Shown: positions 1 to 64,000, counted from the stretch's first letter. The stretch: DNA of 64,000 nt from Pseudomonadota bacterium (GCA_039799905.1 JBDLRP010000039.1:1-64000); one strand, 5' to 3'. The notes: a model not told the origin generated them from the sequence alone. Translations and numbers: made by a program.

Positions 1-107
1 GTTATTTGGTAAAACCTCTCGCCGGTTGCGAACTTCTCTCGGTGTTGCCACCAAAATCTATTCACCCTTGCGTGAGGCTCTTCCCGCACTCTGTGACTTC
101 TCTCTTC

Positions 108-192
108 TCTTTTCAAAGAACTGCTCGTTGAGAGCCTCCGTGACTTACTCAAGCGGTATACGCTTGTCAACGTCTCAGGTATGTTTTTTTTG
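108..192 (-). promoter_or_regulatory. Probable rRNA-operon promoter and boxA antiterminator, transcribing off the left edge
   Basis: Minus strand has an A-tract (UP-like, ~184-192), a perfect TTGACA (165-170), a 17-nt spacer, a weak -10 TAAGTC (142-147), then GTTCTTTGAAAA (110-121) resembling rrn boxA. No credible ORF in 1-197. Confidence 0.5.
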
Positions 193-197
193 CTCTT

Positions 198-1427
198 TTA
201 TTTCGCGCTGTTGGATCGAGCACAACGAACAATGCGATGGGCCCCTTCAACAACCCTATCCAGCGGCTGTGTTAATGAACATCGGAAGTAGCCGGCTTTG
301 CCGAAACTGCTGCCGGGCACGGCCAAAACTCCAGCTCGGACAAGCTGCTCCGTAAAAGCATGATCGTCGGCGAGAGGGGACTTTGGAAAGACAAAAAACG
401 ACGCACGCGGCCGCTCACATTCGATTCCTGCTGCTTGCAAGATATCAACAAATGCATCCACACGACGGCGGTACTGCGAGACATCCACGCTGGCATCAAA
501 AACACGAGGCAAGAGCCTCTGCATCAGCGCAGGGGCATTCACAAAGCCAAGCGCACGCGCCGAGTTTCTCAGGGCGTTGAGAGTCTCGGGCATCGCCAGC
601 GCCGGCCCCCAAACAAGATATCCAATTCTCTCGCCGGCAAGCCCAAGGTCCTTGGAATGCGAACGGACGACCCACGCAGCAGGATAAACTGGAAGCACCG
701 GCACAAAATCAGAAGGATTAAAAAGCAGCCGCGCATATGGCTCATCGGAGAGGAGATGTACGAGACGTCCGGTTTGCGCGTGGTGTGCCTTCAAGAGAGT
801 GGCAATCGCCTGAAGGACCTCTGCCGGATACAGCGCACCGGATGGATTATTGGGACTGTTGACGATGATGGCCTTCGTACGCGGGTTCAGCGCGCTGCGC
901 AGCTGGTTGAGGTCGGGCATATGTTGCTCATCGGAGCCGACAATCACCGGCACTCCGCCCATGTTGGTCACATAGGGACGGTACTCCGAGAAAAAGGGAG
1001 CCAGCAGAATCACTTCATCTGAAGGGTCAATTAATGTGCGCAAGAGAATCTGCAGAGCACCTGCAGCACCACAGGTCACAAAGACGCTCTCCCGCGTAAC
1101 GCCCACACCCTCGCTGATACTCAGCTTCGACGCGAGAAACTCGCGCACCTCGGGATAGCCGGCGTTGTCCATGTATCGGTGCACACCGGCAACCTGCTCC
1201 TCGGCGAGCTTCACCAGCTCACGCCTGACCTGCTCCGGCGGCTCGAGATCGGGATTGCCGAGTGACAAATCAACCAAATCAACATTCGGATTGTCCTCGC
1301 GCATTTTTTGTCCGAGCAGAAACACGCGGCGGATCTCCGAACCCATCTGTGAAAGGGTTTTGCAGGTGTGGCCAATCACATCATCCGGCTTGAATTGCAC
1401 AATTGCGCCCGTACTCGTTACAGTCAT
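198..1427 (-). CDS. PLP-dependent aminotransferase class I/II (aspartate aminotransferase-like)
   Basis: Motifs LSLGNPD, NSPNNPSG, SDEPY and SHSKDLGLAGERIGY (PLP lysine). Confidence 0.92.
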   Translation of the reverse strand: MTVTSTGAIVQFKPDDVIGHTCKTLSQMGSEIRRVFLLGQKMREDNPNVDLVDLSLGNPDLEPPEQVRRELVKLAEEQVAGVHRYMDNAGYPEVREFLASKLSISEGVGVTRESVFVTCGAAGALQILLRTLIDPSDEVILLAPFFSEYRPYVTNMGGVPVIVGSDEQHMPDLNQLRSALNPRTKAIIVNSPNNPSGALYPAEVLQAIATLLKAHHAQTGRLVHLLSDEPYARLLFNPSDFVPVLPVYPAAWVVRSHSKDLGLAGERIGYLVWGPALAMPETLNALRNSARALGFVNAPALMQRLLPRVFDASVDVSQYRRRVDAFVDILQAAGIECERPRASFFVFPKSPLADDHAFTEQLVRAGVLAVPGSSFGKAGYFRCSLTQPLDRVVEGAHRIVRCARSNSAK

Positions 1428-1528
1428 GCTCTATTTCTCCCATAGGGGTGTCCCAATAACCCGAACGGGCGGGGATTGTATACCGGCGCGGAAATATAGT
1501 TTAGTGTCCGTATTCAGAGGAACAATCG

Positions 1529-2176
1529 ATGGGTAATTGCTGTCAGTCTAAGTCCTGCGAGTTGCAGAAAATGCAAAAGAGTCAGGCGCGCGTTCTGTGG
1601 ATCACTCTTGCCATCAATGCAGCCATGTTTTTTGCGGAGCTGATTGGTGGGCTTATCGCTGGTTCGATTGCCGTCACCAGTGATTCTTTAGATATGTTGG
1701 GCGATGCAATTGCCTACGGAAGCAGCCTTTACGTGATCCACAAAGGGGCCCGCGCGAAAGCCCTGTCAGCCAGCCTTAAGGGCTTTATCATGATAGCCTG
1801 CGCAGTTGGTGTTTTGTTGCAGGCGGGCTGGAAAGTTCTCTACCGCACTCCGCCTGAAACTCTGATGATGGGCGGGCTCACATTGGCTGCTTTGATTGCG
1901 AACGTCACGTGCCTCGTTCTGCTGACCCGTCACCGTCACGATGACGTCAATATGAGCTCAGTGTGGATCTGTTCGCGCAACGATCTCATCGCAAACACAT
2001 CGGTTCTCGCCGCAGCAGGTTTGGTCGCCCTCACAAACTCGGCCTGGCCGGACATTGTTGTCGGTCTGGGCATTGCACTGCTGTTTTTAAAATCCGGTAT
2101 CGGCGTTCTGAAGACGTCGAGGCTTGAATTGAATGGAGCGCAGCCGCGACCAGGCAGTGGTCAACTAACATTTTAA
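1529..2176 (+). CDS. Cation diffusion facilitator (CDF) metal transporter, short form
   Basis: SDSLDMLGDA and CSRNDLIAN metal-site motifs, about six hydrophobic helices, Cys-rich N-terminus. Confidence 0.88.
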   Translation: MGNCCQSKSCELQKMQKSQARVLWITLAINAAMFFAELIGGLIAGSIAVTSDSLDMLGDAIAYGSSLYVIHKGARAKALSASLKGFIMIACAVGVLLQAGWKVLYRTPPETLMMGGLTLAALIANVTCLVLLTRHRHDDVNMSSVWICSRNDLIANTSVLAAAGLVALTNSAWPDIVVGLGIALLFLKSGIGVLKTSRLELNGAQPRPGSGQLTF

Positions 2177-2271
2177 AAGAAAAAATTTATCCGACACAGC
2201 CTCATAACCCTCTGTGCTAAAAAGTCAGCGACTTTGTGGCGCCTCCGAATCCAAGGAGGGGGAGGATATGA

Positions 2272-3300
2272 GTGAGTCGTCGCGACCAAGATCCCCTAGA
2301 TACGTGGCGCACCGTTGCGCTGGTGGGGCTCACTTTTAATCACCTTCTACTATGGCCTCTCGAGAACATCTCTTTTGCAATGAGAATCACCTACCAGAGC
2401 GTGGGCTGGGTCAGCTTCGCCAGCGTTTTTTTTGCAATTTCTGGAATCCAATGGGGGCGCAAGGCCTGCACATCCGATTCGTTGTGGCAGTGGAACGTCA
2501 GGCGCAGCGCAAGACTTCTCTTTTGGGTCTTCACCGCCACCATTCTTTTTTCCCTTGCAGTGGAGTTGCAGGTCATCAAGCCGGCTCCATGGCAACGGCA
2601 CATGAACTGGACAGAGCCACACACACCACTGAAGGCATTGGCCGGACTAAAGTTGCCTTGGCTGCTGGATGTCATTTGGCTGCACGCTTGGCTTGGAATC
2701 TACGCAACAATTGTTTGGTCAGTTTTCGGCAGAAACAGATGCCCGCTTGCAATCGCAGCCGTCAGTTTTCTCGTCTGGATTGCCGGACAAGCAGATGAAG
2801 TTCAAGTTCGAATGCTTCCAACAATAGCGGAAGCGCCGCCGTGGCACCATTGGACGGGTTGGCAACTCTTGTTTGTCATATGCGCGTTGAGTCAACATCA
2901 CGATATTAAAAAACGACTCGATTTTTTGAACAATGCGTTTTTCTCAAAAATTCTGCTATCCGCTGCCGTGCTCCTTTTCATTCTGAAGCAATCAACTGCG
3001 TCGGCTGACATCAACGATTTGTCCGAAACAAAACGCTTTGGCCCATGGTTTGCAGTCAACTCAATTGTCCTCTGCCTACTCGCGAGAAGATATCAACTGC
3101 CACAATTACCGGCTGCATTGGCAATCATCGGCAGGAGGACTCTGGTTTTCTATTCGCTGCAAATTCTTGCCGTCTACCTCTTGGGGAGTCACAGCACTTT
3201 TTCCCAAAATCAAAAGTTTCATTCTTTCGCTGTCATTGCATTCCTATTAGCTTCGCTTTTTGCTCTTGCTCAACTGCTCATGAACCGGAGGTCCGTATGA
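2272..3300 (+). CDS. OpgC-like membrane acyl(succinyl)transferase
   Basis: N-terminal RD..LD.WR.VAL...H, GWVSFASVFFAISG, WQLLF and IGRRTLVFYSLQ motifs. Polytopic membrane protein with strong RBS (GGAGG). Confidence 0.7.
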   Translation: MSRRDQDPLDTWRTVALVGLTFNHLLLWPLENISFAMRITYQSVGWVSFASVFFAISGIQWGRKACTSDSLWQWNVRRSARLLFWVFTATILFSLAVELQVIKPAPWQRHMNWTEPHTPLKALAGLKLPWLLDVIWLHAWLGIYATIVWSVFGRNRCPLAIAAVSFLVWIAGQADEVQVRMLPTIAEAPPWHHWTGWQLLFVICALSQHHDIKKRLDFLNNAFFSKILLSAAVLLFILKQSTASADINDLSETKRFGPWFAVNSIVLCLLARRYQLPQLPAALAIIGRRTLVFYSLQILAVYLLGSHSTFSQNQKFHSFAVIAFLLASLFALAQLLMNRRSV

Positions 3301-4286
3301 ATCCCGGCGCGGTAAATCAGGCAGAACTCATTATTGTCGCGGCGGATGCCGTCGGCTTTTCACGAATTGTCAGAGCATCCGATTGTGCGCAGAGATTCGG
3401 AATAAACATCATACCCCTGCAATACCGCGATGAAGCGATTGATGCTCTCGAGCAAAACCGGCGCGTGTTGTTGGTCATCGATTTGAACCTCAAGCTCACT
3501 GCCGAGCAGGAGGACCTTTTGCATCTGGCGCTGCAGCTGGGAGCAAACTGGTGTTCGGTTTCCTTCTTTGAGGGAATTCGCCGAGGCTTTGCCCGCGTGC
3601 AGATGTTCCATGAAATTCTCGAATGGATAAACTTCAATGAAAGCTCCAGTCTCGTGCTTGTCCGAGACAAAATCATCTGCATGTTTAGAAGGCTGGTCGC
3701 TCTGTGCGGACTCATTTCACTGAGCCCGTTGCTGGCTGTAATTGCAATCATCATAAAATGTGTCAGCGACGGTCCTGTTTTTTACCGACAGAGGCGCATG
3801 GGCCACAAAGGCAGAAGCTTTGAACTGGTCAAATTCAGAACAATGCACCGAGATTCCGAAAAAGCAGGGGCGCAATGGTCAACAGGCAACTACGACCCTA
3901 GAATATTTTCATTTGGAAGATTTCTGCGACGTACGCATCTCGACGAACTTCCGCAGTTGTGGAACGTATTGAAAGGCGAACTTTGTTTCGTCGGACCGAG
4001 GCCCGAACGGCCCGAATTCTACGAATTGCTCAAGCAGCACACGCCTCACTTCACGCTGCGCACGCGCATCACCCCAGGAATCACAGGTTTGGCACAGCTG
4101 CGTTCAGGGTATGCCGCCACTGTTGAAGAATCGCAGCGAAAGCTCGAATTTGATCTCTACTTCATGCGCACAGCAAAGACTTCAAGTGCATTGGGAATAA
4201 TATCCGGTACGGCAAAAAAGTGCGGAAAAGAAATACTCTCGGCATTCTTTGCGGTCCTGAGGCGAGGCAACAATCGAGTCAACTAG
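3297..4286 (+). CDS. Priming sugar transferase (undecaprenyl-phosphate glycosylphosphotransferase, WcaJ/WbaP family)
   Basis: KFRTM, DPRI..FGRFLRRTHLDELPQLWNVLKGEL..VGPRPE and PGITGLAQ motifs. ATG 3297 overlaps the upstream stop (ATGA). Confidence 0.92.
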   Translation: MNPGAVNQAELIIVAADAVGFSRIVRASDCAQRFGINIIPLQYRDEAIDALEQNRRVLLVIDLNLKLTAEQEDLLHLALQLGANWCSVSFFEGIRRGFARVQMFHEILEWINFNESSSLVLVRDKIICMFRRLVALCGLISLSPLLAVIAIIIKCVSDGPVFYRQRRMGHKGRSFELVKFRTMHRDSEKAGAQWSTGNYDPRIFSFGRFLRRTHLDELPQLWNVLKGELCFVGPRPERPEFYELLKQHTPHFTLRTRITPGITGLAQLRSGYAATVEESQRKLEFDLYFMRTAKTSSALGIISGTAKKCGKEILSAFFAVLRRGNNRVN

Positions 4287-4298
4287 ACGGAGCACTTC

Positions 4299-5441
4299 AT
4301 GCAGGTTGTCCACGTCTTCAACAGCGGCTCTTTGAGCGGACCGGAAATGCTTGTCATTCCTGCCCTCCGGAAGTTGCCCGCACTGCGGGAAGTCTGGAGT
4401 CTTGAAGAGACTCGCCTCACAAACAATGCTGCGACACTCTCTCGGTTCTGCGTGCAAAACGGAATTCCCGTCACAGCAGTCGCCGTCAGGTCGCGGTTTG
4501 ATCCTTTGGCGATTGCTTGTCTACTGAGGCAAATCAGGGCACTTCCCGACGAATGCATCATCCATTGCCATGATACAAAGGCGAGTCTCTATGTTTGGTT
4601 TGCAAAAAAAATGGCCAGACGTCGGCGTATCCAACTGTTTGCGACTCATCACGGAGCATTGGTGAGGGATCACTGGATTTCAAGACTCTATGAAAAAATG
4701 TTTGTTTTCGTCGCCAGTCGATCTTTTTCTGCACTGCTTAGCGTGAGCGAAAGCGAGTATAAAATACTGCGCGACCGAGGAGTTCCAGAAAAAATTCTAA
4801 AACTTCATCGAAATGGTATCTCGCGACCTGCTTTGACATTGAACCGGCCGAAAGAGAAACCGAGCGAAGCCGAATGCAGATTCGTCATACTTGCCCGACT
4901 TTCATATGAAAAGAATCATCTCAGGGCAATTCAAGTGCTCAAGCAGATGCAGGACAAACACCGTATCCGTTGGACACTCGATTTGCTGGGAGACGGACGT
5001 GAGCGAAGCAACATCATGCGCGCGGCCCATGAGTTGAACATAGTCGATCGGGTGCGCATGAGAGGATTTGTTGCGGAGGGGTGGAAAGAGCTTGAAAAAT
5101 ACGATTGCCTGCTGAGCTTCTCGCTCGGCGAGGGGCTGCCTGTATCCCTGCTCGAGGCTGGTTGGAGAAGGACACCTATCTTTGCAAGCGCTGTCGGCGG
5201 AGTTTGTGAGTTGTGCAAAGACGGTGCTGGAAAGCTGTTTTCGCTGGAGGCTTCAAACGAACAAATCGCAGACGAGCTTGCTGCATTCGTGATGAACCCC
5301 GAGTGTATGTGGAATTGTGCGGAGAAGATGCACCACAGAGTCGTCAACGATTATTCGGAACAGCGATGGCTCTGCGATCTGCTCAAACACTACGGTCTTA
5401 AAAATGCCAACAGCACCAACATGCAAAACTCTGCCAAATGA
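4299..5441 (+). CDS. Glycosyltransferase family 4
   Basis: ARLSYEKN and EGLPVSLLEA motifs, GT-B layout. Confidence 0.88.
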   Translation: MQVVHVFNSGSLSGPEMLVIPALRKLPALREVWSLEETRLTNNAATLSRFCVQNGIPVTAVAVRSRFDPLAIACLLRQIRALPDECIIHCHDTKASLYVWFAKKMARRRRIQLFATHHGALVRDHWISRLYEKMFVFVASRSFSALLSVSESEYKILRDRGVPEKILKLHRNGISRPALTLNRPKEKPSEAECRFVILARLSYEKNHLRAIQVLKQMQDKHRIRWTLDLLGDGRERSNIMRAAHELNIVDRVRMRGFVAEGWKELEKYDCLLSFSLGEGLPVSLLEAGWRRTPIFASAVGGVCELCKDGAGKLFSLEASNEQIADELAAFVMNPECMWNCAEKMHHRVVNDYSEQRWLCDLLKHYGLKNANSTNMQNSAK

Positions 5442-5454
5442 ATGGGGATAACGG

Positions 5455-6339
5455 GTGAAACTATCCAAGTTTTTCTGCGCCACCACAACTGCCATCGTGC
5501 TCTTATTCTTGTCACCCGCTGGCAGTTTCGCCAAAGCATCTCATCAAAGCGCACTTGTAGCTGGGTCGCAGATCCGAATGATTTCGGCAGATGAACCAAT
5601 CTTGAACGCTCTTCTGGATGTTGACTGGGATGGCTTTGTGCAGGTTCCGCTCTGCGGAGGCATTAGGATCAAAGACCTTCACATCAGGGAAGCTGAAGAC
5701 TCACTCCGAAGTTGCCTGCGCCGCTATTACAAGAAGCTGCCCGACTTTCAAATTCAGGAAGTTCAGCCACGGAACGTTCTTGTCAAGGTCTCCCAGCGAG
5801 GTGAAACAGGACGAGTCGTAAAGGTTTCCCTGCAGCTGTCTGTCCAATCACTACTTTCCCGCGAGGGATACCTATTGTCTGCAGAACAGACCGTCAGACT
5901 TCTCTCTCCCTACGGACTGGATCTTGTGGCCGGCGCAGAGGACATTCAATGGACACGCCCCTTTGATTGGCTCGGCGGCGAAACACTTATTGTCGAAAAG
6001 AGCGGCGAGAATAAAAACACAGAGACCATAGATGTTTTGGGCGAGGTTCGAAAACCGGGCAGGCTCGGTTATCGCCCCTCTCAAACGGTACTCGACGTGA
6101 TTCGCGATGTTCAGGGACCCACCCCGCAGGCGGATTCTGAGTCTGTGGTTATCTATCGACGGCTGAATGGAGAAAAAATTGAGACTCGCTGGAACGACGA
6201 ACGGGAGAAAATCCAACCCGGCGATGTAATTCTAATTCCAGCCCAGAGGGAAAGCACTTTCGACAAGAGTCTTCGTTGGAGCGTCTCCTTTCTCTCGATT
6301 GTAAACACTCTTTTCCTGATCCGCTTGTCGGGACGGTGA
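5455..6339 (+). CDS. Polysaccharide export protein (Wza/OPX-like, SLBB domain)
   Basis: Signal peptide, VD.DGFVQVPLCGGI PES motif, VLGEVRKPG and IQPGDVILIP SLBB motifs, amphipathic C-terminal helix. Confidence 0.8.
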   Translation: MKLSKFFCATTTAIVLLFLSPAGSFAKASHQSALVAGSQIRMISADEPILNALLDVDWDGFVQVPLCGGIRIKDLHIREAEDSLRSCLRRYYKKLPDFQIQEVQPRNVLVKVSQRGETGRVVKVSLQLSVQSLLSREGYLLSAEQTVRLLSPYGLDLVAGAEDIQWTRPFDWLGGETLIVEKSGENKNTETIDVLGEVRKPGRLGYRPSQTVLDVIRDVQGPTPQADSESVVIYRRLNGEKIETRWNDEREKIQPGDVILIPAQRESTFDKSLRWSVSFLSIVNTLFLIRLSGR

Positions 6340-6345
6340 AGGGCC

Positions 6346-7407
6346 ATGAAGGCTCTGTACGTCATTCTGTTTGTCTTGCGGCAGTCAATCAAGCACCGGA
6401 AGAAGGTCTTTTTCTTCAGCTGGCTCAGCGTTTTTACACTTCTTGCAGTCTGGGTGCACAAAATTCCCAAAAGCTACAAAACATCCGCATTGTTTAATTT
6501 CCATTCTGACTTTTCAAAGGTTCCAGCGAGCAGCGAATTCTTCAACGAGATCTACGACCCAAATGAAATTAGGGCCGAAAAAGAAGCAATATTACTTGGA
6601 GTCCTATCGGACGAATTTTTGTTTCATCTTGCCCAACGATACATCGGCAAAGAAGCTGCAGAAAAGGAATGGGTTGTTCAGGGCCTAAGACGGGATATCC
6701 GCTTTGTGCCACTCAGCAGAACAACGTATCAACTTGTTGTCGTGCAGCGTTCCGGTGAAAGTGCTCAGAACATTGCGCTCGAAGTCATTGAGAGGCTCGA
6801 GAACACACTCCGTCAGGAACGGCTTGCGCGCATGCAGTCGGTTTACAACTCGATCACCCAGCAATTGAATGATCTCACCGTCGACGGAAAGGACAGAGAT
6901 CTATCGCTGAGTCTAAATTCTGTGCAAATTCGCTTGCAAAAAGAAATATCGCAGCTGGAACAGTCGTACACAAACGATCATCCGCGCCTCGTTCGGTTGC
7001 GACAAAAAATGCAAAGTCTGCGTGAGGCCAAAGATGCTGCAGAGAGATCCGGAGTAGAACGAGGACACATTGAAAACTGGGTTTCTCTGCGCGGAATTCT
7101 TGTCACGCGCAAGGCACTTTTACAGGTGGCATTGCGCATGGAAGAGGACGCAGACATCACGCATATCAAAATTATCAAGGAACCCGACCTTCCACTCTGG
7201 CCAGTGGAGCCAAAGAAGAATCTCCTTCTCGTTTCCGCGCTGCTGACATCACTCATTTTTGCAGCCGCGGCTTCTGCACTGATAGCTGTCGCCGCAGAGA
7301 TCGATCTTATTTTCCCAGGGCTGCGCGAGGGCTGGGAAAAATACCTTGAGTGCATTTCAACTTCGAGCGACAAACCGAGCAACTGCGAAAGAAAAAAAGA
7401 TGTTTGA
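6346..7407 (+). CDS. Polysaccharide co-polymerase / chain-length determinant (Wzz/Wzc-N-like, no kinase domain)
   Basis: Two TM segments flanking a coiled-coil with YTNDHP, plus Pro-rich P.LP.WPVEPKK before the second TM. Confidence 0.8.
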   Translation: MKALYVILFVLRQSIKHRKKVFFFSWLSVFTLLAVWVHKIPKSYKTSALFNFHSDFSKVPASSEFFNEIYDPNEIRAEKEAILLGVLSDEFLFHLAQRYIGKEAAEKEWVVQGLRRDIRFVPLSRTTYQLVVVQRSGESAQNIALEVIERLENTLRQERLARMQSVYNSITQQLNDLTVDGKDRDLSLSLNSVQIRLQKEISQLEQSYTNDHPRLVRLRQKMQSLREAKDAAERSGVERGHIENWVSLRGILVTRKALLQVALRMEEDADITHIKIIKEPDLPLWPVEPKKNLLLVSALLTSLIFAAAASALIAVAAEIDLIFPGLREGWEKYLECISTSSDKPSNCERKKDV

Positions 7408-8875
7408 GGAGGAAAAATTCGTCTTCAAACTGGTGAACGATTCATCGCATTACCTCTCTTTCCTTGGGGTTGCCCTCTGCAGCTGGCACATGACGGGCAA
7501 GCTTGCGAGACGTCAGTCGACCCCGACTGCTGACAGAATAGAGTTGCTGATTGCTTCTGCCATCGCATTCTCTGTCGCGACGGTTCTCGGAATCAGCTCG
7601 TTTATTTTTACTCTTGGAGTCATTCTGTCTGTGTTTTCGGCACTGCGCTCGGCCCGTGAGGCTGTCGGCCTGACTCTCATTCTTTACGTTTGCCGACCAT
7701 GGGAGGTTTTTCCAAACAGCGATGCGTGGCTGCAGGTTCCGCGCCAATGCATTGGTCTGTGGCTGCTATCATGGCTAAGAGATTTGATTTTAAATCCACG
7801 CCTTATTTTTGATTCGGGTAAACTCTCTAAAGGCGTTGGTCTGACGTTTATCTTCGGAATCTGGTGTTTTTTGACAACCTTCATTTCCAAAGATGTGGCT
7901 GGGAGTCAGGACTACTTTCTCAACACACTGTTCCGCGCCCTGACTCTCGTCGTCATTTTACACTTGACTATCCGAAGCGTCGCAGATGCACAACGGCTGC
8001 AAATTGCGTTCTTCATTGGCGTCAGTACGCTGGCTGTCTTCGGCTTGTGGCGATTCCACGGGTTTGATCAAGAGGCCCCACTCCATCTACTGCAGCGCAT
8101 CAACAACGACGCTGCAAAACGGCTTGAGGCTATTGGTTCATTGGGCAATTCGAACGATGTTGCCGCTGTCATCCTGATTCCATTGGGATGTCTGTGGGCA
8201 TGGCTCCTGTCGAATGACTCCAGAGCCCTGACGCGGCTCTTTTCCGTTGGCTTTTGTTCTCTACTCATGATGGCAATTTTATCCTCTCAAAGCCGCGGCG
8301 CGTTGCTGGCCGTTGTTGCGCAAGCAGGTATGTTCTTTGTTCAAAAATCAAATCACCCCAAAAAACTGATGTGTGTTTTGCTGTGCGCAGTGATTGCCGC
8401 ATCGCTGGTTGCTAGCCAGTTGATGGGACGACATGAAGACGATCTTGATGCCTCGACAGAAAGTAGAATGAACTACTACGTGACCGGATTTTACATGCTT
8501 CTCAACAGTCCAGTCTGGGGTCAGGGTTTCGGACGATACCCATATGAGTTTGAGCGGTTTTCCCCCCTCATACTCCACGAATGGGGCCTGCGGACAGCAC
8601 ATTCCAGCTGGGTGCTCGTGTTCTCCGAGACAGGAATGGTCGGTCTTTTATTGTTCGCCTGGATCAACTACTCAGTTGCATCCTCAACCTGGCAGATGCG
8701 TCGGGCATCGCCCCATCTTTTGCTGTCATACACCGGCTATTCCCTCACTATCATCTTCCTCTCACACACGTGGCTGATGTTTCCATGGATTCTCTTCAGC
8801 CTGATTGATCTTCAACACAAATTTTCCCAGGCCGAAAACGCTTTAAAGCTTCAAGGAGCGCTCCATGCTGATTAA
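7400..8875 (+). CDS. O-antigen ligase/Wzy polymerase family protein
   Basis: More than ten TM segments; GNSND, SQSRGA, WGQGFG and AHSSWV..FSETG motifs. Start inferred at ATG 7400. Confidence 0.82.
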   Translation: MFEEEKFVFKLVNDSSHYLSFLGVALCSWHMTGKLARRQSTPTADRIELLIASAIAFSVATVLGISSFIFTLGVILSVFSALRSAREAVGLTLILYVCRPWEVFPNSDAWLQVPRQCIGLWLLSWLRDLILNPRLIFDSGKLSKGVGLTFIFGIWCFLTTFISKDVAGSQDYFLNTLFRALTLVVILHLTIRSVADAQRLQIAFFIGVSTLAVFGLWRFHGFDQEAPLHLLQRINNDAAKRLEAIGSLGNSNDVAAVILIPLGCLWAWLLSNDSRALTRLFSVGFCSLLMMAILSSQSRGALLAVVAQAGMFFVQKSNHPKKLMCVLLCAVIAASLVASQLMGRHEDDLDASTESRMNYYVTGFYMLLNSPVWGQGFGRYPYEFERFSPLILHEWGLRTAHSSWVLVFSETGMVGLLLFAWINYSVASSTWQMRRASPHLLLSYTGYSLTIIFLSHTWLMFPWILFSLIDLQHKFSQAENALKLQGALHAD

Positions 8876-10124
8876 AAAACATGAACTGATTTGGATTGTG
8901 CCGCGTCTTCCTTGGCCGGCACGCTGCGGAGCAAGTCTTGCAAATTCTGAATTGATTCGCGGCATGTCGGAGCTTGGCTATAAAGTTCATGTCATATGCT
9001 TCACAGCTGACGACGTGACCAGAAATCGCGCAGACAAAATCCGCACCGCGCTCGGAGCTGCAGAATTAAGTTTTTATCGCTGGCCGCTTCTACTACGGAC
9101 ACGCTGGACGAGGACACTCACTTCCATCATTTTAGGATTTTTCCGCAGAGATATTCCGATGACTGCTGTGCCCTATACAACTTCAGCTGTCCGAAGATTT
9201 CTGCAAAAGATGACAGCCGAAAAAAGGAATGCAGTGTGTGTCTGGGACGGGCTTCATCCAATGGCTTCAATCAGCCTCACAGGCCAATCGCCCCACGCGT
9301 CCGGACTTCACATTTACCGAGCACATAATGTTGAGTCGATGATCTGGCAAGACTTCGTTCGCTCAAGTGCCAAACTCCTCTGGCCCGTTCTAAAGATACA
9401 AGCTGCGAAAATGAAAAGATTCGAACTGCGTTGCATTGAAATCTCAAAACACGTCGCCTGTGTGCATGAAAACGATATGTCGGCCATACAGGCCTCGACG
9501 AAAAAATCGTCAGTTTCTGTGATTCCAATTTCAGTTCCTGAATCCCGTGACCTCCTAAAAATCACCGTTCAGCGATGGAGCCGTGTCAACATAGCAAATA
9601 TCAAAGACGATGCACTGCAATTGCTCTGGCTTGGCGGGCTCGACTGGTGGCCCAATCGAGAAGCACTCGAGTGGTTTGCCCAACACATTTGGAAACAATT
9701 GCAAAAAAATAGACCGCGCGTTTCATTGACCTTGGTAGGGCGAGGCACGGACCGACTGAGAGACCTGTCAGGAGAAAACGTTCGCAGACTTGGCTTTGTG
9801 AAGGATTTATCAGCAGTTTTTGATGAGACGGATCTCCTCATTGCCCCCATCCAATCCGGAAGTGGTGTCCGCGTCAAAGTCATTGAAGCATTGTCACAGG
9901 CCGTTCCTTGTGTGGGAACAACACTGGGTGTCGAAGGAATTCCGCCGCAGGGAATCTATTGCGTTGATTCACCCCGAAGATGGTTGAGAGTGCTCAGCTC
10001 TGTTACGGTCCAGGAGTGTTTTCTTCGCGGCATGGTCGGCGCAAGAGCAATTCAGGCTGAGCACTCCAGAGTGAGATGCGCTGGCCAATTCGATGCACTG
10101 CTGCAATCCCATCTGAAATCATAA
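8865..10124 (+). CDS. Glycosyltransferase family 4
   Basis: HNVES, GGLDWWPN and PIQSGSGVRVKVIEALS motifs. Confidence 0.88.
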   Translation: MLIKKHELIWIVPRLPWPARCGASLANSELIRGMSELGYKVHVICFTADDVTRNRADKIRTALGAAELSFYRWPLLLRTRWTRTLTSIILGFFRRDIPMTAVPYTTSAVRRFLQKMTAEKRNAVCVWDGLHPMASISLTGQSPHASGLHIYRAHNVESMIWQDFVRSSAKLLWPVLKIQAAKMKRFELRCIEISKHVACVHENDMSAIQASTKKSSVSVIPISVPESRDLLKITVQRWSRVNIANIKDDALQLLWLGGLDWWPNREALEWFAQHIWKQLQKNRPRVSLTLVGRGTDRLRDLSGENVRRLGFVKDLSAVFDETDLLIAPIQSGSGVRVKVIEALSQAVPCVGTTLGVEGIPPQGIYCVDSPRRWLRVLSSVTVQECFLRGMVGARAIQAEHSRVRCAGQFDALLQSHLKS

Positions 10125-10148
10125 GCCGAAGCCGATAAATTTTATAAT

Positions 10149-11924
10149 TCAAGGTTTTTCATTGAAAAAACGCTTATCCAAAAGGCACTTCTCGACCAAT
10201 TGATGCATTCTCTCGAATTCTTGCATTGCCTGTGCAGGTGAAAGGATAAATGGGTCACGAACATCATCGCAAGCCAGCGGGTCAGCGAGTTCGCTGAGAA
10301 GCCGCACTTTCTTCAGCACCGTAAAACCGTGTCCGAAAAGCAATCGCCAGATATGCTGCTTTTCCATCGCAACGACAAGCTCAGTAGATTCAATATCAAA
10401 AGCACTGAGGCTCTTGGCGCAATGTTCCTCGGGTTTGAGTGCGTATGAGTCAAACAGAGCGTTGAATCGCTCGGGAATATTCGCTTCATGGACGTCGAGT
10501 CCTCTCGACACGACTTTTACCTTTGCTGACAATCTTCGCGCCAACAACTTTTCTACAAAGGGGCTTCGGCAGCGATTCCCGCTGCAGACAATCAGTATGT
10601 GTCTCACGTCTTCGAATTTGTCGCGGCCTCTTAAAATAAGGACAAATTTGTAAGCAAGACTTCCTGCTTTGGCCAGCAGTCGCCGTCTGGATGCCGCACA
10701 CAACCTGCGCAGCAGTACTCGCCATTGAACCAAACAGGGCAAGGGGTCGTCCCATCGGAAAAAGTCATAACGGGTCTTGATGTTAAAAATGGTGCCGAGG
10801 ACAGACAAAACCATCCGCGCAGTTGTGGCGAGCGAAACCTCCCTGCCGATCAGGGATTGAATGACTGAAGTTAAAAACTGAAATTCGCCCGGGTAGATTG
10901 ACGTTGTCGTTAACTGCAAATCCCGATGATGTGGCCTGCGCTTTAATGAGTGGGTTTGGAGATTCTCAGATGGTGTAACGCTCACCTCGACCCACCGGCT
11001 GATAAAAGGCAATTGAGCATTGAGGGCCAACGAAAGCGAGCCCCATGGTCGTGCGTTGATCTCAACCAGAATCGGCCGGTGTAAATCACCCCTCACAAAT
11101 CTCCTGAACTCAAGCATCGCAATACCATCGTGGCACAATCCAGAGAAAAACTTTTCTGCATGGGCAATGAGTTCGGGATCATAGCCCAGCTGTCGCCGCG
11201 CACTCACTCCGCCCGTCCACGGGATTTCCGCAAGGCGCTCGTGTGTGTGCGAAACCTCAATCTTGCCTTCCCTCATCAACACGAACGCACCGCATCCCGT
11301 TCCAGCCAACCACTTTTGAATCAAAAAATGTTGACCGGTACCCTTCAATTCTAATGCAATGGCCATCAACTCTTCGTGCCGACGGGCAGTCCACGTCTGT
11401 CCTTTTGCGTAAGAACCGTCGCTCAGCCAGCGATTGTCGGTCCGGACAATGCAGGGAAAAACAATCTCATTAAAATCAGGCAAAGGGTCGCCCGGAGCCA
11501 CAACAAAACCCTCGGCAGTGGGAATATTCAAGCCCTGTGCCCTGCGAAAGGTCTCGATTTTGCTCATCGCAATCTGCAGGACGTCTTTCCGTGGGCGCAT
11601 CAGGCATAGATTTGAAGAAACGCGCTCGTCCCAGCGGAGAGTCGCTGCAATAGTCGCCTCGCTGACGGGAAGAATGCAATTTGCATCAACAGCTTCGGCA
11701 AATGCGAGAAGTTGCTCGAATGCCGCCCGAGGTTCTTTCCAAGGGCAAGATGACTTTCGATACTCAACTGTCCAGCGACTGCCCTTTGCAGGAGCATCGA
11801 AGGAGCGACCGAGTGCGAAGACGGTGTGACCATTCATCCCAAGTTCACGAATGCATGCCAGAGCAGCGCTGGTGTCTGCATCCGTTACAATAATCCGCCT
11901 GCTGCTTTTCCTTGAGCTCACCAT
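10149..11924 (-). CDS. ATP-grasp ligase fused to a low-molecular-weight protein-tyrosine phosphatase (Wzb-like)
   Basis: N-terminal ATP-grasp (MLEFR...EINARPWGS). C-terminal P-loop VCSGNRCRSP and DVRDP. Confidence 0.82.
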   Translation of the reverse strand: MVSSRKSSRRIIVTDADTSAALACIRELGMNGHTVFALGRSFDAPAKGSRWTVEYRKSSCPWKEPRAAFEQLLAFAEAVDANCILPVSEATIAATLRWDERVSSNLCLMRPRKDVLQIAMSKIETFRRAQGLNIPTAEGFVVAPGDPLPDFNEIVFPCIVRTDNRWLSDGSYAKGQTWTARRHEELMAIALELKGTGQHFLIQKWLAGTGCGAFVLMREGKIEVSHTHERLAEIPWTGGVSARRQLGYDPELIAHAEKFFSGLCHDGIAMLEFRRFVRGDLHRPILVEINARPWGSLSLALNAQLPFISRWVEVSVTPSENLQTHSLKRRPHHRDLQLTTTSIYPGEFQFLTSVIQSLIGREVSLATTARMVLSVLGTIFNIKTRYDFFRWDDPLPCLVQWRVLLRRLCAASRRRLLAKAGSLAYKFVLILRGRDKFEDVRHILIVCSGNRCRSPFVEKLLARRLSAKVKVVSRGLDVHEANIPERFNALFDSYALKPEEHCAKSLSAFDIESTELVVAMEKQHIWRLLFGHGFTVLKKVRLLSELADPLACDDVRDPFILSPAQAMQEFERMHQLVEKCLLDKRFFNEKP

Positions 11925-12856
11925 AAATAGCTGCTCATCTTCCAATATTTGGAGTTCAGTATTGAAACCACGCTGGTCGTTTTACCAACGCAGAAACGGC
12001 GCACTGCGAAGGGATCCCGCAAATCACGATGCCAACCCGATATCGTTGAAAACGCGGCTGTAACTTTATGCTCTCTTAAAATTCTCTTACAGGTATCCGA
12101 AAAATCGGAGCGTCTTCCATTCGGATAGGCATAAAGACAACGTGATTCTCCGCAAATGTTTCGAATCGACCTGACACTGTCGGCAATTTCAATCTCAAGG
12201 TCTGCGAGACTCAGTTTGGTATGAATGGCATGGCTTGCTGAATGGGCGCCAAAACTGAAAATCCCGCTTTCAAGGGCAGATGTGCATTGTTCAGCGGTGA
12301 TCGTTTCATAATCCTGCACTTCGTCACATCCGCCAACATCGAGGACTTCCGAGAGATCACTGAGTAGTGATTTAATTGCCTGTGGATGAAGCTCTTTCAG
12401 GACAGACTGGATGATGTGATTGGCTCTGCCTTTTTCAGCTGCAGTGCGAATCGACAGTGTGTGCCCAAAGAGCTGAATTTCAGATTTTTGAGACTTTCGC
12501 AAAAAGCGGATGACATCGGTAAACCAAGGTGCCCGGCCGCGCCGCATGAGATCCGTCGCGACAAAAACGGTTGCCTGCATCGAACGCTCACGCAGGAGTG
12601 GCTCGGCTTGACTGATTGTCTGCGAAAAACCGTCATCAAACGTCAGAGCCACTGACGGCGCAGAAAGTGTTCCCTCGCTGAGTCTGGCGACCGCATCTGA
12701 CAACTTAAGCACTGACCATCCGGAACGGACGACATCATCAAGGTCTCTAGAGAATTTCTCGATGGGCAGAAAGCAGAAATCCTGCAGATGCTCAGAATCA
12801 TCGGTACACAGTCCATGATAGCAGAGAATCACAAGAGGGTTTCTATGCATTTTCAT
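11918..12856 (-). CDS. Polysaccharide deacetylase (NodB/CE4)
   Basis: LCYHG, LTFDDG, GAHSASH and YAYPNG motifs. AAGGAG RBS before ATG 12856. Confidence 0.9.
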   Translation of the reverse strand: MKMHRNPLVILCYHGLCTDDSEHLQDFCFLPIEKFSRDLDDVVRSGWSVLKLSDAVARLSEGTLSAPSVALTFDDGFSQTISQAEPLLRERSMQATVFVATDLMRRGRAPWFTDVIRFLRKSQKSEIQLFGHTLSIRTAAEKGRANHIIQSVLKELHPQAIKSLLSDLSEVLDVGGCDEVQDYETITAEQCTSALESGIFSFGAHSASHAIHTKLSLADLEIEIADSVRSIRNICGESRCLYAYPNGRRSDFSDTCKRILREHKVTAAFSTISGWHRDLRDPFAVRRFCVGKTTSVVSILNSKYWKMSSYLW

Positions 12857-15131
12857 TTTTATGCTCCTTGCCTTTGACATAGTCGACGCGTTCATCAGCA
12901 ATCAGTTGCGGAAGAAATGAGAAAGCCACGAGAGCAGCAAAAATCAGTGCGAGAAGCGGGCTCAGCTTGAAAGACTCGGAAATCGCCTTTGCAAACACCA
13001 AAGTAAAAATGAACATGATTGATCTAAGGAGACGCACCTGACGCGGAATGACTTGCCAGATGTTCACTCCCATGTTGCGCAGGTCGGAGAGAAGGAAAAT
13101 CGCTCTGATAAAAAAATTTGCAGTCATCGAGAGAGCAAGGGCCTCAGCTGCACCAATCAGAGGATAGCCGACCATAATGACAATGATTGTTGATGCTGCA
13201 GAAAATCCTGAAAACAGAAAAATGCGTGCCGATCGTCCTGCAGCGCGTGAAACAATGTCGGCGGGAATACAAGACAAAAGGTTCGCCAATGAGAACAATT
13301 GAAAGAAGGTCGTCGAATCCTGATAGCGGCCAGAGAATATGACCGAGAGAATGTCCGAAGCAAAGAGAAAAAGCCCGGCTGAATACGGAAGGGAAAAACT
13401 GATTATTTTTTCAATAATCGATCTGATTGTTTGGGCGCATTCGTCCGCGTCCCGTAGCTTGATCTGCACGGCCAGCTGCGGCAGAGCCTTCTGAACGAGA
13501 GCCTGTTCGAGAAATGTCACGACAGGCAGGGAAATTGAGCCAGCCGCGACAGTCGCAAAATGTTCCGCACTCATCACGCGCGATAGATAGATTCGGTCAA
13601 AAACTGCCGAGACCGAAGTGAGGGCCGCTGCAAGCCCAATCGGCAACGACTCGCGAAGAATGCCGATCAGTGTCCTCAATTGAACCTTCTGAATTTTAAA
13701 GGAGGCAATTCTCCGGGCTGCGAAATTCAAAAAGAAAACTCTGACCGCGAGAAACGCTGGGATCAGCCAAAAAACAGCAGCCAATGAATGTCCGTGAAAA
13801 ACCAGCGCCATCATGAATGCGCTGCGGAGGATTTCGAGTGCAGCAAGCGCACATGAAGTTAAAAGTCCGCGCCCCGCAAAACAAAGACGCTGTTCGAGAA
13901 AAACGCTCGGAAGCAAAAAGGCCGACGATACAGCAAGACATTGCCACATCAGCTGTGGGTAAGTATCTGATGAATAAAAGGAGAAGGCTAAAACGGTTAC
14001 GGCAACTAGAACACCGCCAAAGCATTGCAGTGTCCAAGCAGCAGAAATCTTTTTCTCACCTCCGGCTTGAGAATTCCAAAACGGAATCATGCTCCATAGT
14101 CCCGAGGTGAGGCTTAGGGCGGAAACAGACGACAGATAAACTGAGAACGTTCTATATGAGGCGAAATCTGCACGAAGGTACTCATGAGCAATTACGACCG
14201 GCACGACGATGTTGAGCAGAGAGGTCAGCGTTTGAACGACACCTTGCACATGCGGATGCCCTTCAAACCGCCGAATGAGCCTGAGCGTTAAACCGACAAT
14301 CAGATCTCCCACCATCCAAAGAACAGAAGACAACCAGACAGGGAAAAACAATGGCTGTCTGTGGGCTATTTTGAGCCCCTCGGCGGACATCACGCGGAGA
14401 CCGGATTTTCTCAGCTCTTGCGAGTGGGAATCAGATGCCAATGACTCCGTCTGCCCCTGTCTCCACCGGTAGAGGGGCGTCATGACCAGCGTTGCCGGAG
14501 CGATACGCACGATTCTCAGAAGGAAATCCATGTCCTCGCACCGCCACAGCCTTTCATTGAAACCGCCAGCCTCCAGCCAGAGGGAGCGTTGAATGACAAG
14601 TCCTGAGGGCTGCATCCAGTTTCCAAAGAGTGCCTGAAATTGCGCATGGCCATGCCAAATGTTTGAATTAGATTTCTGCGGGAACAGCAAAGAAAAGAGT
14701 TTTTCAGACGAGCGAAATGCGGGAAACGCACCGACAAAACCCTGCCGACCCGCTTTCGCCTTGAGTGTTTTGTCGGTCAGTTCAAAGTTGAAAATGACAA
14801 ATCGACAATCAGGTGTCTGCTGAATCACCTGTGTCGCTTCTTGAATGTAATTTTCATGCCAAACGTCGTCAGAATCCAAAAATGCGATCCATTCGTGATC
14901 CGCTTTTCCTGCGCCAAGGTTTCGCGCTGCCGAGGGTCCTTGCCTGTGACTGATACAAAGCTTGATGTCGTCTTGCTGCCCGCACCATGCCAACGTTTCA
15001 TCGGTTGAACCGTCGTCGACAACAATGATTTGCGAAACCGTCCGCGTTTGTCGGCGAACTGAGATGATCGCCTCTTGCAAAAGCTGCAACCGATTGAAGG
15101 TTGGTATGACCACTGCAATGGATGGACTCAT
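12843..15131 (-). CDS. GT2 glycosyltransferase fused to a Wzx-like flippase
   Basis: N-terminal VVIPTFNR, VDDGSTD, ARNLG, FLDSDD and ED motifs. C-terminal ~450 aa of 12-14 TM MOP-like segments. ATGA overlap at start. Confidence 0.8.
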   Translation of the reverse strand: MSPSIAVVIPTFNRLQLLQEAIISVRRQTRTVSQIIVVDDGSTDETLAWCGQQDDIKLCISHRQGPSAARNLGAGKADHEWIAFLDSDDVWHENYIQEATQVIQQTPDCRFVIFNFELTDKTLKAKAGRQGFVGAFPAFRSSEKLFSLLFPQKSNSNIWHGHAQFQALFGNWMQPSGLVIQRSLWLEAGGFNERLWRCEDMDFLLRIVRIAPATLVMTPLYRWRQGQTESLASDSHSQELRKSGLRVMSAEGLKIAHRQPLFFPVWLSSVLWMVGDLIVGLTLRLIRRFEGHPHVQGVVQTLTSLLNIVVPVVIAHEYLRADFASYRTFSVYLSSVSALSLTSGLWSMIPFWNSQAGGEKKISAAWTLQCFGGVLVAVTVLAFSFYSSDTYPQLMWQCLAVSSAFLLPSVFLEQRLCFAGRGLLTSCALAALEILRSAFMMALVFHGHSLAAVFWLIPAFLAVRVFFLNFAARRIASFKIQKVQLRTLIGILRESLPIGLAAALTSVSAVFDRIYLSRVMSAEHFATVAAGSISLPVVTFLEQALVQKALPQLAVQIKLRDADECAQTIRSIIEKIISFSLPYSAGLFLFASDILSVIFSGRYQDSTTFFQLFSLANLLSCIPADIVSRAAGRSARIFLFSGFSAASTIIVIMVGYPLIGAAEALALSMTANFFIRAIFLLSDLRNMGVNIWQVIPRQVRLLRSIMFIFTLVFAKAISESFKLSPLLALIFAALVAFSFLPQLIADERVDYVKGKEHKNENA

Positions 15132-17974
15132 GGATTGCCCTGTGGAGTGCTGGCATCTCGCGACGTTGGAAAGAGGCATTCAACGAGCTGATCGCGTGCC
15201 TGATCATATTGGCGGGAATTTCGGCTCCAGCGAAAGGCCGTCTCTGCCAATGGCATTTCGGCTCTGAGGCGACCGAAGCATTCAGGCGCGTTCATCTTCG
15301 CATATGCAATGTATTCGGCATCGAACGAGGCTTGCCGCCATAGTTTCATGCGCAGCGACGGCAACGGAGTTTCTTCTTTCAGTGCGAACTTTCCTTCGCG
15401 CGCAGGATAAAACAAAGTTCCGTCGCCGTTACCGGTGAAGTCCCAAAGAGATTGCCAGGGATCGACTGCCGGAGATTTTCTCCAGCTGTTGTTCACACTG
15501 TAATAAAGAACTCTCTGCAGATTATAGATCTCAGATATCCAAGGCCAAACACGAATATACGACGCGTTTCGCTCAATGACGAAGTCGGGTTCGCCGCTCG
15601 AAAATTCGGAACCGCAACCATGACTCATGCAGCTGACGTAGGCCCACAGCTGATGTTCCGGCGTCAGTGACGGGGGGCCCTCCCGTTCAAGTGTCTGCAG
15701 CAGCGGAGCGAAGATTCGAATGGAATCGAGCAAACTTTGCCAAGGATAGATTGTCACAAGCGCCGATACCTGTGGTGCCCCCTGTCGCAGGCTTTCGGTC
15801 ATTTTTCTCAGCTTATGGAACTCCTCCTGCTGGGGTTCATCCCACAGATAAACAAATGGCCGTCGCGACATGCGCTCCTGAAACTCCGCCTCATGAGGAT
15901 CGGCTGAGCGGACGTCAAGAAACTCCTGCCAGCGCATCCAGTACTTCAACCGCTCCTGTTCATCGGAGTGGTCGATGCGCGGGATATCAATTTCCGACCA
16001 CCAAGGAAGTTCACTGACGACCGTATTCAGATAAGACAATTGGGGCGAAGGATCGCGAGAAAGAAGAAAGTCTTGGTTGAGTTGCTCTTCTTCTTTCTTA
16101 AATGGATGCTTTATCCATGCTTTGAGCGGAAGAATCCGATGTGCGACCATTTCTTTGATGTATTTTTGTGTCAGCGCACCTTCACGAGAATCTGAACGGC
16201 CGAAATGTGCGAGCGATGCAAAATACGGAGTAAACTCGGCTGCAAGCGGCAAGGCCCACGGCTCACTCAGGGTGAAGGGCAGGATTCTCAGCGTCATGCT
16301 CCATCTGCGCACAGGCTCTGCACCGTGGTTGAGCTGTTGTCGGGGATGCATTGTGCTCTCAAAGTAGAGTGAAAGATCTTCAGGAAAAGCGTTCTCCGCA
16401 ACCGTCAGGTCGGCAAACAACCACTGTGCGTCGGCAAATTCAGGATTCGCACAGTCGAGAGAGTCTCGCAGCGGGACGAGCGCATCCACATAAGATCCCG
16501 TGCGTGCTCCCTCAAACGATGGGTTCTTCAGGTTGACTGTGCGACCCAAATACCATTGCACATCGACAAGTGAATCATCGGGAGCGCCGTGAAGGGTAGG
16601 AAGCGTGCCGCAAAAATCTTTATTTTCGAAAATGATCAGCCGCTTTTCTCCGGCGGCAAGGGAAATCACAAGATGCCCCTTAAAATCATCACTCACCAGA
16701 TATTCGGGCTTTTCCAAAGTTGAAGTGAGGCGCTGAACGCTCAGCGCAGACGAGGACGACGACAGGGCAAAATTGATGATTAAGGCGAGAAGATGAATCC
16801 ACGACCGATGTACAATTTTCACAGCCCGTGAATAGATATTCCTGTAATCTTGTGCCATTTTTTCGCTGCTGTGACGTATTCGGAACCTTTCTCGGCTCTC
16901 CCACGTCGAAGGTCGATTGCCCGAACTAGCCGCGGACTCTTCAAGAAACTTGATGAAAATTTGAACATCGATGGAATTTGATTCTCTCGGCGCAAAATGC
17001 ACATACGACCTGACAGACTGATGCCCATCAATATCTGTTAGAAGAGCCGGCAGACCAGCACCAATCGCCTCACAGACAGCGAGCGGCATGCCTTCTTCCT
17101 CTGACAGGGAAACAAATGCGTCGGAGGCAAACAACCAGTCCGAAGGATGATCGGTTGGTCCGACCAAGAGGACAGACTCCGCAAAATATGGACTATTCTG
17201 AAGAATGGGCAGGATACAATCGCGCATAAATCTTGGGTCGACGGGCCCGACAATCACAAGCTTCCATTGTTGTCTCACTGAATCTGGCAATTGCACCCAC
17301 GTTCTCAGTAAGCGCTCGTGGCCCTTCCCTGCAACAACGCGACCCAGCGACAGAAGCCAGCTTTTTTCGAAGTCACCGGCCTTAAAAGACAACATGCTCG
17401 CACCGTGACGCGCCATGAGCCGTGCACGTGCCTCAGACGGAGTAGCAAAGGCTTTTGCAAATTCGACTCCGTTGGCAACGACAAGAAGTTTGTCTTGGGG
17501 GATTCCGAGTTTTCTATATTGATGAGCAATCGATGGTGAAACTGTACAAATCGCTTTTGCTGCCGAGCAGAAGAGCTTTTCATAGAGGGAGTAGCGGCGG
17601 AGTCCTTTACGGAAGTGAACGAAGCTGTGCTGTGTATGAACGACTTTTACGCGCATAAAGCAGCACAGGGCGACGGCGACTCCATAGATAAGCGCGCCCA
17701 GATCGTGTGTATGGATAATGCGTATTTTCTCAGCGAGGATGATCTTTCGCAATGCAAGAACTGTCTTTGTGCAAAAACCGCGACCCTTTTGCAGAGCCGT
17801 GAATGAGACACCCGAATTTTCAAGTCGCCTGATGAGTTCCGGACTCAAGCCAGACCGCTCGTAGGCGGCAACCTGACAATCCACATCGACTGCCCTAAGT
17901 TCTTGAGCGAGCGTCACGACCATCCGCTCCAGCCCGCCCAAGGCTAAATATTGGGTGAGGATGAGAATCTTCAT
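15128..17974 (-). CDS. GT4 glycosyltransferase fused via a hydrophobic segment to a DUF4091/GH123-like glycoside hydrolase domain
   Basis: N-terminal GGLERM and EGMPLAVCEA motifs. C-terminal YLWDEP and GDGTLFYP...PSLRMKLWRQASFDAEY motifs. Confidence 0.72.
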   Translation of the reverse strand: MKILILTQYLALGGLERMVVTLAQELRAVDVDCQVAAYERSGLSPELIRRLENSGVSFTALQKGRGFCTKTVLALRKIILAEKIRIIHTHDLGALIYGVAVALCCFMRVKVVHTQHSFVHFRKGLRRYSLYEKLFCSAAKAICTVSPSIAHQYRKLGIPQDKLLVVANGVEFAKAFATPSEARARLMARHGASMLSFKAGDFEKSWLLSLGRVVAGKGHERLLRTWVQLPDSVRQQWKLVIVGPVDPRFMRDCILPILQNSPYFAESVLLVGPTDHPSDWLFASDAFVSLSEEEGMPLAVCEAIGAGLPALLTDIDGHQSVRSYVHFAPRESNSIDVQIFIKFLEESAASSGNRPSTWESRERFRIRHSSEKMAQDYRNIYSRAVKIVHRSWIHLLALIINFALSSSSSALSVQRLTSTLEKPEYLVSDDFKGHLVISLAAGEKRLIIFENKDFCGTLPTLHGAPDDSLVDVQWYLGRTVNLKNPSFEGARTGSYVDALVPLRDSLDCANPEFADAQWLFADLTVAENAFPEDLSLYFESTMHPRQQLNHGAEPVRRWSMTLRILPFTLSEPWALPLAAEFTPYFASLAHFGRSDSREGALTQKYIKEMVAHRILPLKAWIKHPFKKEEEQLNQDFLLSRDPSPQLSYLNTVVSELPWWSEIDIPRIDHSDEQERLKYWMRWQEFLDVRSADPHEAEFQERMSRRPFVYLWDEPQQEEFHKLRKMTESLRQGAPQVSALVTIYPWQSLLDSIRIFAPLLQTLEREGPPSLTPEHQLWAYVSCMSHGCGSEFSSGEPDFVIERNASYIRVWPWISEIYNLQRVLYYSVNNSWRKSPAVDPWQSLWDFTGNGDGTLFYPAREGKFALKEETPLPSLRMKLWRQASFDAEYIAYAKMNAPECFGRLRAEMPLAETAFRWSRNSRQYDQARDQLVECLFPTSRDASTPQGNP

Positions 17975-18720
17975 GTCACGACACCATCCTCTGGAATGAC
18001 TCGCACCACACGAGCAGGATTCCCTGCAAGAACACTGCGTGGCGGGTATTCACCGGCGAGCACAGTGCTTCCACTGGCGATCGTTGAACCTGAACCGATG
18101 CGTGCACCCTTCAGGATGGTCGTGTTGGCGCCAATCCAAACATCGTCGCCAATCAAGACAGGTGCACATGCCGGTGTCCAACGCGCCAGCAGAGTCTCAT
18201 CAGACTCAATTCTCTCGGAGCCAAAACGCGGATAGAACCTTCGGCACATCCGCTTGACCTGTTCTGCACGAACGATTGGATCTAAGGGATGAGAGTCATG
18301 GTCTTGAATGAACACATTCCAGCTCGTCAGACACCTTCTGCCAATCGACACACGCAACCGCGAGGAAATGCGACAGTCGCCGATGATGCTGCAATCACCG
18401 ACGTGAATTTCTCCTTCTCCAAGGGCCTCAAGACGCGCGTTCTCAAATACAATGCTGTGATCACCCAAAAAAATCCGCGCGCGTGCACCAGTCGTAGACA
18501 ATGCGCGAATGCGCTGAATCCTCACATTTTTTCCGCATCTCACAGACCCCCGATGAAGACCCGACACCTGCAGAACAAAATGTGTCAGCGAAAACATCGC
18601 AAAATTCCGGACCATTGAAGGTACTCTGAACAGATGCTCACGGAAGGCAATCTTTACCAGACGCGAAAATCGCTCACCGTCGGAACGACGATACTGGTTT
18701 GATGTATGATTCAGCTCCAT
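17971..18720 (-). CDS. Hexapeptide-repeat (left-handed beta-helix) acetyltransferase
   Basis: IGDDVWIGAN.TILKG..IG and LAGNPARVV motifs. Confidence 0.9.
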   Translation of the reverse strand: MELNHTSNQYRRSDGERFSRLVKIAFREHLFRVPSMVRNFAMFSLTHFVLQVSGLHRGSVRCGKNVRIQRIRALSTTGARARIFLGDHSIVFENARLEALGEGEIHVGDCSIIGDCRISSRLRVSIGRRCLTSWNVFIQDHDSHPLDPIVRAEQVKRMCRRFYPRFGSERIESDETLLARWTPACAPVLIGDDVWIGANTTILKGARIGSGSTIASGSTVLAGEYPPRSVLAGNPARVVRVIPEDGVVT

Positions 18721-19835
18721 TTGAAATCATCCTCAAGCTGACTTTTCCTGCCCGAAATTGTGAGCAGTGCATGCATTGAAGCCCTGAATGCCGGATTTTT
18801 GATGATTGCCAGCGCGATCGAAAGTGCGAAGAAAAATATGACGACAGGCCAAAGTATGCGACCGCGCACAATTGCGTGCTCAAAAGCTGCACTGAAGAGC
18901 GCTAAAATAAACAGAGTCACCGGAAGCGCCCAAATCAGTCGAAAGACTCGCCGCAACGAGACGACAAGAACGTGGGGAGACAACCGATGTGCGACTGGCG
19001 TCAGGAAGCGAATCCACTGCAGATTTCCCTGCACCATCCGCATGCGTGCGTTGGCCTCTTGGCTCTTTTGCCGCGGCGATGAATCAGTCACGACAAAGCC
19101 GCCCGCGTCGTTTGCTGCGTAAAGAATCTTCTGCAACGGGAACAAAACTCTCAACATTAGTGGCAGAGCAACATCATCGTTCAGCCAATTGCGCCCAGAG
19201 AGTGCTTTAAGAACAGCGACCAGTGACTCTCTTCTGTAAAAAACTGTCGCCCCATGAACAGAGACTGGACCACCCGATTTGTTTTCGATGGTTTTGAGAA
19301 ACGCCTCAAGAAGCCAGAGGCTCCGGCTGACGCGTCCTGCAGTTCCAACCCTGTATCCGGGGGCGAAGCAGGATAAGTTTTCAAGACACAGATAGGGTAG
19401 CGCATTTCTCAAGATTCGCTTGTCCCATATCGCTCCGGCATCGACAAATGCGACCCAGTCGGCACTCGAACAATGAACCAGTTCCTGCAAAACCCGCCAC
19501 TTACTACTGTAGGAAAAGCTGCGGATAGCGACCGCATAGCCGTCGGCATCGGAGACGGTGTCGTCTGTGCAGCTGTCCAAACCGACGAAAACGTTGACAC
19601 TCAGCTTCTGAAATATTTTTCGCGCTTCATCTTTTGCGCATTGAATGGACGCAAGAGTCTCCCTCAGACGATTCTTCTCGTTATGACAAGGAATGAGGAC
19701 ATCAAAAGAATTAACCTCAGTGAGCTGCTCCTCATCTTTTTCTTTGTTGCGAAAAAAATAGAAGGAAAAAAAAGGAAAAAACGGACAGGCGAGGATACCT
19801 AGAACTATGCTGATGAGTAGCAGAATCCACCACAT
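18711..19835 (-). CDS. Membrane glycosyltransferase family 2
   Basis: LIPCHNE, DSCTD, FVDAG, NDD and R.RMVQGN motifs, with N- and C-terminal TM helices. AGGAG RBS. Confidence 0.85.
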   Translation of the reverse strand: MWWILLLISIVLGILACPFFPFFSFYFFRNKEKDEEQLTEVNSFDVLIPCHNEKNRLRETLASIQCAKDEARKIFQKLSVNVFVGLDSCTDDTVSDADGYAVAIRSFSYSSKWRVLQELVHCSSADWVAFVDAGAIWDKRILRNALPYLCLENLSCFAPGYRVGTAGRVSRSLWLLEAFLKTIENKSGGPVSVHGATVFYRRESLVAVLKALSGRNWLNDDVALPLMLRVLFPLQKILYAANDAGGFVVTDSSPRQKSQEANARMRMVQGNLQWIRFLTPVAHRLSPHVLVVSLRRVFRLIWALPVTLFILALFSAAFEHAIVRGRILWPVVIFFFALSIALAIIKNPAFRASMHALLTISGRKSQLEDDFKWS

Positions 19836-19907
19836 GACATACTCCTGTTCCCGAGAATACAAGTTAATCTCGTCACCGGTGCCACACTTCGGATGCGAAA
19901 AGCTGAG

Positions 19908-21224
19908 CTATTTTTCTGGCTGACGCAGTTTCAGGAAAATCGGATACGAAGTACCAGTAAAGGTCGACAAGCCCCATCCCTCAATTTGGCAGGAACCGTC
20001 CCTTTTCTTCTCTGCTAAAAGGCGCAATGCGAGAGGCACATTCCACTGCAGATTGATGAAGGTGAGTCTGCCTGTGCTCGGATTATAACGGCCAAACGAG
20101 TACGGGAGATGAAGCTCTGAACCTCTCGACCTGAACACCGATGCGTATTGCCGTGGGCCAATCTGAGTTATGACAAACTGCCCTTCAAGGTCACCAAATC
20201 GTGCGTCGTAACTTGCGATCAAATTTTCTTCAGGGCACGGAGTCTGGCTCGTGGCCCTGACACTTGCTTCACGAATCGCCGTAAATCCAATTCTTTTAAA
20301 CTCATTGGGCTCGAGAATTGTTCCCTCAATTCGCGTGTAATTCTCAAGGAACTTAATAGTGATCGTCGAAGGTGTCGCAGTGGCAAAAGACATCCGGCTC
20401 GAGAGGAATTGCGGATTTCCGTCAAACGAGAGCTTTTGAAAAACCGTCGGCTTCAGGTCGGGATGACTCAGCGCTCCGACGATTCCAAGTTCGCCTCCGC
20501 TTGAGAAGATAACAAAACGCAGATTTTCCGCTTCTTCCGCAAGTGGCCCCTCGATGCTCTGCAAACGGAAGACTCCCTCCCAACCTTCGGTTACCTCCAA
20601 CAACTGATTGGAAAGCGTCGATGCCAATAGCAATGCATGACGGACAACATAATCAGCGTCTCCCATCGCCATAATTGTCGATTCAGAATTTCGCGCAAAG
20701 CAAACCAATTCCTGAATAGACGATGGATCCTTTTCCGACTCAGCCCGTCGCAAAAAGAAGTCGAGCGCCGCATAACGCTGAGTTTCACCGGCGAGCTCCT
20801 TGAATCCCTCACTGAGCCTCTTGCAGTCGCGCCAGACCCACTGGAAAAGCAGATAAATGCTCTGATCACGCAAGCCCTTGGCCTCGCGTGAGACATAGTC
20901 GGCATCGCCCAGTCGGCGGACCAAATCTCCCGCCTGACGGGCAAATTCGCTCAGATTGACAAGTTTCTTTTCGTCTTTTTCTTTCAGGAAGTCTTGTCTT
21001 AGCTTGCTCAGAAACTGAAATCTGTATGCCTCGTTCTTACCTTCCATCTTTTTGAGTTCTTCAGAAATATCGCAAACCGGAAGATCACAGGCCGAAACAC
21101 TTCGACTGAGAGAAAAAGTCAGCAAAAGAAGAAAGATGCACAGCGGTAGACGAAGAATTTTATCCGTAGAAAAATTCAATTTAATTTCTTTTATTTTCAA
21201 TGCCGGTGGGGACGATCGAGTCAT
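19908..21224 (-). CDS. Hypothetical secreted protein with internal repeats
   Basis: Long ORF, GAGG RBS, signal-peptide-like segment, duplicated GDADYV motif. Confidence 0.7.
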   Translation of the reverse strand: MTRSSPPALKIKEIKLNFSTDKILRLPLCIFLLLLTFSLSRSVSACDLPVCDISEELKKMEGKNEAYRFQFLSKLRQDFLKEKDEKKLVNLSEFARQAGDLVRRLGDADYVSREAKGLRDQSIYLLFQWVWRDCKRLSEGFKELAGETQRYAALDFFLRRAESEKDPSSIQELVCFARNSESTIMAMGDADYVVRHALLLASTLSNQLLEVTEGWEGVFRLQSIEGPLAEEAENLRFVIFSSGGELGIVGALSHPDLKPTVFQKLSFDGNPQFLSSRMSFATATPSTITIKFLENYTRIEGTILEPNEFKRIGFTAIREASVRATSQTPCPEENLIASYDARFGDLEGQFVITQIGPRQYASVFRSRGSELHLPYSFGRYNPSTGRLTFINLQWNVPLALRLLAEKKRDGSCQIEGWGLSTFTGTSYPIFLKLRQPEK

Positions 21225-21349
21225 AGACACCTCGGCAGACGGCAAATGGAACTGCGCGGGAATTTATGACAGAGCGCAAGCGGCCTGTCGCTGTTCTCTT
21301 TTTTACAAAGCCATCAGGCTCACAAGTGAACTGCAGACCAAGACTTCTC

Positions 21350-22069
21350 TCAGTCCGGAACCACCATACCGTCCTTGATGCGGACCGTGCGGCGTGCCAG
21401 CTGCATGACCCGAGGGTCGTGAGTCGCGAATAAAAACGTTGTGGAGTGATCGCGGTTGAGTTTCTGCATAAGCTCGAGAATCTGATCACTCGTTTTGGAA
21501 TCAAGGTTCGCCGTTGGTTCGTCGGCGAGCACCAGCCGCGGTTGTGTGATGAGCGCGCGCGCAATGGCGACACGCTGGCGCTGTCCGCCGGAAAGCTCAT
21601 CGGGCTTGTGTGTCATAAAACGTTCCAGCCCGACTTCGGCGCACACAGCCCGCACGCGTTCGCGCAGATTGTTGCGGTCTTCCCGCTGCTCGCGGACAAG
21701 ACAAGGAAACTCGATATTTTCGACCACATTCAGAACAGGAATCAAATTGAAGTTCTGAAAAATGAAACCGATTTTGTAATTGCGGACTTCAGCAAGGTCA
21801 TTGAAATCACGATTGGACACATCGACTCCGTCGAGCATGTAGCGACCCGATGTCGCGCGATCGAGACAGCCGATGATGTTCAAAAGCGTTGTTTTGCCTG
21901 AGCCAGAGGGCCCGAGCACCACCGTGAATTCACCTTCGGCGACACTGAAGTCGACGCCGCGGAGCGCCTCGACAGTCGTTTTGCCGAGCTGATAAACTTT
22001 GCGCAGCCCGCTGATCTCGATGATGTTCTTCGCTGCTGCAGAGGTCGTGGCCGAGGTTGTCGTGGTCAT
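21350..22069 (-). CDS. ABC transporter ATP-binding protein (LolD/MacB-type)
   Basis: GPSGSGKT, LSGGQRQRVAIARAL and ADEPTANLD motifs. Confidence 0.95.
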   Translation of the reverse strand: MTTTTSATTSAAAKNIIEISGLRKVYQLGKTTVEALRGVDFSVAEGEFTVVLGPSGSGKTTLLNIIGCLDRATSGRYMLDGVDVSNRDFNDLAEVRNYKIGFIFQNFNLIPVLNVVENIEFPCLVREQREDRNNLRERVRAVCAEVGLERFMTHKPDELSGGQRQRVAIARALITQPRLVLADEPTANLDSKTSDQILELMQKLNRDHSTTFLFATHDPRVMQLARRTVRIKDGMVVPD

Positions 22070-22080
22070 GACTGGGTCCT

Positions 22081-23451
22081 TTAATAGTAGGCTTTGACTT
22101 CTAACCCAAGGCGGGACTTCACCGGATTGAGTTCATTTCCGCGCACTCTTCCGATTCCGGAAATCTCCGCACCGGACTCTTTTACCAAGTTGTAATCGGT
22201 GCTCGCAGAGAGAGTCACGGCGACCGACTGACTGGGAGTCCACTGAAAGACGGGCCCCTGAAAACCGGAATGATCGTGTGGGTTGTGCGCGATGGCCCAT
22301 GAAAGAAAAGCATCGTCGTTGAACTTGTAGCGCTGATAATTCAAAAACAAAGTGTTGCGCATGGCATTTTGTGCGCTCGGAGCGAACGTGGCCGATCGGC
22401 TCAAACGCGCTGCCGCGAATCCACGTTGCAGCCGGCTCTGCAGGTCAGCAACGCTGTCGCCGTCTGATTGGTAGAGATATTCGAAAACAAGCGACGATTC
22501 ATTGTCAAAGTCATAGCGCATGCCGACAAGTGAGCGGAAGAAAATGTGATCGGAATCCAAACGCGAAGTGCCATCGGGCAGCGGCCTGTCGCTTCCCTGC
22601 CGGGCAAGAACCTCGGCATGGGTTTCGAGCTGTTTGCTGATGGCGGTTGCAATCTGCGACCACGATGCGCCAGCACTGAGCGCCGACGCTTTTTGATTCT
22701 TAAAACGATCACTGTAGAAGGCAATCAAGTTGACGTCCGCCTCACCAACAAGGCTGTACCAGCGCAGGCCGGTCAGAGAGTGCATCCTGCGGACGCCATC
22801 GGGGTCACGCAGCACACCTGCATCGGTCGGCATTGTGTTTTTGTCTTCCAAAACTTCAGGAGCAAAAACCAGAGCAAAGGTTTGCTTCTCTTGGACATGC
22901 TCACCTTGCAGCAACCATGCACCGCGCCGTTCATAGGTCGGGTCAAGCGGATTCTTGGCCGGATTGAGCAGGTCGGTCGGGTTGGCGGCAAAACCGGTGC
23001 CCCACAAGACGCGCTTTTTGCCTGCGGTATATTGGAATCCCGTCGCAGGCTCGCCGTTCACATAGAGCTCATTCAACGCCAGCCGATAGGCGGGATTGTC
23101 GTCGCTTCCTTTCGAAGTGATCAACACCGCGCCTGTCTGTATGTTGCGTTTTTTGAAATTCCACGATTTGCGCGCAAAGACATCGACGTCAGCTTGCAGT
23201 CTGAGCAACGGCGAGAATTCGGTTTTGCCTGTCAGGTTCAAATCCAGCAGCGCATTTTGCGAGGCAACCTCTGCGGCAGGAATTTTCTTGTCGAGACGCT
23301 GCTCGCTGAATTCGCTCCGCAGCATGAAATAAGAGGTCCACGCAGACGATATACCGGAGGATTCATCCTGCGCAGAGGCAATCTGAGAACAAACAGCAAA
23401 CAAACCGGCCGACAAAATGACCGTTACACATCTGTGAGGTTTGCGGAGCAT
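22081..23451 (-). CDS. Putative outer-membrane beta-barrel protein associated with the ABC exporter
   Basis: Signal peptide, GKKRVLWG.G.A.NPTD motif, alternating beta-strand pattern, C-terminal LEVKAYY aromatic BAM-type signal. Confidence 0.7.
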   Translation of the reverse strand: MLRKPHRCVTVILSAGLFAVCSQIASAQDESSGISSAWTSYFMLRSEFSEQRLDKKIPAAEVASQNALLDLNLTGKTEFSPLLRLQADVDVFARKSWNFKKRNIQTGAVLITSKGSDDNPAYRLALNELYVNGEPATGFQYTAGKKRVLWGTGFAANPTDLLNPAKNPLDPTYERRGAWLLQGEHVQEKQTFALVFAPEVLEDKNTMPTDAGVLRDPDGVRRMHSLTGLRWYSLVGEADVNLIAFYSDRFKNQKASALSAGASWSQIATAISKQLETHAEVLARQGSDRPLPDGTSRLDSDHIFFRSLVGMRYDFDNESSLVFEYLYQSDGDSVADLQSRLQRGFAAARLSRSATFAPSAQNAMRNTLFLNYQRYKFNDDAFLSWAIAHNPHDHSGFQGPVFQWTPSQSVAVTLSASTDYNLVKESGAEISGIGRVRGNELNPVKSRLGLEVKAYY

Positions 23452-23486
23452 CGCGGTGTTACCTTCCTTCCGGAATGCGGTTGTCA

Positions 23487-24236
23487 TTATTTACCCAAGT
23501 CCGTCAGCGCAAAACGCTGGTCGGGAGTGCTGACGCCAACGTTCATGCTCTGCATGAGCAATTCCGTAGAACGCTCCTTGATAAGCTCGTTGCGCATGAT
23601 GACTTTGGCCGGACGCCGGTAGCCCTTGGAGAACTCTTTGAAATCGGAGAACTCAGCCGAACGGAGGATTTTTCCGCTCGTGCCGTAGTATTCGCCGCGC
23701 ACCGGCATTGCGTCCGACTTGCGCATCCAGAGCTTGACCACGTCGTAGGACGTGTTGGCATTCTTCGCCTTGAGCTCAACCAGATATTGCTCTGCATTCT
23801 CGGATTTTCCGAGTGTCGCCGCATAATCGGCTTTGTAGTTCACGCGCAGAACGTCGGCATTATTGAAGTCGCCGCCCTGAAATGAATCGCGGTTGGCAAT
23901 GCGTGTCGCGCGTTTGAGATTGGGCAGATAGACCCACGAGTTGTCTCCAACCCTGAGAACTTCCTGACCGGCGACGGCGGCTGGCCCCTTGAACCAGATG
24001 CGGAACTTCTCGGTTCCCTTTTTCACAAAGCGCATGTCGTAGGTCCGCGTGGTTCCGTCTTCGCGCTTGGCGGTCATCTTTGCCATCGATTCGTAATTTT
24101 CGGGCCCCATGATGGCATCATACTTTTCCAGCAGCGCGTCGGCAGACATCTCTGCAGCAACGGCCGACGACTCTACGGTAAACGACTGCACCGCAGCGAG
24201 TGAAAGGGAAATGGCCAAAAATCGGAGTTTCAACAT
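23487..24236 (-). CDS. Outer-membrane lipoprotein-sorting protein (LolA-like)
   Basis: Signal peptide and WVYLP..KR..RI....SFQGGDF..AD motif. Confidence 0.85.
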   Translation of the reverse strand: MLKLRFLAISLSLAAVQSFTVESSAVAAEMSADALLEKYDAIMGPENYESMAKMTAKREDGTTRTYDMRFVKKGTEKFRIWFKGPAAVAGQEVLRVGDNSWVYLPNLKRATRIANRDSFQGGDFNNADVLRVNYKADYAATLGKSENAEQYLVELKAKNANTSYDVVKLWMRKSDAMPVRGEYYGTSGKILRSAEFSDFKEFSKGYRRPAKVIMRNELIKERSTELLMQSMNVGVSTPDQRFALTDLGK

Positions 24237-24258
24237 CTGTCACCTCAACTGAATTTCA

Positions 24259-25527
24259 TTATGCGCGCAAGGCATCAACTGGGTTCATCATGGCAGCGCG
24301 CCGCGCCGGAAATATTCCCGCGATAGAAGAACACAACACAGCCACTGCAAAGGCGGCGGCCGAAAAGCCAAAAGTCAAAAATGGATGCAGCATTCCCCGC
24401 TCGTAATTTTCCGAGCCGAACGGGATGCCGATTTGATTGAGCACGATCGTGATCAGAACTCCCAGAAGAAGCCCGAGCATTCCGCCGACAACTCCCACAA
24501 AAACCGCCTCGGCGAAGAATATTGTCTGGATTTGGTGCCTGCGGATGCCCACCGAGAGCATCGTGCCGATTTCACGCGTGCGCTCAAACACAGCCATTGT
24601 CATGGTGTTTGCAATCACAAACAAAACAAGCACGAAAAGTATCAGGCTGACGATGCCGATCATGACCCGCTGGCGGAACAACACGTCACGCAAGAAAGGC
24701 TGAACGTCGCTCCAGGAGCTAACCTCGAATTCACGACCCAATTCTTCCTGGAGGCGCTTTTGTACGGCGTCCAGATCGTCGAGTTTGTGCAGCGAAACGG
24801 CCACCTCGGTGACTTTTCCCTCAAGGCCAAGAAGAGACTGAGCAACAGCCAGCGGCAGGGTGACAGCGCGTTTTTCTTCGAGCGGAAGAAGCGAGCGGCT
24901 CAGCCCTTTGACTTGAACGTCAACGGCATTCTGCCGGCCCTGCGGGCTTGCCCCCGACAGATTCAAAAACTCACCGGCCGGTTGCCCGGTCGCGGATTCT
25001 CCGTCGCCCGAAGGACCTGTGCCGCGCGGAGCAACATTCAAACTGCGCGCAAGTTCTTGCCCAACCAACGCATGCCCCGTGTCAGCCGCATCGAGCGGCT
25101 GGCTGCCTTCCGTGAGTGTGCCCAACCAGCGCGGACACACCAGCTGTTCGCGGGCAACATCCACGGCATTGCCAAAAAACAATGCCTGATTGCGGCCATT
25201 AGAAACGAGTCCGCGAAAGATGATTCGCCCTCCGGCTGCCTTGACGCCCTTGATCCGCTCGATGCGATCCAAGAGTTCGGGCGAATAATCAAAATTGAAT
25301 GTGAGCGGATTGAGTGAGACGTTGCTCAGATAACCGGTCTTGTGGATTTGCAGCGCACCGACTTTCACATTGACCGCATTTTCAATCGAAAAACGATAAA
25401 ATGCATTCGAGACGCTCGTGATGACCAGCACAACGGCAAGCCCGACGACAATCGACGAAAGAGTAAATAAACTTCTACGCCGGTTGCGAAACACGTTGCG
25501 GACGGCCACTTGAAATAAAATATTCAT
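24259..25527 (-). CDS. ABC transporter permease (FtsX/LolE-like)
   Basis: RNVFRNRRRS, ERTREIGTM and MNPVDALR motifs. Confidence 0.92.
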   Translation of the reverse strand: MNILFQVAVRNVFRNRRRSLFTLSSIVVGLAVVLVITSVSNAFYRFSIENAVNVKVGALQIHKTGYLSNVSLNPLTFNFDYSPELLDRIERIKGVKAAGGRIIFRGLVSNGRNQALFFGNAVDVAREQLVCPRWLGTLTEGSQPLDAADTGHALVGQELARSLNVAPRGTGPSGDGESATGQPAGEFLNLSGASPQGRQNAVDVQVKGLSRSLLPLEEKRAVTLPLAVAQSLLGLEGKVTEVAVSLHKLDDLDAVQKRLQEELGREFEVSSWSDVQPFLRDVLFRQRVMIGIVSLILFVLVLFVIANTMTMAVFERTREIGTMLSVGIRRHQIQTIFFAEAVFVGVVGGMLGLLLGVLITIVLNQIGIPFGSENYERGMLHPFLTFGFSAAAFAVAVLCSSIAGIFPARRAAMMNPVDALRA

Positions 25528-26810
25528 ACCGACGCCAGCGCCTCCACAGGGCGCATGCGCGATGCGCGATACGCAGGCCACAAGCTGACCACTGCCGAAC
25601 CCAGCGAGGTAAAGAGGAATGCCTTCACAAGAAACGCCTGAGTGAGAAAGGGATGCAGCATAAATTTAAGAGTTGAGCCCGGTGCGTTGATTGGAATACC
25701 AATACGCGCCGCGATACTGACGATGACGACGCCGATGGCGAGGCCGGTCAGCGCGCCGAGCGCGCCAATGAAGGCTCCCTCGAGCACAAACAGACTGAGA
25801 ATGTAGCCGCGCCTGATGCCCAGAGCCATCATGGTGCCGATTTCGCGCACACGCTCGAGCACGTTCATGAACATCGAATTGACAATCCCCAGCATGATGA
25901 CAAGCAGGAAGACCGCAGAAATGAAATCGAAGATGGTGTCGATGTTTTCCAAGAGGTCTTTGATAAAGGGAACAATTTCGTCCCAGCGGCTGACCTCGAA
26001 ATCGGGCCCGAGTGCGCTTTGCAATTGCTGCTGGACCGCGACGGCATGCGTCACGTCGTCGAGCCTGACGATGTACTCGGTGACCTGCCCTTCCATCTTG
26101 AGTAGATTTTGAATGGTCTTCAAAGGCGCAAGAGCAAGGCGCTTGTCGGTCGGTACTGCGCTGCCAAGCACTCCGGTGATCTGCACGGCTTCGCCGGAAA
26201 GAACACCGTCTTTGTCGGGTGACAACAAAACAGGCCATTGCTCTTTTGCCTGCTTGAGATTCGCCTCGATATTGTCAAGACCCAGCGGACCAGCGATGTC
26301 GCGGTGCACGACCATCGCTGTAGAATTCGCGTTCTCAAATACATTTCCGACTGTCAGCCATTCGTAATATTGCGACATGACCTTGCGATCGAGTTCCGGG
26401 TCGACGGCGTTGGCGCCAATGAAGGTTGTTTTGGGTTCGGAGGTCAGCAGTGCTTCCGCAGCTGACTGCACGTCTTCAGCCGCAGACAGCGAACCGCTGA
26501 ACTGGAGCCGCGGCGAAAGAGCAATCACATGCCGGACCGAGAGAATTTTTTCACGCAGCTCGGGAGTGTCGGCAAATGCGAGGTCAAGTGGATTGCTGAG
26601 TACGTTTTTAAGGTAACCGGCGCGATGGATTTGGATCATGCCTGTGGTGCCATACAGGGTTGCGGCCAACTGCGCCTGCCGCACTGAATTGACAAAACCG
26701 CGGATGAGGGTGAGCGCACAGAGACCGACGATCACCGCACCGAGTGCGAGAAGAGTTCGACGGCGGTTGCGAGCGAGGTTGCGAAGAGACATTAACAACA
26801 ACGGAGACAC
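25524..26810 (-). CDS. ABC transporter permease (FtsX/LolE-like)
   Basis: RNLARNRRRT, ERVREIGTM and RPVEAL motifs. GTG start. Confidence 0.92.
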   Translation of the reverse strand: MSPLLLMSLRNLARNRRRTLLALGAVIVGLCALTLIRGFVNSVRQAQLAATLYGTTGMIQIHRAGYLKNVLSNPLDLAFADTPELREKILSVRHVIALSPRLQFSGSLSAAEDVQSAAEALLTSEPKTTFIGANAVDPELDRKVMSQYYEWLTVGNVFENANSTAMVVHRDIAGPLGLDNIEANLKQAKEQWPVLLSPDKDGVLSGEAVQITGVLGSAVPTDKRLALAPLKTIQNLLKMEGQVTEYIVRLDDVTHAVAVQQQLQSALGPDFEVSRWDEIVPFIKDLLENIDTIFDFISAVFLLVIMLGIVNSMFMNVLERVREIGTMMALGIRRGYILSLFVLEGAFIGALGALTGLAIGVVIVSIAARIGIPINAPGSTLKFMLHPFLTQAFLVKAFLFTSLGSAVVSLWPAYRASRMRPVEALASV

Positions 26811-26955
26811 GTTTGTTTCCTCTATTCGCCCAACAGAGTGCGGCGACCCTACGACAATTGCACGACAAAGCCAACCTAAAAATTTTACCGTTGATTTTTA
26901 TCACGTTGATTGTTAGCTGCCCTCACAGGGCTGACATTTTTTTGGTGAGGTTTTC

Positions 26956-28059
26956 ATGCTGATCCATGCTGCAACTGCGTCTGCCAAACTGCGCGACCTG
27001 ACCAGCCGATTTACCGGTGTACGGCTCGCCACTCCCGATGATGCTCAAGCTCTTGCCCGCTTCATCAATGAAACATCTATGAACAACGGCAAACTACGCA
27101 TCGGTTTCAACCGCGGCGACGACTATTTTGCTCTTCTCCGCCTGCAGGGTGAAAAATTCTCTGCGCTGGTGTGCGAACAGGACGGCCAAATCGCCGGAGT
27201 TGGGGCACTCACGCTGCGTCAGGCGAGCGTGCGCAGCCGTAAAGTGACACTCGGCTACCTTCAGGATCTGCGCATGGCGGCGACCGTATCGCAGCGCACA
27301 CGGCAGAATTTCTATCAGTTTTTCTCAGAATTTGTGAGACTCTGCCCGCAGTTTGAAGAGTACGACAACTGTTCGCTCTTTGTTACCGCCATACTCGACG
27401 ACAATCGGGCGGCCAAAGCTGCCCTTTCACGCGCCGCATTTCCGCTCGAATACACGCGCCTTTCTCAGTACACCGCGCATATGTGGCCGAAAATTCCCAC
27501 CCTCGGCCGATTGACGGGAACAGCACGGATTGAGAACTCACAGGAAGACGAAGTCAGCGCGTTTTATTCGCAAGAGTTGGGCCGCCGCGCGTTCGACCTC
27601 ACCGCAGACGACCTCGCCCGCCTGAAAGAACACAGCACCAGCGTGATTGTGAAAGACGGCAACGCGATTGTTGCCTCATGTTTACTTGTTCAGACCAACA
27701 AGGAACGTGTGCTGCAGGCCGAACACACTGGTATCAATTTCAAGCTCAATGCGGCGGGCACCTTCATCACAGCTCTGCGCGTGGCAAAGGGCCTCGCACC
27801 GGAGCGTGCCACAACAGCAAAACAACAGCTTCTGGGGCTTGCCCTGCGCGAGTCCCGCAAACTCAACGGACTCTTCACCGGCTACATCGAAACAGCCAAC
27901 GACCCGCTGCGGATGAGTCAGCTTCAGCACTTGAGCAGCTATAAAACTCAGGGCTCGCTCTACCGCGTTTATCATCCGGAACACTCCGCGATCCCCGAAT
28001 TCAGCGCAGGCTTCCTGCGGCCTTCGCACGTCGCGCAATTCGACTGGATCTCGTCATGA
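26956..28059 (+). CDS. GNAT-fold acyltransferase-like protein
   Basis: VRLATPDDAQAL...RGDDYF...GYLQDLR pattern of an N-terminal GNAT domain; ILDDN..AK. Confidence 0.65.
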   Translation: MLIHAATASAKLRDLTSRFTGVRLATPDDAQALARFINETSMNNGKLRIGFNRGDDYFALLRLQGEKFSALVCEQDGQIAGVGALTLRQASVRSRKVTLGYLQDLRMAATVSQRTRQNFYQFFSEFVRLCPQFEEYDNCSLFVTAILDDNRAAKAALSRAAFPLEYTRLSQYTAHMWPKIPTLGRLTGTARIENSQEDEVSAFYSQELGRRAFDLTADDLARLKEHSTSVIVKDGNAIVASCLLVQTNKERVLQAEHTGINFKLNAAGTFITALRVAKGLAPERATTAKQQLLGLALRESRKLNGLFTGYIETANDPLRMSQLQHLSSYKTQGSLYRVYHPEHSAIPEFSAGFLRPSHVAQFDWISS

Positions 28060-29075
28060 AGAAGGACGCCCTCGGGGTTATTTTCAGAGTTGAAAAACGC
28101 TTGGGAAGAGGCGACCTATTCGAGATTATTTCGCATTTTTCTTCAGGAAAGTCGGAAACAACTGTGTTCCAGCACGAATACACCGACGGATTCGGAGCAC
28201 TGCTGAAAGAATCCGAAAAATGGTCCGGAGCGCAAATTACTTTGCCGCCGTTCAAGTTGGCGACCCGCTTTTCGCCGTCCTCAATCGCTTCGGCACTGAA
28301 GGGTCTCAAAGAGGACTTTTCAGCCGCTCAAACGCGCTGGAAGTCACTTGACGTAAATGCTCCCTATACACCTGATCATCTCGCTTGGCGGGTGTTTTCG
28401 CGCTCTGCAACCGAGCAGCTGCTCACAACATCTCGGCGGCTCGGAATCTCTGTGAACACACTCATTCTGACCGCCGTCAACCAAGCGGTCGCTGAACATT
28501 TACTGCATGAAAGCCAGCGCGAATGCCGCTGGCTGCTGCCCGTTAACATGCGCCGGAAACCAAACGAACTGCGTTCCATGGCAAACCATACAAGCTCGGT
28601 GGGCGTAACGCTCCACCGCGACGATTCTGCTGAACAGATTGAGGCCAACTACCGGCGTTCGATCAACAAATGGCATGCACTGTCTGCCGAAACCCTCGCG
28701 CAGTCGATCACTAAACTGGGCGAAGAACGCCTTTATCATCTTGCGCAAAAGCGCGGTTCAACCAACTTCCGCATTGGTTCATTCTCAAACCTTGGCATCT
28801 GGAATTTTCCGACCGCCGGTGTGGACGACCGCTGGCCGATGGCTATTACCATCACTCCACCAGCAGGCACCCCCTGTTTCCCCGTGGGTGTTGGAATCAT
28901 CACTTGGCAGGGGCACCTGTCACTGAGTCTGCGGTTGCACGCAGGCCTCATCAATCAAGATCCGCATCTGTCGGAATTTTTGCTCGGCGAATTCACCCGC
29001 CGCCTGACCCGCATGGTAGATTGTCCTCTTGAAACGTTGCGCTCCTCCGCAGCACCGGAGTCTGCGCCCAACTGA
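28056..29075 (+). CDS. CoA-dependent acyltransferase / condensation-domain-like protein
   Basis: HxxxDG motif (HEYTDG), SVNTLIL, PVNMR, NHTS and FSNLG motifs. ATGA coupling to the upstream gene. Confidence 0.65.
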   Translation: MKKDALGVIFRVEKRLGRGDLFEIISHFSSGKSETTVFQHEYTDGFGALLKESEKWSGAQITLPPFKLATRFSPSSIASALKGLKEDFSAAQTRWKSLDVNAPYTPDHLAWRVFSRSATEQLLTTSRRLGISVNTLILTAVNQAVAEHLLHESQRECRWLLPVNMRRKPNELRSMANHTSSVGVTLHRDDSAEQIEANYRRSINKWHALSAETLAQSITKLGEERLYHLAQKRGSTNFRIGSFSNLGIWNFPTAGVDDRWPMAITITPPAGTPCFPVGVGIITWQGHLSLSLRLHAGLINQDPHLSEFLLGEFTRRLTRMVDCPLETLRSSAAPESAPN

Positions 29076-29091
29076 GGTGCCAGAAGTCGCC

Positions 29092-29850
29092 ATGAGTGAA
29101 AAAAAGCGAATTCTTGAGGCCATCCGTATGCGGATGCGCAGGGATGGAATCACATATGCCAAGCTGGCCAGCAAACTTTCAGTGAGCGAAGTCAGCGTCA
29201 AACGCTACTTTTCCGAAGAGCGCCTGTCGCTCGACCTACTCGATGACGTTTGTCGTGCGCTGGGCGCAACACTCGATGAACTTCTCGCAGAGTTCAAGGC
29301 CGTCGCACATGTGCAGAAAGACACCTTTAACGAAGATCAGGAAAAAGCCCTTGCCGAGGATGAATTTCTCTTCGTGCTCTTTTTCATGGTCGCGCGCGGC
29401 TATTCGTTCGCCGCCATCGATGCGCGTTTTGAAAATAAGGAAACAGCGAAAATCATCAAAGCATTGCGCGATCTCGAAAATCTCCAGTTGATTGAATATC
29501 CGTCGAACAATGAGCTGCGCACGCTGGTGAGCAGCAACGCGCACATCCGTCCCGGCGGCTCGATGTGGAAAAAGTACAGTGCGGTGAGCATTCAGGAGTT
29601 TTTCAACAGCAATTTTCAGCGCGGCAATGAGTACTTCAAACTCTCGCTCGGATATCTGACCGAGGAAAACGCCAAGCAGCTCAAGAAAAAATTTGAACTC
29701 CTTGAGGACGAAATCAAAACCATGCTTGTGGTCGGACAGGTCACCGCAAAGGACGTTCAAAAGAAACAGTTCTACTGGATTGCCAAATGCTTCCGCCCGA
29801 TGGAGTCGTCCGTGCTTGAAGTGATTGCCGAGCGCAGCAAACTCATTTAA
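29092..29850 (+). CDS. XRE-type HTH transcriptional regulator with C-terminal domain
   Basis: ITYAKLASKLSVSEVSVKRYFS HTH followed by F.EDQEKALA conserved segment. Confidence 0.85.
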   Translation: MSEKKRILEAIRMRMRRDGITYAKLASKLSVSEVSVKRYFSEERLSLDLLDDVCRALGATLDELLAEFKAVAHVQKDTFNEDQEKALAEDEFLFVLFFMVARGYSFAAIDARFENKETAKIIKALRDLENLQLIEYPSNNELRTLVSSNAHIRPGGSMWKKYSAVSIQEFFNSNFQRGNEYFKLSLGYLTEENAKQLKKKFELLEDEIKTMLVVGQVTAKDVQKKQFYWIAKCFRPMESSVLEVIAERSKLI

Positions 29851-29878
29851 TCAACGCGCATAGGAAAGGGGCGACCAC

Positions 29879-30271
29879 ATGGATGTACTTTGGACAAGCG
29901 ATAACGTCGAAGAGCACTGCCGGACTCTGCTGGGAGCAGAGCTTTCGCCAGCCGCTGAGCTTTTTCCCCGCGTTGTTTCGGCAACGTACATTCAGATGAT
30001 GAATGGTGAGGACGGCCAAAACACTTGCTTCAACGTCGAAGAATACCGCGCCGCGGTGCGCCGCAGCCTGCCGGCCTCTTTGCCCGAAGTATTGCCCTTT
30101 TTCGTCAGGTCGGTCTGGAACAGGAAGTGGAATTTTGCAGACAACGCCGCTGAAATTCTCTCGCTGGCAGAGGTGTTCGTAGGCCTGCTCAACTCCAATT
30201 CCGGTACCCGTCTTTCCGCGCAAGAGCTCGTCTCCGAGTGCCAATCGTCGTTTGACCACTGGCAGGGCTGA
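29879..30271 (+). CDS. Hypothetical protein (130 aa)
   Basis: ORF with purine-rich RBS, co-oriented in the operon. Confidence 0.6.
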   Translation: MDVLWTSDNVEEHCRTLLGAELSPAAELFPRVVSATYIQMMNGEDGQNTCFNVEEYRAAVRRSLPASLPEVLPFFVRSVWNRKWNFADNAAEILSLAEVFVGLLNSNSGTRLSAQELVSECQSSFDHWQG

Positions 30272-30328
30272 GAGGGGACTCAAAGCCCCGAAAAATTCCG
30301 GCAGCGATTCCGCCTCATTGCACCACAG

Positions 30329-30347
30329 GGTATCAGTTTCCGATACC
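30329..30347. promoter_or_regulatory. Palindromic operator candidate GGTATC-N7-GATACC
   Basis: Inverted repeat ggtatcagtttccgatacc in the intergenic region downstream of the HTH regulator. Confidence 0.5.
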
Positions 30348-30417
30348 GACCAAATTCCCTCTCCCCTCTAAATGCATCGTTAGCTACTCAGCCAATGTAC
30401 TCGGGACAGAACGCCTT

Positions 30418-31146
30418 TTGCATCTCAAAAGCTTGTCCCTCAGACTCGGAATGAAATTTGACAGGAGACAAGCAATGTTCAGCTTTTTGGGCCGCGGACT
30501 CGTTGCGTTTTCGGATCTGACAAACGTGTTTCTGGGTGACGACAAACTGCATTTCAAGAGCCTCAAGACCGAGCGCGACTACTCGACGCTTCAACGCTCT
30601 TTTGAGGAAGCCGACGGCATCCGTCTGCCTGTCGAATATTTGAAACAAGGGCGCGCCTATGTGTGCTTCGACGACCAGCTCAAACCACAAGGCGGCTTTG
30701 CGCTGATCGACAAAGGGCCCTTCCGCTCTCTCGAGCAGATACCCGATGATGTTCTCAAGCCGGTTGAAACAGCCATGACCGAAATCACCGCCGTTTGCCT
30801 CAACCGCAGCAATGCACTACGGCGCACGCGATATTGGTCGTTTGTGGTCGGCCAAACCCTCTGCGGACACTCAGAGCGGATTGTTTACGCCGTGGACTCC
30901 GACAAAACCTCTCTGCGCGAGCAGGTTTTCAACCACATCCGCGTCCACACCCTTTATGAAGGACCCGTGAAGAAACTTGAGGGCATGGACGAAGAAGCCA
31001 TAGAGGCCGTGGAGCTGACGACAAAGTCGCACCTGACCAAAGGCTTTTTGAAGCTCGCCCTCAATGAAGCAGGCAAGATTAAGTCTGCACTGGAAAAACG
31101 CCAGCCAAAACTGCAGCGACTGAGCCGCCCGCCGGCGCACGCATAA
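30418..31146 (+). CDS. Hypothetical protein, possible GNAT/acyl-synthase fold
   Basis: Good codon usage; GGFALI..GPFRSL.QIP...EITAVCL pattern. True start may be ATG 30451 or 30475. Confidence 0.6.
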   Translation: MHLKSLSLRLGMKFDRRQAMFSFLGRGLVAFSDLTNVFLGDDKLHFKSLKTERDYSTLQRSFEEADGIRLPVEYLKQGRAYVCFDDQLKPQGGFALIDKGPFRSLEQIPDDVLKPVETAMTEITAVCLNRSNALRRTRYWSFVVGQTLCGHSERIVYAVDSDKTSLREQVFNHIRVHTLYEGPVKKLEGMDEEAIEAVELTTKSHLTKGFLKLALNEAGKIKSALEKRQPKLQRLSRPPAHA

Positions 31147-31165
31147 ACGCACGCCGGTGCGGAGC

Positions 31166-32764
<1,599 letters not shown>

Positions 32765-32928
32765 GTGGGGTCCCGTCTCTCTGCGAGTGCCGAAATGCAG
32801 AAGTAGCCTATGACAAGCATCCGAACCGGAGGCAAGCCCCTTTTCGGAAGTGCGGCAGGATAACCCGACTGGAGGCCGAGTCAAAAGGCGGGAAGCGGGA
32901 CGGGAAGGGAGTTCGAGGCGGAGTGGTA

Positions 32929-33714
32929 TCAGTCATTTTGCTCGAAAATCAGCTGAAAATTGAGTTCCAAACCACCATCCTCGGCACCGCTGAATCCGCC
33001 CACGTGAATTCCGACAAACTCTCCGTCCTGATTGAATACAGGACCACCCGAGCTTCCGCCGCCCGCCGACATGTCCGAGACAATGGCCCCCCGCCATTCA
33101 ATTCCCAAGGTATCCAGCGAGGACTGGGCGTCGTCGTCTGTGACAAAGCCCAAAGACGTCTGCAAATCGTTCTGAAAAATCTGCGGGTAGGACAACAGGA
33201 CCAGCATGTCGCCGACCAGCGGTTTTTTCTCCCTGACCATTGGCACTATGGGAATCTCTCGCGAAAAACTGAGCCCTCTGACGTAACCGACGTCGCGACC
33301 CGAAGGGCTGCGGCTGAGCTGGCCTCCGACGGCGACCTGCACACCATCGGACCTCACAACACATGATGTTGCGCCATCAATAACGTGAAATGCAGTGACG
33401 ACCGTATCAGCGGAAATTCGCGTGCCCGACCCACTCGCGCCATTGCACAAAAGATTCACGACTCCAGCTTTGAATGCCTTTACGTTGTTCAGCATCCGCT
33501 GAGTTGCAGCCCTGAAGCTTTCTCCCTGCGGACCAGCCGGACCAGCAGCACCGGTTTGACCGGCCGGCCCCGCGGGTCCGACGCTGCCGGAATTCCCAGC
33601 TCCGCCCGAAGTTGCACCTGAGTCGGGAAAAAGCGCGGAGTCTTGGGACCCGCAACCCGCAGCCAAAAGAACAAGCACGCATGAAAAAAGTAGGCGGACA
33701 CGCAAACAGCTCAT
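32929..33714 (-). CDS. Lipoprotein, trypsin-like serine protease with a collagen-like segment
   Basis: Lipobox LAAGC, (GXY)n repeat, TAFHV, RD and GSSGG catalytic triad motifs. Confidence 0.82.
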   Translation of the reverse strand: MSCLRVRLLFSCVLVLLAAGCGSQDSALFPDSGATSGGAGNSGSVGPAGPAGQTGAAGPAGPQGESFRAATQRMLNNVKAFKAGVVNLLCNGASGSGTRISADTVVTAFHVIDGATSCVVRSDGVQVAVGGQLSRSPSGRDVGYVRGLSFSREIPIVPMVREKKPLVGDMLVLLSYPQIFQNDLQTSLGFVTDDDAQSSLDTLGIEWRGAIVSDMSAGGGSSGGPVFNQDGEFVGIHVGGFSGAEDGGLELNFQLIFEQND

Positions 33715-33732
33715 AACGTGCCTCCGTCAGGC

Positions 33733-34434
33733 TTAGAGAGGCTCTTCAGACAGCGGATACGCCTGCTCGGGATAATCTGTGAAGTTACCATTCACATCAT
33801 GAGCGACCTTTACGACGGGCGTGGCTGAAGAGAAATCAACCTTGAACCTCAAACGCTCATTACTGCCAGTCGAAATCTTGAAGATTCTCTCAGTCTGAGT
33901 TCTGGAGTTACTAATGACACCTGAATGCGTAAAGTCAACAGAATAAAAATTATCTCCAGGCCCCGAAGAAGTTAATGTGGATGTAAAGTAGTGGCCGGAA
34001 AACGAAAACCAGCTACTCCCGTTGGCATATTTCACAACTTCAATATCGCCGATTTTGATTATCACCTCTTCAGTCTCAGATACATCTGGCTCACCAACGA
34101 ATGAATCAACATGAAAATTCCATCGCCCGACAATTTCAAATGAATCCTTAGGAAGTATGTCCGCAGCCGCCCATGCACTGTTTTCACAAACGTAGAATTT
34201 CTTTTCAGCCCTAACGTATCCCAGCGATCCAGTGCGTGCGTCGTTGCATGTCGGAAGAGCCGACACCGAAGCCACAGAAAACGAAACTGGAGAGGTACTG
34301 TCCGTTTGGACGCTTCCTGCAGGTGTCTGTCCATTCGGGGCAGCTGGATTTTCTCCGCCGTTGAAGTCAGCGCTTCCACAGGCTGAAACAACGAGCAACA
34401 AAGAGACCAATGAAAAACAATTATATGCATTCAT
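33733..34434 (-). CDS. Hypothetical lipoprotein
   Basis: Lipobox VSAC and a short Cys module LPTC...YVRAEKKFYVC. Confidence 0.75.
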   Translation of the reverse strand: MNAYNCFSLVSLLLVVSACGSADFNGGENPAAPNGQTPAGSVQTDSTSPVSFSVASVSALPTCNDARTGSLGYVRAEKKFYVCENSAWAAADILPKDSFEIVGRWNFHVDSFVGEPDVSETEEVIIKIGDIEVVKYANGSSWFSFSGHYFTSTLTSSGPGDNFYSVDFTHSGVISNSRTQTERIFKISTGSNERLRFKVDFSSATPVVKVAHDVNGNFTDYPEQAYPLSEEPL

Positions 34435-34441
34435 AAAATCC

Positions 34442-34912
34442 TCACTTTCTATCCCTGTTCATCTGCTGCTTCATCTTCTCCAATTCAATCTTTTCCCGTT
34501 CGAGCTCCAACCTCATTTTCTCTATTTCCAATCTTTTTACCTCAGTCGCGGCTGACTCGCGTTGTTCATTTTCATCAGACTGCCGCGAGCCTTCGGTGGC
34601 CAAGTAATTTTTAAGCTCGACACAAGTGTCCGCATCTTCTCTTCCTTCAGAACTTGACCATGTGAGAAGTGAACCGATCACCACATCGAGAAGTGATGCT
34701 GGATTGCCAAAAGCAACGCCCACAATGCCCCAGCCAATTAGAACTCCACCACCGATGGCATCTAAGGTCGGCGCGGCTTTCGAACTTGTGCAGGAGGTGT
34801 ACTCAAGTTGAGGCCACATGTAACGAGGTTCCGGTGACCTCATCAACGTGCTGCAGCCGAATGTCAGTGTATTGAATGAGAGAAGAATGAGAACGAAGAG
34901 GCGGCGGATCAT
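34442..34912 (-). CDS. Hypothetical lipoprotein with Gly-rich hydrophobic hairpin and C-terminal coiled coil
   Basis: Lipobox-like TFGC; overlaps the XRE stop (ATGA). Confidence 0.65.
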   Translation of the reverse strand: MIRRLFVLILLSFNTLTFGCSTLMRSPEPRYMWPQLEYTSCTSSKAAPTLDAIGGGVLIGWGIVGVAFGNPASLLDVVIGSLLTWSSSEGREDADTCVELKNYLATEGSRQSDENEQRESAATEVKRLEIEKMRLELEREKIELEKMKQQMNRDRK

Positions 34913-35241
34913 GTCTTTTCACTCCTCACTGCAATGACATCGGCCGCATCTAAAGCGGCACTAACGTCATCAATTGTTTCAAGCTTCAAACGAAGAAAAA
35001 CCTCAAACGACTTGCGCTTCTGAGTTTGAGCCTCGGGATGAGTATCATCGCCGAAAATCAGGTATTCAAAAGTCACTCCAAAGTGGTGTGCAACTTTCCG
35101 GACATCGGACAATGACCTAGGTGCGGAACCTGCAAGCCATGTTTTCAGCGTTCCCTCGGGAATCGAGGCCTCGTCTGAAAGACGTTTTGTCGTCATATCT
35201 CTCTGACGCATGAGTTTTCTCAGGTTCGCTGCAAGACGCAT
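34909..35241 (-). CDS. XRE-family HTH regulator
   Basis: NLRKLM...LSDEASIPEGTLKTWLAG...VAHHFGVTFEYL motif. GGAGGAG RBS. Confidence 0.88.
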   Translation of the reverse strand: MRLAANLRKLMRQRDMTTKRLSDEASIPEGTLKTWLAGSAPRSLSDVRKVAHHFGVTFEYLIFGDDTHPEAQTQKRKSFEVFLRLKLETIDDVSAALDAADVIAVRSEKT

Positions 35242-35553
35242 TCCCGGTCTCCTCCAGTGGTGGTTGCTTCGGATAGAAATATTGTTCCTGTAACGAAAGA
35301 CTCATAATCGACAAATATGGATTGATCAAAAACCAAAACCTATTCTCTCAATTCCTGCCGTCTTCCAGAAACGATCGAAAAATCCTTAGTATTTGAGACA
35401 CAGAGGTTTTCTTAGTAAAAAGGACCTTCTGGATTGAACTGAAACTTTCAAAGACGGCACTGAAACTAAAGTTCAGATGGGCTCTGTAGAGAACCGACTC
35501 TAGCTTCAATAGAAGCGAAAATCCGCCAGGTACAACGTCAGAGGATTGATCAA

Positions 35554-36150
35554 ATGAAAAGTAGAGTGGTTATGAAGGCTCTTCCAATGACTTTGAGTGC
35601 GCTAGCGCTGGTGACAACCGCCTGTGGAAACGCACTCACGAGCGGCATCCTGACCTCAGACAACAACACGGGTAGCGACTCCGGCTCCGGCAGTCAGGAT
35701 TGGACTCAGGCCGGCAGCGCAGCGACAGTGAGAAGCGGCAACTACAGCTTTGTCTACACGGACCCAACTTTCCGCTGCACGGATGGTGCCTCGGGAGTTG
35801 GCCAGGGTGGCGCAATGCAAATGGCAGTCGACGTCAGCGGGGGCTATTTAACAATGCGGCAAAATGCAGTCTCGGCGAGTTCATCGCAACAAAAAGCATC
35901 AACGACCGGCACCCGAGTTATATCCTCAAGTGACCCGACCGGTCCGGTTAGCGCAACCGGTGCTTTTGTTGCGACGAGTTCGACTTTGTTTGACGACGCA
36001 AAATACGGTTACATCAGGACCACTTACAAAATAGATGGAAGATTCTCCGGCAACTCTTGGAGCGGCAAATACGAATTTCAGGCTTTCTTTGAAGACATGG
36101 ACGTGAGTTGCACCTATTCCTCGACCTTCACAGGATCCCTTACACTTTGA
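35554..36150 (+). CDS. Hypothetical lipoprotein
   Basis: Lipobox TTAC, Ser/Gly/Thr-rich beta domain, GAGG RBS. Confidence 0.75.
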   Translation: MKSRVVMKALPMTLSALALVTTACGNALTSGILTSDNNTGSDSGSGSQDWTQAGSAATVRSGNYSFVYTDPTFRCTDGASGVGQGGAMQMAVDVSGGYLTMRQNAVSASSSQQKASTTGTRVISSSDPTGPVSATGAFVATSSTLFDDAKYGYIRTTYKIDGRFSGNSWSGKYEFQAFFEDMDVSCTYSSTFTGSLTL

Positions 36151-36181
36151 TGTAGTGAACCCCAATAAAGCTTCTCATGCG

Positions 36182-37102
36182 CTAAGCCGATAAAACCTTA
36201 AAAACATTCTCCCGATGCCATTTTAGGTACTCCGCTGCAGGGCGAGCCTCCTCGTCGGCAGGAACCTGAGCCAGCGACACCCCTGTTCGAATTTGATGAG
36301 ATTCATGACTCCAGCTGTTGGCGAGTCGGGAGACTTCGATTGTTTGATCGTGGTGGATAGTGAATATGCCAAGGTCGAATAGCTTATGATGCTGATAGCA
36401 GAGCGCCAAACCGTTGTTCACTTCACCAGGTCCACCCATGGCATGCCAGCGGATGTGCGCTGCCTCGACACCAATTTTCTTGTCGGCAAGGCTCAGACCA
36501 AAGCCACACAAAGCACACCGGTACTGGTAAGCAATGAGGACCTCTTGCCTGAACGACGCTGGTCGTGGGGCCTTGCTCACCTGCCAAGTGACAACCGTTG
36601 GGGCGCGCAGGGTTGCAGGGGCTGCATCTGCGAGCACAGTGAGTATTTCTTCAAAAATGGACTCGGGAAAATGTTTCGCGAGGATGTGATTGACGAGCCG
36701 CTCCGCGCACTGAGGGTTCTTTCTGAGGAATTGATAATCAGCCTTTGGAAAAGCCCCCCAAATACCTTCACGCCGTAAGAATGCTGCCGATGGCTCTATG
36801 TCGAAGGCGATATCCTCTTTCTTGCCTTGTCCCAGGATCCAGAGGTCGTCGTTCTTCAGGTAGAAAAAAGGAAATTCGGGGCGTGGCTTCCTGTTCCCAG
36901 CGATCTCCAACAGACTTCGCAGGCGGGCCTCTTCTTCAGCGAAAAGAATCTCACGTCTTGAACCGGCGGCAGCTTTGGTCAAGGCGAGAAGCAAAAGCAA
37001 TGGTTTGTGAGGCGCCCTGAGCCCATTGGCCGAGAATTGGCCAATAGCATCTATTCTTTGAATGAGGTCCTGCTCGTGTTCTGCTGCATTCATAGTTTGC
37101 AC
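36182..37102 (-). CDS. SBD-HNH endonuclease (putative phosphorothioate-dependent type IV restriction enzyme)
   Basis: N-terminal RAPHKPLLLL and PEFPFFYLKNDDLW motifs. C-terminal CALC...EAAHI....GG....NGLALC..HHKLFD HNH motif. Confidence 0.8.
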   Translation of the reverse strand: MQTMNAAEHEQDLIQRIDAIGQFSANGLRAPHKPLLLLLALTKAAAGSRREILFAEEEARLRSLLEIAGNRKPRPEFPFFYLKNDDLWILGQGKKEDIAFDIEPSAAFLRREGIWGAFPKADYQFLRKNPQCAERLVNHILAKHFPESIFEEILTVLADAAPATLRAPTVVTWQVSKAPRPASFRQEVLIAYQYRCALCGFGLSLADKKIGVEAAHIRWHAMGGPGEVNNGLALCYQHHKLFDLGIFTIHHDQTIEVSRLANSWSHESHQIRTGVSLAQVPADEEARPAAEYLKWHRENVFKVLSA

Positions 37103-37407
37103 TCAATTTATTTTTCTCGATCGTAACAGCAAAAGAGCAAGAGTGGGAGGCGGGGCAAAATACTGTGAAGAAAACGAGTCTTACAGGGAGTAAAATGTCA
37201 AATACGAAATCATCAGCGACGGCTTTGCAAAGCCTTTTGGCGAGTACTTTTTGATTTAGGAGACGTCGGTCTTGCTCATGTCGAATTCACGGAGTTTTGT
37301 CTTCTGTTCGGTTGCACTCTTACAGCAAACAGTCGAAGCGATTCTTAGCCAGAGAATTTTCGATCAATTGATCGAATTTCGGAAGCTATTCGATTTTTAC
37401 CTTGAGC

Positions 37408-38376
37408 CTATAAAAGCTTTTCGAGTTCCTCAGTGCTCAGTTTGAGCACCCGACAGACAACCGCCTTCTCTATTCCTTCGGCGATCATTGCGCGGGCAAC
37501 AGCAATTTTATGCTCTTCACGCCCTTCCTCACGCCCTTCCTCGCGGCCCCTCTTTAATGCTCCGCCCATTTCCAAGGCATGTGCGACACGCGCTTCATCG
37601 ATCGCACGCTGCTGCATAGCAAGCTTGTCATCTGCCGAATAACCTTCAACTTTCTTTTTGAGGTCTGAGAACATTGAGAATTCTCCTGCAACCCGCTCCC
37701 ACACGCCAACCGTCTGGGGCAACATAAAATCGACCCACCCCTGTAATATCGGATCTTCTCCTGAGCCGGAAGAGACGAGTTTGCCCAATTCGATGAAATG
37801 AAGCTTTGGGGATGTCGGATGAAGGATCTCCTTTTCAGCTGCCTGCCCACCCGTCTGGCAAAACTCAAAAGACAAGTGCGCTTGGGACCTTTCACGAAAG
37901 TATTCGCCTTCAATGAGAAATATAACAACGCATTCTGGAAGCAGCTGATAAGGGCTACCGGACTTCACAGACTCTGAGACAAGTCTCGACACGTAATAGA
38001 CCGCGCGCTGCTCCAGCTCCGTCGGCCTGCCACTTTGAATCTCGACGTCGACTATCACGCCATCGGCAGATTTCACGAGCAGATCAAGCCGGACTGCTTT
38101 CTCACCTTCTGCATTTGGAGCAACTTCGGTGTTGAGAAATTCAAGTTCGATGTATGGTCGAGCTGGGTTTAGGATTCTATTGAGCAAATCCAAAAGAGCG
38201 TCGGGAGAATCGGTCATCAACCTCTTAAAAAGGAGGTCGGCCGTTGGACGAATTAAACCCAGAGAATCGAAAACAGCGAGTGCCCGTTGCACAGCCACTG
38301 CAGCTGAAACGGGTGTTTCTGGTCTCATTGAGTTTTCTTCATTGTGTCTGGTCAAAATCGGTTTGTCGTGTGTCAT
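37408..38376 (-). CDS. Rpn family recombination-promoting nuclease / putative transposase (PD-(D/E)XK)
   Basis: D.LFK, RLDLLV...VDVEIQ, RAVYY and FIEL.K motifs, with C-terminal (REEG)n repeats. Start may be ATG 38328. Confidence 0.88.
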   Translation of the reverse strand: MTHDKPILTRHNEENSMRPETPVSAAVAVQRALAVFDSLGLIRPTADLLFKRLMTDSPDALLDLLNRILNPARPYIELEFLNTEVAPNAEGEKAVRLDLLVKSADGVIVDVEIQSGRPTELEQRAVYYVSRLVSESVKSGSPYQLLPECVVIFLIEGEYFRERSQAHLSFEFCQTGGQAAEKEILHPTSPKLHFIELGKLVSSGSGEDPILQGWVDFMLPQTVGVWERVAGEFSMFSDLKKKVEGYSADDKLAMQQRAIDEARVAHALEMGGALKRGREEGREEGREEHKIAVARAMIAEGIEKAVVCRVLKLSTEELEKLL

Positions 38377-38617
38377 CGATCCTGTGCCCTCTCGAAGGTT
38401 GGAGCACGTACGCTGTTATTGCAGGAGTGAATTTTCAAATGGGCTCTGATTTGGACATAAATCTTTGAGCAATAAGTTAATTTCAAGGCAAGTCGCGGGA
38501 TATCCAAGAGGATGCCACTCACCTGACTCTAAAAGAAGCCTCCACTTGCAAGAATTCGAAGATGCGGCAAAGTACAGGGATTTCCACTGCCAAGCTTCAA
38601 GATGACGGGAATCCACG

Positions 38618-39109
38618 ATGACAAATCAATCTAGGCCGGAAAGAAACTATCGAGTTGAACAGTTGCCGCCTGAGAAGACGCACATCGCAAGAAACCTTCT
38701 TCAGGCCTACGAGGCAGAATTTTCGGCAGTCACCAACAAAGTGCCCGATGCGGACGGCGTTTTTCCGTTGGATGTCGAGTTGAGCCTCTATACGGTTTAT
38801 CTCTTGAAAGATGGTGAAGCTCCCATTGGTCTTGCGCTGAAGGGCACGTGTAACGACAGACACGACATTGCAGATTTTTATATCATACCGCGTTATCGCG
38901 GCGAGGGTGCCGGTTTCTTCCTGGCGTCGCATGTCGTGAAAAAATACAAAGGGCTCTGGCAGGCAAGGCAAATCGATGGCTACAGTCAGGGAAGAGGTTT
39001 TGCGATTGGGGCTCTCAAAAAGATTCTCGACGGAGCCAACTTCGAAGAAGAAAAAATCGTCGACCCTTACTGGGGGCCAATCACAATCCAGTATTTTGAA
39101 AGCAAGTAG
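38618..39109 (+). CDS. GNAT N-acetyltransferase
   Basis: DFYIIPRYRGEGAG acetyl-CoA motif A and GLWQARQI. Confidence 0.82.
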   Translation: MTNQSRPERNYRVEQLPPEKTHIARNLLQAYEAEFSAVTNKVPDADGVFPLDVELSLYTVYLLKDGEAPIGLALKGTCNDRHDIADFYIIPRYRGEGAGFFLASHVVKKYKGLWQARQIDGYSQGRGFAIGALKKILDGANFEEEKIVDPYWGPITIQYFESK

Positions 39110-39179
39110 GATTTCGGAGAGCTGCAAAGCTTGCTCCTTCACCGCTCTGGGTTTGGTTTCAAAAAACCCCGTCTGATCA

Positions 39180-40180
39180 GTTCGTCCTCGATGAATTCAA
39201 CCAACGGCGCGGGCCGACATTTGGCTCCCGCCGTTTTCGCCTGTCCGCGTGATTCTCTGAGAACGTGCGCAATCTTGAGATCGTTGACTGTGGAGCCCTG
39301 CGGAAGGTTGGCAATAATCTCCCGGAGCGTGGCTTCGGTGATTGCAAAGATTTCGCATTGCTTTTGGTGAAGATGGCAAGGCAGCTGGGCTACCGTGCCG
39401 ACGTAGCACTGATTCATCGCGGCGAGCCTGAATTCGACCCCACGTCGTTGGCGATGCCCCGTCACTTCAATCATATGCTCACGCGGATCGTGGACGAAAA
39501 CGGAAAAACCCACTGGATCGATCCAACAAACACTTTGCATGACGCGACCCACGTCAACCGCGATATTGCCGACCACCCTGCCCTGATTGTTTCCGAGACG
39601 ACGCGGGAGCTCGCCAGAACACCTGCAGAGTTGCCTGAAATGAATGTTCTTCGTCTGGAATCGGACTTTGAATTTTTGGGAGAAGACAATCTTCTTATGA
39701 ACACGAGTATTCAGGGCTCCGGCGAGTACGCCCGCGAGTTGATTCGCAGTGTCTCCAGAAAGTCGGAATCGCAGAGAAGGGACTTCATACTGAGAATCTT
39801 TTCAGCGGACCGCCCGTTGATCAAGGGAGAGCTCAGCATGGATGAACTGCCTAAAAATTTGCTGAGACCCTTCGAGATGAAGGCACGGGTCGAAATGTAA
39901 GACAGTCCGACACAGACCACAGGTGGAATGGTGATATCCGTTTCAAATGAAGTCGACAGGGAGTCTTCCGGACAACTGTTCAGTTGATTCACAGTGGATG
40001 AGTGCCGAGAGAAAATACTCGTCCGAGGGAGGCAATATTTCGATTGAATCCATCACGACGGTAAAACAGCCATTCATCAGCAATCAGGAACTGAAGTCTG
40101 CAGCATTTGACACTTTCCGCAAAGAGCTGCGCAGGTGTTTGCCGGAAAAATTGATCATCTACAAGAAAAAGGCCGACTGA
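39180..40180 (+). pseudogene. Remnant of a transglutaminase-like (DUF3857-type) protein gene
   Basis: GDCKD, FNH and WIDPT triad motifs in ORF 39265-39900 with no N-terminal domain or good start. Stop at 39900, with a probable C-terminal fragment at 39947-40180. Confidence 0.65.
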
Positions 40181-40218
40181 GGGGTTTGCAGTTTTCGCTC
40201 CGCCCCAACCCGCACACC

Positions 40219-40251
40219 AAAAAAAAGACGGGCCAGCATCCTGCCGGCCCG
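40219..40251 (-). terminator. Rho-independent terminator of flagellin
   Basis: Minus strand CGGGCCGGCA-GGA-TGCTGGCCCG followed by TC and T8. A second hairpin lies at 40280-40303. Confidence 0.78.
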
Positions 40252-40311
40252 CCCATGTGGAAGGAGATAACTTTAAAGCGCATCCGGTTTTTACACCGGA
40301 TGCAAAGCCGC

Positions 40312-41235
40312 TTACTGGAGCAAGCGGAGTGCCGCCTGAGGCGACTGGTTGGCCTGAGAAAGAACCGCCACACCAGCTTGTTTGAGGATGTTGGACTGCG
40401 TAAGTTTCGCAGTTTCATCCGCAAAGTCGGTATCGCGAATACGGCTGTTGGCAGCCGCAAAGTTCTCGCTCTGCACCGAGAGGTTGTTGATCGTCGAGCC
40501 GAGGCGGCTTTGGATCGCACCAAGGTAGGAGCGATACTCAGCAACCTTCTGGATTGCGGAATCAAGAGTCCCGAGGGACTGCTGAGCGCTTTCCTTGCTG
40601 TCGACGCGTGTTCCACCGTCTTCAGTACTCTTGCCAAGGTTCAGACCATTGGAATCGGTGTTGGTGTTGAGGTTTTGCAGGTCGATGCGAATGACGTTGA
40701 CCGGATTCGCCTGACCTTTTTCATCAACTCCGCCGAAATAGTCTTTACCCACTTGAATCTCGAGTGGATACGCATTGCTGCGGTTCACAAGAGATGGATC
40801 CAAGGATTCCTGATTGCCGACGAGAAGTCGTGTTCCGTTGTACTCGGTCGCGTTGGTGATACGGTCGATTTCGTCCTTCAGGGAGCTGTACTCCTTGTTG
40901 AGAAATCCACGTTCCGTGTTACCGATCGTATCCGAGCTCGACTGAACAGCAAGTTCACGCAAGCGTGACAGGATGTTCCCTACTTCCGACAATCCCCCTT
41001 CTGCAGTCTGGACGAGTGAGACACCATCGCTGGCGTTTCTCTTAGCCATATTCAAGCCACGGATATCGGCCTTCAACTTCTCAGAGATGGCCAAACCTGC
41101 TGCGTCGTCGGCAGCCTTGTTAATCCGGTAGCCGGAAGCCAGCTTTTCCATCGATGAGTTGTTAGCCTCAGTCGAGGTCACCAAGTTCCGCTGCGAGTTC
41201 AGAGACTGAACGTTGGTTTGTATCCGCAAACCCAT
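40312..41235 (-). CDS. fliC: Flagellin
   Basis: SGYRINKAADDAAGLAIS and SRIRDTDFA...QAGVAVLSQANQ motifs. AGGAGG RBS. Confidence 0.97.
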   Translation of the reverse strand: MGLRIQTNVQSLNSQRNLVTSTEANNSSMEKLASGYRINKAADDAAGLAISEKLKADIRGLNMAKRNASDGVSLVQTAEGGLSEVGNILSRLRELAVQSSSDTIGNTERGFLNKEYSSLKDEIDRITNATEYNGTRLLVGNQESLDPSLVNRSNAYPLEIQVGKDYFGGVDEKGQANPVNVIRIDLQNLNTNTDSNGLNLGKSTEDGGTRVDSKESAQQSLGTLDSAIQKVAEYRSYLGAIQSRLGSTINNLSVQSENFAAANSRIRDTDFADETAKLTQSNILKQAGVAVLSQANQSPQAALRLLQ

Positions 41236-41242
41236 ACGGTAT

Positions 41243-41301
41243 TCCTCCTAGAAACCGGCCGGCACTTCCTATGTGCGCAAGCCGACGGGTCTTCCTGACC
41301 C
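41243..41301 (-). promoter_or_regulatory. Putative CsrA/RsmA sites in the flagellin 5' leader
   Basis: Hairpins GGGTC-AGGAA-GACCC and GCAC-ATAGGAA-GTGC plus GGA in the RBS. Confidence 0.65.
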
Positions 41302-41559
41302 TGTGATGTAAAAAAACCCACATTCAATCAACGGAACCTGTACGAGGTGTCTTTCCTTGCACAATACGCCCGGACAATGTCCTTTGAACCGGCCGCCAAA
41401 AGTTGATTGACTTTCTGTCCTTGGGATCGGAGCATGTTGGCTTGTTATAAACGGTTAAAAGCTGCAGGGGCTGTCGGACCTCCGACAGGCCGACGGAATT
41501 GCAACTTGCAACGGCTTACAGCAGTGCCCTTTTTCCACGGATGGAGAGAGCAAAAGTCT

Positions 41560-41820
41560 ATGGGACAAGCGACAAACTCAGACGCTGCGCGCAGACACCC
41601 CTGGCGAGGCCAGCTGCTTGCCGTGAGGCAATATTTATACGTCGTAGAAGGCAGACCATTTTCAATTGAGGTGCAGGAGACCAAGTCGGGTCACCTGACA
41701 GCGCATGCCGAGAGCACCTCCGACCCTCACGAAGCGATTCACTCGCAGTCCGCAACCAACCTTGACGATGTTCTCAAAGCAATCACCAACGAGATAGATA
41801 CAAAGGTGTGCAAATGGTAA
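41560..41820 (+). CDS. Small hypothetical protein (86 aa)
   Basis: GGAGAGAG RBS before ATG 41560; overlaps the next gene. Confidence 0.65.
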   Translation: MGQATNSDAARRHPWRGQLLAVRQYLYVVEGRPFSIEVQETKSGHLTAHAESTSDPHEAIHSQSATNLDDVLKAITNEIDTKVCKW

Positions 41821-43085
41821 CAGCAGGTATCGACAGAATCGTTCATGAGCCGCAACTTCTTGCCAATTTGGGCCGCATTGGTCTTGTCACCAATCAGGCC
41901 TGTACCACGCAGGATTACCAGCCCACCGTGCAGGTGATTGTTAACGCCCTTAAAAATAGCAAAAACTCAACACTGTCGTGTGTCTTTGGCCCGCAACACG
42001 GCTACGGACAGACCGAACAAGACAACATGATTGAAACCCCCGACAGCGAGCTGACCATCGCCGACGGAAAACGCGTTCCGCTCTTCAGCCTTTATTCAAA
42101 GACCCGTATCCCCACGCCCGAACAGCTTGCGGACGTCGACACACTGGTGCTCGACCTTCAAGACGTCGGCTGCCGCGTCTATACTTACATGCTTACACTT
42201 GCGGGATGCATGAGAGCCGCTCAAAAAGCGGGAAAGCGTGTCGTCGTTCTCGACAGACCCAACCCCCTGGGACTCAGCCGACAGAAAAAACGCGGCTCCC
42301 TGACACAGGGAAATTGCCTCGACTTGAAATGGGAAAGCTTCGTGGGCTGGTATTCCATTCCGATGCGACATGGCCTTTCGATGGGCGAACTGGGTAAATT
42401 TTTCCACGCCGAAGACAAGATGACCATTCCCTATGACGTCATCACCGTCGCAGGACTCAGCAGAAACACCCCGCTGAAAGAATTGGCTCAAAGGCGCTGG
42501 ACTCTGCCGAGCCCCAACCTGCCGACCTGGGAAACCACCTTTTGTTTTCCTGCATTCGTTGCGCTCGAGACGACCCAGATGAGCGAAGGCCGTGGTTCGA
42601 CACTCCCCTTTCAGACCGTCGGCGCGCCCGACCTGCCCGTCCAAAAGATTCTCTCCATCTTTGACAACTGGAACACATCGGCTCCGCAAGAGTACCGCTT
42701 TGCGGGTCTGAGATACCGCGCCCATGAATTTCGCCCGACCTTCAACAAGCACCAAGGAGCGCTCTGCAAGGGATTCCAAGTGCATGTCGACCAGCCTGAC
42801 GATTGCCACACGTTTGCGCTGGGAGTTCTCTTCCTTGCAGCTGCCTCGGCTGAATATGGAAAGTTCGAGTGGAAAGGACCCGGTTACGAATACAACTTCA
42901 AAGATCCGCCGGTTCACCTTGTGCTCGGCGACCACCGCTGGAAGGAATTCATCGATTCTCTGAGAGGAAAAGGCTGGTCTGAAAACGTCCGCTCGGGACT
43001 CATCGACATGCTGCGCTGGTCTGAAAAAGACGCGCAGCATTTTGAGGAAAAGGCGGCCGCGGCGCATCTCTATTCAGAAAACTGA
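41808..43085 (+). CDS. namZ: Exo-beta-N-acetylmuramidase NamZ family (DUF1343)
   Basis: GLVTNQ, FGPQHG, DLQDVGCRVYTY, LDRPNP, RHGL.MGEL, PSPNLP and SEGRG motifs. Confidence 0.9.
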   Translation: MQMVTAGIDRIVHEPQLLANLGRIGLVTNQACTTQDYQPTVQVIVNALKNSKNSTLSCVFGPQHGYGQTEQDNMIETPDSELTIADGKRVPLFSLYSKTRIPTPEQLADVDTLVLDLQDVGCRVYTYMLTLAGCMRAAQKAGKRVVVLDRPNPLGLSRQKKRGSLTQGNCLDLKWESFVGWYSIPMRHGLSMGELGKFFHAEDKMTIPYDVITVAGLSRNTPLKELAQRRWTLPSPNLPTWETTFCFPAFVALETTQMSEGRGSTLPFQTVGAPDLPVQKILSIFDNWNTSAPQEYRFAGLRYRAHEFRPTFNKHQGALCKGFQVHVDQPDDCHTFALGVLFLAAASAEYGKFEWKGPGYEYNFKDPPVHLVLGDHRWKEFIDSLRGKGWSENVRSGLIDMLRWSEKDAQHFEEKAAAAHLYSEN

Positions 43086-43099
43086 GGTAGCAAGCAAGA

Positions 43100-45181
43100 A
43101 TGTATTCGCACAAACGATCATTCACAGGGCAATCATCGCGCTCTTTGGCTGCGCTCATCGACCCGCCGTTTCTTATATTCGGACTGGTCGCGGCTGCGAT
43201 TTTCTCGGTTGCCCACTCTGCGGTGACCTATCTCAAGGTTCACCACCACGTCCGTTCTCTGCCGGTTCCGCTCGAGAATTTTGATCTGTCAGCCATGCGA
43301 AACATTCTGCAAACAAATGCAAGCGTGCTGGACTTTCAAATCATCCTTTCGACGTGGATCGGTTTGATTATTCCGCTGATCGTTTTTGCCACCGCCATCC
43401 GTTGGACGCTGGCATCCCTGAGAGTCTCGGTGCAGCGATTGGTCACCATCGGTACGCTGAGCACCTTCTACTTTTGCAGCTTCATGACAATTGCGCTTGC
43501 CAATACAGATTGGACACCCGGCAACCGGCTTTTGAGCATCTTTTCTCCGTTTGGAACAAATTTCTTTCAAAGTGTGAGAGCCCTTTTGTGCCTTGCCGTG
43601 GCCATCGGCTGCCTTGTCACCCTGACAAAAAACGCCACCTCAAAGTTTAACCGCAACATGCGCTGGTTCGCTGCACTGGTGATTTTGCTGTCCACAATCA
43701 CGGTCGATTATTTCCACTCGCAAAGGCGTCGGGGCATCCACAGCTCCTATATGCGCGCACCTGCTTCGGTGCAGTTTATTTTCGTCATCCCCGGCCTGCG
43801 TCCGGTCGATTTGCAAAAATCTCTGCGGACGGAACAACTCAACGAGCTGCGCAACCAGCTCAGCTCCTTTCAGGAAGTACACCCCGGCACGCCCAGTCTA
43901 TTGGGACAATTTGTGACATCGATGCTCGGGCTGGAAGCCAACACTCACGGCATTCGCCACGATTTCACCGACCCGAGAATTCTCTCACAAACTTGGAATT
44001 CGATTGTAGAGAAGTCGTTCCCCAAAGGACATCAGGTGTATGCGACTTCCATCGGCGGACCTTCGCCGCTCGATTCGCTTGTCGGTGGCGAAACAGATGG
44101 CAAACGTTGCGGTCAGACACCGAAACAACTGGCCAAGCTGGGCCACTTTCAGGCATCAGTCATTCCCTACGCGTTGACTCCCAAAATAGTCGAGTCTGTG
44201 CTTATACCTGAAGTCGACTGCACCAACCGATTTCTCACCCTGCAGCAGCACCTTGCACAAGTTCAGGAGAGAATGACCGACACACTGCGCTCGCAGGGGC
44301 TGAGAACATTTCTTGTCTGGCTGGCACCCACCCTGCGCAATCATCATTCCAATGAGGCGTCGGGGCCCGCTGACTATGAAAGCTGGGAACAGCAGACCAA
44401 GAATATTTATGAGATTCTGCGCTCCCACAAACAGTTTTTGAACACGACGGGACTCACGGCATTTCATCAGACGTTTTTCGTCGGACTTTCGACTCCGGAA
44501 AGTGGAACAGCGGCATTCGTCAGATTCGACGGACAAACAAAATCACAGCTCACCGACCTGACGCTCGACTCGCCCGGCCAGCTCGGACAGATCTCGGTTG
44601 CAGATTTGCTGAGGACCCAGTCTACTGCCGAGATGAGTGATTCACCTTTCTTTTATTCAGAATTCACAGATACCCAAACGCCAGAAAATATCAGTTCACT
44701 GGCGCCTGAACTCAAGTACAACGGAGCAAACCCGAAAATTCAGGCGCGATTCCTCATCAATTCTGATCTACTGAGAAAAGCCATCGTCAATTCAAAACGA
44801 CACGTCATCTGCCAGAATGTAGCCTCGCCGACGGGACATCGACTTCTTGTCAAGGTGAGCCTCAATTTGCGGGCCACCGAGAACCGCCTGCCAGAACTCA
44901 CCTACGAAGATTTTCAATTCGAAAATCTGCCCTCTCCGGAAAATCAGTTGAAGCTTGATGACTGTTTGAAAAATGCGCGGGAAATTCTCACCGCGAGCGT
45001 TGCAAAGGATGTGTCTTTGCGCGACAGCTCCGCCTTCAAAACGCTGCTCACGGGCCTTCCCGTAAAGTCGGTTAGAATGCTGACAGAGCCTTTGGAAACA
45101 AGCAGCGAGAGCGAAGACGAAGCATTCGACAGGGATACATCTGCTGTCCCGACCATGCCCGATGAGGAGCAAGAGGAATGA
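43100..45181 (+). CDS. Membrane protein with a degenerate sulfatase/LTA-synthase-like domain
   Basis: About five N-terminal TM segments, then FIFVIPGLRP and TSMLG....THGIRH resembling sulfatase motifs. Confidence 0.55.
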   Translation: MYSHKRSFTGQSSRSLAALIDPPFLIFGLVAAAIFSVAHSAVTYLKVHHHVRSLPVPLENFDLSAMRNILQTNASVLDFQIILSTWIGLIIPLIVFATAIRWTLASLRVSVQRLVTIGTLSTFYFCSFMTIALANTDWTPGNRLLSIFSPFGTNFFQSVRALLCLAVAIGCLVTLTKNATSKFNRNMRWFAALVILLSTITVDYFHSQRRRGIHSSYMRAPASVQFIFVIPGLRPVDLQKSLRTEQLNELRNQLSSFQEVHPGTPSLLGQFVTSMLGLEANTHGIRHDFTDPRILSQTWNSIVEKSFPKGHQVYATSIGGPSPLDSLVGGETDGKRCGQTPKQLAKLGHFQASVIPYALTPKIVESVLIPEVDCTNRFLTLQQHLAQVQERMTDTLRSQGLRTFLVWLAPTLRNHHSNEASGPADYESWEQQTKNIYEILRSHKQFLNTTGLTAFHQTFFVGLSTPESGTAAFVRFDGQTKSQLTDLTLDSPGQLGQISVADLLRTQSTAEMSDSPFFYSEFTDTQTPENISSLAPELKYNGANPKIQARFLINSDLLRKAIVNSKRHVICQNVASPTGHRLLVKVSLNLRATENRLPELTYEDFQFENLPSPENQLKLDDCLKNAREILTASVAKDVSLRDSSAFKTLLTGLPVKSVRMLTEPLETSSESEDEAFDRDTSAVPTMPDEEQEE

Positions 45182-47655
45182 GCCGGAAAACCAAACTTCG
45201 CTCAGTCAAACGCGGATCCAAGAGTGTTGACTGGGAAACGGTCATTTTATTGTGGACGATTGCCATCGCGGGCGTCGTTGTTCTGGCAATCGTTTTCTCT
45301 ATGGGTTCGCGCAGGGCTGACACCGACGGCGCGGGAATTTCGTATTTTGACCAGCTCCGCAACCGCGTGAGAGGCTGGCAAGCACCGTTCGTCGCTCATC
45401 AGAAGCAGAACATCCCCGACTCGCGCACGCATTCCGGTTTTCATTTCCAATGGAATCAGAAACTGAATCCGCCCAACTGGAAGCTTGAGCAAAAACAGGG
45501 CGTGGATCGAAACGCGGACGTGTTGAATATTTTAAAAATTGGCCGCGCCAAGGTGACGCTCCATCAGCTCTCGGATCGCCCGGAGCTCTTTGAACTGCGT
45601 GAAACTCTATCAAAAGATGGCAGCGCGCTGGTCAGCAAACGAATTCTTCCCCTTCTTCCTGGTGAGCAACTCGCACTCAGTTATTCTTCGCTCGCCAATT
45701 CAAAACTTTGGAAATTAAGGCTGCGTACCATCGGCACCACTCAGGACCGTCTGGATGCTCCGCTCAAAATTCTCCACGGTTTTGATGGAGTGGAACCGAC
45801 ACAACTTGATGTCGATCCACGCGGGACGGCAGTCGACCTCGACATCCCGAGTGCCGGTGAATTCGCTCGAAACGGGGCGAAAATTTTTCACATCCAGTGG
45901 CCGGAAACGGCATCCGGACTGCTCTCGGTTGAGGGGCTGCAGTTGCCCGCTCCCGAAAACGAGCAGCGCGCGGGTCATTTGCGGACATTGATTGTGCATC
46001 TGGATAAATTGGATCATTCGCTGACCGCATTGAACCAAACACTCGCAGCTCTTAAAAAGGCGACCGCCTCAAGGCATTCGACGATTCATCTCAAGCAGGT
46101 GATTCCGCCGACCGAAGATCCGCTGCTGTCGCAAAAGTCGCTGTTGACTTGGCGCACGCCGGTCGAACTCGGTGCAACACTCAGCAACGGCGAGCTGAAA
46201 ACGTTTGTGAACTCTGAACCGACACTGTTGAAGAAATATTCGGCACGCGGCGGTTCTGTCAGACGCATGACAATTTCACCGTCGGCTGAGCGCTGCAAAA
46301 ACGATTGTTCCATTCGCCCTGCGAGTGATTCTTGGGCCGATGATTTCAGCTCGTCCGTTGCGGTCAGCCGCCGCGACGAAATAAGTTCGCTCACATCGCT
46401 TGTCCGTAAAGATGCATTTTTCAATGATGCAGGCCTTCTCTTGGTTGACCTGCAGTTTCCCGCCGAGGAACTGCGTCTCAACTGGACGACGGCATTCAGG
46501 TCCGACCTCTCTTTCCTGCATTGGGTACACGCGGGATTACGCAGCCTTGCCGGACTTCCGACTGACAAGTTTAATCAGGCTGAAAAAACAGCTCAGACCG
46601 ACGCATTGCTGGCTCAAGTGATCGAATCTTTTTTCGCCACATCCAGCCGCGCAAACGTTGCTATTTTTCTGCATAAGAAACCCGAAAAAAGCAAACCTGC
46701 CGACTCCTTGGCAACGCACGCGGAGTCATCTGAACTTGCGCAGGGCGAAGCGCTCTTGAGCATGCTGAGCCCCAGCGAGGACGATACCGCGACAAAAGAA
46801 CTCACAGCGATTGACAGAAAAATTTCGCTACTGAATGTCATAAAGCTGTTTGAAAAATTGAGTTATCCGAAGGATGAGCCCGAAGAGCTTGCAGCGCTGA
46901 CGGATGAACTCGCCATCGACGCAGCACCGGTCACTCAGCTCAACAAGAGCACGCTCACAACCCTGACGACGCAGGGATGGCTCAAAGACCCCTTGCCGAA
47001 TCTTGAGAATCGCAGCGGCGGAGCAATATTCTCGGCCAAACCAGCAGAGACCTACTCCGTTCAGGAAAAGGCGCAGTCGGAGCGCAGGCGCTCGCGGCTC
47101 AACAGTTTGCATTTGCTGCTGCCAAACAACAATGAAAAAGACGAAGCACTCTCGCTCACTCTGCAAACCAATCTCAAGCCGCTCGCCTGTGAGTCTGAGA
47201 GTGAGCACGCGCAGCTTGAGCCGCGGTCTGCAGAAACGGCCCCAACCCCCGACAAACTGCAAACCTATAAAATTCTTGGCCGGCGCAACGCACAGAGCCA
47301 GTGGCACGTTCACTGCCTGCTGGACGGACGAATCACCACCAACACACGGCTGAGAATTGTCGCGCGTCTGAACAACGAATCAATTGCCCGCGACCGGATT
47401 GGATTGGGCGAGTTCTCACTTCCCGTGCGCGGCTTTCTTTGGCGCTCCCCGGAAACTTTGGAACTCACCGGTGCGCAGATTCTTGATGCCACTTCGGCAG
47501 TAAGTTTTGCGGACAAAGATTCAGCCAAACAGACGTCAGTCGTCATTTGGACAGACTCCGTGCCGACGAGCATCGAAAAGCCGCGGGCCGTGTTTGCGAC
47601 TCCGGAGGTGCCCGTCGCATCGCCAGCCAAAGAAGAGCGATTGAGCGGAAAATAG
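45178..47655 (+). CDS. Large membrane-anchored hypothetical protein, degenerate sulfatase-like core
   Basis: Single N-terminal TM; LIVHLDKLD and SQKSLLTWRTPVELG resemble sulfatase motifs. ATGA coupling. Confidence 0.5.
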   Translation: MSRKTKLRSVKRGSKSVDWETVILLWTIAIAGVVVLAIVFSMGSRRADTDGAGISYFDQLRNRVRGWQAPFVAHQKQNIPDSRTHSGFHFQWNQKLNPPNWKLEQKQGVDRNADVLNILKIGRAKVTLHQLSDRPELFELRETLSKDGSALVSKRILPLLPGEQLALSYSSLANSKLWKLRLRTIGTTQDRLDAPLKILHGFDGVEPTQLDVDPRGTAVDLDIPSAGEFARNGAKIFHIQWPETASGLLSVEGLQLPAPENEQRAGHLRTLIVHLDKLDHSLTALNQTLAALKKATASRHSTIHLKQVIPPTEDPLLSQKSLLTWRTPVELGATLSNGELKTFVNSEPTLLKKYSARGGSVRRMTISPSAERCKNDCSIRPASDSWADDFSSSVAVSRRDEISSLTSLVRKDAFFNDAGLLLVDLQFPAEELRLNWTTAFRSDLSFLHWVHAGLRSLAGLPTDKFNQAEKTAQTDALLAQVIESFFATSSRANVAIFLHKKPEKSKPADSLATHAESSELAQGEALLSMLSPSEDDTATKELTAIDRKISLLNVIKLFEKLSYPKDEPEELAALTDELAIDAAPVTQLNKSTLTTLTTQGWLKDPLPNLENRSGGAIFSAKPAETYSVQEKAQSERRRSRLNSLHLLLPNNNEKDEALSLTLQTNLKPLACESESEHAQLEPRSAETAPTPDKLQTYKILGRRNAQSQWHVHCLLDGRITTNTRLRIVARLNNESIARDRIGLGEFSLPVRGFLWRSPETLELTGAQILDATSAVSFADKDSAKQTSVVIWTDSVPTSIEKPRAVFATPEVPVASPAKEERLSGK

Positions 47656-47665
47656 GAGCACGGCA

Positions 47666-49246
47666 ATGGCGACTCGCAGAGCATTCACGCAACAGGGTGA
47701 ACTGCTGAAACTCTCCGGCGATACATTCTCCATCAAGGAAGAATTGAAGAAACTCGGCGCCCGCTACGACGGCGGGCAGAAATGTTGGTTTGTTTCGCAC
47801 GCCGAACAAACTCTCAAGAAACTCGAATTTCTAGGATTCCTGCCCGCCCCTGCGACTCCTGAATTACCCAGGCAACCCGCTGCTGATGGACAACTCGCTC
47901 AACCGGTCGAAGAGACAGAAGGTGCCGAGCAGACATGGACGGTCGCGCAGTTCACTCTTTTTGTCGACAAGATATTCCGCCAGCATCTGAGCTTTGATTT
48001 CTGGATTGTCGGCGAGGTTTCTTCACTGAAGTCATCGGGCGGCCACGTTTATTTTGATTTGACCGAACCTGTGGCCGACGATCAACGTGCCCTGAACTCA
48101 GGACGGGCGGTGTCTGTCTCGTGTTGCCTGTGGGCGGGAAAGGTGCGGCTGCTTGCTGACAAGTTGAACGACTTTCCACTTGCGGACGGAGTTCGCGTCC
48201 GTTTGAAGGTCAATTGCGACTTCCGCCGCGAGGGCTCGCGGCTCAGCCTGATCGTCAACGACGTCGATCCGCAATTCACACTTGGCGATCTCGCGCTCAA
48301 ACGGCAGCAAATCGTGCGCGAATTAAAGCGACGTGGATTGTATGACCGGCAACGGATGCACAGCAGATGGCCCGAACTGCCGCTGCGGATTGCCCTCATC
48401 ACCGCCGCCGGCTCACGTGCACAAACCGACTTCATGAACGAACTTGCCTTGTCACACCTCGCGTTCAGCGTGACGCTCTTTGATTGCTTCATGCAGGGCG
48501 ATCATGTGCGCGCAAGCGTCACCGAATCACTTGCCATGATTGCCTCGGGCGCTCAGGGGAGCTTTGATTGCATCGTGATCACCCGTGGGGGCGGTTCAAG
48601 ACTTGATCTGCGCTGGTTCGACGACCTCGATATCTGCAAGGCGATTGCCTATGCCGATTGTCCCGTGATGACCGCTATCGGGCACTTTGAGGACGTCAGC
48701 ATCGCAGACGAAGTCGCCTCGCTTGCAGAAAAAACTCCGACCGCGGCGGCCCGCTTTTTGGTCAACAAGGTTGCAAGCGGATTTGAACGGCTGCTCGGCG
48801 GACTCGAACGCGCAGCGCGCCTTGCGCAACACAAAATTCAGCGTGAAAGGCAAATTCTGGACAGAATCGACCTGCGTTTGGAGCAGTCGGCGAAAACCAG
48901 ACTTTCGCGTGAATCCGACAAGCTGCACACCGCTCTGCGCGCATTGAAACTGGTTCAGAACACGGCCGCCCGCCCGCTCCGCATGGGCTACACATTCCTG
49001 CGCGCTGGCAAACTTTCGGACTCGGGTCAAAGTGACCGCCACATCACGGCAGATGACTTTCTCACATCTGCTCCACCGCAGAGCGTCGAGGCTCAATTGT
49101 GGAGTGCAAAGCATAACGCCCAAGTTTTAGTCGAAATGAGTGTCGTGTCTGTCCGGCAGCTGCCCTTGCCTGTCGACGTGTTGGAGTCCATGGTGGATAC
49201 AAAGCAGACACCCCAATCTTCATCACAGGAACCCCATGGAAGATAA
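47666..49246 (+). CDS. xseA: Exodeoxyribonuclease VII large subunit
   Basis: WIVGEVS...SGGHVYF, ITRGGGS..DL..FD, TAIGH.ED and KTPTAAA motifs. Confidence 0.92.
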   Translation: MATRRAFTQQGELLKLSGDTFSIKEELKKLGARYDGGQKCWFVSHAEQTLKKLEFLGFLPAPATPELPRQPAADGQLAQPVEETEGAEQTWTVAQFTLFVDKIFRQHLSFDFWIVGEVSSLKSSGGHVYFDLTEPVADDQRALNSGRAVSVSCCLWAGKVRLLADKLNDFPLADGVRVRLKVNCDFRREGSRLSLIVNDVDPQFTLGDLALKRQQIVRELKRRGLYDRQRMHSRWPELPLRIALITAAGSRAQTDFMNELALSHLAFSVTLFDCFMQGDHVRASVTESLAMIASGAQGSFDCIVITRGGGSRLDLRWFDDLDICKAIAYADCPVMTAIGHFEDVSIADEVASLAEKTPTAAARFLVNKVASGFERLLGGLERAARLAQHKIQRERQILDRIDLRLEQSAKTRLSRESDKLHTALRALKLVQNTAARPLRMGYTFLRAGKLSDSGQSDRHITADDFLTSAPPQSVEAQLWSAKHNAQVLVEMSVVSVRQLPLPVDVLESMVDTKQTPQSSSQEPHGR

Positions 49247-49481
49247 CAAAGCCGCGTCTTTTAAGGATTTACAAAGCCAGCTCCAGCGTATCCTGGGAAC
49301 ACTCGAGCAGGACTCGACGTCGCTCGATGAAATAGCGGTCCTGCTCAAGAGCGGGTTTGAGACTGTGGATGCGCTCAGGGCCCGACTGGGCGAAACCGAG
49401 GCCCAGATTGAAAACATCATTTCGCTCCGGCACAACAGCAGCGCCGGTCTGATCGACAAAAACGAAGGAGAATCACTCTGA
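49236..49481 (+). CDS. xseB: Exodeoxyribonuclease VII small subunit
   Basis: SF...L..IL..LE....SLDE...L...G pattern, directly after xseA. Confidence 0.8.
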   Translation: MEDNKAASFKDLQSQLQRILGTLEQDSTSLDEIAVLLKSGFETVDALRARLGETEAQIENIISLRHNSSAGLIDKNEGESL

Positions 49482-50926
49482 TGGCTGATGTGCTCAATTC
49501 AACACGGACTAAAATTGTCTGCACGCTCGGACCATCGAGCAGCAACCGCGAAATGATTGCGGCCCTGATGGATGCGGGCATGAACGTGGCGCGGCTCAAC
49601 TTCTCGCACGGCGAGCACAGCACACACGCCCAGAACATCTCGATCATCCGCGAGCTTTCGCGTGAAAAGAACAAACCCATAGCCATTCTGCAGGACTTGC
49701 AGGGTCCAAAAATCCGCGTCGGCAAGCTGCGCGGCGGCTCGGTCACACTGACCAAAGGCCAGCACATCACTCTGATGTTCGGACTCGAACAAACCGACGA
49801 CAACATTCCTATCGATTACCGTGAACTCGCTGCCGATACACATGTCGGTGCGCAAATCCTGCTCGACGACGGACTTCTCGGCATGAAGGTCGTCGGAATC
49901 CGAGACGCGCTCGTGGATTGCGAAGTGATTCACGGCGGTCTGCTCAAGTCGCGCAAAGGCGTAAACTTTCCCGACAGCAACCTTTCGATTCCCTCAACAA
50001 CAGAAAAAGACACCCGCGACCTGCTGTTCGGAGTTGCGCAGGGTGTCGACTACGTTGCCCTCTCGTTTGTCCGTACCGCGGGTGACGTTCAGAAACTCAA
50101 ACAAATGCTGCGCGCGCTTGGCTCCGACATTCCTGTTGTTTCCAAGATCGAGATGCTGAGCGCCGTGGAAAACATCGACGACATCTGCAAGGTGTCGGAT
50201 GCCATCATGGTTGCCCGCGGAGACCTTGGGGTTGAGTGCGGATTTGCAAATGTTTCGGCCTACCAAAAACGCATCGTGCGCTCGGCGCGCTCGCACGGCA
50301 AGCCGGTGATTGTTGCAACACAGATGCTTGATTCGATGATCGAAAATCACGTTCCGACGAAGGCAGAAATCTCAGACGTCGCCAATGCGGTTTTTGATTT
50401 GGCTGATGCGACAATGCTCTCGGGCGAATCGGCTTCTGGCCGGCATCCGAGCCACGTGGTCAATACAATGCGCGACATTCTCAGCCGTGTTGAAGAGTCT
50501 GGAATGCTGCTGCCGGCCGATGAAAATGCGCGGCTGTTTAAATCCCACGCAACGCCTGAAGTGGTGGCGCGCACGGCTGCGGAACTCGCCGACTCGTGCA
50601 AGGCATCTGCCATCGTCTGTCTGACTCTGACGGGCAACATCGCCCGCACTGTCGCCAAGTATCGCCCGCGCACTCCGGTTGTCGCACTCAGCCCGCGCCC
50701 CGACGTTGTCCGCAAGCTGAGCCTTGTCCGCGGAGTTGTCGGCGTCCAGAACACGATGTTCTTCGACACCGACGGCGCTCTGCATGAAATTGCAAAATCT
50801 ATCGTACAGAAGGGGCTTGCCCGCGAAGGCGACCTGCTGGTCATCACAGGCGGAATTCCATTGGCATCGATGCAGCCGACGAATCTCATCAAGCTGCACC
50901 GTATCTCAAAAGAGGACGTACTGTGA
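49481..50926 (+). CDS. pyk: Pyruvate kinase
   Basis: TKIVCTLGP, RLNFSHG, MVARGDLG, ATQMLDSM and MLSGESA motifs. Confidence 0.97.
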   Translation: MADVLNSTRTKIVCTLGPSSSNREMIAALMDAGMNVARLNFSHGEHSTHAQNISIIRELSREKNKPIAILQDLQGPKIRVGKLRGGSVTLTKGQHITLMFGLEQTDDNIPIDYRELAADTHVGAQILLDDGLLGMKVVGIRDALVDCEVIHGGLLKSRKGVNFPDSNLSIPSTTEKDTRDLLFGVAQGVDYVALSFVRTAGDVQKLKQMLRALGSDIPVVSKIEMLSAVENIDDICKVSDAIMVARGDLGVECGFANVSAYQKRIVRSARSHGKPVIVATQMLDSMIENHVPTKAEISDVANAVFDLADATMLSGESASGRHPSHVVNTMRDILSRVEESGMLLPADENARLFKSHATPEVVARTAAELADSCKASAIVCLTLTGNIARTVAKYRPRTPVVALSPRPDVVRKLSLVRGVVGVQNTMFFDTDGALHEIAKSIVQKGLAREGDLLVITGGIPLASMQPTNLIKLHRISKEDVL

Positions 50927-52561
50927 CCAAGTGCACTCGAGCCCGCCGTTGAAGACCTTCTTCCTACGCGTGGCTCTGAGTCCAACACTGCCGGCCAGCT
51001 GATCGCTGCCGGCGAGAATCCATGCCTGCCAGCCGCGGCAATTTTTCTTCAAAGTATCACCGATTCCCTTGTAGACCGTGCGCAATTCTTCTTCTTCGCC
51101 AAGGCGTACACCGTAGGGCGGGTTCATCACGACAATCCCCTCGGGTGAAGCAATTTTCAAGCGCGACACATCGCCCACTTCAAAGTTGAGAAGCTTGCTG
51201 ACTCCCGCGGCTTCGGCATTTCTTTTCGCAGAGGAAATAGCCAGAGCGTCGTAATCGCGGCAGTGGATTGGTGGCTGCAGTCCCTTGCCTGCCTCTTCTC
51301 GGTTAAGCACTCCGACACGGTATTTTTCCAACCTGTCAAAGACTTCGACAAGCGAAAGTTCCATGGAGCGAATCTGCCGGCGCACTCCCTCGCTCTGCCG
51401 CAAGGATGTTTCGGGAAACACATTCAGCGCCGTGTAGGCAAAGAATTTTCGCTCGATTTGTGGTCTGCGGTTGAGCAGTTGAAGTGCTGCTTCGATGGCG
51501 AATGTGCCTGTGCCGCACATCGGATCGAGCAGATCGGGAGTGAGCAGAATTTGCGCAGGAATTCTGCGTGAATTCGCCTGAGAAGAATCATCCGATGCTT
51601 CAGCGGACTTCTTGGCTGTGCTGTCCTGAACGCGCGAGAAAAAAACCTTTTTGCCCGCACCTGAGTGGATAGCTCGGCAGAACTGACTCCAGCCGGTCAT
51701 GCGCAACAGCCCTGCCGCCAGCAATTCGCTGAGCGGCGCATCGCCGCCTGCAACTCGGTAGCCGCGCTGGGAGAGCGGATTTCCGGTTGTGTCCAACGAA
51801 ACAGAAAGTTTCCTGCGGTGCAGGCGCGCAATCACGCGCACCTGTGGTGCAATTTTATCGACGCTTGGGCGTTCGCCGGTGCGCTTGCGGAAAGAATCCA
51901 CCAAGGCGTCCTTCAACTTGAGGGTCAGTGCGGGAGCCCTGATAACCGAGTCGGTCGCTGTCGCCGTGACAATGAATGTCTTGTCAGGCGAGAAAAAGGC
52001 GGTCCAGTTGAGTCTTTCAACCTGCCTGTAGAGATCCTCTACAGATTCAACTTCTGTTTCGAGAATCTCGCACAGCACGCGGCTTCCGCAACGCAATGAA
52101 AAATTCATCGCAATGGCGAAGTTCCACGGCGCCCTGACGTACACTCCTGCGCTTGCAGCCTGCGGCGGCTGCGGCAGTTCGATTTTCAGGTCTTGGGCAA
52201 GTTCAACAATCTCGCTGACGAGTTCTTCTTCAAGACCATGCGAGGTCGTGACAAAAAACGTCGCCGTGCGATCATCGAACGGCTGTCGGTTCCACTGCTG
52301 GTCCTGATGCGGACGCTGCGGGCGTTGCGTTGGCCGCAGGGGAGTTTGCCGACTCGGTCGGTCCTCCGCTCGGCGCGGGCGCGGCCCCTCCTGCGTTGAC
52401 TGCTCCGCTCGGCGCGGGCGCGGCCCCTCCTGCGTTGGCTGCTCCGCTCGGCGCGGGCGCGGCCCCTCCTGCGTTGGCTGCTCCGTTCGGCGCGGGCGCG
52501 GGCGACGCGCCTGTTCCTCCCGACTGCCCTGCTGCGCCCTTGTCGTTGGCCGGTTTTTCAT
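50906..52561 (-). CDS. THUMP-domain SAM-dependent RNA methyltransferase (RlmL/YpsC-like)
   Basis: RGYR....APL.E.LAA, DPMCGTGT and NPPYG motifs. The only in-frame ATG (52561) has a GAGGAGG RBS. Confidence 0.85.
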   Translation of the reverse strand: MKNRPTTRAQQGSREEQARRPRPRRTEQPTQEGPRPRRAEQPTQEGPRPRRAEQSTQEGPRPRRAEDRPSRQTPLRPTQRPQRPHQDQQWNRQPFDDRTATFFVTTSHGLEEELVSEIVELAQDLKIELPQPPQAASAGVYVRAPWNFAIAMNFSLRCGSRVLCEILETEVESVEDLYRQVERLNWTAFFSPDKTFIVTATATDSVIRAPALTLKLKDALVDSFRKRTGERPSVDKIAPQVRVIARLHRRKLSVSLDTTGNPLSQRGYRVAGGDAPLSELLAAGLLRMTGWSQFCRAIHSGAGKKVFFSRVQDSTAKKSAEASDDSSQANSRRIPAQILLTPDLLDPMCGTGTFAIEAALQLLNRRPQIERKFFAYTALNVFPETSLRQSEGVRRQIRSMELSLVEVFDRLEKYRVGVLNREEAGKGLQPPIHCRDYDALAISSAKRNAEAAGVSKLLNFEVGDVSRLKIASPEGIVVMNPPYGVRLGEEEELRTVYKGIGDTLKKNCRGWQAWILAGSDQLAGSVGLRATRRKKVFNGGLECTWSQYVLF

Positions 52562-53201
52562 TCGTCCCCTCCTCACTTCCAGTGCCCTGACACAATCCCA
52601 GTTCGCGGAACAACTCGTACTCCCGCGCGGAACGAATACGCGTATAGTATTCGAGAAACTCTGTCGCCTTTTTTGGATTCACAGCTTCAAGCAATCGGGT
52701 GACCTGACGCGGCGGAAGCTTACGCAAGAGCTGCATGACCAAATCGCGGTCCATGCCCTCAAGTACAGATGCCGCCTTTTTAGGTTCCATTTTTGCGATG
52801 AATTCGAGACTTTCGGAAAGCCGCTCTTCTTTGGCCTTGCGTTCTTTTTGCAGAGTTTCCTCAAGAAGCTTGCGTTCCTCTTCAATGCGCTTCAACTTTG
52901 CCTCAATGTCGGCCTTGGAACGTTCGTAACCTTGCCGCGCAACGTTCAACTTTTCGGTTTTTTGTTCAACGTCTTTGCGCATGAGCAGGAGCTGGTTGCG
53001 TAATTCTGCAGCCTTCGACAACGACAAGCCCTTTTCAGGAATTTCGGGAATTGCCGATGCGTTGTCCTGCTTTTTTGCATCGGCAGGTGCTGAATCCTCG
53101 GCATGGGCCTGCGATTTGTTCTGATTATAGGCATACATAAAACCGCCGCCGCCCATCAGTGCGACCGCTTTGACTGCAAACAAAATATGCAATGCCTTCA
53201 T
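52272..53201 (-). CDS. MotE/FlbB-like flagellar protein (MgtE-N-like domain)
   Basis: N-terminal TM, coiled coil, KMEPKKAASVL motif, position after fliJ. Confidence 0.75.
   Translation of the reverse strand: MKALHILFAVKAVALMGGGGFMYAYNQNKSQAHAEDSAPADAKKQDNASAIPEIPEKGLSLSKAAELRNQLLLMRKDVEQKTEKLNVARQGYERSKADIEAKLKRIEEERKLLEETLQKERKAKEERLSESLEFIAKMEPKKAASVLEGMDRDLVMQLLRKLPPRQVTRLLEAVNPKKATEFLEYYTRIRSAREYELFRELGLCQGTGSEEGTNEKPANDKGAAGQSGGTGASPAPAPNGAANAGGAAPAPSGAANAGGAAPAPSGAVNAGGAAPAPSGGPTESANSPAANATPAASASGPAVEPTAVR
52364..52501. repeat. 39-bp tandem repeat, about 3.5 copies
   Basis: Unit ctccgctcggcgcgggcgcggcccctcctgcgttggctg starts at 52364, 52403, 52442 and 52481. Confidence 0.95.
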
Positions 53202-53210
53202 ACGCCCCTC

Positions 53211-53672
53211 TCAGCGATCACGCGAGTCGTCGAAAGCTACCCGTTGATGGCGAAGAGTCGCCTGCTCGTCGAGAAACTTTCTCTCTTTTGCCTCTTCGCC
53301 CTGAATATGTTCCGAGGCCTTTTTATCGCGAAAATTTTCCATGATTTTGAGTTTTCGCCGGCATGCCAGCAAATGCTGCTCGGCGATCTCAACGTCCTGC
53401 TCGGCCACACGGATCGCCTGGAGAAGTTCAAGCATGCGGGCTTTGCGGATTTCGAGACTTTGCTCAAACGTGGCGTACTTGAAACACTCGCCAGCACGGA
53501 TGGCATCGTTAAGCTGATCGCGCTCACTGATGTACGCATCGCGCTGTTCATTGAGCAGCCGCCGCAATTCAGAAACAACCTTGCGGCAGTTTTCCAAATA
53601 GTTCTGCGCTTCGTCGACGGCTTCCTGTCGCATTTCCAAAACACGCTGCAGTTTGAAGATGAATTTTTTCAT
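53211..53672 (-). CDS. fliJ: Flagellar export protein FliJ
   Basis: KKFIFKLQRVL N-terminus and E.KFLDE C-terminus; follows fliI. Confidence 0.9.
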   Translation of the reverse strand: MKKFIFKLQRVLEMRQEAVDEAQNYLENCRKVVSELRRLLNEQRDAYISERDQLNDAIRAGECFKYATFEQSLEIRKARMLELLQAIRVAEQDVEIAEQHLLACRRKLKIMENFRDKKASEHIQGEEAKERKFLDEQATLRHQRVAFDDSRDR

Positions 53673-55009
53673 TCAGTTTCCAGCAAATTATGGAGACTCT
53701 GCAGCGAGTCGACAAATGACGACTTTTCATTGCGTCCCTGCCTGAGAAATTCCTCAATCTTGGGTTGCATGCGGATGGCGCGGTCGATCTTCGGGTTTGC
53801 ACCCTGATTGTAGGCACCGATCGAAATCAGGTCTTCATTTTTTTGATAGGTCGCCATCAAGTCGCGCAACTGACTGACGGCCGTCTGATGCTGCTGCTCC
53901 GTGATATCGACCATCACACGACTTGCACTGGTGAGAATATCAATCGCCGGAAAGTGGTTGCGTGCTGCAAGCTGTCGCGACAAATTCACGTGTCCATCAA
54001 GAATACTGCGCGCTGCGTCGGTGACCGGATCGTTGAAGTCATCGCCATCGACCAGCACCGTATATATTCCCGTAATGGAACCGTCTGTATCTGAGTTGCC
54101 CGCCTGTTCAAGCAGGCGCGGCAAAAGCGAAAACACCGAGGGAGTGTATCCCTTCGTCGTCGGTGGCTCACCTACGGCCAAGCCAATCTCACGCTGGGCC
54201 ATGGCAACTCGTGTGAGAGAGTCCATCATAAGAAGGACTTTCTTGCCGCCCTGTCGGAAGTAATCCGCCACCGCAGTGGCAACATGCGCCGCACGGATGC
54301 GCGCCAACGGGCTTTGATCGCCGGTCGACACAACAACTACACTGCGTGCAAGACCATCTGCACCCAAGTTCTCTTCAAGGAACTCACGCACCTCGCGTCC
54401 GCGCTCACCGATGAGCGCAATCACGTTGAGATCGGCTTTCGTGTATCGGGCGATCATGCCCAGCAACACACTTTTTCCCACGCCCGATCCAGCCATGATT
54501 CCCACACGCTGGCCTTCACCGCAGGTGAGCATGGTGTTCATCGCACGCACACCGAGATCCAATGGTTCTTCGATTCTTCTGCGCAAAAGCGGATTAAGAG
54601 GCTCACGAACAATCGACCAAGGAACTCCCGCCATCGCAGGAATAGGCTCGCCGACCATGGGCTTGAGATAGGGATCAACAATGCGGCCAATCAAGTGCGG
54701 ACCGACGCGGATCTTTGGTTCGCGCTCGATGCATTGAACCAACGCATTGGCGCACACACCGGTGGGATCCGAAAAAGGAATAATCAAAGCGCGGTCGCGG
54801 CGAAAGCCAACCACCTCACCATCGATGCTGTAGGAGCGCTGACCGTCGAAGATGCGTACCAGAGCGCCGAGCGGTGCTCCCGGGAGGTTTGCCTCAACGA
54901 TGGTACCCACCACTTCCAGAACCTTGCCCAGCTTATCCAGAACCAGAGGCTCGCGTGCAAGATTGGGACGCACGCTGCGGAGTCGTTGCAGGGCATTTGC
55001 GGCAAACAT
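53669..55009 (-). CDS. fliI: Flagellar export ATPase FliI
   Basis: GSGVGKS, LIGERGREV and GEPPTTKGY motifs. Confidence 0.96.
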   Translation of the reverse strand: MFAANALQRLRSVRPNLAREPLVLDKLGKVLEVVGTIVEANLPGAPLGALVRIFDGQRSYSIDGEVVGFRRDRALIIPFSDPTGVCANALVQCIEREPKIRVGPHLIGRIVDPYLKPMVGEPIPAMAGVPWSIVREPLNPLLRRRIEEPLDLGVRAMNTMLTCGEGQRVGIMAGSGVGKSVLLGMIARYTKADLNVIALIGERGREVREFLEENLGADGLARSVVVVSTGDQSPLARIRAAHVATAVADYFRQGGKKVLLMMDSLTRVAMAQREIGLAVGEPPTTKGYTPSVFSLLPRLLEQAGNSDTDGSITGIYTVLVDGDDFNDPVTDAARSILDGHVNLSRQLAARNHFPAIDILTSASRVMVDITEQQHQTAVSQLRDLMATYQKNEDLISIGAYNQGANPKIDRAIRMQPKIEEFLRQGRNEKSSFVDSLQSLHNLLETE

Positions 55010-55011
55010 GA

Positions 55012-56247
55012 TTAACCCGCCTTTTCCGTCGTGCTGTCTTTTTTCTCTTCATCAAAAAGCTCGTCTTTGAGGGAGTCAATGACAGCCTCAACGGTCTTCT
55101 GAATATCGAACGAGACGACCTCGTGATTGGCCTCAATCTTGATGTCGCCGCGGGCGAGTTTGGTGTTGGCCACCAGACGCAGACGGCTGCGCTGCTCGGC
55201 GGGAATCTGTTGCTCGAGCCGAGCAACATCCTCAGGGTGCATCTCGATTTTGAGTTCATCCTGAGCCTGAAACTGGCTCATTGCCGCGGTAAACACCGAG
55301 CGCAACGCCTCGTCATTCCATTGAATATGTTTGCGGAGAATTTTATCAGCGCACATCTGCGCGATTTCGGCAAAAATCTCGCGTCCCGTCGAAAGCAGTT
55401 CACCCTTGAGATGCTGCAACTCAGACAACGCCTTCGTGAAAAGCTGCATCGAGTGATTGTACTTTTGTTCCGCGTCGAGCGCGGCATCCTCACGCCCCTG
55501 CTGCAGACCGGCTTGCAGACCGTCGTTGTAGCTCTGCTGAATCAGCTCTTCATTGACCTGCGGCTGTTCAACCTCAACGGTCTCAACAGGTGGCGGAACA
55601 TTCTGCGCAGCGATTTGCATGGCAGTCTGTTCACCCTCGTGGCGACCTTGTTCGAGTCCGCGCTCAAATGCGGCTTGCACTGCGGCGTCGAGCTTCTCCT
55701 GCGTGATTTCGTTGAGCGTGAAATCCAGACCACGCGAAGTCAGGCCTTTGCCTTTGTGAGACGTCAGTGAGCTCAGATCACTGATGTCGGGAGCCGCCGT
55801 GCGACCCACGGACGTAGCACTTGCCACTGCGCCTGCATTCTCCTGTCCGGTGGAAGCGGCATCGGATTGCCCGCGGGGAGTTTCCTGCACTTTTGCAAAA
55901 TCTTCCTCGAGGTCGAGAAGCTCGAGAGCAACGACTTCATCCTCGTCCATCTGCATGCGACGCTTGCGCTGCCGGAGCTCTTCCTGACTTGCGAGAAATT
56001 CGGCGGTCATATCTTGCGGCAAAAGTGTCTTTGCCGGCTGTCCGAAGGTGCGCGAAAACTCGCTGGGCTTGACAACTTTCTTATTGAGCTCCTGAACCGG
56101 ATGACTCTTGGCAAGCACAACACTCTTGCGCTGGTTGTCTGTCAGAAGGATTGTTTCCGGAGAAAATTCCTTCCACGGATATTCCTCAACGTTGAGTTTG
56201 CCAAGCATTTCCTGCTGGTTCTTTTTCAAAAGCCGGCCGCGTGGCAT
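55012..56247 (-). CDS. fliH: Flagellar assembly protein FliH (long form)
   Basis: GxxxG repeats and MHPED...L.RGD..IE motif, located between fliG and fliI. Confidence 0.85.
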   Translation of the reverse strand: MPRGRLLKKNQQEMLGKLNVEEYPWKEFSPETILLTDNQRKSVVLAKSHPVQELNKKVVKPSEFSRTFGQPAKTLLPQDMTAEFLASQEELRQRKRRMQMDEDEVVALELLDLEEDFAKVQETPRGQSDAASTGQENAGAVASATSVGRTAAPDISDLSSLTSHKGKGLTSRGLDFTLNEITQEKLDAAVQAAFERGLEQGRHEGEQTAMQIAAQNVPPPVETVEVEQPQVNEELIQQSYNDGLQAGLQQGREDAALDAEQKYNHSMQLFTKALSELQHLKGELLSTGREIFAEIAQMCADKILRKHIQWNDEALRSVFTAAMSQFQAQDELKIEMHPEDVARLEQQIPAEQRSRLRLVANTKLARGDIKIEANHEVVSFDIQKTVEAVIDSLKDELFDEEKKDSTTEKAG

Positions 56248-56282
56248 GGTTTCAGCCCCTCAAGAGAGTTTAATCGTGGACG

Positions 56283-57281
56283 TCAGACAAGTGCATTTTC
56301 ACCGCTTGTCGCAATCACAATCTTGCCTTCATCGGCAAGGCGTCTTGCGATCTGGACGATACCCTGTTGTGCGGCCTCAACGTCGGTCAGTTTTGCAGGA
56401 CCCGCATTGGCCAGCTCTTCACGCAACGACTCGGCAGCACGCTGTGACATGTTCTTGAAGAGCAGTTCCTTGATTCCTTCCGACGCTGTCTTCATCGCAA
56501 GCTTGAGCTGCTCCATCTTGACTTCACGCATGATGCCCTGAATACCGCGGTCGTCGATCTTGATGAGATCTTCGAACGTGAACATCTTACGGCGGATCTC
56601 TTCCGTGAGGTCGGGATCGCGTTCTTCGAGGCGGTCGAGAATTGTTTCTTCGGTCGCCTTGTCCATCATGTTGAGCATTTCAACGATCGGTGTCACGCCG
56701 CCGATTTGCTGCTGTGTGACGTTACCCATGCGCTGGACTTCACCGCGCAGCACATCGTCGATTTCATCGATAAGCTCAGGCGACACGGCCTCGAGTTTTG
56801 AAATTCTCAAAATCAATTCGGTGTGCAGGCTCTCGGGGAGCATCTTAAGAGTCTCGCCGAATTTCTTGGGTTCAAGATGTGCGAGCACAAGTGCAATCGT
56901 CTGCGGGTGTTCGTTGCGCAGAATATTCGAGAGCATTTTAGCGTCAATCAGTTCGAGTGACTCGAGAGTCGCTGCTGTCTCTAGCGCGAGGTCTTCAATA
57001 TAGGCATTGGCTTGTCCGTCGCGGAATGCACTTTCAAGCAATTTTTTGGTGAACTCGTTGCCGCCGAAAAAATACTTCTTGTTACTTTGCAGAACGTGAT
57101 AGAATTCTTCCATCACTTCGTCGATCGTTTCGCCGTCGATGCGGCCCAAACGGCTCATCGCGCTACCGACGCGCTTGATTTCAAATTCATTCATCTGCTT
57201 GAAAATTTCAGCGGAAATATCTTCGCCAAATGCAAGAAGCAAAATGGCTGCTTTCTGTGGTCCGGTGTACTTGGTCGCCAC
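56283..57281 (-). CDS. fliG: Flagellar motor switch protein FliG
   Basis: KAAILLL, EHPQTIAL, MFTFEDL and NMSQRAA motifs. GTG start with G-rich RBS. Confidence 0.96.
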   Translation of the reverse strand: MATKYTGPQKAAILLLAFGEDISAEIFKQMNEFEIKRVGSAMSRLGRIDGETIDEVMEEFYHVLQSNKKYFFGGNEFTKKLLESAFRDGQANAYIEDLALETAATLESLELIDAKMLSNILRNEHPQTIALVLAHLEPKKFGETLKMLPESLHTELILRISKLEAVSPELIDEIDDVLRGEVQRMGNVTQQQIGGVTPIVEMLNMMDKATEETILDRLEERDPDLTEEIRRKMFTFEDLIKIDDRGIQGIMREVKMEQLKLAMKTASEGIKELLFKNMSQRAAESLREELANAGPAKLTDVEAAQQGIVQIARRLADEGKIVIATSGENALV

Positions 57282-57536
57282 GCCCGGGTTCCCCCTCCCC
57301 TGAAGGCATAATCCGCCTACGGATCTGCCGCTAATCACGCTTTTTTCAGGATACTCAGGCGTTTAGTTTCCCACTCGGCAACCCTGACCACTCCCGTCAA
57401 GTTTCCAGACGGCAGCTCTACCTCGTCTATAACTGAACGATTTTACGAAGATTTTAAGAAAAATCCTTTTACTTGCGGCACTTGACCCTCTGGAGTATGA
57501 CCCCAGCGTTTAACCCTCAAGGCAAGGAGTGCAGCC

Positions 57537-57788
57537 ATGACCTTCAATTCTTCAGCAGTCTCTCTCGAATGGAAAATGAACAGCCTGATTCTCCGCCGCG
57601 GTGCAAGCGTACTCATGATTGAGGCCGCCAACGTTCAGGTCCTCAGAACTCTTAAAGAAAAGAATGACTTCAACGAATTCTTCAAAACCAAAGCGCTCGT
57701 CAACCGTGAAGCGCGACGCGTTTTCGAAGCTTGGGAGCGCAAGGACAAAGACCTCCTCGACAAGCTTTTCGGTGAAATGAACGCCTGA
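57537..57788 (+). CDS. Small hypothetical protein (83 aa)
   Basis: AAGGAG RBS and codon usage typical of expressed genes. Confidence 0.7.
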   Translation: MTFNSSAVSLEWKMNSLILRRGASVLMIEAANVQVLRTLKEKNDFNEFFKTKALVNREARRVFEAWERKDKDLLDKLFGEMNA

Positions 57789-57850
57789 ATCTGCAAAGGC
57801 GTTGTGCTTTTTCATTTGCTCAGGCCGCCGGATTTGTGGAGCTATTCCCG

Positions 57851-58840
57851 ATGAGCGTTTTTCATAATCTTGCCTTTTATAAATTTGTAAGCATCGATGA
57901 CGTCCCGAGGACCGCCGATGAGTTCAGAGCGCTCGTCGAAACGCTCAATATAAAAGGAACGCTGATCTTCGCTTCCGAGGGTCTCAATGGTTATGTTGCG
58001 GCCAGCCCCGAATCGGCTGAGAAGTTTATCGACCACTGCCGGCGGGATGCACGATTTGCCGACATCGAATTCAAGATCTCTGTGAGTGACTTCCAGCCCT
58101 ACAGCCGGATGCTCGTCAAACAGAAGAAAGAGATTGTCACCATGGGCCGCACCGGCATCGAGCCGGAGCACTTCACGGGCAAGCACGTCGACGGCGAAAC
58201 GCTCAAGAAATGGCTCGACGCGGGCGACGAGGTAATTCTCCTCGACACGCGCAACGACTACGAAACGAAGCTTGGCACATTCAAGAACGCGGTTGTTCCC
58301 GACATCAAAACCTTCCGCACATTTCCTGCGTGGGTTGAAGACAATTTCATGGAGAACAAGAACAAGCGGGTTGTGACCTTTTGCACCGGCGGCATCCGCT
58401 GCGAAAAAGCCACGGCCTACATGCGCCAGGTCGGATTTGATGACGTTTATCAAATTCAGGGTGGCATTCTAAAGTACTTTGAAGTGACGCAGGCAACGGG
58501 CGGTGACAATCACTATGAAGGTGATTGCTTTGTGTTCGACCACCGAGTGGCGGTCAACCCGGAGCTGCGCAAGACTGAACACGACATGTGTTACGTCTGC
58601 TGGGCAACCCTCAGCCCCGAAGACAAAGTCAGCCCGCTTTACAAGGCCAACGAATATTGTCCGCACTGCGCCGACGACACCCAGAAGCGTGCCGAGGAGC
58701 GACGGCGCAAGGCTGTCGAAACCAACCAACACGCGCTGCAAAGACGCTTCGAACGGGCAAAACGCGCGCGCGCCGAGTGGGAATCACGAGCGCAGATGAA
58801 GCCCCTTGGCATGACAGAAGGCGTAGATTCCGAGTCTTGA
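57851..58840 (+). CDS. trhO: Rhodanese-related tRNA uridine(34) hydroxylase (TrhO/YceA)
   Basis: FYKF, EGLNG, DTRNDYE, FCTGGIRCEK, GGILKY and CFVFD.R motifs. Confidence 0.9.
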   Translation: MSVFHNLAFYKFVSIDDVPRTADEFRALVETLNIKGTLIFASEGLNGYVAASPESAEKFIDHCRRDARFADIEFKISVSDFQPYSRMLVKQKKEIVTMGRTGIEPEHFTGKHVDGETLKKWLDAGDEVILLDTRNDYETKLGTFKNAVVPDIKTFRTFPAWVEDNFMENKNKRVVTFCTGGIRCEKATAYMRQVGFDDVYQIQGGILKYFEVTQATGGDNHYEGDCFVFDHRVAVNPELRKTEHDMCYVCWATLSPEDKVSPLYKANEYCPHCADDTQKRAEERRRKAVETNQHALQRRFERAKRARAEWESRAQMKPLGMTEGVDSES

Positions 58841-60148
58841 AAGAGTCGAGCCCACTCCTGAATGACCGCGTCCCGACCACGGCAACCAAGCTGAAACCCG
58901 GTCGCAGCAGTTCAAGTAGCCGGTGCCGGTGTTGACCTGCTTGAGAATTTTTTCCCCGCGTTCAAGATTCCTGCAATAGACCGACGAAGTCAGGCCATAC
59001 TCTGAGTCGTTCATCAGCTCCACTGCCTGTGCATCGTCCATAACCTTCATAACGCCAATCAGCGGACCGAACGTTTCTTCGCGCATCAAATCCATCGAGT
59101 GGTTGGCGTTGAGCAGCAGCGTGGGCGGAAAGAAATTGCCCTTGCCCTGTTGCGCCTGTCCGCCCAAAACGAGTTTCGCTCCCTTGCCGACCGCATCCTG
59201 AACCTGCGCCTGCAAAAACGGAATGTGCTCCTTGCGTGTGATGGCGCCGCAGAGCGTTTTGGAGTCGAGCGGATCACCGAGTGTCCACGCCTGCATTTTT
59301 GCCTTCAATTTCTCGACGAATGCATCGTGAATTTTTTCATGCACATAAACACGTTCCACAGCGCAGCAGCTTTGCCCGTTGTTGTAGAGTACGCCTTCCG
59401 CAACCGCATCGGCAACCGTCTCGAGATCGCCGCACTCATCGGTTACGTAAAGAGGATCCTTGCCGCCCAACTCCATGATCAGACGGGTCATGCGGCCTGC
59501 CACAGCTTCGGAAATCTTCTTTCCTGTCGCATATGAGCCGGTAAAACCCACACAATCAAAAGGAAGTTGCAGGAGCTGCTCTCCAATCTGCCCCTCGCCC
59601 ACGACACTGATGAAAACTTCCTGCGGCACGCCAGCTTCATGCAGCAGACGGGTGAGATGCAGGCCGGTGAGTGTCGAATATTCAGACGGCTTGTATATGA
59701 CGGCGTTTCCGCACAGCAGCGCTGGCAGAAAAACATTGAAGCCTACAAGAATCGGGTAATTCCACGCAGAGATGTTCAGCACAACGCCGAGCGGATCGAA
59801 CGCCAGAACTTCGGCTGTGTTGCCATCCTGACGAACCTTCTCCGGTGCGAGAGTTTTCTCGATCTCTTCGCAGAAAAAGCGAATTTTATTCATACTGCCG
59901 TTGACTTCATTGCGAGCCTGCTGCAGAGGTTTGCCCATTTCGAGCGACATGTCGCGCGCGACAATCTCAATGTCACGCTTCAACAACTCGCCGAAGGCCT
60001 TGATGAGCGCAACCCGCTCGGCCGTCGGGCGTGCGGCCCATGCAGGTTGCGCAGCACGTGCAACAGCAAATTTTTCGCGGACGGAGGCCAGATCATCAGT
60101 GTCAACGGAGCGGATCAGCTCGCCGGTGGCAGGATTTTGAATTTTCAT
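58784..60148 (-). CDS. NAD(P)-dependent aldehyde dehydrogenase
   Basis: NPATG, WNYP, FTGS, ELGGKD, GQSC and EETFGP motifs. Confidence 0.95.
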   Translation of the reverse strand: MKIQNPATGELIRSVDTDDLASVREKFAVARAAQPAWAARPTAERVALIKAFGELLKRDIEIVARDMSLEMGKPLQQARNEVNGSMNKIRFFCEEIEKTLAPEKVRQDGNTAEVLAFDPLGVVLNISAWNYPILVGFNVFLPALLCGNAVIYKPSEYSTLTGLHLTRLLHEAGVPQEVFISVVGEGQIGEQLLQLPFDCVGFTGSYATGKKISEAVAGRMTRLIMELGGKDPLYVTDECGDLETVADAVAEGVLYNNGQSCCAVERVYVHEKIHDAFVEKLKAKMQAWTLGDPLDSKTLCGAITRKEHIPFLQAQVQDAVGKGAKLVLGGQAQQGKGNFFPPTLLLNANHSMDLMREETFGPLIGVMKVMDDAQAVELMNDSEYGLTSSVYCRNLERGEKILKQVNTGTGYLNCCDRVSAWLPWSGRGHSGVGSTLSRLGIYAFCHAKGLHLRS

Positions 60149-60176
60149 GTCGTCTCCCTCAATTTCAAATTTTATT

Positions 60177-60944
60177 TCAGATTTTTCTGCGCTGTTTCTC
60201 TTTTCGCACGGCTGCAAGAAAGTCGCCGATGATCGGAGCCGGATCATCAACCACCGTGCCGAGTGTCGGTGAAAACTCAGGATGCCACTGCACGCCGGCA
60301 ACATAACGTTCTGCAAAATCCTTGTGCGTGAATGCCTCAATGATTCCATCGCTCGAGCTTTGCGCCTCGGCGCGCAGATCGTGGCCCAGCAGCTTGACAC
60401 ATTGGTGATGCACGGAATTCACCTCAAGCTGTGTTTTTTTATAAAGCCCGTGCAGCCAGCCACCCTGCTCCAGCGTTACGCCATGATGAACGCGATCGTA
60501 GGTCTGCGCATTGCGGTGTTCGGTAGAGGTTTGCAGCAAAGTCGGAATGTCCTGATGCAGAGTGCCACCAAAGTAACAATTGAGAACTTGAAATCCGCGG
60601 CAGATTCCCAGCATCGGCAAACGCTTTTTAAAAAAGTAGTCGGCCAAATACAGTTCATATATATCGCGGTGTCTGTCGCCCGCCCAGCGGGATCGATCGA
60701 GATACGGCTCGCCGTATGTTTCCGGACAGACATCAGCGCCACCCTGAAAAACAATCCCGTCCAATTCATCGAGTATCGGATTGAGCCGCTCCTGCGGCAG
60801 ATCGGGAATCAGCACCGGAAAGACGCCTGCTTGGGCGACATAGCGGGCCATGTCGTTTTCAAGGTAGGTGAGGCTCTTGTGCCCGAACACGACACGGTTC
60901 ACATCGGGATACATGAAACAGGCACTCAGACCGATTTTCAACAT
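60177..60944 (-). CDS. Gamma-glutamyl amide hydrolase (peptidase C26, PuuD-like)
   Basis: GGADV, LGICRG.Q, VNSVHHQ and VQWHPE motifs. Confidence 0.92.
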   Translation of the reverse strand: MLKIGLSACFMYPDVNRVVFGHKSLTYLENDMARYVAQAGVFPVLIPDLPQERLNPILDELDGIVFQGGADVCPETYGEPYLDRSRWAGDRHRDIYELYLADYFFKKRLPMLGICRGFQVLNCYFGGTLHQDIPTLLQTSTEHRNAQTYDRVHHGVTLEQGGWLHGLYKKTQLEVNSVHHQCVKLLGHDLRAEAQSSSDGIIEAFTHKDFAERYVAGVQWHPEFSPTLGTVVDDPAPIIGDFLAAVRKEKQRRKI

Positions 60945-60974
60945 TGGCAAGCTCCCCGTGTCAGGACTCACAAA

Positions 60975-62135
60975 TCACAGCTGGAACGCCTTGCGGAATA
61001 GAGCTTCGAAATCGGCGCGGCTGACTGGTTTTGGATTGCATTGATGACATGCATCCGCCACAGCCAGCTCACTGAGCTCGGACAAACGGCCGGCATCCAG
61101 CTTCATGTCTTTGAGCGAAGCAGGAATCGCAAGTTTTGTGTTGAGCTGGCGGACCCACTGGATGAGGTCCTGCGTACCGATGATTTTTTCAAGATATTTG
61201 TATTTATCTGCACAGACATCTTTATTGAACTCAAGTCCGTAGGGCATCATCACAGCATTGGCGAGGCCATGGTGCGTGTCGAACACGGTCGAGAGCGGAT
61301 GCGCCATCGAGTGAATGATTCCCAGTCCTTTTTGGAAGGCGGTTGCTCCCATCAAAGATGCAATCATCATTTTGGCTCGCGCCTGCAGATCGTCGGGTTT
61401 GTGCGTGGCGGTTTCGATGGACTCAGAAATCAGCCGGATGGCTTCAACAGCGATACCATCGCAGAGCGGCGAAACGCCCTTCGACAAAAACGCTTCGACG
61501 TTGTGTGTCAGAGCGTCCATTCCTGTCGCGGCAGTCACACCCGCGGGCAGATCAACAGTCAGAGCCGGATCGGCAAAAACCTTACTTGCAATCAAACGCG
61601 GCGAGAACAGAATTCTCTTTTTGTGCGAAACATTCTCAGCAATCACAGTACTGCGGCCCACTTCACTTCCAGTTCCGCTGGTCGTCGGCACTGTGATGAA
61701 CGGAGGAACTTTTTCGGTCACATACTGATCACCGCCCAACGCATCGTCGTAATCAAACAACGGACGGGTGTGGTAGGCCTTGAGAACAATCGCCCGCGCA
61801 ACGTCGAGACTCGCTCCGCCGCCCAGCCCGATAACACCATCGCAATTTTCTTTGTGAAAGTGTTCGGTGCCGTTGAGAACATCCGACTCAACCGGATTTT
61901 TTGAAATTCCGGAATAAACTGTTGGCGAAATCTTTGCAGCTTCCAGAGCGGCAAGAATTTTTTTGAAAAAGGGCAGCTGGGTGACTGCCTTGTCAGAAAC
62001 AATCAACGGCCGTTTCCAGCCCTGAGCCTGCAGGTAGGCGGGCATTTCTTCGATAACGCCGACTCCAAAGCGGATGGAAGTCGGAAAGTTGTAGCCATAG
62101 CGTCCGGTCCAGTTCATGTCTGACTCCTTCTTCAT
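60975..62135 (-). CDS. Iron-containing alcohol dehydrogenase
   Basis: GLGGGASLD, PTTSGTGSE, DALTH.VE and HSMAH...HHG motifs. Confidence 0.93.
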   Translation of the reverse strand: MKKESDMNWTGRYGYNFPTSIRFGVGVIEEMPAYLQAQGWKRPLIVSDKAVTQLPFFKKILAALEAAKISPTVYSGISKNPVESDVLNGTEHFHKENCDGVIGLGGGASLDVARAIVLKAYHTRPLFDYDDALGGDQYVTEKVPPFITVPTTSGTGSEVGRSTVIAENVSHKKRILFSPRLIASKVFADPALTVDLPAGVTAATGMDALTHNVEAFLSKGVSPLCDGIAVEAIRLISESIETATHKPDDLQARAKMMIASLMGATAFQKGLGIIHSMAHPLSTVFDTHHGLANAVMMPYGLEFNKDVCADKYKYLEKIIGTQDLIQWVRQLNTKLAIPASLKDMKLDAGRLSELSELAVADACHQCNPKPVSRADFEALFRKAFQL

Positions 62136-63490
62136 ATGATCTCAAAATATCTTTTTCGTTCCCAGTCTGTCACAGCCTTTGAATATTCACGCCACTCCCA
62201 CAGACGGGTGTTGGTAAAGTGCTCGACAAATTCAGCTCCCAGCAGTTCACGGGCAAGCTTTGAGTCGCGCATAGCGGTGCTCGCCTCAAACAGGTTGCGC
62301 GGCAGCGTGCCATTGGACTTGTCGGCATAGCCGTTACCTTTTGTCTGTTTCACCTTGAGCGGAAGCTTGTGTTTGATTCCATAAAGACCAGATGCCAGTG
62401 CGGCTGCCATCGCCAGATATGGATTCGCGTCAGCACCCACAACTCTGAGCTCCAGTCGGGTGGATTTGTCGGATCCTGGAAGTGCGCGCAGTGCTGTGGT
62501 GCGATTGTCAATGCCCCATGTGAGAGTGGTTGGTGCCCATGCTCCCTCGACGAGGCGCTTGAAGCTGTTGACCGTCGGAGCATACATGGGTGTGAGGTGC
62601 GGCATGCAGTGCAACACACCTGCCATGTAATGCTTCATCGTTTCGCTCATGTGGTCGGGCGACTTGGCATCATAAAAAATGTTCTTTCCGTTCTTCCACA
62701 AACTTTGATGCACATGCCCAGAGCTTCCGGGAAGAGCTGCATTCCACTTCGCCATGAAGGTCGGAATGACGCCATGAAAACTGCCAATCTCTTTGACCGC
62801 AGCCTTGAACAGCACCGCGCGGTCGGCAGCCTCAAGAATGTCGCTATACAAGATGGCGGCCTCATAAACACCCGGCCCCGTCTCGGTGTGCAGACCTTCC
62901 AGCGGAACATTGTACTTGCCGAGAAGATCGAAAAGATCATTGAAAAAGCCATTGTTTTGAATAGGACGCAGCAGCGAATACCCAAACATACCCTTGCTGA
63001 GCGTCTCGGGTTCATGAAATCCTTTTTCATGCAGAGTCTCGGAGCTTTCAGTGAAATTGAACCACTCGAATTCCTGACTGAAGAATGCAGAGAATCCCAA
63101 TTTTTCGGCCTGCGACTTGATCTTCTTGAGCAGATTGCGCGGACAAATCGGCAGCGGTTCGCCGGCTGCAGTCCAAAAGTCACCAAGAATAAAGGGAACG
63201 TCGTGATCCCAAGGAACAGTCCGGTAGGTGGAAAGATCCAAATAAACCTGCGAGTCGGGGTAGCCTGAATGCCAACCGGTGTAAGAGACGTTGTCGTAAC
63301 AGACGTCAGCTGAATCCCAGCCAAGCACGACGCTGCAAAAACCGAGCCCGCCGGTGGCCACCGATTCAAATTTCTTTTGATGAATCACTTTTCCACGCAA
63401 AACCCCGTCCATATCGGTGACTGCGAGCTTCACCTTTTGGCCGGGGTAGCGTTTGATCAGTTCCAGAACATCGTTTTTTTTCGCCGCCAT
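62132..63490 (-). CDS. Glutamine synthetase-like gamma-glutamyl-amine ligase (PuuA/GlnA-like)
   Basis: DMDGVLRGK, EFEW, HTETGPG.YE, GHVHQS, WGIDNR and ELR..GADANPY motifs. Confidence 0.92.
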   Translation of the reverse strand: MAAKKNDVLELIKRYPGQKVKLAVTDMDGVLRGKVIHQKKFESVATGGLGFCSVVLGWDSADVCYDNVSYTGWHSGYPDSQVYLDLSTYRTVPWDHDVPFILGDFWTAAGEPLPICPRNLLKKIKSQAEKLGFSAFFSQEFEWFNFTESSETLHEKGFHEPETLSKGMFGYSLLRPIQNNGFFNDLFDLLGKYNVPLEGLHTETGPGVYEAAILYSDILEAADRAVLFKAAVKEIGSFHGVIPTFMAKWNAALPGSSGHVHQSLWKNGKNIFYDAKSPDHMSETMKHYMAGVLHCMPHLTPMYAPTVNSFKRLVEGAWAPTTLTWGIDNRTTALRALPGSDKSTRLELRVVGADANPYLAMAAALASGLYGIKHKLPLKVKQTKGNGYADKSNGTLPRNLFEASTAMRDSKLARELLGAEFVEHFTNTRLWEWREYSKAVTDWERKRYFEII

Positions 63491-63556
63491 TTTCGCAGTC
63501 TCCCGCACAGCTCAGATGAGAAGGTGCGAGTATCGTACGAAACAGCGGCGCTTAGG

Positions 63557-64000
63557 TCAGTTGTTATTAGCTGTCAGTCCTTTGACTCCGGCGATATTGG
63601 AAGATTTAGTTCTGCAATTCGGAACAGCAAAAATCAGTTTACCGTCGGAATCGCTCACCTTTACTTCGCCTTGATTGTACTGAACGAGAGCAGACGACAA
63701 CTTTTTCTCACCGGGTGCTTTGCCGCCGGTTGTTTTGAGCGAAGTCGAAAGCAGCAGAAGACGCGCAGATTCTTTTGAAATTGAATTAAAGTCGAAGACG
63801 GTGTTCACCGAGCCTTGAATGCTCTGCTTTATGTGTGATGTGCCGTCGACCGAAGTGTACATCAGCGAACGGACCACAGACGCCGAATTTTTTTCTATCG
63901 TAAGGGTGAGGCGATCACTGACTCTCATTCCTCTGCCGATATCCGTGCTGCGCAGGCATTGCACAACCATTGACGAAGAGCCAATCGAACTGAGGTCAGA
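63557..64000 (-). CDS. Hypothetical protein, 5' end beyond the window
   Basis: Open frame of at least 137 aa approaching the right edge; no family recognised. Confidence 0.5.
   Translation of the reverse strand, partial: SDLSSIGSSSMVVQCLRSTDIGRGMRVSDRLTLTIEKNSASVVRSLMYTSVDGTSHIKQSIQGSVNTVFDFNSISKESARLLLLSTSLKTTGGKAPGEKKLSSALVQYNQGEVKVSDSDGKLIFAVPNCRTKSSNIAGVKGLTANNN

Follow-up and report, generated by a model that had tools for sequence, protein, structure and literature searches.

Ornithine and glycine aminolipids are made by the enzyme pairs OlsB/OlsA and GlsB/GlsA, in which N-acylation by a GNAT enzyme is followed by O-acylation to give a two-chain amino lipid. N-acyl amino acids are produced by the fee cluster, tyzABC of M. 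tuberculosis (PMC10404671) and the stieleriacine cluster (PMC7293339), for which the available text describes an N-acyltransferase of FeeM/LuxI fold accompanied by tailoring enzymes that desaturate, no NRPS, and transporter and regulator genes near the stieleriacine cluster. Further proteins for comparison are eukaryotic N-myristoyltransferase (NMT), a tandem GNAT with a catalytic C-terminus according to the accessible parts of PMC7048800 and PMC4964394, and the two-lobed HxxxDG proteins AzeD, VibH, PapA5 and WS/DGAT. For transport across the envelope, LolCDE-LolA(B) and Borrelia BBJ23-29 (PMC13078400, in the part available), together with the PF17131 structures 3buu and 3bk5, represent an arrangement of two MacB-type permeases, a LolD-like ATPase, a LolA-fold carrier and an outer-membrane partner; the same text proposes that LolA-like type VII cassettes move a non-polar ligand outward. 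Features of all these systems recur at the locus described here, which lies in a window of 64,000 nucleotides (the whole stretch of DNA analysed). No description of this cluster was found in the literature covered, which included few subscription papers and no supplements.

Layout of the locus

All genes that an earlier note on this DNA had placed between 21350 and 31146 are present there, with two starts amended: the HTH gene starts with the ATG at 29092, while for the last gene a ribosome-binding site and the starts of its homologues put the ATG at 30475, not at 30418. The minus strand carries the five-gene exporter as it had been proposed, comprising a LolD/MacB-like ABC ATPase of the type VII ABC exporter kind (21350..22069; ABC_tran, E 8e-33), a candidate outer-membrane beta-barrel (22081..23487), a LolA-like periplasmic carrier (23487..24236; PF17131, Pfam E 2e-41), permease 2 (24259..25527) and permease 1 (25524..26810, GTG start). 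Both permeases have FtsX and MacB periplasmic core (MacB_PCD) domains and four hydrophobic segments, and the start of permease 2 overlaps the stop of permease 1. The cassette thus has the features of a type VII (MacB-like) exporter, namely permeases that combine FtsX and MacB_PCD and have four membrane segments, an ATPase and a PF17131 carrier. Its parts all score under the NCBIfam equivalog cut-offs for LolC/E, LolD and LolA; the best NCBIfam family of the ATPase, which is 87-92% identical among same-genus loci, is LolD at 232 bits (cut-off 308). The carrier has 3buu (E 8e-24), 3bk5 and 9tp6 as PDB relatives. The barrel candidate matched no Pfam or NCBIfam family, and its resemblance to DUF1302 is a lead only: in Atlas features it scored 0.96 against a cluster in which 41% of the members carry DUF1302, its neighbours in the Atlas structure comparison were a 'Porin family protein' (TM 0.78) and otherwise hypothetical proteins, and a C-terminal aromatic residue is found in 14 of 15 aligned relatives. 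Compared with LolCDE-LolA(B) and the Borrelia cassette, the outer partner here would be this DUF1302-like barrel in LolB's place, not LolB or Omp85, and the cassette is tied to biosynthetic genes.

On the plus strand, a tandem GNAT of 367 aa (26956..28059) and a 339-aa HxxxDG enzyme (28056..29075) share the ATGA overlap at 28056-28059, in agreement with the translational coupling claimed before. They are followed by a Cro/C1-type HTH regulator (29092..29850; HTH_26, E 5e-08), a 130-aa orphan (29879..30271) with no Pfam or NCBIfam match, and a 223-aa single GNAT resembling FeeM/N-acyl amino acid synthases (30475..31146). None of the three core enzymes, the two coupled ones and the FeeM-like one, scores above a Pfam cut-off or contains a hydrophobic segment above threshold, and the cluster lacks genes for an acyl-activating enzyme, an ACP or a flippase.

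Between the two strands lies a divergent intergenic region (26811..26955), the probable site of back-to-back promoters. Its reported length of 145 bp is correct, since other loci of the genus keep the GTG start at 26810 (11 loci, gaps of 129-145 bp). For the shared promoter also claimed, a promoter and terminator scan gave no excess over shuffles, with 3 consensus sites across the whole region against 3.7 expected and 0 in the gap. TTG..TA-like motifs are conserved on both strands of the gap in the 11 genus loci. In two RNA-library runs from one study, short, identical contigs cover the FeeM-like gene and fragments of the exporter genes, with none over the two coupled enzymes; similar pieces also occur outside the cluster.

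Predicted folds of the three enzymes

The predicted model of the tandem GNAT (pLDDT 87) had NMT as its best match in both fold searches, which bears out the GNAT fold assigned earlier: Foldseek gave E 9e-12 and TM 0.57, and VIA gave 2p6e (Z 20.4, rmsd 4.2, 312 aligned), with a bacterial tandem GNAT, MAB_4324, just 2 Z below (18.3) in the same search. The VIA alignment pairs model residues 8-365 with 65-455 of 2p6e and reaches the catalytic C-terminal Leu455 of NMT; the C-terminus of Eis likewise aligns with the end of the model. Eis is a second GNAT that uses C-terminal carboxylate catalysis. Such catalysis is called unique to NMT among GNATs in the available text of a 2016 review (PMC4964394). 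The tandem GNAT family, unnamed and comprising 2236 clusters at 50% identity, has a strictly placed C-terminus (F[ED]xxxx-stop) as NMT does, with an acidic residue at -5 in 143/150 relatives against 6/35 and 1/39 in two control families, and in 30 of the 33 tandem GNATs from the loci (the exceptions being two Thr and one Asn). Compared with eukaryotic NMT, the identity is 6-13%, no NMT was retrieved by the PDB profile search up to E 10, and none of 100 family members matched the NMT Pfam at E 0.01; PDB sequence-profile searches with this protein and the FeeM-like one gave no matches. The gene contexts also differ, in that relatives of the tandem GNAT adjoin bacterial small-molecule enzymes (GH3, Rieske, desaturase, P450, ATP-grasp). 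For the GH3, Rieske and P450 partners of distant members, the queries used retrieved nothing from this genome.

The second enzyme contains the HEYTDG motif reported before, with H40, D44 and G45 invariant among 33 aligned sequences and HxxxDG present in 48/51 locus proteins. Its predicted model (pLDDT 92) adopts the two-lobed CoA-acyltransferase/condensation fold, which bears out the earlier fold call: VIA gave Z 23.4 for AzeD, 19.8 for a CDA C domain, 17.6 for WS/DGAT and 16.6 for PapA5 (12.8-23.4 across AzeD, VibH, PapA5 and WS/DGAT). In contrast to these proteins, it is a shortened, stand-alone enzyme that numbers just 339 residues and carries the motif at position 40, shares 10-18% identity with them and has no carrier-protein or adenylation partner here; its family scores are below the cut-offs for PapA_C (23 bits vs 30) and PapA5 (12.7 bits vs 396). 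Because identity to every solved structure is just 6-18%, these folds do not fix the chemistry, and the enzyme could be a dehydratase, as is its top match AzeD, instead of an acyltransferase. HxxxDG relatives outside trios adjoin fatty-acid hydroxylases, desaturases, P450 and KAS III.

For the third gene, previously described as a putative acyltransferase fold, profile comparison suggests a FeeM-like enzyme. Its hhalign comparison reached 87.5% (E 3.6e-6, 99 columns, invariant Glu aligned; controls 19.5% and 0.06%) with a FeeM-family PF21926 profile built from 11 local PF21926 matches of putative function, and Atlas gave a GNAT lead of 0.95. Members of the FeeM-like family did not match the PF21926 Pfam (0/37 and 0/22) or LuxI at E up to 1. 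The locus therefore differs from N-acyl amino acid synthase clusters in a synthase-like gene under every Pfam FeeM threshold, in the added NMT-like tandem GNAT and free HxxxDG enzyme, and in the missing ThiF cyclase and flavin oxidase.

Conservation of the trio and its linkage to exporters

Comparison of synteny across Oligoflexia and Bdellovibrionota, with 7 metagenome loci and 3 genome loci recovered by pattern scans, shows that the conserved core is the three enzyme genes, not a pair, and that the HTH and orphan genes are accessory. In this group of water bacteria, the trio is retained by three Oligoflexia families, though its gene order varies, and occurs at 14 of 39 HxxxDG-family loci in a 301-genome Bdellovibrionota sample. 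The HTH and orphan genes are each found at 4 of the 12 same-genus loci; the former also occurs in G057/G070 (at 42%), is absent from all 14 distant trio loci, and in G005 and G007 has a second locus where it pairs with a FeeM-like gene, away from the rest. FeeM-like genes also stand alone in several Oligoflexia. A fatty-acid desaturase is fused to the FeeM-like gene in G019 and adjoins the trio in G057/G070, while two are present in G347 and G386; the G057 desaturase has matches in just 4 of 116 genomes, all of them trio carriers and the window's genome among them, and was not found in 9/9 other same-genus genomes.

The proposed link between exporter and acyltransferases stood within this genus, where the two are divergent in 10 of 11 informative loci (one same-genus copy has an SDR upstream in place of the exporter), and recurred with two other LolA clades. 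Of the 14 distant loci, 4 (G308, G395, G329, G342) have a LolA-type cassette within the trio or following it, one of these cassettes being inserted between trio genes on the same strand, and other exporters take the same position in G088 (RND+TolC) and G347 (MacAB-TolC). The link did not extend to 9 of the 14 distant loci, where the nearest 8 kb or so hold no exporter, and G019, G057 and G070 carry the orthologous exporter on a different contig from the trio; the unlinking that the earlier note had named as contrary evidence was thus partly found. Trio-linked LolA proteins, including the window's, form three separate supported clades (99/97, 100/98, 100/100), as judged by branch support in a tree containing two long branches. 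The window's LolA clade (>50% identity) is found in 15 of 116 genomes, 13 being trio carriers, and its exporter clade is present in G017 (92% complete) and G074 (83%), which gave no HxxxDG match. LolA-like genes as such (PF17131) occur in 89/116 genomes, with four copies in the window's genome; four exporter-less trio genomes that were checked have one in an ExbBD-type locus lacking permease and ATPase, and G122, a trio genome of unestablished completeness with no exporter nearby, gave no LolA-like match. Assuming two cassettes per 3.5 Mb and independence, the rough chance rate of linkage is ~1% per locus, or P near 0.002 for 2/7 lineages. The conserved unit is the trio, and the exporter is an interchangeable, optional accessory.

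A proposed acyl-lipid pathway and its alternatives

With a probability of about 0.55, the trio makes a multiply acylated amino-acid lipid in the cytoplasm, which the type VII ABC/LolA-like/barrel cassette moves outward. The NRPS-independent acyl-transfer pathway suggested earlier is supported by the predicted folds, because both fold calls hold and the third gene appears FeeM-like. From what was computed or seen, namely the predicted folds and motifs, the linkage of the genes and their distribution, we infer the product, the donors, the cargo of the cassette and the following order of steps. The cell's own fatty-acyl thioesters would supply the chains: the FeeM-like GNAT would use acyl-ACP to attach a fatty acid to an amino acid, the HxxxDG enzyme would esterify a second chain onto a hydroxyl, and the NMT-like tandem GNAT, with its presumably buried C-terminal carboxylate as base, would form a further amide on a free amine. 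Desaturases or hydroxylases may then tailor a chain. The locus does not encode the step that would bring the product to the outer leaflet of the inner membrane; from there, it would be extracted by the type VII ABC transporter, ferried by the LolA-like protein and received by the barrel, with the outer membrane or surface as destination. Unlike in OlsB/OlsA and GlsB/GlsA, the ester step would fall to an HxxxDG enzyme of condensation fold instead of a PlsC-family protein, and a third transferase and an exporter are extra. The OlsB/OlsA families (PF13444 and PF01553) match none of the three enzymes; OlsB-like and PlsC genes exist separately at the G057 locus, and an OlsB-like match lies on contig C2 of the window's genome. 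Sphingolipid synthesis had been suggested by SPT-like and SDR genes next to distant HxxxDG relatives, and by an aminotransferase placed beside the ATPase; this was rejected because the aminotransferase is in fact far from the cluster (216-1427) and no serine palmitoyltransferase match was found at E 1e-6 in the window's genome (93.8% complete; a single G100 SPT-like query).

It is also possible, if unlikely, that the trio makes an acyl lipid while the cassette serves a different cargo, either lipoproteins or some other lipid, and owes its place beside the trio to history alone. The three genomes with unlinked trio and exporter, the nine distant loci with no exporter nearby, the exporter clade outside trio genomes in G017 and G074, the wide spread of LolA-like genes and the single inherited event to which the same-genus loci amount all fit this explanation. 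Against it stand the three LolA clades linked to the trio, including the same-strand insertion, the low chance estimate and the RND+TolC and MacAB-TolC systems in the same position. We regard it as improbable that the product is an N-acyl amino acid derivative acting as a diffusible signal or antagonist, with the FeeM/LuxI-like enzyme as its maker, the HTH protein as its sensor or regulator and the HxxxDG enzyme catalysing dehydration or cyclisation in place of acylation: the HTH gene is missing from 8/12 same-genus and 14/14 distant trio loci, LuxI and FeeM Pfam matches were absent at E up to 1, and a small diffusible signal would hardly need a LolA-like carrier, even though the HTH/FeeM-like pairs of G005 and G007, the solitary FeeM-like genes, the AzeD match and the N-acyl tyrosine clusters with desaturases described in the available parts of PMC7293339 and PMC10404671 would suit it.

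Little weight is given to protein acylation, in which this large Bdellovibrionota NMT-fold family would use its C-terminal carboxylate base, here acylating a protein or peptide N-terminus, and the Lol-like cassette would deliver the product to the surface. If true, lipoproteins would have a second route that bypasses Lgt/Lsp/Lnt and is the bacterial equivalent of N-myristoylation in eukaryotes. The NMT match extending to Leu455, whose catalytic role is described in the accessible text of PMC4964394 and PMC7048800, the fixed C-terminus and the likeness of the cassette to LolCDE-LolA speak for it; however, no conserved small Met-Gly ORF accompanies the 15 loci examined (3 scattered chance ORFs), so a peptide precursor was rejected as substrate, and both the small-molecule neighbours of tandem GNAT relatives and the close score of MAB_4324 count against it. 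Least credible is the import and remodelling of outside lipids, with barrel and carrier working inward. The barrel does resemble DUF1302, and DUF1302/DUF1329 genes are required for Pseudomonas putida growth on fatty esters (10.1101/2020.07.04.188060, in the part available), but type VII ABC transporters have been linked to export (PMC13078400, available text), efflux systems replace the cassette at other loci, and the window's cluster encodes neither a hydrolase nor an acyl-CoA ligase.

Overall, the enzyme cluster of about 4 kb represents a recurrent biosynthetic module from three protein families unnamed in Pfam, in Bdellovibrionota, whose lipids and small molecules have been little studied. 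The proposed acyl lipid would offer a candidate cargo for the PF17131 LolA-like cassettes, which are so widespread in this group and have no known substrate, and the tandem GNAT family provides a bacterial look-alike of N-myristoyltransferase that is open to testing.

Architecture of the cluster and folds of its enzymes

All ten cluster genes claimed by the earlier note were confirmed, five on the minus strand and five on the plus strand of contig C39, which is part of a 3.38-Mb genome (G000, 93.8% complete). For each of the enzymes encoded by 26956..28059, 28056..29075 and 30475..31146, one close homologue carries a Silvanigrellaceae label, which makes membership of that family (Oligoflexia) most likely for this genome. 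The 145-bp divergent gap is also real and measures 129-145 bp across 11 loci of the genus. On its exporter side (21350..26810, minus strand), the permease calls hold, since each protein has four hydrophobic segments as well as its FtsX and MacB_PCD domains, and the LolA-like carrier falls in PF17131. The ATPase is LolD-like as proposed, but it scores below the LolD cut-off; the 468-aa protein provides a lead for an outer-membrane barrel of the DUF1302-like type. The plus strand carries a tandem GNAT gene (26956..28059), an HxxxDG enzyme gene (28056..29075), an HTH regulator gene (starting at 29092), an orphan, and a FeeM-like last gene (30475..31146); the tandem GNAT, HxxxDG and FeeM-like genes are called the trio here. 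An ABC-F ATPase (31166-32764), which converges on the cluster and shows 88-99% identity in same-genus loci, is a housekeeping neighbour. Between an aminotransferase gene (216-1427) and the exporter lies a Wzy-type exopolysaccharide cluster (2272-19862; sugar transferase, GT4 and GT2 enzymes, Wzy_C, Poly_export and deacetylase), which looks like a lineage-specific insertion because the aminotransferase gene sits at most one gene from the exporter ATPase in six same-genus loci. Elsewhere in the window are genes for an HNH endonuclease and a PD-(D/E)XK transposase family (36182-38376), as well as a minus-strand ORF (50906-52576) with Arg/Pro/Glu-rich peptide units repeated near its start.

The 367-aa tandem GNAT has no family in Pfam or NCBIfam, and just 5 of 100 relatives match a GNAT model (E 0.01). 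Its predicted structure (pLDDT 87) is a tandem GNAT, and the Foldseek search suggested earlier upheld the GNAT-fold call, every match listed being an N-myristoyltransferase (NMT; best E 9e-12). In an exhaustive fold search the top match was yeast NMT (Z 20.4, rmsd 4.2, 312 aligned residues, 9% identity), ahead of Cryptosporidium NMT (Z 19.5) and MAB_4324, a bacterial tandem GNAT (Z 18.3). The structural alignment reaches NMT residue 455, given as the catalytic C-terminal residue in two papers (PMC4964394, PMC7048800). Within this family of 2236 clusters (E 0.001), Glu or Asp stands exactly five residues from the end in 143 of the 150 best relatives and in 30 of 33 locus proteins, compared with 6/35 and 1/39 in the other two families, which served as controls. 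N150 is invariant across 100 aligned members, Y101, D104, L105 and R106 are kept in 95-99 of them, and 90 carry Thr or Ser at position 144. So constant a C-terminus would suit a part of the protein that is buried and serves either catalysis or structure.

The 339-aa HxxxDG enzyme was predicted (pLDDT 92) to adopt a condensation/CoA-acyltransferase fold, which bears out the fold call. Its best fold match is the AzeD dehydratase (Z 23.4), with further matches to NRPS condensation domains (Z 19-21), TRI3 (19.4), WS/DGAT (17.6) and PapA5 (16.6). HxxxDG is present in 48 of 51 locus proteins and HxxxD[AS] in two, while one protein is truncated at a contig end. On this model, the chemistry may be acyl transfer or dehydration.

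No Pfam match was obtained for the FeeM-like protein with 37 and 22 members tested. Its profile-profile alignment to the FeeM family, for which a comparison profile was built from 11 local FeeM-family matches, scored 87.5% (E 3.6e-6) and lined up the invariant Glu (controls, 19.5% and 0.06%), and an Atlas search gave a GNAT lead. Two other genomes each have a second locus at which the HTH and FeeM-like genes stand alone as a pair (G007, L167:6613-8212; G005, L168:1093-2618).

Conservation of the trio and its link to the exporter

The tandem GNAT was matched in 11 of 12 same-genus genomes, giving 12 loci, in all of which the HxxxDG gene comes next. The FeeM-like gene follows downstream in nine (two loci are cut, and one has the gene on another contig), and the HTH gene and the orphan are found in four each. 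Divergent permeases lie upstream in 10 of the 12 loci; of the remaining two, one breaks off after 46 bp of upstream sequence and the other carries an SDR gene in their place. These loci are a single inherited arrangement, not independent events.

Among the 116 genomes of the wider group, matches were found for HxxxDG in 19, the tandem GNAT in 35, the FeeM-like family in 25 and the LolA-like carrier in 89. The window's exporter clade occurs in 15 genomes, 13 of them with the trio; no HxxxDG match was found in the other two (G017 and G074). In G019, G057 and G070, the trio is accompanied by a desaturase (fused in G019) and the exporter clade is on a different contig. In G088 the trio comes after RND and TolC genes, and in G084 the FeeM-like, tandem GNAT and RND genes appear to be divided between two contigs. 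In a 301-genome Bdellovibrionota sample, the HxxxDG family gave 41 matches in 35 genomes, all examined as 39 loci; 16 contain the tandem GNAT and 14 the complete trio. Thus, the earlier proposal of a linked exporter stands for the genus and for 4 of these 14 distant trio loci, but not for the nine in which no exporter lies within the 16-21 kb examined per locus, nor for the three genomes with unlinked copies. One of the four has the cassette downstream of the trio; the others are ordered FeeM-like, LolA, permease, permease, ATPase, barrel, tandem GNAT, HxxxDG. Another distant trio locus has two desaturases and MacAB-TolC, and type VII permeases are near 5 of the 23 HxxxDG loci without a tandem GNAT.

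Because the trio-linked LolA proteins form three separate supported clades (tree of 33 rows), the sequences point to repeated recruitment of LolA-type cassettes to the trio. Counting against this are the four exporter-less trio genomes that were checked, whose LolA-like gene lies in an unrelated ExbBD-type locus (L279-L282), next to a barrel-like gene but no ABC parts; G122 gave no LolA-like match. Beyond the carrier described here, the window's genome encodes three LolA-like proteins beside exporter-like genes, on C21 (42491-43306), C32 (115878-116657) and C34 (80398-81171), the last clustering with the trio-linked carrier of G342. Fusions of ~1040-1130 aa with a LolA-like domain, each with a barrel-like gene after it, occur at L283:7477-10611, L284:8629-11751 and L285:7033-10413, two of them also with an MMPL-like match.

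A candidate acylated amino-acid lipid pathway

The best-supported reading, to which we assign a probability of roughly 55%, is that the trio would make a multiply acylated amino-acid lipid in the cytoplasm and that the neighbouring type VII cassette would export it in this lineage. Ornithine-lipid synthesis is one model for such synthesis. Type VII transporters generally work from the periplasmic side; therefore, the cluster lacks an inner-membrane crossing step, for which MFS genes beside three related loci are candidates. The synthesis logic is also modelled on N-acyl amino acid clusters (PMC10404671, PMC7293339), and the outward direction of transport is taken from what PMC13078400 says of the type VII transporter family.

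That the trio lipid is unrelated to the cassette's cargo, in keeping with the exporter-less loci and set against the linked ones, is unlikely. A diffusible signal, with the HxxxDG enzyme acting as a dehydratase like its best fold match, is a rather improbable product, and N-acylation of protein, the activity suggested by the NMT matches, is less probable still. Least credible is an uptake system, a reading considered in view of the discussion of DUF1302 in 10.1101/2020.07.04.188060. Sphingolipid synthesis is unlikely because a single SPT-like query, from G100, had no match at E 1e-6 in the window's genome (93.8% complete).

The trio-associated desaturase was matched in 4 of the 116 genomes, every one a trio carrier and the window's genome among them, and in none of the nine other same-genus genomes. 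The copy in the window's genome (C41:149234-150139, cut at the contig end) shows 46% identity to the trio-operon desaturase of G057 and is likely an unlinked tailoring gene.

Novelty and reuse of the enzyme families

The cluster as observed is real. Clusters that make acyl amino acids or aminolipids without an NRPS and include a lipid exporter are already known as a system type; what appears new is the present enzyme set, since a search of mainly open-access literature, by listings and abstracts, turned up no account of the trio, the tandem GNAT family or the LolA-cassette link, and the portion of 10.1101/2025.01.14.632903 consulted does not treat them. Nor did that search turn up a second recurrent cluster type (L036, L165, L166, L189, L190 and L254), which joins a tandem GNAT to a GH3 acyl-adenylating enzyme. 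Most of these loci also have a Rieske oxygenase, a further unnamed protein and desaturases, and L189 adds an RnfD/FG-GAP/UnbV protein. Distant HxxxDG relatives next to an SPT-like aminotransferase and an SDR (L064:5468-10299, L066:1-4155) possibly serve sphingolipid tailoring, and G006 has a second HxxxDG copy that has an MFS transporter gene next in line and faces a gene for an AurF-like di-iron enzyme (L062:9210-13181). More distant tandem GNATs adjoin GH3, Rieske, desaturase, P450, MMPL or ATP-grasp genes, and lone HxxxDG relatives adjoin fatty-acid hydroxylases, desaturases, P450 and KAS III. Judged by these neighbourhoods, the tandem GNAT and HxxxDG families are parts reused in fatty-acyl chemistry.
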